Assembly (NCBI GenBank): GCA_044869275.1
Contig: JBIOXB010000185.1
Span: 1 to 40,568, forward strand
Direction: 5' to 3'
Source of the DNA: a bacterium
GTDB taxonomy: Bacteria > Zhuqueibacterota > Zhuqueibacteria > Zhuqueibacterales > Zhuqueibacteraceae
DNA: 40,568 nt
Shown: positions 1 to 40,568 of the stretch, one piece after another
Position numbering within the stretch: the first letter of the stretch is position 1
Layout: each line of letters starts with the position of its first letter
Notes under the pieces: model-generated
What the model was told of the DNA's origin: nothing
Database searches by the model: none
What the model saw: the letters and a program-made list of their open reading frames with translations, nothing else
Position numbers and translations under genes: made by a program

Positions 1-1292
1 AAACCGCAAGAAAGTTCAATAAAATCGCGGTTAAAACGCCAAGTCAGAAAGTTGAGTACTTTATATTGAAAACGTCCCTGCAAATCGAACACCTTGAGGA
101 GAGGACATCCGTCCTTCATGTACATAATGACCAGGCGTTGGCCAAACAAACCCATGGCATTTCCTCCCGTTAGACTTCCGCCGGCAATGGTCTCATCAGC
201 TTGCGGTATGACCTCCACCCAATGTTCCGGCTGAGGTCTGGTGATGTCAATCGCCAGGATACGCCCGCGTGGCGCATCCCGATCGGTATAAAACCAGAAA
301 CGCGAACCGTCATTGCCGAGAAACGTGTAGGCGGCATCGGCCTTTTCGAGCAGGGGCTCGATCGGCGCTCGTGGTGAATGCAAGGCTTGATAGTAAATGG
401 CGTTTGCCGTATGGCTCCCTTCGCGAACGGTGACGACGAGATAATTGCCGTCACTCGTTGTCTGTGGAGTGAAAAGCCATTTGGGCTTGTCCGGTCTGGC
501 GTACACGAGCTGATCTTCGAGCTGATTTGTTCCCATACGATGATAGTAAATTTGCGGGCTCTCAACCACCGTTTCCAGCTCGCCTCCCTCCTGGGGCATT
601 TCAAATCGAATGTAGAAAAAGCCCCTGCCCTCTGGTGTCCAGGCAATGCCTCCGCCCAAACTGTGCAATCCCACAAGCTCGCCCAAAATGTCCTTACCGC
701 CGGCGGCCTCGAGTATTCTCAAGCGCCACCATCTGGATTGTTTTTTTGCGAGAGCACAGGCAACTTGCCCCCCGTCCGGACTGGGCCAGTGGCCGGTAAT
801 CATCAAATCTCTGTCATCAAAGCGCGCCAGCGGATCCAGCAATATTCGCGGCTCGCTGCTGGCTGTGTCTTGCACATACAGCACCGGCTGGCCTTTTCCG
901 GCCTCGGTCTTGGTATAAAAATAGCGCGGGCCGCCTTTGCTGGGTGTCGTGTACAAATCAAAATGCCAAAGTTCGGATATTCGTTGGTGAATGGCCGAAT
1001 GTGCGGGAACGGCGTCTAAAAAACTTCTCGTCAGCGCATCCTGTGCTCTGGCCCATTGCCGTGTTTCCTCCGATTCCATGTTTTCCAGCCAGCGGAAAGG
1101 ATCTTTTACACGAATGCCGTGATAGTCGTCAACTTGATCAACCTGTTTTGATTTCGGGTAGGTGAGCAGGTTGTTTGCCTTCGCAAAATGATTTGTGCCC
1201 TGAGCGTTGGAACTGTGTACGACCGCAAGCAATGCAAAAACGACGACCGCGAGCACATGCGGAATGCCATGCTGCCCAAGTTGTTTCGTCAT
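1..1292 (-). CDS. Prolyl oligopeptidase family (S9A) serine peptidase, N-terminal/beta-propeller part; runs off the window edge
   Basis: Not in the ORF track because it has no stop. Manual translation from ATG 1292 (SD AAGGAG upstream) gives MTKQLGQHGIPHVLAVVVFALLAVVHSSNAQ (signal peptide)...YPKSKQVDQVDDYHGIRVKDPFRWLE...IYYHRMGTNQLEDQLVY...TDRDAPRGRILAID, typical of POP. Confidence 0.9.
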   Translation of the reverse strand, partial: MTKQLGQHGIPHVLAVVVFALLAVVHSSNAQGTNHFAKANNLLTYPKSKQVDQVDDYHGIRVKDPFRWLENMESEETRQWARAQDALTRSFLDAVPAHSAIHQRISELWHFDLYTTPSKGGPRYFYTKTEAGKGQPVLYVQDTASSEPRILLDPLARFDDRDLMITGHWPSPDGGQVACALAKKQSRWWRLRILEAAGGKDILGELVGLHSLGGGIAWTPEGRGFFYIRFEMPQEGGELETVVESPQIYYHRMGTNQLEDQLVYARPDKPKWLFTPQTTSDGNYLVVTVREGSHTANAIYYQALHSPRAPIEPLLEKADAAYTFLGNDGSRFWFYTDRDAPRGRILAIDITRPQPEHWVEVIPQADETIAGGSLTGGNAMGLFGQRLVIMYMKDGCPLLKVFDLQGRFQYKVLNFLTWRFNRDFIELSCG

Positions 1293-1416
1293 TGCAGATT
1301 TCTCCTTTGCCAAATGAATTGCCGCAATTATCACCACAAGGTCGAGTCGGTACGGCTCCTTTGCTGTGTCATTTGAAGGAATCGAACGGCGTGAAATCGG
1401 TTGACTTCAACGCAGG

Positions 1417-1487
1417 CTGAGCTTGTCGAAGCCTGAGCTTGTCGAAGCCTGATTTTTGAACTAAGCACCCTTCGACAAGCTCAGGGT
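1417..1487. repeat. REP-like inverted repeat cluster (CTGAGCTTGTCGAAG x2 plus inverted CTTCGACAAGCTCAG)
   Basis: Direct copies at 1417-1431 and 1433-1447, and an exact reverse complement at 1470-1484 inside a GCACCCT...AGGGTGC stem. Confidence 0.8.
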
Positions 1488-1522
1488 GCGGCCTTTTGAT
1501 TTGCGAGACGAATATAACGTCT

Positions 1523-2725
1523 TTATTCGGCGAAATCGTCCTGGCGTGTACGGCTGGACATTTTTTTGAATTGGGAGGGCGTCATGCCGGCGTGTTTTTT
1601 GAACGCAGCATTGAAAACAGATTTGGAATTGAAGCCCGCTTCGTAAGCAATAGCCAAAATCGTCAAATACTTTTTTGCCGGATCGAGCAGCGCCTGTTGC
1701 GCCGCTTTGATACGATAACTGTTGACGAAATCGAAAAAATTCTGCCCTAAATTTTCGTTGAGGATTTGGGAGAGATGATTCGGAGGAATGGAGAGTTTCG
1801 TGGCGAGCTCCGGTAAAGTCAATTCTGCATTTTTGAAGGGCTGGTCTTTTTCCATGCAGTCTATCAGTTCCCGCGTATAGGCCTCGGCTTGTTCCGGCGC
1901 CAGGCCTGACCGTTCGTACTTTTTTGAATTCTGCATGACCGGTGGGACTACCTGGACTCCCGCGAAGACCTCCGGCTGTTGCAGTGCAAAGTAACCTATC
2001 GCATACACCAGCACAGACATAGTGTAGCCAAAGGCATAATCCAGCACGCCCCAGGGATCAATTTCAATGCGGAGGGCGTAAAGAATGAAAGAGACCAAAT
2101 AAAGCAGCCAGATGCCGGCGTTCCCGATGATCAAATTCCGCAGCCAATGCATGTTGATTTTTTCCAGATAAGAGAAGGAATTTTTGAGGCGCTGTGAATG
2201 CTTCTTGATCAACTGCACTGTCGCGCCAAAGTAAACGACGAAGTGCAGGCATTGCAATCCCCAAATGATCATAAAATCCATAGGCAAGCCTTGTGCCGCT
2301 GCGGTTTTGAAAAACGCGACCTTGTCATCGCCATTTTGCAGATAGAAAGGAAGTAAATATGCAGTGAAGGCTAGAAATGGGAGAAAATGAAGAAGCGGGA
2401 AAGTGTGAAGGCGGGCATCTTCCGGGGCTTCATGCCAACCCGGTCTCATCCCAGCAATCAAACATTTGACATAAAAGAAAAGTATCGGTCCCAAAAGCAA
2501 AGGGATCGTGAACGTTGATCCGATAAGGTGTGGAAGAACCGCATGGTATTTCCGCACGAGCTCCGGGGAGGCGATGATCAACACCGAAAGGATTAGAAAC
2601 GCTGCCAGAATGCGATTGGCGGTCCGGCCATGCTTTTTGTGCCGGAGCAGGAACGCGGCTAAAAACAATCCCTGCGTTGCCCCCAGCACCAGAATGATTC
2701 CCCAGAGATTCAGAGATGAGTCCAT
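1523..2725 (-). CDS. AraC-family transcriptional regulator with N-terminal multi-pass membrane sensor domain
   Basis: Several hydrophobic segments followed by an AraC HTH (LTLPELATKLSIPPNHLSQILN...FFDFVNSYRI...IAYEAGFNSKSVFNAAFKKHAGMTPSQF). Start moved to MDSSLN (2725) because the ORF-track extension is repeat-derived. Confidence 0.92.
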   Translation of the reverse strand: MDSSLNLWGIILVLGATQGLFLAAFLLRHKKHGRTANRILAAFLILSVLIIASPELVRKYHAVLPHLIGSTFTIPLLLGPILFFYVKCLIAGMRPGWHEAPEDARLHTFPLLHFLPFLAFTAYLLPFYLQNGDDKVAFFKTAAAQGLPMDFMIIWGLQCLHFVVYFGATVQLIKKHSQRLKNSFSYLEKINMHWLRNLIIGNAGIWLLYLVSFILYALRIEIDPWGVLDYAFGYTMSVLVYAIGYFALQQPEVFAGVQVVPPVMQNSKKYERSGLAPEQAEAYTRELIDCMEKDQPFKNAELTLPELATKLSIPPNHLSQILNENLGQNFFDFVNSYRIKAAQQALLDPAKKYLTILAIAYEAGFNSKSVFNAAFKKHAGMTPSQFKKMSSRTRQDDFAE

Positions 2726-2743
2726 ACTTCGATGCCTTTTCCT

Positions 2744-2819
2744 GCAGAGGGCATAGCGCATAGAGCATAGAGCATAGAGAGCACGCCATGCGCTCTGCGC
2801 CATGCCCTCCGCCCTCTGC
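2744..2819. repeat. Inverted heptamer-tandem hairpin (GCATAGA/GCAGAGG vs CCATGCG/CTCTGCG family)
   Basis: gcagagg gcatagc gcataga gcataga gcataga ... ccatgcg ctctgcg ccatgcc ctccgcc ctctgc; spans from the permease stop codon to the purine-rich RBS region of the AraC gene. Confidence 0.9.
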
Positions 2820-5260
2820 TATTCGTACCTCAACGCCTCCACCGGATTCCCCAGCGCCGCTTTGAGCGCTTGATAGCTGATGGTGAGCAAAGCAATGACC
2901 GCCGCAAGCGCGCCAGCCGCGATGAAAACCAGCCAGCCGATCTCGATGCGATAGGCAAAGCTTTGCAGCCATTTTTGCATGGCATAATAAGCCACAGGCG
3001 AGGCCAGCAACGTCGCCACCAGGACCAGCTTGGTGAAATCTTTCGACAGCAAGGCGATGATGCTGGCCACAGAAGCGCCAAGTACTTTGCGCACGCCGAT
3101 TTCTTTGGTGCGCTGCTCGGCCATAAAAGCCGACAATCCCAGCAAACCAATGCACGCGATCAAAATCGCAAGCGTGGCGGCCACACCGAAAATCTGCCCC
3201 ACGCGTTCGTCGCGTTGATACAAATTCTGCCACCACTCTCCGAGAAAATCAAGCTCAATGGGATTGACGCGGTCGAACTGTTCGTGCACTTTGGTGATGA
3301 ACGCGATGGTCTCCGGCACGTTCGCGGTGCTGATGCGCAGACTGAAATAATCGATGCCGTGCAGCGCGTGCCGGCCGCCTTTCGGCATCAAGCCCATGAC
3401 CAGTGGGCCGATTTGATCGTGCAAAGAGAGAAAGTGAAAATCTTTCACCACACCCACCACCTGCCCTTGGAATGGCCGGGCGGGCACGTGAATGAATTTG
3501 CCCAGCGGCGCGGCGCCGAAGAGCATGCGTGCGGCGGTTTCGTTGAGTAAAATAGCAGTGGAATCGGAGGCCAGCGCGCGCGAAAAATTTCTGCCGGCGA
3601 CGAGATCGACTTCATAGGTTTTCAAAAAGTCTTCGTCAATGCCGTTGAAAGACATGGTCTGGGTTTCGATATCCGGCGCGCCTTCTTTCACCACTTGAAT
3701 TTGGCGGAAGGATTTCCAATCACCGGGCACGCGCGAAGAAACCGTCACGCTGCGCACCGCGGCCTCGCGCAGGAATTCGGTTTTGACGGTGGTGAAATTG
3801 GCTTGCACATCATCGTGGTTGATGTCGATCACCACGAGTTGTTCCTGGTTGAAGCCAAGCTGTTTGTGGCGCACGTATTCCAATTGTCTGTAGACCACGA
3901 GCGTGGCGACGATCATAATGAGGGAAAGCGCGAATTGGGCTACCACCAAGCCGCGTCGCAAACGCGATGCCCTCGTTCCGGCACGCACGGCACCTTTCAT
4001 CACCGTGATCGGCTGGAATCTCGACAAGTAGAACGCCGGATAACTGCCGGAAATGAACCCGAGCAACAGCGCGATGGCAAGCAACCCCGCAACCACGGCC
4101 CAGCCGCTGGAGAAATCGAGCGCCAGCTTCTTGCCGGCGAGCGCGTTGAACCCTGGCAACGCCAGCTCGACGAGAACCAGCGCCACAATCAATGCAATAA
4201 AGGTGATGCCGAGCGATTCACTGAAGAATTGCCCGATCAATTGCCGCTGGTCCGCGCCGATGACTTTGCGCATGCCAACTTCTTTGGCGCGGTGCATGGC
4301 GCGGGCGGTAGCCAGATTCATATAATTAATGCAGGCGATCAATGCGATGAACGCGGCAATCAGCGCGAAAATGTAAACGTAGCCCAGTTCACCTTCGTTC
4401 TTATTTCTTTCGGCTGAAATATGCGCGGAATAAAAATGAATATCGCGGAGCGGCTGCAGATAGAGTGTCCTCTGCGCCGAGGTTTCCGGCCCGCGATATT
4501 TTTTGCTGAAATCGGCAAACTTGGTTTCCAGTCCGGCGCGTTGTTTGTCGCTGTCGAGCACCACGTAAGTCGCCGCCCCAAAGCCGCTGGGACTCCACGA
4601 TTGCAGCGCTTGTTGCATATCCGGGAAAGCGTCCAGGGTGGAAAGCGAAACCAGCATGCCGAAATCCAAATGAGAATTGTGGGGAATGTCGCGCAGCACT
4701 CCGGTTACGACGAAATCGCCTTTGCCGAATTCCGGAAAATCTTCAGCCTCGAGCTGTAGCGCTTTGCCGAGCGGATTCTCATTGCCGAAAAATCGCTGCG
4801 CCGTGGTCTCGGTCAAAACGACCGAACGCGGCGCCGCGAGTGCGGTTTGTGGATCGCCTTGTTGCAGGGGAAAATCGAAAATGTTGAAGAAACTCGGCTC
4901 TGAGAAAAAGTAATCACGAACAATGTGCCGGCCTTCACCTTGCTTGACGGTCAGCCGCCAGCCGATGAAAAAGCGCACGGCCTCGACGACTTCCGGGAAA
5001 TCATTCTTCAGAGCCGGCGCCAGCGGCGGCACGGTGAAAGCCGCGTGGAGTTCGCCTTCGTTGGTGCTGCGTTTTTCCACGATACGAAAAATGCGATCGG
5101 CTTTCGCATGAAAAGCATCGAAGCGCAATTCATCCTGCACGTGCAGCAGAATCAAAATGCAGCACGCCATGCCGATGGCCAGGCCGAAAATGTTGATGAA
5201 AGAATAGTTTTTGTGCTTGAGAAAATTTCTCAGTGCGATCTTGAGGTAGTTTTTGAGCAT
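2819..5260 (-). CDS. MacB/FtsX-like ABC transporter permease (duplicated-domain, ~800 aa), paralog 1
   Basis: MLKNYLKIALRN start, IACINYMNLATAR..RAKEVGMRKV, QRTKEIGVRKVLGAS, C-terminal NPVEALRYE. Start trimmed to 5260. Confidence 0.93.
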   Translation of the reverse strand: MLKNYLKIALRNFLKHKNYSFINIFGLAIGMACCILILLHVQDELRFDAFHAKADRIFRIVEKRSTNEGELHAAFTVPPLAPALKNDFPEVVEAVRFFIGWRLTVKQGEGRHIVRDYFFSEPSFFNIFDFPLQQGDPQTALAAPRSVVLTETTAQRFFGNENPLGKALQLEAEDFPEFGKGDFVVTGVLRDIPHNSHLDFGMLVSLSTLDAFPDMQQALQSWSPSGFGAATYVVLDSDKQRAGLETKFADFSKKYRGPETSAQRTLYLQPLRDIHFYSAHISAERNKNEGELGYVYIFALIAAFIALIACINYMNLATARAMHRAKEVGMRKVIGADQRQLIGQFFSESLGITFIALIVALVLVELALPGFNALAGKKLALDFSSGWAVVAGLLAIALLLGFISGSYPAFYLSRFQPITVMKGAVRAGTRASRLRRGLVVAQFALSLIMIVATLVVYRQLEYVRHKQLGFNQEQLVVIDINHDDVQANFTTVKTEFLREAAVRSVTVSSRVPGDWKSFRQIQVVKEGAPDIETQTMSFNGIDEDFLKTYEVDLVAGRNFSRALASDSTAILLNETAARMLFGAAPLGKFIHVPARPFQGQVVGVVKDFHFLSLHDQIGPLVMGLMPKGGRHALHGIDYFSLRISTANVPETIAFITKVHEQFDRVNPIELDFLGEWWQNLYQRDERVGQIFGVAATLAILIACIGLLGLSAFMAEQRTKEIGVRKVLGASVASIIALLSKDFTKLVLVATLLASPVAYYAMQKWLQSFAYRIEIGWLVFIAAGALAAVIALLTISYQALKAALGNPVEALRYE

Positions 5261-5270
5261 GGCTTTTTCC

Positions 5271-5780
5271 TTGGCAAAGCGCATGGAGCATGGCGCATAG
5301 TTGCAAAAGACAAAGCTCCAAGTGCAAGCGCATCGCAATTGATTAATCAGTTTTCAGGGTTCGCTTGAAATTCGTGATCCGGCGCGACAAATGCTCGAAT
5401 GCTTCGAGAAGGGCGCTTTCTGTTTTCTCGTCGAGCAGTTTTCTACGAGATAGAATGATCACTATGTTGGCGTTCTCGAACGTTGATCGCCTGGCAATAT
5501 CCAAGAAACGAGCAAATTCTTTAGCCGAAGGACCGCCCGAGCCTTCAGCGATATTGTTCGACATGCTCATGCCCGCGCTCCGTACCTGCTCCGCGAAGCG
5601 ATAGAGATGTCGCTGCTCGAGTTTGTCGGCTATGTCAAAGAGCTTGTCCCCCAGCTCAATGGCCATTTGCCAAATCTCAAGATCTTGGAATCTAAACTTT
5701 GCCATAATCACACCTCCCATTTGTGTTTATAATGTTTGCGCCATGCGCTTTGCACCATGCGCTCTGCACCATGCGCCATG
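5271..5780 (-). mobile_element. Putative cassette: complementary heptamer-repeat arms enclosing a four-helix-bundle gene
   Basis: Arm 5736-5780 (ccatgcg ctttgca ccatgcg ctctgca...) is complementary to arm 5274-5300 (gcaaagc gcatgga gcatggc gcatag). An empty homolog lies at 11025-11126. Mobility is inferred, not shown. Confidence 0.55.
5343..5705 (-). CDS. Four-helix-bundle protein (23S rRNA intervening-sequence protein / TIGR02436-like, Avd-related fold)
   Basis: MAKFRFQDLEIWQMAIEL...EQVRSAGMSMSNNIAEGSG...EFARFLDIARRSTFE matches the family signature (F.dL..Wq, Q.rraa.S...NIAEG, F.rfL.iAr.S..E); SD GGAGGTG upstream of ATG 5705. Confidence 0.92.
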   Translation of the reverse strand: MAKFRFQDLEIWQMAIELGDKLFDIADKLEQRHLYRFAEQVRSAGMSMSNNIAEGSGGPSAKEFARFLDIARRSTFENANIVIILSRRKLLDEKTESALLEAFEHLSRRITNFKRTLKTD

Positions 5781-8192
5781 CTACTCACACCGCAACGCCT
5801 CCACCGGGTTCGCCAACGCGGCTTTGATCGATTGAAAGCTCACTGTCAGCAATGCAATACCCAACGCTGCCGCACTTGCCGATACAAAGACCCAGGCGTC
5901 GAGAGGGGCGCGATACGCAAAGCCTTGCAGCCAGGTGTTCATGGCATACCACGCCGCGGGCCACGCGATAATATTCGCCAGCAATACGAGCTTCGCGAAA
6001 TCGCCGGACAACAGCGAAACGATGCTCGCCACCGAAGCGCCCAGCACTTTGCGAATGCCGATCTCTTTGGTGCGCCGCTCTGCGGAAAATGCGGAAAGTC
6101 CGAACAAGCCCAAACCCGCGAGCACAATCGCCATGATCGCGAAAGCGTTGGCCACTTGTGCCAGCCTGTGCTCGCCGCCGTAAAGCTGCTCGAGTTTGCG
6201 GTCGAGAAAAACGTATTCCAGCGGCCATTCCGGCGAGAATGTTTTCCACACACGCTCGAGTGCAGCCAAGCGCTCGGCGGGATTGCCCGCGGCGATTTTG
6301 ACCGCACAATAGTCGTTCCAGCCGCTGTACGTCACCACCAGCGGCTTGATTTCGTGATGCAGTGATTCGAAGTGAAAGTCCTGAATCACACCGACGACGT
6401 AACCGGATTTGCCGATTTGATTCGTGCCCGGTGCGAACAGCTCCATCTTTTTGCCGAGGGGATTGTCCTTCCAGCCCAACGTTTCCACGGCTTTTTCATT
6501 CAACAAAAAGGCCTCGGCCTGATCCGAAGGCGAAGTTCGAGAAATGCCACGCCCGCGTTTGATTTTGAGCCCGGCGGTTTCGAGAAAATCATAATCGACG
6601 AGCAGCAACGGCAGCATCGCGGGTTTGTCGAGCGAACCGCCTTCGGGAACGAAGCGGTACGCGAACACGCCCTGCCCCGGAATGTTCGAAGTGCCAGCCA
6701 CGCCCAGGATGCCGGAATCTTTCATCAGTTCACTGCGAAACGCCTCGAATTTCGCATTGATTTCGGGCCGCGCTTTGACGAACAATACGCGCTCTTTGTC
6801 AAATCCCAGTTCTTTCTCCTGCATGAAACGCATCTGGCGATGAATTGCGCCGATGCCGATGATCAAGATGATGGAAATGGCGAACTGCGCGACGACCAGT
6901 GCCTGGCGCAACGTTTCGCTGCCGCCCACTGCGCCCGGCGCTCTGTTGAAGATGCAGGCGGGATTGAAGCGAGACAGAAAAAACGCGGGATACAGGCCGG
7001 ACAAAAGTCCCACGCTTAAAGCCAGGCTCAAGAGCAGAAGAAAACCGGTCCCGCTGCCTAACTGGCTCAGAGACAGCGATCTCTCCGTCAGTTGGTTGAA
7101 CGCCGGCAAAAGCAGCTCGACGAGAACGATGGCCAGGAGCATCGCGGCCAGGCCGGCGATGATGGTCTCTCCCAGCATTTGACCGATCAATTGCGATCTC
7201 TCCGCGCCCGCCACTTTGCGCACGCCGACTTCTTTGACGCGATTGCCGGATTGCGCCGTCGAGAGATTGACGAAGTTGATGCACGCGATCAGGAGAATCA
7301 AAAACGCGGTGGCGGAGAAGATATACACGTACGTGATGTGGCTGTTCGGCTCGATTTCGTTGTCGAGGCGGGAGTGCAGATGGATATCCGCCAGGGGTTG
7401 CAGCCCGAGGGTGACGCCGGCTTTGATGCGGTCGGGAAAATACTTCGCGGCGAACGCCGGCAGTTTGTCCGCCACGCTTTGGGCGGCGGAGGGTTCGGAC
7501 AACAGAAGATAAGTCCAGGCGCCGGTCCAAAACCATTGCTTCTCGCGGCCGTTCGGGCCGTTCTGGTTCTCCCACAGGTTCAACTGAAATTGCAGCGGCG
7601 CCAGAAAATCAAATTTGAAATGCGTGTTGTTGGGTACATTCTTGACGACGCCCGTGACCTTTAGGCCGAACTGGCTGTTGTAGCGCAGCGTTTCCCCGAG
7701 TGGATCGGCCGCGCCGAAATATTTGCGCGCCATATCTTCGGAGAGAATCACGCTATTGGGCTCGCGCAGTGCCGTTTTTGCCTCGCCTTTGATTAAAGGA
7801 TAGTCGAACACGGCGAAGACGGAGGAATCGGCAAAGAAAAATCTTTCTTCAGTGAATTTGCGATCGCCGATCTCGAGCAGCGGGAAATTGTCCGTCTTAT
7901 AGAATCGCACCGCTTGTTCGACTTCGGGGAAATCGCGCGTAAACGCTGCTGCCGCCGGAAACGGAATCGAAGCTTCCTGGTACAAGACGCCGTTCAAGTC
8001 CAGCGTCACACGGACTCTGAAAATCCGCCCGGCGCGTGAGTGAAATTCATCATAGCTGATTTCGTGCAACACGTACAGCATGATCAAAATGCAGCATGCC
8101 AAGCCCGCGGCGAGGCCGGCGATGTTGATGAAAGAATAGGCGGCATTCTTCTTGAGATTCCGCAAAGCGATTTTGACGTAGTTTTTGAACAT
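5781..8192 (-). CDS. MacB/FtsX-like ABC transporter permease, paralog 2
   Basis: MFKNYVKIALRN...IACINFVNLSTA...RRTKEIGIRKVLGAS...NPVEALRCE. Confidence 0.93.
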   Translation of the reverse strand: MFKNYVKIALRNLKKNAAYSFINIAGLAAGLACCILIMLYVLHEISYDEFHSRAGRIFRVRVTLDLNGVLYQEASIPFPAAAAFTRDFPEVEQAVRFYKTDNFPLLEIGDRKFTEERFFFADSSVFAVFDYPLIKGEAKTALREPNSVILSEDMARKYFGAADPLGETLRYNSQFGLKVTGVVKNVPNNTHFKFDFLAPLQFQLNLWENQNGPNGREKQWFWTGAWTYLLLSEPSAAQSVADKLPAFAAKYFPDRIKAGVTLGLQPLADIHLHSRLDNEIEPNSHITYVYIFSATAFLILLIACINFVNLSTAQSGNRVKEVGVRKVAGAERSQLIGQMLGETIIAGLAAMLLAIVLVELLLPAFNQLTERSLSLSQLGSGTGFLLLLSLALSVGLLSGLYPAFFLSRFNPACIFNRAPGAVGGSETLRQALVVAQFAISIILIIGIGAIHRQMRFMQEKELGFDKERVLFVKARPEINAKFEAFRSELMKDSGILGVAGTSNIPGQGVFAYRFVPEGGSLDKPAMLPLLLVDYDFLETAGLKIKRGRGISRTSPSDQAEAFLLNEKAVETLGWKDNPLGKKMELFAPGTNQIGKSGYVVGVIQDFHFESLHHEIKPLVVTYSGWNDYCAVKIAAGNPAERLAALERVWKTFSPEWPLEYVFLDRKLEQLYGGEHRLAQVANAFAIMAIVLAGLGLFGLSAFSAERRTKEIGIRKVLGASVASIVSLLSGDFAKLVLLANIIAWPAAWYAMNTWLQGFAYRAPLDAWVFVSASAAALGIALLTVSFQSIKAALANPVEALRCE

Positions 8193-8209
8193 GGCTTTGC
8201 TCCATGAGT

Positions 8210-8241
8210 CAGTGATCAGTGTGCAGTAAACAGTGATCAGT
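8210..8241. repeat. Heptamer tandem repeat (CAGTGAT family); opposite arm degenerate
   Basis: cagtgat cagtgtg cagtaaa cagtgat cagt; same unit family as 16515-16586. Confidence 0.7.
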
Positions 8242-8271
8242 TTGTTATCGCAGGCTGTTTATCGGTCGCTT

Positions 8272-10650
8272 CTATTCATAACGCAACGTGGTGATAGGGT
8301 TTTTTGTCGCGGTCCTTATGGCTTGATAGCTGACCGCTGCAAACGCGATCAAAGAAGTCGTTAGGCCCGAGAGCAGAAATAGCGACAGGCCAGGCTCGAT
8401 CCGATACGCGTAGTCTTCCAGCCAAACAACTGCCAGGGCGTAGGCGATGGGCCACCCGATCACGTTTGCCAGCGCCACCAATTTCAGAAACTGCCGGGAC
8501 AGCAGCAGAATGATGCCGGGCACGGTGGCGCCGAGCACTTTACGGATGCCGACTTCTTTGGTTTTTTGTTCCACCAGCAACGAGGCCAGCCCAAAAAGCC
8601 CGAGGCAGGCGGTCAACAAGGCCAGCAGGGCGCCGGCGCCAATCAGCACGCTCCATTTTTCTTCGGCACGGTACAGATGATCGAAGTCCTCGTCCAGAAA
8701 TGAATAGGCAAATGTCTGCTCCGCAGCAAAGCGATCCCATACCGACTTGAGCTCCACGAGTGTCTGTTGCAGGTTGGCGGGAGACACTCGCATCAAAAGA
8801 TATGCAGCCGGTGTCTGCGGAAAGAGCACGAGCGGAGTGATTTTCTTGTGCAACGACTCGAAATGAAAATCTTTGATGACGCCGATGATGCGAGGGCGGC
8901 CCGAGGCGGTGCCGGCATCAAAAAGTGTTTTTCCCAGCGCTGCTTCCGGCGAGGCCCAGCCCATGGCACGAACTGCCTCCTCATTGATGAGGGCAACTTT
9001 TTTTGCGCCAAAATCCAGCGGCTGGGAGAAGTTTCTGCCCGCCGCAAGCTGGAGATCGAGCGTGGCAAGAAAATTTTCGTCCACCCAGTTCACTGCGGTC
9101 GTAAAAAATTGCTCCTCCGTGGAACCTTCCCAGCGCATGTGATCGCCGGCATGACCCTTGCCCGGCATGGCGTTGGCCCAGGCCACGCTTGCAACATTTG
9201 GCAGACGTAGAAACTCGGTGCGCAGCGCGCCGGGATTGCTGGTGATCGCGCCGTCCTTGACGCGCACGACGAGCACTTGTTCTTTTTGAAATCCCAATTT
9301 GGTGGTTTTCACATACTTGAGTTGGCTGTAAACCACCAGCGCACCGATGGCCATCACCGCTGCTGCGGAAAATTGCAGCACCACCAGCCCCTGGCGAATG
9401 CGAGAAAGTTTGACGCCTTTCTCCGAGGTTCCCTTCAGTATGGTCGCCGGCTGGAAACGGGAAACGAACAAAGCCGGATATGAACCGGCCGCCACACCCA
9501 GAACGATCGCCACTCCGAGTATGAGTACGACATGCCAGCCGCCTACAAATTCCAATACCGAAAGCTCTTTGCCGGAAAGAGTATTCACGAACGGCGTTGC
9601 CAGCTCTGCCAAGCCCAGGCTGAGCACGAGGGCGACAAAAACATAAACAAACGATTCACTCATGAACTGGAGAAAGAGCGATTTCCGGTGTGCGCCGGCT
9701 ACTTTGCGAATGCCGACCTCTTTTGCCCGGCTGGTGGATTGCGCTATCGAGAGATTGGTGTAATTGATGGCGGCGATGGCCAGAATGAGAAATGCAATGG
9801 CGGAGAGAATATAGACATACCGGATGTCGCTGTTGGCTTCGAATTCTGCCGAGATCTGTGAATGCAGATGGATATCGGTTAACGGCTGAAGCCGTAGCAC
9901 GGCTTTGCGATTGGGATCAATGCGCTCGGGAATGAACTTCGCAATTTTAGCATTCAAATCCGGTGCGGAAGCGGATTCTTTCAACAGTATGTAGGTTTTG
10001 AAGGCGTTCATGCCATAGCCGTTCAAAATCTGAGGCCCAAAGACGGAGGAGAGTGTCGAGAAAGAAACGATGAAATCAGGATGCAGATGCGAAGTATGCG
10101 GAACATCCGCGAGCACGCCGGCCACAGTAAGCTCGATCTCGGCATTGTAGCGCAGCTGCTTGCCGACCGGATTTTCCGCGCCGAAATATTTTCTTGCCGT
10201 GGTCTCTGTCAAGAGAATGGAGTTCGGTTTTTGCAACGCCGTCGCGCGGTCGCCGCGCACCAGGGGAAAAGAAAAGACAGACAGAAAAGCGGAATCTGCA
10301 AAAAACACTCGCTCCTCGATAAATCCCTGGTCGCCGTGCGCGAGCAGCGGCGCGAACCAATGCTTGAAAACACGGACAGATGCTTGGATTTCGGGGTAAT
10401 GTTCCGCCAGGGCTGGTCCAAGCGGAGCCGGGCCATTGGCGCTCTCGTCAAAACCCTCCAATTGAAACGTCACCCGAAAGATGCGTTCCGCCGCGGCGTG
10501 CATGCGATCATAGCGCAACTCGTCCTGGATATAGGCCGCAATCAAAAGGCAACAGGCCATCCCCACAGCCAGCCCAAGGACATTTAGCATGGAATAGCTT
10601 TTATGACGAGTAAAATGTCGTGCCGCGAGCTTGAGATGGCTTGATAGCAT
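8272..10650 (-). CDS. MacB/FtsX-like ABC transporter permease, paralog 3 (more divergent)
   Basis: MLSSHLKLAARH...IAAINYTNLSIA...QKTKEVGIRKVLGA...NPITTLRYE; SD GAGG upstream. Confidence 0.92.
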   Translation of the reverse strand: MLSSHLKLAARHFTRHKSYSMLNVLGLAVGMACCLLIAAYIQDELRYDRMHAAAERIFRVTFQLEGFDESANGPAPLGPALAEHYPEIQASVRVFKHWFAPLLAHGDQGFIEERVFFADSAFLSVFSFPLVRGDRATALQKPNSILLTETTARKYFGAENPVGKQLRYNAEIELTVAGVLADVPHTSHLHPDFIVSFSTLSSVFGPQILNGYGMNAFKTYILLKESASAPDLNAKIAKFIPERIDPNRKAVLRLQPLTDIHLHSQISAEFEANSDIRYVYILSAIAFLILAIAAINYTNLSIAQSTSRAKEVGIRKVAGAHRKSLFLQFMSESFVYVFVALVLSLGLAELATPFVNTLSGKELSVLEFVGGWHVVLILGVAIVLGVAAGSYPALFVSRFQPATILKGTSEKGVKLSRIRQGLVVLQFSAAAVMAIGALVVYSQLKYVKTTKLGFQKEQVLVVRVKDGAITSNPGALRTEFLRLPNVASVAWANAMPGKGHAGDHMRWEGSTEEQFFTTAVNWVDENFLATLDLQLAAGRNFSQPLDFGAKKVALINEEAVRAMGWASPEAALGKTLFDAGTASGRPRIIGVIKDFHFESLHKKITPLVLFPQTPAAYLLMRVSPANLQQTLVELKSVWDRFAAEQTFAYSFLDEDFDHLYRAEEKWSVLIGAGALLALLTACLGLFGLASLLVEQKTKEVGIRKVLGATVPGIILLLSRQFLKLVALANVIGWPIAYALAVVWLEDYAYRIEPGLSLFLLSGLTTSLIAFAAVSYQAIRTATKNPITTLRYE

Positions 10651-10686
10651 ACACGTACCTCGTTTGGTAATGCTGAAAATGTTGTG

Positions 10687-10755
10687 CGTAAGACGGCAAA
10701 CGTCAAACGTGAGACGTGAGACTTTTTACGTCTTACGTCTCACGTTTGACGTCTT
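10687..10755. repeat. Inverted heptamer hairpin (ACGTGAG/ACGTCAA family)
   Basis: Arms 10700-10722 and 10730-10752 are reverse complements at 22 of 23 positions, with a 7-nt loop. Confidence 0.9.
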
Positions 10756-10756
10756 G

Positions 10757-11026
10757 TCACTCGTACCGCAAACTCTCTACGGGATTTGCCACTGCCGCTT
10801 TGGCGGCCTGGAAGCTGACGGTCACAAACGCAATCAACAGGGCCGCGACGGTTGCGAGCAAAAAAGTCACGATGCCGAGATCGGTGCGATAGGCAAAATC
10901 TTCCAGCCACTTTCTCATGGCCACATAGGCGACCGGCCAGGCGATGAGGTTCGCCATCAACACCAGCTTGACAAATTCTTTGGAAAGCAATCCGATGATG
11001 CCCGCCACCGAGGCGCCCAGCACTTT
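10757..11026 (-). pseudogene. C-terminal 90-codon remnant of an ABC permease paralog
   Basis: KVLGASVAGIIGLLSKEFVKLV...ANPVESLRYE*; begins abruptly inside the conserved IRKVLGAS motif, fused directly to a repeat arm, with no native start. Confidence 0.88.
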
Positions 11027-11126
11027 GGCAAAGCGCAAAGAGCATGGCGCATAGCTTGTAAAAGACAAAGCGCCAAGTGCAAGCGCTGTTTATAAAACGC
11101 CATGCGCTTTGCCCTCTGCGCTATGC
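11025..11126. repeat. Empty copy of the four-helix-bundle cassette (heptamer hairpin with unique loop sequence)
   Basis: 11025-11086 matches 5271-5331 at 57/62 aligned positions and then continues directly into TGTTTATAA (matching 5724-5732) and the complementary arm. Confidence 0.88.
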
Positions 11127-13544
11127 TTATTCGTACCGCAACGCTTCCACCGGATTCGCCAGCGCGGCCTTGAGAGCATGGTAACTCACCGTCAATAGCG
11201 CAATCATCAGCGCCAGGCTGGCGGCGAGCAGGAACGCGCTGAGGCCCAGCTCGATGCGATAGGCAAAATTCTCCAGCCATCGCCTTATGGCATAGTAGGC
11301 CACGGGCCACGCCACGAGATTGGCAATCAGGACCAGTTTGACAAACTCCTGGGACAGGAGGGACACGATGCTGGGCACGTTTGCACCCAGGACTTTTCGA
11401 ATCCCAATCTCTTTCGTGCGCTGCTCGGTCGCGTAGGTTGCCAATCCCAGCAAGCCCAGGCACGCAATGAAAATGCCGAGACCGGAAAATGTGCCGAACA
11501 CTTTTCCCACGGTCTGTTCGGTGGCATAGCGCGCGCGCAATTCCTCGTCGAGAAAGAAATATATAAAAGGCTGTCCGCCGGTGAAGGACGCCCATTGGCG
11601 CTCCACGGCACGGATGATTTCCGGAAGGGCTCCTTGCACGCGCAGCAGGAGATAAGTGGCACCGCCCTGCGTCACCCGCAGCACCAGCGGCCGAATCGGT
11701 TGATGCAGTGATTCAAAGTGAAAATCTTTCAGTAAGCCGATGATCTCCATCGGCCGCATTTCCTTTTGCCCGAAAAATGCCGTGACTTTGCGCCCCACGG
11801 GATTTTCATAGCCCAGCAGCTTGGCCGCGGGGGCATTGATCAAAACAGCATGTGTCGAATCAGTGGTGAACTGTGAAGAAAAATTACGGCCCTCCTGCAA
11901 TGCAATCTTCAAAGTGGGAATGAATTCAAAATCCGTCCAGATGTGCCACAACAGCACCGGCTTGGAAGGGTCGCCGCCTTCGGGCAAAAAAGCTGAGTTG
12001 CCAATGTCTTTACCGGGAATGGTGTTGGCATAGGACGCCGAAAGGATGCCGGTGGTATTGAGCAGGGAGGTTTTGAAGCTGCGCGCTTGTTCCCCGCGCA
12101 GGAGCCAGGCATTATCCACCACCAGCACTTGTTCTTTGTCGAATCCGAGCGCCTTGTTTTGCACATAGGAGAGCTGCTGATGCACGATGATGGTTCCCAC
12201 CATCAACGCGATGGAGATGGTGAATTGGACGATCACCAAAGTGCTCCGCAACCAGCCACTGCGCATGCCGGTGCGCCATTCACCCTTCAGCACTTTCACT
12301 GGCTGAAAGGAGGAGAGCACGAATGCCGGATAGCTGCCGGCCAGCAGGCCGATGAACACGGAAAATAGCACGAGGCCGGGAATGAGCCGGAGGGCGCCAA
12401 AATCCGAAAGTGCCAGCTCTTTGCCGGTGAAGCTGTTGAAAGAAGGCAGTACCAGCTCGATCACACCAATGGTGATCAATATGGCCAGCACGCTGATCAG
12501 CATGGCTTCGCTCAAAAAAAGCTGCATCAGTTGTGCAGCGCGCGAGCCGAGCACTTTGCGCACACCGACTTCCTTCGCGCGCCGGGCCGAACGGGCGGTG
12601 CTGAGGTTCATGAAATTGATACAGGCGATGAGGAGAATGAAGGCGGCAATGAGCAGGAAAACGTAAACGTAAACGACGTTGCCATGGGGAGCGATATCGT
12701 TTTCAAGATGGGAGTGCAGATGAATGTCCGTCAGCGGTTGAAAAAGATAACGATAGCGCAATCCCGAGGCTTCCATTTCACGGAGCGAGGCGCCGAGCAC
12801 CTGCTGGAGCTGGGGATCCACGTACTTGGAGGTGATGGTTTGCAGCGTGGCTTCCGCTTGCTCGCGCGCGCTTCCGGCATTAAAGACGGCATACGTATAG
12901 AGATTGTTGCTGATCCAGACTTGGTCGTCGCCAAACTCGCGCGAATTCATGGAAACCAGGAAATCAAACTGCCAATGTGAAGTGGCCGGCAGTTTTTTGA
13001 CCACGCCGCTCACCGCATATTGCTCGCGTCCATCCATGAGCAGAGACTTGCCCAAAGGCGGTGACTCGCCAAAATACTTGCGCGCCATTTCATCGGTGAG
13101 GACGACGGTATGGGGTTTGGAGAGCGCGGTGCGCGCCTCGCCTGCCAGCATCGCAAACGTGAACACGTCAAAAATCGTCGAATCGGCGAAAAACAGTTTT
13201 TCTTCGTTGAAAGTTTTGTCTTCGTGGCGCACGGTGAAATTGCCCACGTGCCGAATGCGGGCCGCCGTTTCAATTCCCGGCAGCTCTTGCCGCAACGTCG
13301 CGGCCAGCGGTCCGCAGCTCGTGGCCGCTATCAAATCCTTGTCGTTGATGCGCGCATCCAGATACAAGCGGTAAGTGCGCTCCGCTTTTTCGTGAAACCG
13401 GTCATAATCGAGCTCGTTGCGCACGTACAATAAAATGAGCAAACAGCAGCTCATGCCGAGCACCAGCCCGGCAATGTTGATGGCGCTGTAGCCCTTTTGT
13501 TTCAGCAGATTTCTGAGGGCGATTTTGAGGTAGTTTTTGAGCAT
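11127..13544 (-). CDS. MacB/FtsX-like ABC transporter permease, paralog 4
   Basis: MLKNYLKIALRN...IACINFMNLSTAR..RAKEVGVRKV...QRTKEIGIRKVLGA...NPVEALRYE; SD AGGAG before ATG 13544. Confidence 0.93.
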   Translation of the reverse strand: MLKNYLKIALRNLLKQKGYSAINIAGLVLGMSCCLLILLYVRNELDYDRFHEKAERTYRLYLDARINDKDLIAATSCGPLAATLRQELPGIETAARIRHVGNFTVRHEDKTFNEEKLFFADSTIFDVFTFAMLAGEARTALSKPHTVVLTDEMARKYFGESPPLGKSLLMDGREQYAVSGVVKKLPATSHWQFDFLVSMNSREFGDDQVWISNNLYTYAVFNAGSAREQAEATLQTITSKYVDPQLQQVLGASLREMEASGLRYRYLFQPLTDIHLHSHLENDIAPHGNVVYVYVFLLIAAFILLIACINFMNLSTARSARRAKEVGVRKVLGSRAAQLMQLFLSEAMLISVLAILITIGVIELVLPSFNSFTGKELALSDFGALRLIPGLVLFSVFIGLLAGSYPAFVLSSFQPVKVLKGEWRTGMRSGWLRSTLVIVQFTISIALMVGTIIVHQQLSYVQNKALGFDKEQVLVVDNAWLLRGEQARSFKTSLLNTTGILSASYANTIPGKDIGNSAFLPEGGDPSKPVLLWHIWTDFEFIPTLKIALQEGRNFSSQFTTDSTHAVLINAPAAKLLGYENPVGRKVTAFFGQKEMRPMEIIGLLKDFHFESLHQPIRPLVLRVTQGGATYLLLRVQGALPEIIRAVERQWASFTGGQPFIYFFLDEELRARYATEQTVGKVFGTFSGLGIFIACLGLLGLATYATEQRTKEIGIRKVLGANVPSIVSLLSQEFVKLVLIANLVAWPVAYYAIRRWLENFAYRIELGLSAFLLAASLALMIALLTVSYHALKAALANPVEALRYE

Positions 13545-13556
13545 GGTTTTCTCCTG

Positions 13557-13626
13557 GCATAGCGCAAAGAGCATAGCGCATAGCACCATGCGCTATGCTC
13601 TTTGCGCTATGCGCCATGCGCTCTGC
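13557..13626. repeat. Inverted heptamer hairpin (GCATAGC family), perfect 25-bp stem
   Basis: 13557-13581 and 13588-13612 are exact reverse complements with loop agcacc; the element runs from the remnant stop codon to the SD of paralog 4. Confidence 0.92.
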
Positions 13627-13655
13627 TATTCGTACCGCAACGTCTCCACCGGATT
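13626..13655 (-). pseudogene. Nine-codon C-terminal scar of another ABC permease (NPVETLRYE*)
   Basis: The minus strand reads AAT CCG GTG GAG ACG TTG CGG TAC GAA TAG, matching the NPVEALRYE* terminus of the neighbouring paralogs; there is no permease sequence upstream. Confidence 0.8.
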
Positions 13656-13703
13656 TGGGCGAGCCTCTTCTCCTAAATGGCAGATTGCACCATTGCGGAA
13701 ATA

Positions 13704-13719
13704 TTCAAGAGTTATGCCA
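13704..13719 (-). promoter_or_regulatory. Candidate sigma-54 (-24/-12) promoter
   Basis: Minus strand TGGCATAACTCTTGAA vs consensus TGGCAC-N5-TTGC (correct spacing, GA at -12), followed downstream by an AGGAG SD. Confidence 0.55.
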
Positions 13720-13774
13720 GTATTGTTTATTCAAGCCTTAGAGATGAAATAATTGGGAGGCCGGTCTTGGGGAG

Positions 13775-13812
13775 TATCCGCTGACGGAACGGGCACTGTT
13801 CGCCAGGGGACA
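13775..13812. promoter_or_regulatory. Candidate tandem enhancer-binding-protein sites (UAS)
   Basis: Two imperfect palindromes, TATCCG-N4-CGGAAC (13775-13790) and TGTTCG-N4-GGGACA (13797-13812), 22 bp apart, centred about 90 and 110 bp upstream of the predicted sigma-54 start. Confidence 0.4.
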
Positions 13813-13935
13813 GCTACACTCAGGGTTCAGAGAGCCGGAATACAGTCAATTGCAAGTGAGGGACACGCCAAGCGCCGGATTGTCAAGCAAGCTGAGAACC
13901 GCGGATCTGCGGGCGGCGCTAACCAAAGGATTTTG

Positions 13936-13983
13936 AACACGGATGACGCGGAGAATACGGATTTTATTCGTGATTTATCCGCG
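13936..13983. repeat. Inverted nonamer hairpin (ACGCGGAT-type)
   Basis: aacacggat gacgcggag aatacggat ... attcgtgat ttatccgcg. Confidence 0.6.
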
Positions 13984-14045
13984 CTATGCTTTCGCCGGCA
14001 CGTCTCTACGCCGCCTTGAAACGACCCCAACGAGATGAGCCGTGC

Positions 14046-14074
14046 CGCTATGCGCTATGCCCTCTGCCCTAAGC
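14046..14074. repeat. Single arm of the GCATAGC heptamer family
   Basis: cgctatg cgctatg ccctctg ccctaag c, immediately after the paralog 5 stop; the partner arm is absent. Confidence 0.7.
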
Positions 14075-16498
14075 TCACTCATACCGCAACGCCTGCGCCG
14101 GATTGATGAGCGCGGCGCGCAAGGATTGGCTGAATACAGTGAGCACAGCAATGAAAAGTGCAATCACACTCGCGGCCAGCAGGGGCAGCGGTTCCATGTT
14201 GATGCGGTAAGCAAAGTTCTGCAGCCATTTCGACGCAGCATACCACGCCAGCGGCCAGGCCACGAGATTGGCCACTGCCACCCAGCGCACAAAATCCACC
14301 ACCAGCAACCGCACAATCACACTCGCCGAGGCGCCCACCACTTTGCGTACGCCGATTTCCTTCGTCCTTTGCACGGTGGCGTGGCTGGCCAAACCGAACA
14401 AACCCAAACAAGCAATTAGAATCGCCAGGCCGGAGAAAACATTGACGATGGTGCCGGTGTTGAGATCGCGGCGATAGAGCTTGGCAAATTCCTCATCCAG
14501 AAACTTGTAGCTGAACGGATAACTCGGATAAACTTTTTGCCAGACCTTTTCTGCCGTTTGCACGGCTTCTGAGATTCGCCCCGGTTGAACGCGTGCGGCG
14601 AGCAAATTGCCCGGCGCGCTGGCAATCGGGAAAATCACCACGGGCTCAATGTTCTGGTGCATCGCGGCAAAATGAAAATCTTTCACCACGCCGATGACGC
14701 GCGTGCCGACGGAATCATTCTGCCCGAAATACAATCGCCGGTTGAGCGGATCATTCCAGCCCAGCTTGCTGGCCGCAGTTTCGTTCATCATCACTGCCTC
14801 CACCGTATCCGTCGGCATTTCGCGGCTGAAATTTCTTCCCTTTGCGATTTGCATGCCGAGCGTGGGCATGGCTTCCGGACTGAGGGCAAGCGCGCTCCAA
14901 ATCCAAATGTCTTCATCGGAAACACCCTCGGGACGAACGCGCGTGCGGCCAAAAGTCCGGCCCGGCACGTTGCCCGCCTGCGCCGCGGAAATGAATGCGC
15001 TGTGCCGCATCAGTTCCTGGCGGAAAGTTTCCAAGCTCCGGCCCATGGCCTGATCGACCACGTCGAAAATCATCACCTGCTCGCGATTGTAACCCAAGTC
15101 TTTGTGTTGCACGTAGTGCAATTGCTTTTGAATGATGAGAGTGGCGCCGATCAACGCAATGGAAAGCGCGAATTGAAACACCACCAATCCAATGCGCAAG
15201 GCCGCGCCGCTTTTGCCGGAGCTAAAACTTCCTTTCAACACCGTGATGGGCTTGAAACCCGAGAGCACCACTGCAGGATATGAACCGGCGAGCAGACCCA
15301 CCAACAAAAGCAGCGCAAACAAGAACGCGAACAGCGCGCCGTTGTGTGTTAGTTTAAGAGAAAGAGAAGTTTGCGTTAATTGATTCAGTCCGGGCAACGC
15401 CAGAGCCGCCAGTGGAATGGCGAGCAGCAACGCCAGCAGAGTAATGAAAAACGATTCGCCCAGGAATTGTCCCATCAATTGCGATTGATACGAGCCCACG
15501 ACCTTGCGCAACCCGACTTCTTTGGCGCGGCCGGCGCTGCGCGCGGTGGAAAGATTCATGTAATTGACCGCGGCGATGATGAGAATGAGCAGGGCGATGG
15601 CCGCAAAAATGTACACGTTGTTGATATCGCCCTTGTTCGTCACCGCGTCGAAAATGACGTCGGTGGATTTGAGATGCACGTCCAATAACGGCTGCAACAC
15701 CACGTCAAAATTCGGCGAGACGTCGTTATCACGCGCTAGTTTGGTAAATTTTTCCGCCAGTCCTCCCGCAACGGCGCCGCCGGCGAGCCGGACATACGTC
15801 GGCATGGCAATGGCTTTCCAAGTCTCCGTGAAGACGGGCTGGTTGGAATTGGGCGGTTGACTGGCCTTGGCTTGCGAGGTAATGGTCGAAATGGCGCCCA
15901 GCGCATCAAATTCCAGATGCGTGTTGTCCGGCAAGTCCGCGAGAATGCCGGTGATTTGCAGCGCCGTGCCGTCGCCGTCCTTTACGGTCTTGCCTATCGG
16001 GTCCTCCTCGCCGAAGAGCTGTTTGGCCAATGAGGCGGTGAGCACAAGGCTGAACGGCTGTGCTAATGCCGTTGCCGGATCACCCTGCAACAACGGCCAA
16101 TCGAAAAAATCAAAAAAGTTCGCATCGGCAGAGCGCAATTGCTGGGCATAAATGGCCGGGCGATTCTCGCCCGGTCGAGACAACAGCGTTTGTCCGCCAA
16201 AGGTGAGCCGCAGTGCAGCTTCCACTTCGGGAAACGCGCCGGGCAGTGCCGGCCCCATCGCGGGCATGGAAATCCCGACGCGTTGATTGTGCGTGCCCAG
16301 CGCTTTGTCTATGGTCAGCACGCGATAAATGCGGCCGGCGTTGGCATGCATGCTTTCAAACGACAATTCGTTCTGAATGAAGAGCAGAATCAGAATGCAC
16401 GCCGCCATGCCGATCGCCAAGCCGGCGATGTTAATGAAGGAATAGCCTTTGTGCCGCAAAAGATTTCGAAACGCAATGATGAGATAATTTTTGAACAT
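14075..16498 (-). CDS. MacB/FtsX-like ABC transporter permease, paralog 5
   Basis: MFKNYLIIAFRN...IAAVNYMNLSTAR..RAKEVGLRKV...QRTKEIGVRKVVGAS...NPAQALRYE; GGAG SD favours ATG 16498. Confidence 0.93.
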   Translation of the reverse strand: MFKNYLIIAFRNLLRHKGYSFINIAGLAIGMAACILILLFIQNELSFESMHANAGRIYRVLTIDKALGTHNQRVGISMPAMGPALPGAFPEVEAALRLTFGGQTLLSRPGENRPAIYAQQLRSADANFFDFFDWPLLQGDPATALAQPFSLVLTASLAKQLFGEEDPIGKTVKDGDGTALQITGILADLPDNTHLEFDALGAISTITSQAKASQPPNSNQPVFTETWKAIAMPTYVRLAGGAVAGGLAEKFTKLARDNDVSPNFDVVLQPLLDVHLKSTDVIFDAVTNKGDINNVYIFAAIALLILIIAAVNYMNLSTARSAGRAKEVGLRKVVGSYQSQLMGQFLGESFFITLLALLLAIPLAALALPGLNQLTQTSLSLKLTHNGALFAFLFALLLLVGLLAGSYPAVVLSGFKPITVLKGSFSSGKSGAALRIGLVVFQFALSIALIGATLIIQKQLHYVQHKDLGYNREQVMIFDVVDQAMGRSLETFRQELMRHSAFISAAQAGNVPGRTFGRTRVRPEGVSDEDIWIWSALALSPEAMPTLGMQIAKGRNFSREMPTDTVEAVMMNETAASKLGWNDPLNRRLYFGQNDSVGTRVIGVVKDFHFAAMHQNIEPVVIFPIASAPGNLLAARVQPGRISEAVQTAEKVWQKVYPSYPFSYKFLDEEFAKLYRRDLNTGTIVNVFSGLAILIACLGLFGLASHATVQRTKEIGVRKVVGASASVIVRLLVVDFVRWVAVANLVAWPLAWYAASKWLQNFAYRINMEPLPLLAASVIALFIAVLTVFSQSLRAALINPAQALRYE

Positions 16499-16514
16499 TG
16501 AGGGCTCCAGCATG

Positions 16515-16586
16515 CAGTGACCAGTGTTCAGTGATCAGTATCCATTCCATGGAGGGCTGATGACTCATCACCATGTTCCGGTCACT
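16515..16586. repeat. Heptamer repeat element (CAGTGAT family) with degenerate inverted arm
   Basis: cagtgac cagtgtt cagtgat cagtatc ... ctgatga ctcatca ... ccggtca ct. Confidence 0.65.
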
Positions 16587-18153
16587 TCATCAACGTCCGG
16601 CTTTGTTCGCGCATGAATTGTTGCACATAATACGGCCCGCACCCGCCCTTGCCGCTGCCGCCGCTGCCTTTCCAGCCGCAGAAGGAATTCACGCCCGGCC
16701 AGGCACCGGTGGTCGCGCCGCTGCGGCGGTTGACGTAAGTGACGCCGGCTTCAATGTGATCGAAGAAATATTGAACCTCTTTTTTCTTGGCCGAAAACAG
16801 GCCGGCGGTCAAACCGTACTCCGCTTGATTGCTCAATTGAATCGCTTCTTCAAGCGAGTCTACCGCCGCCACCGTGAGGAAGGGCAAAAACAACTCGTCG
16901 TAGAACAAATGATGCGTGCGCGGGAGATCGTCGACGATGGTGGGCTCGACGTAATAGCCATGCGCGAACGCGCCGTCGCGCAAGACGCGGCCGCCATGCA
17001 GGATTTTACCGCCGCTATTCGTGGCTTCTTTCGCGGCCGCGGCAAATTTTTCCTGCGCTTTCTTGTGAATCACTGGGCCCATGTAAATGTCGCGTTGCGA
17101 GGGGTCGCCAATCGGCAGCTTGGAGGTTTTCTCCAAAAGCAACGCCGTAAACTCGCCTTTGATTTTTTGGTGCACATAGACGCGCGAGCAGGCGCTGCAT
17201 TTCTGCCCTTGCAGGCCGAAAGCCGATTTCATCACGCCTTCGGCAGCCGCGTCCAAATCGGCGCTGGGCATCACGATCGCCGGATTCTTGCCACCCATTT
17301 CCACGATCACGGGTTTGATATAGTTCTTGCTGAATTCGCGGTAGAGATTCATGCCCACGCCTTTGGAACCGGTGAAGACGATACCGTCGAGATCGGAATG
17401 CTCCACTAATTTCTGCCCAATCTCACGATCGCCCGCTAGGAAATTGAACACGCCCTCGGGCAATCCGGCATCACGATAAATTTCGGCGAGTTTGTAGCCC
17501 GTCCACAGGGTTTCTTTCGAGGGTTTGAACACCACGGTGTTACCGCCCAGCAAAGCGCCGGCGGTCATGCCTGCCGGCAAAGCCAGCGGAAAATTGAAAG
17601 GCGAAATCACCGCCCACACGCCGTAAGGCAGAAGCACCGAGCGCGTGCGTTCGTTGGGGGAGAGCCGCCCCAGACGCATGGAAAAGCCGTTGGCCTCGAG
17701 CAATTGCTCGGCGTAATAATCCATGAGATCCGCGGACTCTTCGGCGTCACCCATGGCCTCGAAGCGATTCTTGCCGGCTTCCAGGCTCATGATCGCGGCC
17801 AATTCGTAATTGTTCTTGCGCACGAGCTTGGCGGCGCGGCGCACGAGCTTCGCGCGTTCACGATAATCGGTCGCGGCCCAGCTTGCAAACGCCTGCTTGG
17901 CGGCCTGCACCGCCGCATTCATTTCATCGGGCGTGGCATAATGAAAATTCGCGAGCGTCATGCGGGTATCGATCGGGCTGGTGCTGGCCGTGATCTGGCC
18001 CGCGCCAGCGACTTCTTGATTATTGATCAAATGCGGATAGGTTTGACCAAGCTTTGCCTTCACTTTTTCCACGGCGCGATCGAAACTCTTATGAAATTTT
18101 TCCAGGTCCGCGCCTAGGGTGGAATAGGTGATCTTGAACTGCTTCTTTGCCAT
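16582..18153 (-). CDS. Aldehyde dehydrogenase, 1-pyrroline-5-carboxylate dehydrogenase-like
   Basis: ISPFNFP, FTGS, EMGGKN, GQKCSACSR, ELFLP and YGLTAG motifs. Confidence 0.9.
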   Translation of the reverse strand: MAKKQFKITYSTLGADLEKFHKSFDRAVEKVKAKLGQTYPHLINNQEVAGAGQITASTSPIDTRMTLANFHYATPDEMNAAVQAAKQAFASWAATDYRERAKLVRRAAKLVRKNNYELAAIMSLEAGKNRFEAMGDAEESADLMDYYAEQLLEANGFSMRLGRLSPNERTRSVLLPYGVWAVISPFNFPLALPAGMTAGALLGGNTVVFKPSKETLWTGYKLAEIYRDAGLPEGVFNFLAGDREIGQKLVEHSDLDGIVFTGSKGVGMNLYREFSKNYIKPVIVEMGGKNPAIVMPSADLDAAAEGVMKSAFGLQGQKCSACSRVYVHQKIKGEFTALLLEKTSKLPIGDPSQRDIYMGPVIHKKAQEKFAAAAKEATNSGGKILHGGRVLRDGAFAHGYYVEPTIVDDLPRTHHLFYDELFLPFLTVAAVDSLEEAIQLSNQAEYGLTAGLFSAKKKEVQYFFDHIEAGVTYVNRRSGATTGAWPGVNSFCGWKGSGGSGKGGCGPYYVQQFMREQSRTLMK

Positions 18154-18166
18154 CGATTTCCTCCTC

Positions 18167-19513
18167 TCAGGTTAACGACAGGGCCACGGTGTTCATTGAC
18201 GCCTCCAACAGCGCAACGATTTCCTCGATTTGTTCGCGCGTCACGAGGAAAGGCGGCGCCAGCAAAATCGCGTCGCCGTTGGTTCCATCTACGTGGCCGG
18301 CGTTCGTCCACACGATCAAGCCGCGCGACAAGGCTTCTGCCGAAATTTTTTCCGCCACCTTCATGCGGCGCGGAAACGGTTCGCGCGTGGTTTTGTTCGC
18401 CGCCAATTCGAGGCCGGCCAGCAAGCCTTTGCCGCGCACTTCGCCGATGAGCGCGTGGCTCTGAAGTTTCTGCAACGCGCCATGCAGCACTTTCCCCATC
18501 TCGCGGCAGCGCTCGATGAGTTGTTGTTCCTGTATGAATCGAATCGTCGCCAAGCCCGCCGCACAAGCCACCGGATGATGCGCGAAGGTCTGGGCGTGCA
18601 GGAAATCACTGCCGCTTTCATAAATGGCGTCAATGATCTCATGCCGTGCCAGCACGGCCGAAAGCGGCACCACGCCGCCGGTGACACCTTTGCCCGCCAG
18701 CAAGAGATCGGGCGTGACATCGTAACTTGAAATTGCAAACCAGTCGCCGGTACGGCCCATGCCGCAGAGAATCTCATCGGCAATGAACAAAATCTCGTGT
18801 CGGTGGCAAATCTCCAACACCCGGGGATAGTAATCCGCGGGGGGAACCATAGCCGTGCCGGTCGAGCCGAGCACCGGCTCAGCGAGGAATGCTGCAATCG
18901 TCTCCGCCCCTTCTCTTTGAATGGCAAGCTCCAGCTCTTGCGCGCATTCATAGTCACAGCCCGGAAAAGTTTTGCCCCAGGGGCAGCGATAACAAATTGG
19001 CGGCGGAATCTTGGGATGGTCAATATAAAGCGGCTGGAACATCGTGCGATAAGCTTGCCGTCCACTCACGCCCATCGCGCCTATGGTGTTGCCGTGATAG
19101 CTTGGCATGCGGCTGATGATTTTGTATTTTTGCTCGCGGCCCTTGGCCTGCCAATACTGCCGCGCCATTTTCATCGCCGCTTCCGTGGCTTCGCTGCCGC
19201 TGGAAAGAAAGAATGCCTTGTCCAATCCTTTGGGCGCGACTTCACAGAGCGCCTGCGCCAACGCCTCAACAGAATCGTGCGTAAATTGCATGCCACTGAC
19301 GTAATCCAGAGTCGCGGCCTGTTTGCTGATCGCCTCGACGATCGCGGGATGGCCGTGCCCGAGATTCGATACCATGGCGCCGCCGGAAGCATCGAGATAG
19401 CGCTTGCCGTCTTCGTCAAAAAGATAAACGCCCTCACCGCGCACCATACGCGGGAAAGAATAACGCAGCTTGCGATAAAGCACGTTGCCGTGCGGGTAGG
19501 AATACGTCGGCAT
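18167..19513 (-). CDS. Class III PLP-dependent aminotransferase
   Basis: SGSEATEAAMK, SYHGNT, FIADEILCGMGRTG, PDLLLAGKGVTGG (PLP lysine), RGKGLL. Confidence 0.92.
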   Translation of the reverse strand: MPTYSYPHGNVLYRKLRYSFPRMVRGEGVYLFDEDGKRYLDASGGAMVSNLGHGHPAIVEAISKQAATLDYVSGMQFTHDSVEALAQALCEVAPKGLDKAFFLSSGSEATEAAMKMARQYWQAKGREQKYKIISRMPSYHGNTIGAMGVSGRQAYRTMFQPLYIDHPKIPPPICYRCPWGKTFPGCDYECAQELELAIQREGAETIAAFLAEPVLGSTGTAMVPPADYYPRVLEICHRHEILFIADEILCGMGRTGDWFAISSYDVTPDLLLAGKGVTGGVVPLSAVLARHEIIDAIYESGSDFLHAQTFAHHPVACAAGLATIRFIQEQQLIERCREMGKVLHGALQKLQSHALIGEVRGKGLLAGLELAANKTTREPFPRRMKVAEKISAEALSRGLIVWTNAGHVDGTNGDAILLAPPFLVTREQIEEIVALLEASMNTVALSLT

Positions 19514-19557
19514 GCAATTGAAGCCCTCAGCGATGACATCGTTTTATTGATTCCGAC

Positions 19558-19610
19558 TTACACATTACACGTTACACGAATATCGTGTATCGTGTAAAGT
19601 GTAACGTGTG
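19558..19610. repeat. Inverted heptamer hairpin (TTACACG/CGTGTAA family)
   Basis: ttacaca ttacacg ttacacg aatat cgtgtat cgtgtaa agtgtaa cgtgtg. Confidence 0.88.
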
Positions 19611-19636
19611 GGCATAAGCTATTAGTTGGTTAGTTA

Positions 19637-19665
19637 AAAATAGCATTTGCCGGGGAGAATAGCAA
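19637..19665 (-). promoter_or_regulatory. Candidate sigma-70 promoter for the aminotransferase-ALDH unit
   Basis: Minus strand TTGCTA-N17-TATTTT with a TGn extended -10. Confidence 0.45.
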
Positions 19666-19687
19666 AAGAGAATTTGTTGCGAGGAGT

Positions 19688-20554
19688 TCATTCGGGGTCA
19701 TGCATGACTTGCGGATTTGACAGCCTTTGCGGGCCGGAATAGACCACGGCCTGGCCTTCACGCAAGAAGCCCACCAGAGTCATCCCGCTTTCTTCCGCCA
19801 ACTCGACAGCCAAAGCAGAGGCGGCGCTGATGGCTCCAACCAACGGAATACCGGCCAGCAAAGCTTTTTGCGCCATCTCGAAACTCAGCCTTCCGCTCAC
19901 CAACAAACCTACATGGGAAAGAGGATACATGCGCCGTTGCAAAGCCCATCCGATCACCTTGTCCACAGCGTTGTGGCGGCCGATGTCTTCGCGCACGCCG
20001 AGCAGTTTTCCGTCTTGCGTAAACAAGGCGGCAGCGTGCAAGCCGCCGGTTTTGGCAAAGGCAGTTTGTCGTGCGCGCAAATGGCTGGGCAATCGCAGCA
20101 GATCAGTCAATGAAATATTGAAGTCCCCGCGCAAAGCCGGCGCTCGCAGAAAGACATGCTCGAGCGAGGCCCGGCCACAAATGCCGCAACTGGATGTAGA
20201 GGTGAGCCACCGCCGGCGTTTTTCGAGTTCTCCTGAAGTAAATTTCGCAATGGTGCAGTTCACCACGTTCGGAATTTCCAATCCCAGCTCATCGCGTGCG
20301 CAATCAATGGGAATTTCGCAAGGGTTCGTGTTTACCTCGCCGGCAAGAAAACCCTCCGAGAGCAAGAAACCGTGCGCCAATTCAAAATCTTCACCAGGCG
20401 TGCGCATGACCACGGCAAGTGCCTGGCCGTTCACACGAATTTCCAGCGGCTCCTCGACCACCAAAGAGTCCGTCTCTTCCGACCAGCGCTCGCGTTGCCA
20501 GCGTCGCACCGGAAGATCGCGAAAGGAAGCGTCTCTGTTAAACACGATATCCAT
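19688..20554 (-). CDS. fdhD: Formate dehydrogenase accessory sulfurtransferase FdhD
   Basis: EEPLEIRVNG, MRTPG, SSCGICG, TGGLHAAAL, REDIGRHNAVDKVIG, SGRLSFEMAQKA; start trimmed to MDIVFN. Confidence 0.93.
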   Translation of the reverse strand: MDIVFNRDASFRDLPVRRWQRERWSEETDSLVVEEPLEIRVNGQALAVVMRTPGEDFELAHGFLLSEGFLAGEVNTNPCEIPIDCARDELGLEIPNVVNCTIAKFTSGELEKRRRWLTSTSSCGICGRASLEHVFLRAPALRGDFNISLTDLLRLPSHLRARQTAFAKTGGLHAAALFTQDGKLLGVREDIGRHNAVDKVIGWALQRRMYPLSHVGLLVSGRLSFEMAQKALLAGIPLVGAISAASALAVELAEESGMTLVGFLREGQAVVYSGPQRLSNPQVMHDPE

Positions 20555-20565
20555 AGGTTGGCATG

Positions 20566-21696
20566 TTATTGAGCAATGGGACGCACCCGCTGCTCCAAAA
20601 GCTGATGTACGTGGCGCACCACCTCGGTGGCGGTGAAATGCTTCTCCGCCCAGGCCCGGCCTTTTTGTCCGAGGGTGCGGCGCTGAGCCGGATGCGCGCA
20701 CAATCGGTACAGTTGCTCTCGCACGTTTTCATAAGTAATCTCTACGAAAGGATGATCGGGATAAAGCGCCAGAAATTCCGGCATCAAACTCGTGCACGTG
20801 CAAATGCCCAAAGCCAGCGCTTCGATCGCGTTGACGCCGTAGCCCAACTCACTGAGGTTGTCGACAAAAATATCGCAATCAGATTTGCGGCGAATGGCTT
20901 CGGCATGCGCAACGCCTTCGATCAATTCCAATCGAATTGGAAAATCGTCCGCCAAGCCTCGCACCGCAGTGATGATGGCTTCGCTGCCTTTGGCATGCCG
21001 ATTTGTTGGTGCGTGGCCAATAACGATTTGAGGGCGTGGCGGGCGAATCTTTACGGGCTGGATGTTTTCAAATTGAAACGGAAAAAAAATATGCGTCAAG
21101 CCGGAATCGAGGCGGAGATGATCGAATTCCAGCGTCAAGCGCAAATCAGCCAGCGCATCAATGGCGGGGATGATTCCGCGCGTGCGCAAATCCGAGCCGG
21201 TGTAAAGAATGACGATCTTTTTTCCGCGCCGCTTCAGTTCGCGCACGGTGCGGCCATCGCGAAAAAATTCCAAGCCGCCGTCGAGCTGATACAGATCAAA
21301 GTTCCAGAAGTCGATGGCCTCTGCCACGCGACGGATGCGGGATTGCCAGATCGATTCACGCCAAGCAATCAGCCATTTTTCCATGCGGGAATGCGGCCGC
21401 CAAACCGGCGGCATTTGCGCCGCGGCCATGTGGCGATCGCGGACCTGCAATTTTGTCGGATCTGAAAATGCGCGTTTGGCCCAGTGCACGCCGTTTGAGC
21501 TCAAAAAAGGCAATGCCAGGCATAGGTCTTCCTCATATCCACGTGGATCGCGCGCCAGCGTGATCAGGCGGCTTTCGAAACCGACCTTGCGTTCTGCACG
21601 CACGAAGGCGATAGGAACACCCGATATGTTCAAAGGAGCGATATGCAGGATCCGTCGAATGCCAGGCATACTGTTCGAGAGCGAGGGCGAGGACAA
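20566..21696 (-). CDS. Putative GT-B fold glycosyltransferase
   Basis: RILHIAP N-terminus; IGHAPTNRHAKGSE; DIFVDNLSELGYGVNAIEALALG. Start may be ATG 21669. Confidence 0.75.
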   Translation of the reverse strand: MSSPSLSNSMPGIRRILHIAPLNISGVPIAFVRAERKVGFESRLITLARDPRGYEEDLCLALPFLSSNGVHWAKRAFSDPTKLQVRDRHMAAAQMPPVWRPHSRMEKWLIAWRESIWQSRIRRVAEAIDFWNFDLYQLDGGLEFFRDGRTVRELKRRGKKIVILYTGSDLRTRGIIPAIDALADLRLTLEFDHLRLDSGLTHIFFPFQFENIQPVKIRPPRPQIVIGHAPTNRHAKGSEAIITAVRGLADDFPIRLELIEGVAHAEAIRRKSDCDIFVDNLSELGYGVNAIEALALGICTCTSLMPEFLALYPDHPFVEITYENVREQLYRLCAHPAQRRTLGQKGRAWAEKHFTATEVVRHVHQLLEQRVRPIAQ

Positions 21697-21756
21697 ACTG
21701 TTCTCTTGTGATCTTTAAAGCAGTTGGTTGAGTAAACGTAAAATAGAATCTGAAAG

Positions 21757-21828
21757 TTTTTTGACAGGATCAACAAGATTTACAAGATGAGGATCGATCT
21801 TGTTCATCCTGTAAATCCTGCCGAAAAA
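21757..21828. repeat. Inverted nonamer hairpin (ACAGGATT/ACAAGATT type)
   Basis: ttttt gacaggat caacaagat ttacaagat ... atcttgttc atcctgtaa atcctgcc gaaaaa. Confidence 0.85.
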
Positions 21829-21931
21829 GGAGCGGCCGCGCTGTGGCTTCTGTTTTCAGCTCGTCTGAAAACGAACGTAGAAATTTAAGCAACGATATCA
21901 CAAAATGCCACCGGAAAAGGAACGGCGAGTT

Positions 21932-22852
21932 TTAATGGCGGGGGCGCGCGGGAAATTTGCTGGCCGTTGACAGATGATACACAACCAAGCCTGCCGCCGC
22001 GACCGGCAAAGTCACAAGCACCCATGACAAAGGAATTTGATCGGTGGTGGCGAGATTCACCTCGCCGAGGCGAGGCGCGCGATACATAAGCCAAATGGCA
22101 ATGAAATTGTTGGTGAAGTGCGCCACCATGGAAGGCAGAAGGCTTCGGCTGCGATAAAAGAAATATCCGAAGATCATTCCCAATAAAGCCAGGGAAATCA
22201 AACCGAGAGGCTGCAGGTGAAAAAGCCCGAAAATGACCCCGACTAACCACGCGCTTTTGCCATGTATGGTTCGTTCCAAGGTGCGCTGAACGTATCCGCG
22301 GAAAAAAAATTCTTCACAAATTGCCGGGGTCACGGCCACGACGAAAACCAACAGCACAAACTCGGGGAGGGAGTGCGCCGTAAAAATTTCAGCCATGAAG
22401 CGCGTCAGATTCTCCGGGAAACGCAGTCGTTGCGTGAATTCGTTGGCCAGGTAATTGCATGCCGGCAGAATCGCCGCCGTGGTGATGACGGCGAGTGCGA
22501 TTTCCAGCAGTGAACTCTTGCGCAGGCGAACATATTGGCCGACATGCGCCGTGTGCCAGCGTTTCACCAACCACCAACTTGGCAACAGCATAAAGAGATA
22601 TTGAGAAACAACCAAAGCCAGCCGTACCGCGCCGACCGAGCTTCTCATCGCAAAGACGGATTTGTCGGCAAAATCCGCCGGCGCAGGAGCAGAAGCCGAG
22701 TGCAAATGCGTTACCCCGAGGGCCAGCAGCATCAGCAGGACCTGCGCGTTGAAATAAATGACTCCAACCAGCAACAGGCCCAACACGGCGGCCGCATTCG
22801 TGCTGCGGCCTTTGCGTTCCCACGATCCTTCACCGGCAGGCAAAAAAATCAT
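21932..22852 (-). CDS. CPBP (CAAX/Abi) family intramembrane metalloprotease
   Basis: EEFFFRG, FGLFH and HFTNN motifs in a polytopic protein; start uncertain (22852 or 22924). Confidence 0.88.
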   Translation of the reverse strand: MIFLPAGEGSWERKGRSTNAAAVLGLLLVGVIYFNAQVLLMLLALGVTHLHSASAPAPADFADKSVFAMRSSVGAVRLALVVSQYLFMLLPSWWLVKRWHTAHVGQYVRLRKSSLLEIALAVITTAAILPACNYLANEFTQRLRFPENLTRFMAEIFTAHSLPEFVLLVFVVAVTPAICEEFFFRGYVQRTLERTIHGKSAWLVGVIFGLFHLQPLGLISLALLGMIFGYFFYRSRSLLPSMVAHFTNNFIAIWLMYRAPRLGEVNLATTDQIPLSWVLVTLPVAAAGLVVYHLSTASKFPARPRH

Positions 22853-22945
22853 GATGAGCTCGTTGTGGTCACGAGGTCCGGCGCCTGATACGAGGCGGTC
22901 AAAGAGCGTTTGGGCGTGATACAACTTTCGAGCGCAGCCATTTTC

Positions 22946-23887
22946 TCACACTCCCTCGCCTTTGCGTGCGCGCAAGTCGAAATACATAACCGTCGTGATC
23001 AAGGGGCCTGTGATCGTCGACAAGATCAAACTGACGGCAATGATCACACCCAGGCGCAAGCCGAATGATTCAAACAAGTCAAACAATACCGCAGGATCAA
23101 TCTTCCCCTTTCCCGTGCTCGCCATGACTTCAAAATATTTCACGTAAAATTCCCGAAGCGCGAACAATGAAATGGGCGTGGTCAGCAGCGAAAGCGCGAA
23201 CTGGCACACCAATCCCAATAAGGCGAGGAGGCCGAAGGTCCGCCACCAAAAGTCCTGAACCAGTTTGGCGCTGCGGCGAAACGATTGTGAAACGCCGGCG
23301 CTTTCCCATGCGATTGAAGGCAGCGCAAATTCCCATCGTACCCAATAAAAAACCGCAAGTGGAATGGTGAGCAAGAAAAGCAATCCTCCCGACAACGCGA
23401 GTGCTGTTGAGCGGGCAACCGCACCTCCCACTAACATCGAGTATGGCAGCAGCACCAATCCACCAATCGCCAGGCTCATGAGCGCAACCTGGCTGCTCAA
23501 TCGCCAAAGCTTTGCCCCAAAAACCATGACGAGCGCGTCCTGCCAAGCGAGAGCTTGCCCGCACATTTCGCTGCAAGCGATAGCCGTCACTCCCAATTTT
23601 GCGGCGAGCAGGGTCAATGACAGCATGACCATCCCAACACCCAGGGCAGAGATCGAGCGCAGCACCAGCTGCAATTGTTCGCCAGTGAATTGCCCTGGCG
23701 CCTGCCGCTGCAGCGTAAGCTCCAAAATCAAGGAGATAGAGGACTCCAGTCCGAACGCCAGCGCTACTGCAGAGGGAATAAGAAGCAGCGATACTATAAG
23801 AAAGTTGCGGACGAAGGTTTTCGCCATTAGTTTGAAGATTTGGTCGAAAATATCGCCGAGACTCATGGCGGAGCGAGGAGCGAGCAT
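22946..23887 (-). CDS. Conserved polytopic membrane protein of unknown function
   Basis: MSLGDIFDQIFKL N-terminus, SFRRSAKLVQDFWWRTFG, YFDLRARKGE C-terminus; multiple TM segments. Confidence 0.75.
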   Translation of the reverse strand: MLAPRSAMSLGDIFDQIFKLMAKTFVRNFLIVSLLLIPSAVALAFGLESSISLILELTLQRQAPGQFTGEQLQLVLRSISALGVGMVMLSLTLLAAKLGVTAIACSEMCGQALAWQDALVMVFGAKLWRLSSQVALMSLAIGGLVLLPYSMLVGGAVARSTALALSGGLLFLLTIPLAVFYWVRWEFALPSIAWESAGVSQSFRRSAKLVQDFWWRTFGLLALLGLVCQFALSLLTTPISLFALREFYVKYFEVMASTGKGKIDPAVLFDLFESFGLRLGVIIAVSLILSTITGPLITTVMYFDLRARKGEGV

Positions 23888-24192
23888 AAGAGACTCACAG
23901 GTAACGTGTGCAAAAATAAAGCTTTTCTGATGTGAGACTAATACCGACAAATTCCATGCAATGCGCATTTTTGACAGAATCGACAAACACTCGAGGGCCC
24001 AGCCGGAGACGAATTATGGCGGGGTTTGACACTGACTGCAATTCGAGCAAACACCGCAATTCGCGCGAGAGAAAAATAATTGGATTCTGACGATGGCTTT
24101 ATTATTTTGAAATTCAGAGTACTGCGGTGGAATTTGAATTTGCCCAAGAGAGGTTAGTCCCTTAAAACTGAAATCTGTGCTTTTTTGGCAAA

Positions 24193-24268
24193 GAAATTCA
24201 AAGTCCAAAGCACAAAACTCAAAACTCAAAGTTACTTTTGGATTTTGTGCTTTGACTTTTGGGTTTCC
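24193..24268. repeat. Inverted heptamer hairpin (CAAAACT/CAAAGCA vs TTTTGTG type)
   Basis: caaagtc caaagca caaaact caaaact caaag ttac ttttgga ttttgtg ctttgac ttttggg; lies in the leader of the acylase gene. Confidence 0.85.
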
Positions 24269-24323
24269 GACTCGTTCGGGTTAGGCTGGTGGAAAAAAAG
24301 AACTGTTTTCGGAGCCTTAAGCT

Positions 24324-26837
24324 ATGAAATGGTTCGTACTTGCGCTCGCGCTCGGTTTCACTTCTGCACTCTTTTACCTCCTCAATTTTCCTCACGGCAA
24401 TCTTCCTGCTCTCGGAAAGTTTCTCAATCCCTTCGCCGGCTTTTGGCAGAACGGCAATGCGCAGGATGAAATTCTCACCGATCGCGAGTTGTCCGGGCTG
24501 CAGGATGCCGTTGAAATCGTATGGGACGAGCGCCGCGTGCCGCACATTTTTGTGCGCAACGCACAGGATTTGTATTTCACCCAAGGCTATCTCGTGGCGC
24601 GCGATCGCTTATGGCAAATGGAATTTCAAACGCATGCCGCCGCGGGCAGACTCTCGGAAATTGTCGGGCCGCGCGCGTTGGAGTTTGATCGCCATCGCCG
24701 GCGCCTCGGCATGGTTTACGCCGCGGAAAATGCCATGCGCGCCATGACCGCCCATGCTGAAATGCAATTGGCGGCAGAAGCCTATGCGGCTGGCGTCAAT
24801 GCCTGGATTCGCCAACTCACACCCGCCACTTTGCCCCTGGAATACAAGATTCTCGATTATCAGCCGGAAGCGTGGACGCCGCTCAAATCCGCATTGTTAT
24901 TGAAGCAAATGGCATTGACGCTCAGCGGCTACGGCCCGGACCGGCTCATGACAAGCACGCGTGAAGTTTTAGGCGATAGCGTGATGCGGGAGCTCTATCC
25001 CAACTATCCGCCCCTGCAGGACCCGATTGTGCCGGCGAATACGAAATGGGATTTTCAGCCGTTGATCACACAGAAACCCTCGCACGAATTTCACCCGCCC
25101 ATGGCGCGGCTGCTTAACCATGTTGCTCCGCAACAACTATCACGGCCGCGAGAATCTGTCACCCAGGCTGCCAGCCTGGTGCAGGCGGGAAGTCTGCGTT
25201 ACGACGACGAGCAGGAGGTTTTCATCGGCAGCAACAACTGGGCGGTCTCGGGCAAAAAGACGGCGAGCGGCTATCCGATTTTGTGCAACGATCCGCATTT
25301 GGCTTTGACGCTGCCTTCGATTTGGTATGAGGTTCAGCTCGTATCGCCGCAGGTCAATGTTTATGGCGTGACCTTAACCGGCGCGCCTGGGGTGATCATC
25401 GGCTTCAATGAAAAAATCGCATGGGGCGTGACCAATGCGGAATCCGATGTGCTGGATTGGTATGCGATCAAATTCAAAGATGAAGCCCGCCGCGAGTATT
25501 TTTATGAGGGCCAATGGCGACCAACCACATTACGCTTCGAAGAAATCAAACTGCGCGGCGGCGCGACCGTGCGCGACACGGTGATTTACACGCATCACGG
25601 CCCGGTGCCTTATCGCAAAAATGAAAAGCCGCCTGATGAAGAAATCCCGCCTGGTGCTGCCATGCGTTGGGCGGCGCATGATTCTTCACAAGAACTGGCG
25701 ACGTTCTATAGACTAAATCGCGGTCGAAATTATCAAGACTATCTCGAGGCACTTTCCTACTATGATTGTCCGGGACAAAATTTCGTTTATGCAGATGTCG
25801 AAGGCAATATCGCCATCCGGCACAACGGCAAGTTCCCCGTGCGTTGGTTCGAGCAAGGAAAATATATTGGCGATGGCAGCGACCCGGCTTATGATTGGCA
25901 GGGTTTTATTCCGAAGTCGCAGATTCCAAGCGTGATGAACCCCGAGCGCGGTTTTGTGAGCTCGGCGAATCAAAATCCGGTTGAGGCAAACTATCCCTAT
26001 TATCTGGGCTGGAATTATGCCGCCTTCGAACGCGGCCACCGCATCAATGAGTTTCTGGCAAGCCGCGAGCAAATTACGCCGCAGGACATGATGTCGTTGC
26101 ATCGAGATGTCGTCAGTCTGCGCGCGAAAACTGTTTTGCCGCGCTTGTTGGAGCTGTTGGATGAAGAAAAATTATCTTCCGAACAAAAACTGATTCTGAC
26201 GGAGCTCAAATCTTGGAATTTTGAATATCGCGCCGATACAAAAGTCGCGATTGTTTTCAACAACTGGTGGCGCGAATTGCTCGATCTGATTTGGAAAGAT
26301 GACTTGAAAGAAGGGGAGCAAACGCTCAAACTGCCACGCAGCGACGTAACCATGGATCTTATTCAGCATCAGCCTGACAGCCCATATTACGACAACAAAA
26401 CAACCTCAACGAAAGAAACGCTGGCAGACTTGGTTTTACAGGCCTTGCAGAATACGCATGAAACACTGGCAAAAAAACTTGGCGCGTATGGCGAAGCCTG
26501 GGCATGGCGCCAGGCGCGCGGCACCAACATCTCGCATATTGCCCGCATCCCCGGATTCGGCCGCATGAAATTGCCGACGCCGGGCAACTTTGACAACGTG
26601 AATGCCATCACGAATACGCATGGACCGTCCTGGCGCATGATTGTCGCGCTCGGTCCGGAAGTGAAAGCCTGGGGTATTTATCCCGGCGGGCAGTCTGGAA
26701 ATCCCGGCTCGAAATTTTATGATAATGCCGTGGACAAATGGGTGGCAGGTGAGTACTTTGAACTGCTCTATTTAAAGGATGCACGTGTTTCCGATGCGCG
26801 CATCACCGGTAAGACTATGTTGCGAGGTGGAAAATGA
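24324..26837 (+). CDS. Penicillin acylase family (peptidase S45) Ntn-hydrolase with N-terminal anchor
   Basis: VPHIF..AQDLYFTQGYLVARDRLWQME; GSNNWAVSG (beta-chain Ser at 25230); NDPHL; PGGQSGNPGS. Confidence 0.93.
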   Translation: MKWFVLALALGFTSALFYLLNFPHGNLPALGKFLNPFAGFWQNGNAQDEILTDRELSGLQDAVEIVWDERRVPHIFVRNAQDLYFTQGYLVARDRLWQMEFQTHAAAGRLSEIVGPRALEFDRHRRRLGMVYAAENAMRAMTAHAEMQLAAEAYAAGVNAWIRQLTPATLPLEYKILDYQPEAWTPLKSALLLKQMALTLSGYGPDRLMTSTREVLGDSVMRELYPNYPPLQDPIVPANTKWDFQPLITQKPSHEFHPPMARLLNHVAPQQLSRPRESVTQAASLVQAGSLRYDDEQEVFIGSNNWAVSGKKTASGYPILCNDPHLALTLPSIWYEVQLVSPQVNVYGVTLTGAPGVIIGFNEKIAWGVTNAESDVLDWYAIKFKDEARREYFYEGQWRPTTLRFEEIKLRGGATVRDTVIYTHHGPVPYRKNEKPPDEEIPPGAAMRWAAHDSSQELATFYRLNRGRNYQDYLEALSYYDCPGQNFVYADVEGNIAIRHNGKFPVRWFEQGKYIGDGSDPAYDWQGFIPKSQIPSVMNPERGFVSSANQNPVEANYPYYLGWNYAAFERGHRINEFLASREQITPQDMMSLHRDVVSLRAKTVLPRLLELLDEEKLSSEQKLILTELKSWNFEYRADTKVAIVFNNWWRELLDLIWKDDLKEGEQTLKLPRSDVTMDLIQHQPDSPYYDNKTTSTKETLADLVLQALQNTHETLAKKLGAYGEAWAWRQARGTNISHIARIPGFGRMKLPTPGNFDNVNAITNTHGPSWRMIVALGPEVKAWGIYPGGQSGNPGSKFYDNAVDKWVAGEYFELLYLKDARVSDARITGKTMLRGGK
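25158..25202. repeat. Degenerate REP-doublet-like palindrome in frame within the acylase spacer peptide
   Basis: GTCACCCAGGCTGCCAGCCTGG-T-GCAGGCGGGAAGTCTGCGTTAC: two small hairpins in inverted arrangement, 45 nt, encoding VTQAASLVQAGSLRY. Confidence 0.55.
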
Positions 26838-27193
26838 TCGCAGTTCTGATTTGTTTTTTGTTGATGCTGACGCTGCATCTGGCCACGCCGTTTTGGTGGT
26901 GGATCATGACCGTGCCATTTTTGTTCGGACTTATAAAGAGCCGTTCCGCGCGTGAAAGCCTGAAAGTGGGAACGGCCAGCGCAGGAATGCTGTGGTTCTT
27001 CATGGGGTTGTACCAGTGGGCTACCGCGAGCCAGCAAGCTTCAGATCGCGTGCTGGCAATGATGGGGGCGGGAGCGAACGGAGCATGGTTGCTGATCGCT
27101 ACGACTCTGCTCGCGTTGTTGGCGGCAGCAATCTCCGGCCTCAGCGGTCACGCCTGCAAAGCAGCCTGGGCAAAGCATGGATCGAGGAACTGA
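26834..27193 (+). CDS. Small membrane protein coupled to the acylase
   Basis: ATGA overlap with the acylase stop, SD GAGGTGG, 119 aa with 3-4 hydrophobic segments. Confidence 0.75.
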   Translation: MIAVLICFLLMLTLHLATPFWWWIMTVPFLFGLIKSRSARESLKVGTASAGMLWFFMGLYQWATASQQASDRVLAMMGAGANGAWLLIATTLLALLAAAISGLSGHACKAAWAKHGSRN

Positions 27194-27260
27194 ACGGCAT
27201 GGGAGTGAGGGAGTGCGGAGCATTCATCAAGCCAGCGAACTCTCCATCCCCTCACCCGTT
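27193..27260. repeat. Inverted octamer hairpin (GGGAGTGA type) between convergent genes; possible terminator
   Basis: aacgg cat gggagtga gggagtgc ggag ... ctctcca tcccctca cccgtt, followed by a T-rich tract. Confidence 0.6.
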
Positions 27261-27291
27261 TCTTTCGGCGTTGCAAGATATGGCAGCGTTT

Positions 27292-28275
27292 TCAACCCGC
27301 CTCAAATTCCACGGCCATGGTATCCCGCAAGACCCCGCGTGCGCCGAAGCTCTCTTTGAAGTCTGCCAACCCCCAATTGGGTTCGGAGTCGATCGTGTAT
27401 GTACCGAAATCGAGATCGCGCAAGCCTTGCCGGCCGCACCATTGCAACACTTCCGCGAAAAGAAAATAGAACCCATGATATTGCTGGAAGCCTTCGCGCT
27501 GGCTGACATAATAGAAAGCCAACGCCGCCTGCCGGTTGCATAGAAACAGCAGCATGCCGGCGATCATTTCCCGCTCGACCACCGCAGCAAACAAGCGCAA
27601 GCGCTGCGGGCAAAGCTCGCGCAAGCGCTGGAGTTCTTCCAAAGTGTGTGTGGGCCTCACCCGATGGCGCTGCCACATGTGCTGCTGGAGCAGCGTATAA
27701 AAATTCTCCCAGTCTGCGCTTTCTTCAACTTTCACGCCGCGCTTTTCGGCGCGCCGCCGCGCGCGCCGCGCTTCACGAGGCCAAGAATCGAAGGGTGCAT
27801 CCAACGCAATGACGCTGGTCATTTCGCGCTTGCGATATTGAAAGCCGCGTCGATGGAGGACATACTCGACATGATGGTCGGGATGCGAAAAATAGACTTG
27901 TGGAGGTAAAGTCAGTTCCGCGCCGGCGTAGCCCTGTTCCTGGCAATGCGTGAGAAAAGTGGCAACAACTCGATCGGTTTCCGCGAGCGAAAGATGCGGC
28001 CGCGTGACCAAGCCGCCAAAGGAGGCGCCAGGATGAGAGCACAAAATGCGCGTTTCATTGCGTGGGCGTGTCGCCGCGGGCAAAATTGCCAGCAATGCGC
28101 CTTCGTTGAAGAAGAGCAGGGAGGTGTCTGTGAATCGTCCGGGCGGGTGATAAGCTAAAAAGGCACGTGTATGAAACAACGTGCCTTGCTGCGAATGCTC
28201 GACAAAAGCGTCCCACCGCTGCCGATATTCTTCGGAATAGTGCTTGACTTCTATTCCGGAATGCCCTGCCGACAT
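27292..28275 (-). CDS. GNAT/FemAB-like acetyltransferase
   Basis: WDAFVEHSQQGTLFHTRAFLAYH, SHPGASFGG, LDFGTYT...NWGLADFKESFGARG; TGATG coupling with the argF stop. Confidence 0.82.
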   Translation of the reverse strand: MSAGHSGIEVKHYSEEYRQRWDAFVEHSQQGTLFHTRAFLAYHPPGRFTDTSLLFFNEGALLAILPAATRPRNETRILCSHPGASFGGLVTRPHLSLAETDRVVATFLTHCQEQGYAGAELTLPPQVYFSHPDHHVEYVLHRRGFQYRKREMTSVIALDAPFDSWPREARRARRRAEKRGVKVEESADWENFYTLLQQHMWQRHRVRPTHTLEELQRLRELCPQRLRLFAAVVEREMIAGMLLFLCNRQAALAFYYVSQREGFQQYHGFYFLFAEVLQWCGRQGLRDLDFGTYTIDSEPNWGLADFKESFGARGVLRDTMAVEFEAG

Positions 28276-29192
28276 CACCGGTTTCCCATCAGCATGACCA
28301 ATAAAGCCTTTTGCGCGTGCATGCGATTTTCCGCCTGGGTGAAAATGATCGAAGCCGGGCTTTCGATCACTTCATGCGTGACCTCCTCGCCGCGATGCGC
28401 GGGCAGGCAGTGCATGAATTTTGCGTCTTTCGCCGCGAGACGCATCAGTTTCGCGTCGACAACGTAATTCTTGAAAATGCGTTTGCGCGCCTCGGCTTCG
28501 GCTTCCTGCCCCATGCTCGCCCAGACATCGGTGTAAATCACGTGCGCGCCACGCGCGGCCTCCGCCGGGTCGCGCAAAATTTCCACACTGCCCACGCCGG
28601 CAGCTCGGGCTTCGCTCAGCAGTTCGGCGTTTGGCTCATAACCTTCCGGGCACGCGATGCGAAACGTGAATGGGAGCCGCGCCGCCATGGTGACCCACGA
28701 GTTTGCGACATTGTTGCCGTCGCCAATGTAGGTCACGATGAGATCGTCAAGCGTGCGGCGCTCCTCCCAGATGGTGAACATGTCACCGATGATTTGACAG
28801 GGGTGGTGCAAATCTGTCAAGCCGTTGATCACTGGCACGCTGGCGTAACGCGCGAGCTCGACGATGTCTTGGTGGCCGAACATGCGCGCCATGATGCCAT
28901 CGACGTAACTTGAAATCACGCGCGCGACGTCAGAAAAGGCCTCGCGCTTTTCCAAGCCAATCTCGTCCGCGGGCAGATACAAGGCGTGTCCGCCCAGTTG
29001 AAACATCCCCACTTCGAACGAAATGCGGGTGCGCGTCGAGGGCTTCAAGAACACCATGCCCAGCGTTTGATCTTTCAAATACTGATGCGCTTCGCCGCGT
29101 TTGTACTTGGCTTTCAGCTCTTTAGCCAGCTCGAAGAGAGACCACACTTCGTTGGTGGAGAGATCGGAGATAGTGAGGAAATCTTGCTTCAT
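28275..29192 (-). CDS. argF: Ornithine carbamoyltransferase
   Basis: PSTRTRISFE, HPCQ, YTDVWASMGQE, FMHCLP, QAENRMH. Confidence 0.96.
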   Translation of the reverse strand: MKQDFLTISDLSTNEVWSLFELAKELKAKYKRGEAHQYLKDQTLGMVFLKPSTRTRISFEVGMFQLGGHALYLPADEIGLEKREAFSDVARVISSYVDGIMARMFGHQDIVELARYASVPVINGLTDLHHPCQIIGDMFTIWEERRTLDDLIVTYIGDGNNVANSWVTMAARLPFTFRIACPEGYEPNAELLSEARAAGVGSVEILRDPAEAARGAHVIYTDVWASMGQEAEAEARKRIFKNYVVDAKLMRLAAKDAKFMHCLPAHRGEEVTHEVIESPASIIFTQAENRMHAQKALLVMLMGNR

Positions 29193-29193
29193 G

Positions 29194-29263
29194 ATTGACC
29201 ATTCGCCGTTGGCAATTCACAATCATCAATTGTCAATGGTGAATTAATAATTGACAATTGATG
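29194..29263. repeat. Heptamer repeat hairpin (ATTGACA/ATTGTCA family)
   Basis: 7-nt periodicity (attgacc attcgcc gttggca attcaca ...); perfect 14-bp stem 29224-29237 / 29250-29263. Confidence 0.8.
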
Positions 29264-29290
29264 CGCCGTCTCGCCCCAAAATGGTTGACA

Positions 29291-30688
29291 TTACAAAATG
29301 TACCGGCTCAAGTCTTCGTCTTCGATGATGCCTGTGAGCGAAGTCCGCACCAGCTCGGCGCTGATCAGGACTTCTCCGCTGCGCTGGTCGGGAACGTCGA
29401 ATAAAATATCCTCCAACAGTGCGGTCAAAACCGTATGCAAACGCCGCGCGCCGATGTTCTCGGTTTTCTCGTTGACCTGAAAAGCGAGGTGCGCGATTTC
29501 CGCGATCGCATCCTCTTCGAAGATCAGGTTCACGCCTTCGGTGGCGAGCAAGGCGATATATTGCTTGATCAGCGCGTTCTCCGGCTCGGTCAAAATGCGC
29601 ACGAAATCTTCCGCCGTCAAGCTGTTCAGCTCCACGCGGATGGGAAAGCGGCCCTGCAACTCCGGAATGAGATCGGACGGTTTGGAAACGTGAAACGCCC
29701 CGCTGGCGATGAACAAAACGTGGTCTGATCTCACCATGCCGTATTTGGTGAAAACATTCGTGCCTTCGACTACGGGCAATAAATCGCGCTGCACGCCCTC
29801 GCGCGAGACGTCCGGGCCGGAAGTGCTCTTGACGCCGGCAATCTTATCGATTTCATCGATGAAGACGATGCCGGAATTTTCCACGCGCGCGATCGCCTCT
29901 TTCACCGCCTGCTCCATGTCGATGAGCTTTTGCGCCTCCTCTTGCACCAGATGCACGCGCGCTTCCGCGACTTTCATTTTGCGGCGCTTCATCTTTTTGG
30001 GAAACATGTTTCCGACCAGATCCTGCAAATTGATGCCCAGCTCTTCCACGCCCACGGGCGTGATCACTTGCATCATCGGCATGTTGTCGCTGGAGACATC
30101 CATCTCGACCATGCGCTCTTCCAGCTTCCCGGCCAGAAGCTGCTGGCGGAATTTATCGCGCGTGCGCTGCCGCTTTTCCTCCAGATCGAACTCGGCAGCT
30201 TCGGCGTTTTTCGTGTCTTCGCTTTGCTCTTCACGGCTGGCAACGAGACGGATACCTGCAGACATGGGCGGCATGAGCAAGTCCAGCAGGCGTTCGTTGG
30301 CAAGGTGCTCGGCCTGCTCTTTCACGCCGGCTGTTTTTTCCGCGCGCACCATCGCCACCGCAAGATCCGTCAAGTCGCGTATCATGGATTCCACGTCGCG
30401 GCCGACGTAACCGACTTCGGTGAATTTTGACGCCTCAACTTTGATAAAGGGCGCGTGCGCCAGCTTGGACAGGCGCCGCGCAATCTCGGTTTTGCCCACG
30501 CCCGTCGGCCCGATGAGAATGATGTTGTTGGGCATGATCTCTTCGCGCAGGCTTTCGCTCACGTGCTGCCGGCGCCAGCGGTTGCGCAAGGCGATGGCCA
30601 CGGCGCGCTTGGCGCGCTGCTGGCCGATAATATATTTGTCCAATTCCGCCACGATTTGCCGTGGCGTCAATATGTTTTTGTCGTCCAT
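29291..30688 (-). CDS. hslU: ATP-dependent protease ATPase subunit HslU
   Basis: [57 protein letters not shown]. Confidence 0.98.
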
Positions 30689-30727
30689 CTGGTATTCTTC
30701 GAAATGAGTTTCAGCAAGAATTGCCCT

Positions 30728-30769
30728 TTTACACGTTACACCTTACACGTTACACGTGTAAAGTGTAAA
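30728..30769. repeat. Inverted heptamer hairpin (TTACACG family)
   Basis: ttacacg ttacacc ttacacg ttaca cgtgtaa agtgtaa; same unit as 19558-19610. Confidence 0.85.
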
Positions 30770-30802
30770 TAGGCGTTTAGAGCACGTCTTTTCATGCTCG
30801 CC

Positions 30803-31342
30803 TCAATTCAATTCCTCGAGCACGAGATTCTTGTTCGTGTAAATGCAAATATCCGCGGTGATACTCATCGCCTCCTCCGCGATTTGCCGCGCCGTCAGGT
30901 CCGAATACTTCGTTAACGCGCGCGCGGCGGCCAGGGCATAACCGCCACCCGAGCCGATGGAAATGATGCCGTCGTCCGGCTCGATCACGTCTCCGGTGCC
31001 GGAAACCAGAAATGTCTTGTCGTGATCCATCACCACCAGTTGCGCTTCCAGCCGGCGCAGGAAACGGTCGGTGCGCCATTCTTTCGCGAGCTCGACCGCG
31101 GCACGGCTCAGGTTCCCGCGATATTGTTCCAGCTTTTGTTCGAATTTTTCAAACAGGGCAAACGCATCCGCCGCCGCGCCGGCAAAGCCGATGAGCACGG
31201 AATCTTTGTGCAGCTTGCGAATTTTGCGCGCGTTCATTTTGAGCACGGCGTCACCATAGGTCACTTGCCCGTCGCCGGCCAGAACCGCGGTGCCCTTGTG
31301 GCGGATGCCGAGTATCGTCGTAGCATGAATTACTTCAAACAT
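30803..31342 (-). CDS. hslV: ATP-dependent protease subunit HslV
   Basis: HATTILG (catalytic Thr after a short propeptide), [38 protein letters not shown]. Confidence 0.98.
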
Positions 31343-31397
31343 CAGAGTCCTCTCTACAATTTGAATGGGGTCTTCGATTATTGCGTTGCTGAATCAG

Positions 31398-31550
31398 TGG
31401 ATTGATGGATTGATGGATTAGTGGATTAGTGGATGGCTGAAAATACCGTCTTCCAACAATCCATGAATCCACCAATCCACCAATCCACCAATCCAACAAT
31501 CCAACAATCCATAAATCCATGAATCCATGAATCCAACGATCCAACAATCT
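31398..31550. repeat. Long inverted octamer array (TGGATTGA x5 vs TCCAnnAA x12)
   Basis: Five TGGATtnn units from 31398, a short spacer, then twelve TCCAnnnA units at 31452-31547. Confidence 0.92.
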
Positions 31551-31555
31551 CTCGT

Positions 31556-33025
31556 TTAGATTTTCCTCCGCAGGCGCGACACCGGGAGCATCATTTGCTC
31601 GCGATATTTGGCCACCGTGCGCCGCGCGACATTGAAGCCCTCGCCTTTCAACATGTGGGCGATGGTTTGATCGTTCAAGGGTTTGTGCGGATCTTCCGCA
31701 TCGATGATTTCCTTGATGCGCTGTTTGATGCGGCGGTTGGAGATGTCTTCGCCGTCGTCGCGCTTGAGGCCTTCGCTGAAAAAATACTTCAATTCGAACA
31801 CGCCGTGCTCGGTTTGCACGTACTTGCCATTGGTGACACGCGAGATGGTTGAGATGTCCATGCCGATCTCGTCGGCGATGTCTTTCAGGATCATGGGCTT
31901 GATGAACTGGCGCCCTTTCTCAAAAAATTCGCGCTGTTTCTTGACGATGGCTTCCATCACTTTCAAGATCGTCAGGCGGCGCTGGTGGATGGAATTGATC
32001 AGCCAGCGCGCGGATTCCAGCCGCTTTTTCACGAATTCACGTGCTTCCTTCGCCTGTTCCTTGCTGTTCGCTTTTTTCAGCAGCAAGTCTTTGTAGCGAT
32101 TGTTGATGCGCAGGTGCGGTACGTTGGAATCGTGCAAAATGATTCTGAAGTCGTCGCCGTCGCGCTCCACGGTCAAATCCGGAACCACGACGTTGAGGTG
32201 CGGCGAAATGTAGCCTTCGCCGGGCTTGGGATTCAAGCTCGTGACCTCATCGACCACTTCTTTGATGGCTTCCAGATCGACTTCGAGCTTTTTAGCGATC
32301 TTTTCGAAACGTTTGTTGGTGAAATCATCGAAATGATTTTTGATGACCTCGATGGCAAGCTCGTAGCTCGGCTCCTTGTCTTCGAGCTGGATCTGCAAGC
32401 ATTCCTGCAAATTGCGCGCGCCGATGCCGACGGGATCGAAGTGCTGAATCATGCGCAAAACCTTTTCCACTTTCTCGGCGGGCATGTCCAGGTTTTGCGC
32501 CACCAGCTCCAGGGCGCAGGAGAGGTATCCGTCTTCGTTGATGTTCCAAATGAGATATTCGCCGACGGTGATCTCTTCTTCGTCCAGGCGCAGCATGTGC
32601 AACTGGCTCAGCAGATGCTCGGGCAGCGTTTCTTCGGCCGGTTCCTGTTGCTCGAAAACCTCCGCGCTGTCGTCGCGCGGCGCGCGGTGTTCGTAGTTTT
32701 CCTCGTCGCCGATGATGGCTTCCCAGTCGATCTCTTCCTTGTTGATTTCCTCCCGCTCGGCCTCCTCACTGGCGACGGCGGCCTCTTCCTCTTCCGCCTC
32801 CGAGCGCGGCTCTTCCTCTTCTTCTTTGAGCTCGAGTTCCATATTTTCCTCTTGCTCGGCCTCGAGCTCCATCTCATCGGCTAGTTCGAGCAGGGGATTG
32901 ATTTCGATTTCCATTTTCAGTTTTTGTTCGAGCATGGCCGTGGGCAATTGCAGCAACGAAGACAACAAGACCTGTTGCGGGGTTTGCCGCAATTGCTGGC
33001 TGAGCCGTTGTGACAAATTCAGCAT
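31556..33025 (-). CDS. rpoN: RNA polymerase sigma-54 factor
   Basis: Q/L-rich region I, DPVGIGARNLQECL, STISRVTNGKY, RpoN box ARRTVAKYRE. Confidence 0.98.
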   Translation of the reverse strand: MLNLSQRLSQQLRQTPQQVLLSSLLQLPTAMLEQKLKMEIEINPLLELADEMELEAEQEENMELELKEEEEEPRSEAEEEEAAVASEEAEREEINKEEIDWEAIIGDEENYEHRAPRDDSAEVFEQQEPAEETLPEHLLSQLHMLRLDEEEITVGEYLIWNINEDGYLSCALELVAQNLDMPAEKVEKVLRMIQHFDPVGIGARNLQECLQIQLEDKEPSYELAIEVIKNHFDDFTNKRFEKIAKKLEVDLEAIKEVVDEVTSLNPKPGEGYISPHLNVVVPDLTVERDGDDFRIILHDSNVPHLRINNRYKDLLLKKANSKEQAKEAREFVKKRLESARWLINSIHQRRLTILKVMEAIVKKQREFFEKGRQFIKPMILKDIADEIGMDISTISRVTNGKYVQTEHGVFELKYFFSEGLKRDDGEDISNRRIKQRIKEIIDAEDPHKPLNDQTIAHMLKGEGFNVARRTVAKYREQMMLPVSRLRRKI

Positions 33026-33050
33026 ATTTCCAAATCCTCGATGAGTCCTC

Positions 33051-33803
33051 TTAGCGATCCAACCGGAATTTGTCTCCGAGATACAACTTGCGCGCTTCCG
33101 GATCGTCGGCGAGAAATTCCGCCGTTCCTGCTTTCAACACTTTTCCTTCGTACAACAGATACGCGCGGTCGGTGATCGACAGCGTTTCGTGCACGTTGTG
33201 ATCCGTGATCAGCACACCGATGCCTTTCTGTTTCAGCCCGCGCACGATTTCTTGAATGTCCTCGACGGCGATCGGATCGACGCCGGCGAAGGGTTCGTCC
33301 AGCAGGATGAATTTGGGATTGGTCACCAGCGCGCGGCTGATCTCCGTGCGCCGCCGCTCGCCGCCCGAAAGGGTGTAGGCGTAGTTCTTGGCCAGGTGTG
33401 AAATCGCCAATTCATCCAGCAATTGTTCCAGCCGCTGCCGGCGTTCTTGCCCGGAGAGCGGCAAAGTCTCCAGAATCGCGAGAATGTTCTGCTCGACGGT
33501 CAAGCGCCGAAAAATGCTCGGCTCTTGCGCCAAATATCCCACGCCCAGGCGTGCACGTTGATACATCGAGAGCGTTGTGATCTCGGTATCGCCGAGAAAG
33601 ATGCGGCCGGAAGTCGGCCGGATCATGCCGGTGATGATGTAAAACGTGGTGGTTTTGCCCGCCCCATTGGGACCGAGCAAACCGACAATTTCCGCCTGCT
33701 GCACGGCTATCGAGACCTCACTGACGACGCGCCGCTGATTGTAAATCTTTACGAGCTTATCGGAGCGCAGCGTCATGCCATGGCGCCGGGACTCTGCCGT
33801 CAT
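33051..33803 (-). CDS. lptB: LPS export ABC transporter ATPase LptB
   Basis: GLLGPNGAGKTT, LSGGERRRTEI, LLDEPFAGVDP, ITDHNV, YLGDKF. Confidence 0.96.
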   Translation of the reverse strand: MTAESRRHGMTLRSDKLVKIYNQRRVVSEVSIAVQQAEIVGLLGPNGAGKTTTFYIITGMIRPTSGRIFLGDTEITTLSMYQRARLGVGYLAQEPSIFRRLTVEQNILAILETLPLSGQERRQRLEQLLDELAISHLAKNYAYTLSGGERRRTEISRALVTNPKFILLDEPFAGVDPIAVEDIQEIVRGLKQKGIGVLITDHNVHETLSITDRAYLLYEGKVLKAGTAEFLADDPEARKLYLGDKFRLDR

Positions 33804-34987
33804 GGCCGTGGACCGCTGGCGGGCGCCGGCGTGGACATGCCCGCAGGCTCATACTTCCCGGTTGAAGTTCCCGGCTCGCTGGCGATCAAAATGCGCTGCA
33901 GCTCGCCGGCGGCAATGAACAGCGTAATGTGATCCCCTTGCACGTGGTTGACACCTTGCTCTTTGCCTTGCTCCAAAACATGATACACGCTGGTGGCCGT
34001 TTCTTCAACCACCACGTGCTCGAGCTCTTCATTTTGAAAATGCAGCGTCATTTTCCCGCCGGAGAGCGAATTCTGGCGATGGTCCTTGCCGGTGGAATCG
34101 ACGGGCGAGGTCATCACCGCCTTGCCGGTGACAAGCGCATGCGTCAATTTTTGGTCGTGCAAAAACATTTCGATCAGCTCGCCGCGCAGCTCGTCGCGTT
34201 TTTGCCAGGCAACGGGCTGAGCGCGCAATTGCAGGCGTCCCTCGGTGCGAAAGTATTCCGCCGTGTCGCATTGGGCGCGCGTGTTCTGGCGCGTGATTTC
34301 CACCTTGCCGGAAACTTTCGCGCGTGCGCCGCCTTCGAACAGCTCGATCATGTTGCCGGTGATGCGCAACTTTTCCGTCTGCACGGAGTCGAATTCGATC
34401 AGCACCGGCGCGAGGGTGGCGCGGGAGTATTCCCGGTCGCGCAGATATTCCGCCCGGCCGCAGGTCAGCAGCACGCGGCGTTCGCTATTCGAGATGGCCA
34501 CGTCATGCTCGGCGAGCGCGCGTTCATCGTTTTGGAAGTAGGTCACCTGCCGCGCGGTCAACTGGCTGCTGTGGTCGCCCAGCGCGGCGTTTCCCGAGGC
34601 GATGCGGATCCTGCGATCATCATATGAAATCACTTGATCCGCATGCAGCCATTTCTTGCCTTCGCGCATTTTGACGTTGCCATAAAACTCCGTGCGCGAT
34701 TGCGCCTGGATCAGGCGCGCGCGGTCGCAAGTCATGTCTGCGCTGTCTTGCGCGAGGTGCACGTTCCCGACCGCCTCCGTAATCGATACGCCATTTTCCT
34801 CGAGGCCGCGCACGGAATCGGCGTTCAATAAGCGCAAACCGCTCTGCGCATGCGCGGATGGCGGCAAAGAAAAGGCGATGAGGCTGAGCAGGAATGCATG
34901 TACGCAATGCTTTTTCGCGGCAGTTCTCCTGATCTTCAAGCTTCGAGCTGCCAGCAGCGAACTTCTAGGAAAAGTTTCTCGCTTCAC
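33800..34987 (-). CDS. LptA/OstA-like periplasmic beta-jellyroll protein (start uncertain)
   Basis: Located between lptC and lptB; signal peptide ending SAHA-Q; repeated A.GNV/D.A.Y jellyroll motifs. Confidence 0.8.
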   Translation of the reverse strand: MKRETFPRSSLLAARSLKIRRTAAKKHCVHAFLLSLIAFSLPPSAHAQSGLRLLNADSVRGLEENGVSITEAVGNVHLAQDSADMTCDRARLIQAQSRTEFYGNVKMREGKKWLHADQVISYDDRRIRIASGNAALGDHSSQLTARQVTYFQNDERALAEHDVAISNSERRVLLTCGRAEYLRDREYSRATLAPVLIEFDSVQTEKLRITGNMIELFEGGARAKVSGKVEITRQNTRAQCDTAEYFRTEGRLQLRAQPVAWQKRDELRGELIEMFLHDQKLTHALVTGKAVMTSPVDSTGKDHRQNSLSGGKMTLHFQNEELEHVVVEETATSVYHVLEQGKEQGVNHVQGDHITLFIAAGELQRILIASEPGTSTGKYEPAGMSTPAPASGPRP

Positions 34988-34993
34988 GGTCCG

Positions 34994-35620
34994 CTAATCC
35001 AGACTATCCGGGCGTGCGGCCGGCATTCCCGCTTCGGGCTCGCGCGCCACGCTGGGCAAATGCACCTTCTGCGGCGTCAGGCCAGAAGCCCGCTTGATCG
35101 ACCACAGTTTCAAATTGGGGTCGGATTCGAAGCCGTAGCCTTGCAGCGTTTCCCCGCTGGCCTTGGTAATGGTCACAAAAGCTTCGGTCACCACTCTCTG
35201 GCCGCGGTTATCCCAGCGCAGTGAATCGCTGCGCAGCGTGATGCCACTGTCGGAAATCACGATGACATTGCCCAGCGCGACCACGTCGTTGTTTTCTTCA
35301 TTCATCACGCCGCGCTCGGCCGTCAGCCGCGAAGAATGCTGGCCGTGTTGATTGTAAAAATCGACCTCGACACTATCCTGAAAGAGCACGCGGCGCTTCT
35401 TGGAGAATTTCTCCATGCGATGATACTTCACCAGCGCCGTGAGACGGCCGTTGTTGGTCACCGTGATCGAGCTGTTCCAGCCGACCTGATCCGGCCCCTC
35501 GCTGTTGCCCCGCGGCGGCGTCGGCGGGTCGGTAGACTGGCAGCCTAGAGAAATCGCAAAGAGCAAAGAGCAAACAGCAAACAGCAAACAACGGGCAGGG
35601 AAAAGATTTATTCTGATCAT
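34994..35620 (-). CDS. lptC: LPS export periplasmic protein LptC
   Basis: VEVDFYNQHGQHSSRLTAERG, ALGNVIVISDSGITLRSDSLRWD, VTIT..GETLQGYGFESDPNL; operon position. Confidence 0.85.
   Translation of the reverse strand: MIRINLFPARCLLFAVCSLLFAISLGCQSTDPPTPPRGNSEGPDQVGWNSSITVTNNGRLTALVKYHRMEKFSKKRRVLFQDSVEVDFYNQHGQHSSRLTAERGVMNEENNDVVALGNVIVISDSGITLRSDSLRWDNRGQRVVTEAFVTITKASGETLQGYGFESDPNLKLWSIKRASGLTPQKVHLPSVAREPEAGMPAARPDSLD
35556..35590. repeat. Heptamer tandem repeat within the lptC signal-peptide coding sequence
   Basis: gcaaaga gcaaaga gcaaaca gcaaaca gcaaaca, encoding CLLFAVCSLLFA on the minus strand. Confidence 0.8.
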
Positions 35621-35682
35621 ATGGGCGCAGAATTTCTAATCTCGTCACGAGTCTCGAACGAATCGTGGTTGTAAAACAGTGT

Positions 35683-35711
35683 CATATACAAAAATTTGAT
35701 TTCAAGAGCAA
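35683..35711 (-). promoter_or_regulatory. Candidate sigma-70 promoter upstream of lptC
   Basis: Minus strand TTGCTC-N17-TATATG. Confidence 0.4.
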
Positions 35712-35754
35712 GCTTGGACGTCGGGTGTCCAATAGATTATACAACAACGATACA

Positions 35755-36684
35755 TTATACTGATTCCACTTCATCTCTCTTTGGTGCCGCCGTTTTCCAG
35801 CGCTCGTGCATCCACACCCATTGCGTAGGATGCTCGCGAATGAAGGCTTCGACCGCCTTGGAGCAGCGCAGCACGTTGGCGATGCGATCCGCGCGCGCGT
35901 CGCCGGTGTTTTGCAGCGAAATTTCCGGGCGGGCTTCGACCGTGTGCGTGAAATCCTCGTTCATGTGAATCGCGATCGGCACCAGCGCGGCACCGGTGCG
36001 TTCCGCGAGCAACACCATGCCCGCGGGCGTATAGGCCGGCCGGCCGAAGAAATCGACAAACTCACCATCGACGCGCGTGTCCTGATCGATCAGAATGCCG
36101 AGCAATCCGCCCGCTCGAAACCAGCGCAAGATCGCCTTGGTTCCGGCGGCGGAGCGCGGAAAAGTCTGATAACCCGCCTGCTCGCGCTGGCGCAGTAGCA
36201 TCTCGTCCAGGCGTGGATCATAAAGCGTGGCCGCGACGACGGCCAGGGGATAATGCTGGGCCACGAAGGCCGCCACCAATTCCCAACAACCGACGTGGCC
36301 GGTGAGGCAAAGCACGCCTTTGCCGCGCGCACGGGCACGATCGAGATGCTCGCGCCCGCGGAAGTGGATATAATTTTCCAGCCCCTCGCGCAAGAGCTGC
36401 GGCAGCCGTATCGCTTCCGCGGCGTTGCGGCCCAAAGCGCGAAACGTCTCACGCGCCAGCTCGTGAATTTCGGCTTCGGTATGGGTCGCGCCAAACGCCA
36501 GGTGCAAATGGCGTTTGGTTTTCTTCCGCTCCTTTTTGATCAGCCCGAAGGCGAGCGATCCCATGCTGGCAAAGAACCACAACGCTGCCCGGCGCGGCAA
36601 CAGCCGCACGAACCCGATCAAACCGCGAATGAATTGATAGAGCAGCCAGTTTTTCAGCCGTTTGCGCAGCGGTTTTGCGGACAT
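35755..36684 (-). CDS. Lipid A biosynthesis late acyltransferase (LpxL/HtrB family)
   Basis: GHVGCWE (H-x4-E), LIDQD, VDFFGRPA, IREHPTQWVWMHERWK. Confidence 0.9.
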   Translation of the reverse strand: MSAKPLRKRLKNWLLYQFIRGLIGFVRLLPRRAALWFFASMGSLAFGLIKKERKKTKRHLHLAFGATHTEAEIHELARETFRALGRNAAEAIRLPQLLREGLENYIHFRGREHLDRARARGKGVLCLTGHVGCWELVAAFVAQHYPLAVVAATLYDPRLDEMLLRQREQAGYQTFPRSAAGTKAILRWFRAGGLLGILIDQDTRVDGEFVDFFGRPAYTPAGMVLLAERTGAALVPIAIHMNEDFTHTVEARPEISLQNTGDARADRIANVLRCSKAVEAFIREHPTQWVWMHERWKTAAPKRDEVESV

Positions 36685-36694
36685 GGTTTTCGAC

Positions 36695-37684
36695 TCATGC
36701 CACGCCGGCTTTCAACAAATCATACAAATGCACCATGCCGGCTGGGCGGTTTTCTTGATCCACCACGATCATCTGCAAGATATTGAATTCTTCCATAATT
36801 TGCAGTGCTTTTGCCGCGAGCGTGCCGCTCGGCACGCATTTGGGATTTTTCGTCATCATATCCCGCGCGCAAAGTTCCTCCACCCGGGAACGGTCCGAGA
36901 GCAAGCGGCGCAAATCGCCGTCGGTGATGATGCCTTGCAGCCTGCCGTGCTCGTCGCTCACGCACGTCGCGCCGAAGCGTTTGCTGGTGATTTCGAGAAT
37001 GATCTCGTGCAACCGCGCCTGCGCCGGGACGCAGGCCACCTTTTCGCCCGTGTACATCACGTCATCGATGCGCAGCAGCAGCTTTCTGCCCAATACGCCG
37101 GCGGGATGGCGCAGTGCAAAATCTTCCTGCGTGAATTGGCGTTTTTCCACCAGGGCGACGGCCAGGGCATCACCCATCACCAGCGCTGCGGTGGTGCTGG
37201 TGGTGGGTGCGAGATCGTGGGGGCACGCTTCGCGTTTGACGCTGACATCCAAAATCACCTCGGCACGCTCGGCCAGGGGCGAATGTGAATTGCCCGTCAT
37301 GACGATGATCGGCACCCCCAGGCGTTTGAACACCGGAACCATCAAGTAGAATTCTTCGGTATTGCCGCTTTTGGAAATGCAAATCACGACATCGCCCGGC
37401 ATGACCATGCCCAGATCACCATGCGCCGCTTCCGCCGGGTGCACGAAAATTGATGCCGTGCCCGTGCTCGACAAGGTGGCCGCGATTTTCTGCGCGATGA
37501 TGCCGCTTTTGCCCATGCCGGAAACAATGACGCGGCCTTCGCACCTGAACAACAACTCCACCGCGCGGGTAAAATTTTCATCAATACGGCCTTCGAGCGC
37601 GGCGACGGACTCGGCTTCGAGGCGGATCACCTCGCGCGCTTTGCGCAGAAGATCGGCTTCCGTTGGTTGCGGACGCGTCCCCAT
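36695..37684 (-). CDS. kdsD: Arabinose-5-phosphate isomerase (KpsF/GutQ family, SIS + CBS)
   Basis: GMGKSG, HPAEAAHGDLG, APTTST, HPAGVLG, ITDGDLRR; SD AAGGAG before ATG 37684. Confidence 0.93.
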   Translation of the reverse strand: MGTRPQPTEADLLRKAREVIRLEAESVAALEGRIDENFTRAVELLFRCEGRVIVSGMGKSGIIAQKIAATLSSTGTASIFVHPAEAAHGDLGMVMPGDVVICISKSGNTEEFYLMVPVFKRLGVPIIVMTGNSHSPLAERAEVILDVSVKREACPHDLAPTTSTTAALVMGDALAVALVEKRQFTQEDFALRHPAGVLGRKLLLRIDDVMYTGEKVACVPAQARLHEIILEITSKRFGATCVSDEHGRLQGIITDGDLRRLLSDRSRVEELCARDMMTKNPKCVPSGTLAAKALQIMEEFNILQMIVVDQENRPAGMVHLYDLLKAGVA

Positions 37685-37755
37685 TATCTCCTTTTGCAGG
37701 GGGACGAAAGGGGGTGCTAAAGTTTCCACTGCCAATTCAAATCCTCAAAGAAATC

Positions 37756-38589
37756 TCAGGACAAAAACTTGCGCGACACCGCGGCGATTTCGAGCGCCTG
37801 CGCCAGCAAATCTTCCAGCTGGTGCAACGGCCACTGGCTCGCGGCATCGCATTTGGCCTCGGCAGGGTTGGGATGCGATTCGATGAACAAGGCCTCGCAA
37901 CCCGCGGCGACCGCAGCGCGGGTCAACGCGGGCACGAATTTCGGCTTGCCGCCGCGCGGATCGGAAGAGGGCAAGCCATACACGCGAATCGAATGTGTGG
38001 GATCGAACACCACGGGACAGCCGATTTCGCGCAGGGCCACCAGCGCGCGCATATCGACCACCAAATTGTGATAACCGAAGCAGGCACCGCGTTCGGTCAG
38101 AAAAATGTTTTGATTGCCCGCGCGCTCGATTTTAGCGACGACGTTGCGCATGTCTTCGGGATCGAGAAACTGGCCCTTCTTCACGTTCACCACGCGGCCG
38201 GTCTTGGCGACCGCAAGCGCCAGTGTGGTTTGCATGCACAAATACGCCGGAATTTGAATCACATCGAGCACCTCGGCGCAGGCCTCGGCGTCGTGGGTAT
38301 CATGAATATCCGAGAGCACGGGAATTTTGAACTGCTCTTTAATGCGGCGCAACATGGCCAGGCCGTTTTTCAATCCCGGGCCCTGATAGCTCGTTTCGGT
38401 GGAACGATTGTCTTTCAAATAAGAAGACTTGAAAATCAGCGGTATGCGCAGCTTGTCCGCAATTTTGCAGATGCCTTCCGCGGCCATATGCATGGTTTTT
38501 TCATCTTCAATCACACACGGCCCGCAAATGAGCACGAGCGGATGGCCGCCGCCCATTTTGATTTTGCCGATTTCGATGGTACGCGTCAT
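37756..38589 (-). CDS. kdsA: KDO-8-phosphate synthase
   Basis: GPCVIE, FKSSYLKDNRS, QIPAYLC, NVKKGQF, ERGACFGYHNLVVD, FDPTHS; start trimmed to MTRTIE. Confidence 0.93.
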   Translation of the reverse strand: MTRTIEIGKIKMGGGHPLVLICGPCVIEDEKTMHMAAEGICKIADKLRIPLIFKSSYLKDNRSTETSYQGPGLKNGLAMLRRIKEQFKIPVLSDIHDTHDAEACAEVLDVIQIPAYLCMQTTLALAVAKTGRVVNVKKGQFLDPEDMRNVVAKIERAGNQNIFLTERGACFGYHNLVVDMRALVALREIGCPVVFDPTHSIRVYGLPSSDPRGGKPKFVPALTRAAVAAGCEALFIESHPNPAEAKCDAASQWPLHQLEDLLAQALEIAAVSRKFLS

Positions 38590-38618
38590 AAATACAGTCC
38601 TGAAATTTTCACTCAATC

Positions 38619-40411
<1,793 letters not shown>

Positions 40412-40568
40412 CTATACTTAATTCACGTTACAGGCTTCAAGGTGTCTCGTCCTGATATAGGTTGACAGGTTTTGCACCTATTTCAGGAGACCATTTTATG
40501 TCAGACCCTGGGCTTCACAAACGCTACAGCCTTGCTTTTAAGCAAAAAGTTGTGACTGAAATTGAAGC

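What the first reader, a model, noticed from the sequence alone, without database searches (positions are those of the whole stretch)
5271..11126. Filled and empty alleles of a hairpin cassette: four-helix-bundle gene precisely present or absent in the loop
Seen: the spacer between permeases 1 and 2 is [heptamer arm]-unique 30-nt linker (AAAAGACAAAGCTCCAAGTGCAAGCGC)-four-helix-bundle gene-TGTTTATAA-[complementary heptamer arm]. The spacer at 11025-11126 has the same arm and linker (57/62 identical), then runs straight into TGTTTATAA and the other arm. The only large difference is 392 bp (5332-5723) carrying the SD, ORF and stop, with no target duplication at the junction (11086/11087). Known: this protein family was first found in excised 23S rRNA intervening sequences and shares a fold with the Avd protein of diversity-generating retroelements; its function outside rRNA is unknown. 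Inference: the gene is cargo of a mobile or excisable hairpin element (an mRNA-level IVS, or an autonomous/non-autonomous pair), and the protein may recognise the repeat stem.
Basis: partly seen in the sequence, partly recalled or inferred. Interest (0 to 1): 0.88.

Follow-up and report, generated by a model that had tools for sequence, protein, structure and literature searches.

The report
Repeat-armed gene cassette and decayed copies
The "empty" copy is not a clean excision but one of several randomly deleted leftovers of a small gene cassette whose 7-base repeat arms match the protein's subfamily across many bacterial phyla, which suggests the protein recognises its own repeats.

Summary
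The sequence observation holds (57/62 identity, 392 bp missing) and is not an assembly collapse. The reading 'precise filled/empty alleles' fails. The two spacers are paralogues. Three more derivatives in this genome and three in relatives have scattered breakpoints, several at 3-7 nt microhomologies. The 'unique linker' is decayed arm repeat. The empty copy also abuts a second deletion that removed most of a permease gene.

What is real is a cassette: heptamer arm, four-helix-bundle gene (TIGR02436/PF05635), complementary arm, starting at an upstream stop codon. Its GCATAGC-type word tracks the protein clade: 77 of 78 clade loci from 11 labelled phyla carry it, against 0 of 97 other family members. 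Gene copies group by genome, not by array position, so cassettes are copied between spacers and then decay to short hairpins (43 here, one intact gene).

Best model: an enzyme-less selfish cassette whose Avd-like protein reads its own word. Binding and the route of spread are inferred, not shown. This scan noted the cassette layout on other DNA before (121 notes) and the clade-specific word once. Eight paper searches found no description.

The parts
5735..5781 (-). 5' arm of the filled cassette: six GCA(T/G/A)(A/G)G(C/T) heptamers plus a partial one; its first G is the last base of the upstream permease's TAG
   Evidence: sequence; stop-codon overlap tabulated
5724..5734 (-). AT-rich leader kept in the filled copy, the empty copy and the C129 derivative
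5713..5718 (-). Shine-Dalgarno GGGAGG of the four-helix-bundle gene
   Evidence: sequence; similar motif in 9 filled homologues
5343..5705 (-). Four-helix-bundle gene, 120 aa, FRFQDLEIW clade of TIGR02436/PF05635; intact, basic (pI 9.1)
   Evidence: AF2 pLDDT 95.8; Foldseek Xcc0516 TM 0.87, Avd TM 0.75
5301..5331 (-). 'Linker': degenerate inner extension of the 3' arm
   Evidence: phase-locked word score, P=0.004
5271..5300 (-). 3' arm (complementary heptamers); its outer end overlaps the AAGGA RBS (5268-5272) of permease 2819-5260
11025..11126 (-). Empty copy E1: 5' arm 11098-11126, leader 11087-11097, deletion junction 11086/11087, degenerate words 11056-11086, 3' arm 11025-11054
10757..11027 (-). 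Permease stump (last 90 codons) fused to the E1 arm by a second deletion; the orthologue in G001 is intact (82% nt)
2819..5260 (-). ABC permease downstream of the filled cassette; its G001 orthologue (89% aa) is preceded by a 3' remnant of the same gene
5781..8192 (-). ABC permease (MacB_PCD/FtsX, ADOP-like) upstream of the filled cassette
11127..13544 (-). ABC permease upstream of E1; a distant paralogue of 5781-8192 (neither is among the other's four best hits; those of 5781-8192 are 45-47% aa)
2744..2819 (.). Short-loop gene-less hairpin of the same word family at a permease stop
13557..13626 (.). Short-loop gene-less hairpin of the same word family
38619..38732 (.). Same word family at a housekeeping junction outside the permease array
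8207..8242 (.). Spacer hairpin of another word family (TCAGTGA), like the flanks of the family member on C177
10689..10756 (.). Spacer hairpin of a third word family (ACGTGAG), like the flanks of the family member at C98:9272

Best explanation
The filled spacer is one copy of a minimal selfish cassette: [heptamer words]-SD-four-helix-bundle ORF-[complementary words], inserted in sense at operon junctions, with the 5' arm starting in or at the upstream stop codon. Cassettes get copied to new junctions. In these permease arrays, host recombination between the conserved gene ends and shared arm words is enough to do that. The loop is then lost stepwise by ordinary, often microhomology-mediated deletions, leaving short hairpins. 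The 'empty' copy is one such decay intermediate, not a programmed excision product (shown by comparison; ~0.85). Each protein clade keeps its own word (shown as a correlation). The likely reason is that the Avd-like, probably pentameric, basic protein binds its own word array in RNA or single-stranded DNA, about one word per subunit crevice, and that this binding protects or helps copy the cassette (inferred; ~0.55). The enzyme that moves it between unrelated junctions and phyla is not encoded in the cassette and is unidentified.
For: Decay, in filled-copy coordinates: E1 lost 5332-5723. C31 lost ~5316-5755 at TGGC(G/A)C. C129 lost 5355-5723 and 5301-5335. C179 lost 5471-5688 at CCAA plus two more pieces. 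G001's orthologous spacer keeps only the last ~20 codons. G002 lost codons 5-59 at TTC.GAT. G004 keeps scraps. G009 has a frameshift and G013 an in-frame stop. Copying: 9 genes group by genome; AU tests reject both by-position clades (p 1e-31 and 4e-42). Two G016 copies are 94% identical in front of permeases 40% identical. Spacer word class follows neither the upstream orthologue (26 of 127 pairs) nor the downstream one (18 of 65); random is 19%. Word-clade link: 77 of 78 usable clade loci carry the word and 54 of 78 are enclosed, against 0.05% of shuffles and 0 of 345 distant windows; 47 downstream neighbour families among 73 loci. Of 98 other family loci only 1 carries it, and that one is a clade member. 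Among the others, nearest-neighbour word similarity is 0.30 against a null of 0.046 (max 0.104 in 2000 permutations). Purifying selection: 19 synonymous differences to 2 amino-acid changes, and 31 to 2. Fold like Xcc0516 and Avd. The Avd pentamer binds a stem-loop with flipped bases in crevices between protomers (bioRxiv 2023.10.23.563531, section 8).
Against: No binding or transposition is shown. There is no target duplication and no enzyme in the cassette, and none of the genome's three RTs or six Y1 transposase hits lies beside it. Co-inheritance of gene and arms as one DNA unit could give the word-clade link without any recognition. No orthologous junction free of arms was found, so a pre-insertion site is not shown. 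E1 and the C129 copy share their 5' breakpoint within 0-5 nt, and E1's junction has no microhomology, which leaves some room for a preferred break; one shared ancestral deletion also explains it. Arrays occur in 19 of 133 genomes without a detected intact clade gene, so the protein is not needed to keep them. The word pattern was written after viewing the flanks. Related loci are not independent.
Confidence: 0.6

Rival explanations
1. Host-serving regulator. The protein is a ring-shaped RNA-binding factor that reads its word arrays at dozens of operon junctions and tunes translational coupling, termination or processing. Gene-less hairpins are its target sites; arms around its own gene give autoregulation.
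For: 43 short hairpins of this word against one intact gene; 24 of 43 lie within 12 nt of a stop (random 7%). Arms often end at the next RBS. Purifying selection. A translational role was proposed for TAACTGA repeats (PMC4679880 abstract).
Against: The gene is often broken or lost while arrays stay. It is found in only 12 of 145 genomes of the phylum yet at 57-74% identity in other phyla. Word class at orthologous spacers changes freely.
Confidence: 0.15
2. mRNA-level intervening sequence. The arms form an RNase III stem, the loop RNA with the ORF is cut out as in 23S rRNA, and the element persists as a tolerated parasite. The protein need not read the word.
For: Same protein family and stem-loop-ORF anatomy as the Coxiella IVS, which RNase III excises and whose ORF decays (PMC4990558 passages). 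The stem folds. RNase III is in 27 of 29 genomes of the order.
Against: Cleavage without religation would split a polycistronic mRNA (inference). This does not explain clade-specific words or copying. RNase III is missing from this 94%-complete assembly, probably an assembly gap. It can hold alongside the best explanation.
Confidence: 0.15
3. One reading: the 392-bp loop is precisely excised or inserted at a fixed site, giving filled and empty forms.
For: Clean junction without microhomology. Its right end lies near the inner edge of the degenerate arm. The 5' breakpoint is shared with the C129 copy. Orthologous presence/absence exists.
Against: Six other derivatives have other endpoints. The junction is unique in 19 genomes. 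No excision joint is listed in DNA contigs. An adjacent unrelated deletion truncates a permease. Loops of the 43 short hairpins differ in length and sequence.
Confidence: 0.06
4. Neutral passenger. Gene and arms are an old unit shuffled only by duplication and conversion of neighbouring genes, with no activity of its own.
For: Within the permease arrays, conserved gene ends (mean 74% identity in the last 60 nt) suffice for exchange. Some junctions show vertical retention.
Against: 47 different downstream neighbour families and 11 labelled phyla. Purifying selection on the ORF.
Confidence: 0.04

Closest known systems
ORF-bearing 23S rRNA intervening sequences (S23p; Coxiella burnetii, PMC4990558; Leptospira cited there)
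   Same: Same protein family (PF05635/TIGR02436) in the loop of a stem formed by terminal inverted repeats; sporadic distribution; ORF prone to decay.
   Different: Sits at mRNA operon junctions, not in rRNA. Arms are tandem heptamers of variable number that start at a stop codon. Dozens of gene-less relics. RNase III excision untested.
Avd of diversity-generating retroelements (PDB 4dwl; bioRxiv 2023.10.23.563531)
   Same: Four-helix-bundle fold (TM 0.75/0.83, 9% identity, E 0.41); basic; Avd is a pentamer that binds an RNA stem-loop base-specifically.
   Different: No RT, template or variable repeat beside the gene. The genome's own Avd-RT pair is elsewhere (C184; labels from my reading of the sequences).
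Xcc0516 (2gsc) and BT_0352 (2rld), structural-genomics members of the family
   Same: Best sequence and fold matches (E 3e-8; TM 0.87 and ~0.8); five chains per entry.
   Different: No function or ligand assigned in the entry titles seen.
Intergenic heptamer repeats (TAACTGA in Beggiatoaceae, PMC4679880; cyanobacterial STRR, recalled)
   Same: Short runs of a 7-mer at gene junctions, patchy across phyla, mechanism unknown.
   Different: Described as direct repeats. That paper's main text has 0 occurrences of 'helix bundle', 'S23'. Here the repeats are paired arms tied to a protein clade.
MITEs and REP/RAYT elements (recalled)
   Same: Many short palindromic intergenic copies and few gene-bearing ones.
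   Different: The gene is not a transposase; no target duplication; no fixed outer ends; loops are heterogeneous deletion products.

Membership tests
PF05635/TIGR02436 four-helix-bundle proteins | Profile match above the curated cut-off | tested here: met
   TIGR02436 80.8 bits vs 24; PF05635 85.7 vs 33.8
PF05635/TIGR02436 four-helix-bundle proteins | Four-helix-bundle fold like Xcc0516 | tested here: met
   AF2 pLDDT 95.8, four long helices; TM 0.87 to 2gsc
PF05635/TIGR02436 four-helix-bundle proteins | Homopentamer | not tested
   Inferred from homologues (PMC4990558 passage); no complex job sent
23S rRNA intervening sequence | Located inside an rRNA gene | tested here: not met
   Lies between two permease genes. 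No TIGR02436 hit on C223, which holds rRNA motifs
23S rRNA intervening sequence | Terminal inverted repeats forming a stem around the ORF | tested here: met
23S rRNA intervening sequence | Excised from RNA by RNase III | not testable with these tools
   No RNA run listed; rnc in 27 of 29 genomes, not in this assembly
Diversity-generating retroelement (Avd) | Adjacent RT and template/variable repeat pair | tested here: not met
   No RT ORF beside the gene; RVT_1 hits are on C154, C184, C137
IS/MITE autonomous-nonautonomous pair | Transposase encoded by the filled element | tested here: not met
   The only ORF is PF05635
IS/MITE autonomous-nonautonomous pair | Fixed ends and target duplication | tested here: not met
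   Arm length varies (longest runs 1-14 words, mode 4); inner edge only weakly conserved (CGT in 11 of 65 and 13 of 67); no duplication seen
Precisely excised element (site-specific) | Recurrent identical empty junction | tested here: not met
Known structured RNA (Rfam) | Match at gathering score | tested here: not met
   Only 6 sub-threshold miRNA hairpin matches in 2500-16600

The most novel reading that the evidence does not exclude
These cassettes are a class of enzyme-less mobile elements with a recognition code. Each four-helix-bundle clade binds its own 7- or 8-base word, and with a host or trans-acting enzyme the complex is copied into stop-codon junctions. That would make these proteins the source and readers of many unexplained intergenic heptamer repeats of bacteria, and the likely ancestral stock of DGR Avd and of ORF-bearing rRNA IVSs.
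Probability: 0.35. Interest if true: 0.88.

Novelty: new variant of a known kind. Interest (0 to 1): 0.6.

Why it matters
The specific claim (clean excision) is ordinary decay. The larger pattern gives a direct test for two old unknowns: what PF05635 proteins do outside rRNA, and where intergenic heptamer arrays come from. The word-clade match (77 of 78 against 0 of 97) names the predicted ligand for a given protein, so one binding assay with swapped words can decide it. A natural set of small rings, each reading a different short repeat, would also be useful as orthogonal RNA-binding parts.

Tried and rejected
Precise excision: rejected. Assembly collapse: rejected. Linker as a unique recognition site: rejected, it is decayed arm. 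Arm words enriched for stop codons, which would explain periods 7 and 8: not seen (30 of 60 against 47% shuffled). Palindromic 4-mer core in the words: not seen (21 of 60 against 32%). A fixed inner arm boundary: weak. Profile scan of 214 spacers for gene remnants at score 17 was noisy (43 of 214 reversed controls hit); only segments of 30 or more, or collinear ones confirmed by alignment, were used. Expression: no RNA holder listed, which is no evidence either way. Rfam: nothing at gathering score. The G010 Rieske junction did not print, so it is not counted. No complex prediction was sent. Paper searches found no paper linking this family to heptamer arms; most subscription papers are outside that library. 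PMC5524665 (passages) was irrelevant. No supplements were read; the supplementary tables of PMC4679880 list ORFs beside repeats and could include such genes.
Full report
Observation. The window is contig C185 of a 6.67 Mb, 94%-complete genome. Some near homologues come from records labelled candidate division KSB1, so that placement is an inference. A minus-strand array of ABC permeases fills 2819-16498. The spacer 5261-5780 holds a TIGR02436/PF05635 gene (5343-5705) between complementary heptamer arms. The spacer 11025-11126 matches it at 57/62 and lacks 5332-5723. Contigs of the probable source run match 2944-6058 and 6036-11156 exactly, and low-depth contigs of a second sample bridge both junctions of the empty copy, so it is real. 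Three things were missed. The empty copy is fused through a shared CAA to the last 90 codons of a permease that is intact in G001. The 'linker' is degenerate arm repeat. The two spacers flank different, distant paralogues.

Is the loss precise? No. I extracted the DNA after 214 permease 3' ends from this genome and fetched parts of 7 relatives; 140 had a next permease within 1 kb and 104 of those spacers were under 150 nt. This genome has three more derivatives of the same cassette. In filled-copy coordinates, C31 lost ~5316-5755 at a 6-nt microhomology. C129 kept the last codons and lost 5355-5723 and 5301-5335. C179 kept the SD, about 7 codons and an internal scrap, joined at CCAA. In relatives, the spacer before the 89% orthologue of permease 2819-5260 keeps only the last ~20 codons (G001). 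G002 has an internal deletion of codons 5-59 at a 6-of-7 microhomology, G004 has scraps, G009 a frameshift and G013 an in-frame stop. The E1 junction was not found again in 19 family genomes. Against my reading: E1 shows no microhomology and shares its 5' breakpoint with C129 within 0-5 nt; a common ancestral deletion, trimmed further, explains this. The end state is a short hairpin: 43 arm pairs with loops up to 100 nt against 1 in the reversed genome (a few look like chance matches in coding DNA), 24 of them within 12 nt of a stop codon (random 7%), for one intact gene.

Does the cassette move? Yes, at least between spacers. One junction with both neighbours orthologous (84% and 90% aa) is filled in G001 and is an 83-nt hairpin here; G004, G010 and G009 carry the gene before the same downstream orthologue. 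At a Rieske/cytochrome b junction, G007 and G013 are filled, while G004 and G002 have no gene and different words (gene names are my reading). A tree of 9 intact genes groups copies by genome and rejects both by-position clades. Two G016 copies are 94% identical in front of permeases 40% identical. Spacer word class follows neither neighbour. When a GCATAGC arm starts at the stop, the stop is TAG in 32 of 55 cases against 19 of 159 otherwise, and in 30 of the 55 the arm's first G is the stop's last base. Conserved permease ends (mean 74% identity in the last 60 nt) would let host recombination do this within the arrays. It cannot explain the 47 neighbour families elsewhere.

The word follows the protein. 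The 80 best of 202 related loci (57-89% identity; 60 labelled with 11 phyla, 20 unlabelled) form one side of a branch (support 86, quick tree with long outgroups). After dropping 2 loci with short or masked flanks, 77 of 78 have tandem GCATAGC-type words within 130 nt, 54 in enclosing orientation, against 0.05% of shuffles and 0 of 345 distant window pairs. As a control I took 98 other family loci: 8 from this genome and 90 of 637 matches in 145 genomes of the phylum, chosen from the top of the list. One carries the word, and it is a clade member. Among 94 of them, word similarity rises from 0.03 below 50% protein identity to 0.43 at 70-80% (20 pairs), and nearest neighbours share words far above permutation. 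Within this one genome, different family members have different words, so the host does not set the word. The genome holds 685 period-7/8 arrays against 19-53 at periods 5, 10 and 11. Strict arrays occur in 11 of 12 genomes with an intact clade gene (some being the cassette's own arms) and in 19 of 133 without. Caveats: the pattern was written after seeing the flanks, and kin are not independent.

Mechanism. Shown: anatomy, copying, scattered decay, word-clade correlation, purifying selection, and fold. From the literature: the Coxiella IVS is cut by RNase III in a 28-bp stem and its ORF decays (PMC4990558, abstract part and passages). Avd is a basic pentamer, all five protomers contact one stem-loop, and flipped bases enter crevices between them (bioRxiv 2023.10.23.563531, passages and section 8). 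Inferred: the protein is a pentamer that reads its word; the modal arm run of 4 words loosely fits one word per crevice, as TRAP reads spaced triplets (recalled). That binding would favour survival or copying of the cassette. Unknown: the moving enzyme. No RT or Y1 transposase lies beside the gene.

Known or new. The protein is a member of PF05635. The element works like an ORF-bearing IVS in anatomy but is not one by location; it is not a DGR, IS or MITE by the features tested. Heptamer arrays are in print as unexplained (PMC4679880, abstract, outline and passages), without this gene link in its main text. Eight searches found no description in the held library. This scan has noted the layout in at least 114 genomes, the clade-specific word once (seen after my) and a similar decayed copy once. 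Claims on the orthologous filled junction, the 3' remnant, the intact orthologue of the stump and part of the gene tree rest on G001, an unpublished genome. The G016, G004, G010, G007, G013 and G002 results and the 80-locus test do not depend on it.

Verdict. Observation partly confirmed; precise excision not supported; the cassette and its clade-specific word are real and directly testable. Interest 0.6.

Noticed in passing
window 2819-16498; G000 C129, C152, C173, C179, C198; G016 C280, C67: Very large tandem families of MacB/FtsX permeases (41 3' ends in this genome, 75 in the fetched parts of G016). Order is shuffled between relatives (2 of 6 testable G000-G001 adjacencies kept), with hairpin spacers and many 3' stumps, somewhat like a cassette array.
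   Followed up: partly
window about 13627-13665 (-): Tiny permease 3' remnant (about ten codons and the stop) before the hairpin at 13557-13626; similar remnants in other spacers.
   Followed up: no
G000 C235:3701, C113:9461, C211:92981, C139:3919, C154:8720: GxxExxY (TIGR04256) genes have their own inverted arms with longer, ~9-10-base words: a parallel cassette class.
   Followed up: partly
G000 C184:4179-6051; C154:39276-41957; C137:2638-3597: Three RTs: Avd plus RT (DGR-like), RT-cas1-cas2, and a short retron-like RT. Labels are from my reading of the sequences, not from a scan. The RT-cas junctions carry word-array hairpins.
   Followed up: no
window 19584-19609, 24193-24267, 30731-30770, 31436-31563, 35553-35590, 16515-16545: Arrays of other word families at housekeeping junctions, several matching flanks of other four-helix-bundle genes of this genome.
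   Followed up: partly
window 1427-1490; G001 C191 spacer after 25019: Longer REP-like palindromes of another kind; one sits inside a heptamer arm.
   Followed up: no
window ORFs 1523-2803, 11127-13589, 37756-38664: Mechanical ORF calls start inside arm words, giving false repeat-coded N-termini, an annotation trap.
   Followed up: no
G000 C179 spacer after 11929; G004, G010, G017 arrays: Small unnamed ORFs lie between or after hairpins inside permease arrays.
   Followed up: no
G000 whole assembly: No RNase III gene found, though 27 of 29 genomes of the order have one; probably an assembly gap.
   Followed up: partly
G085, G086, G087: Many strict GCATAGC-type arrays, including one long tract on G087 C200, without a detected intact clade gene (84-96% complete).
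   Followed up: no
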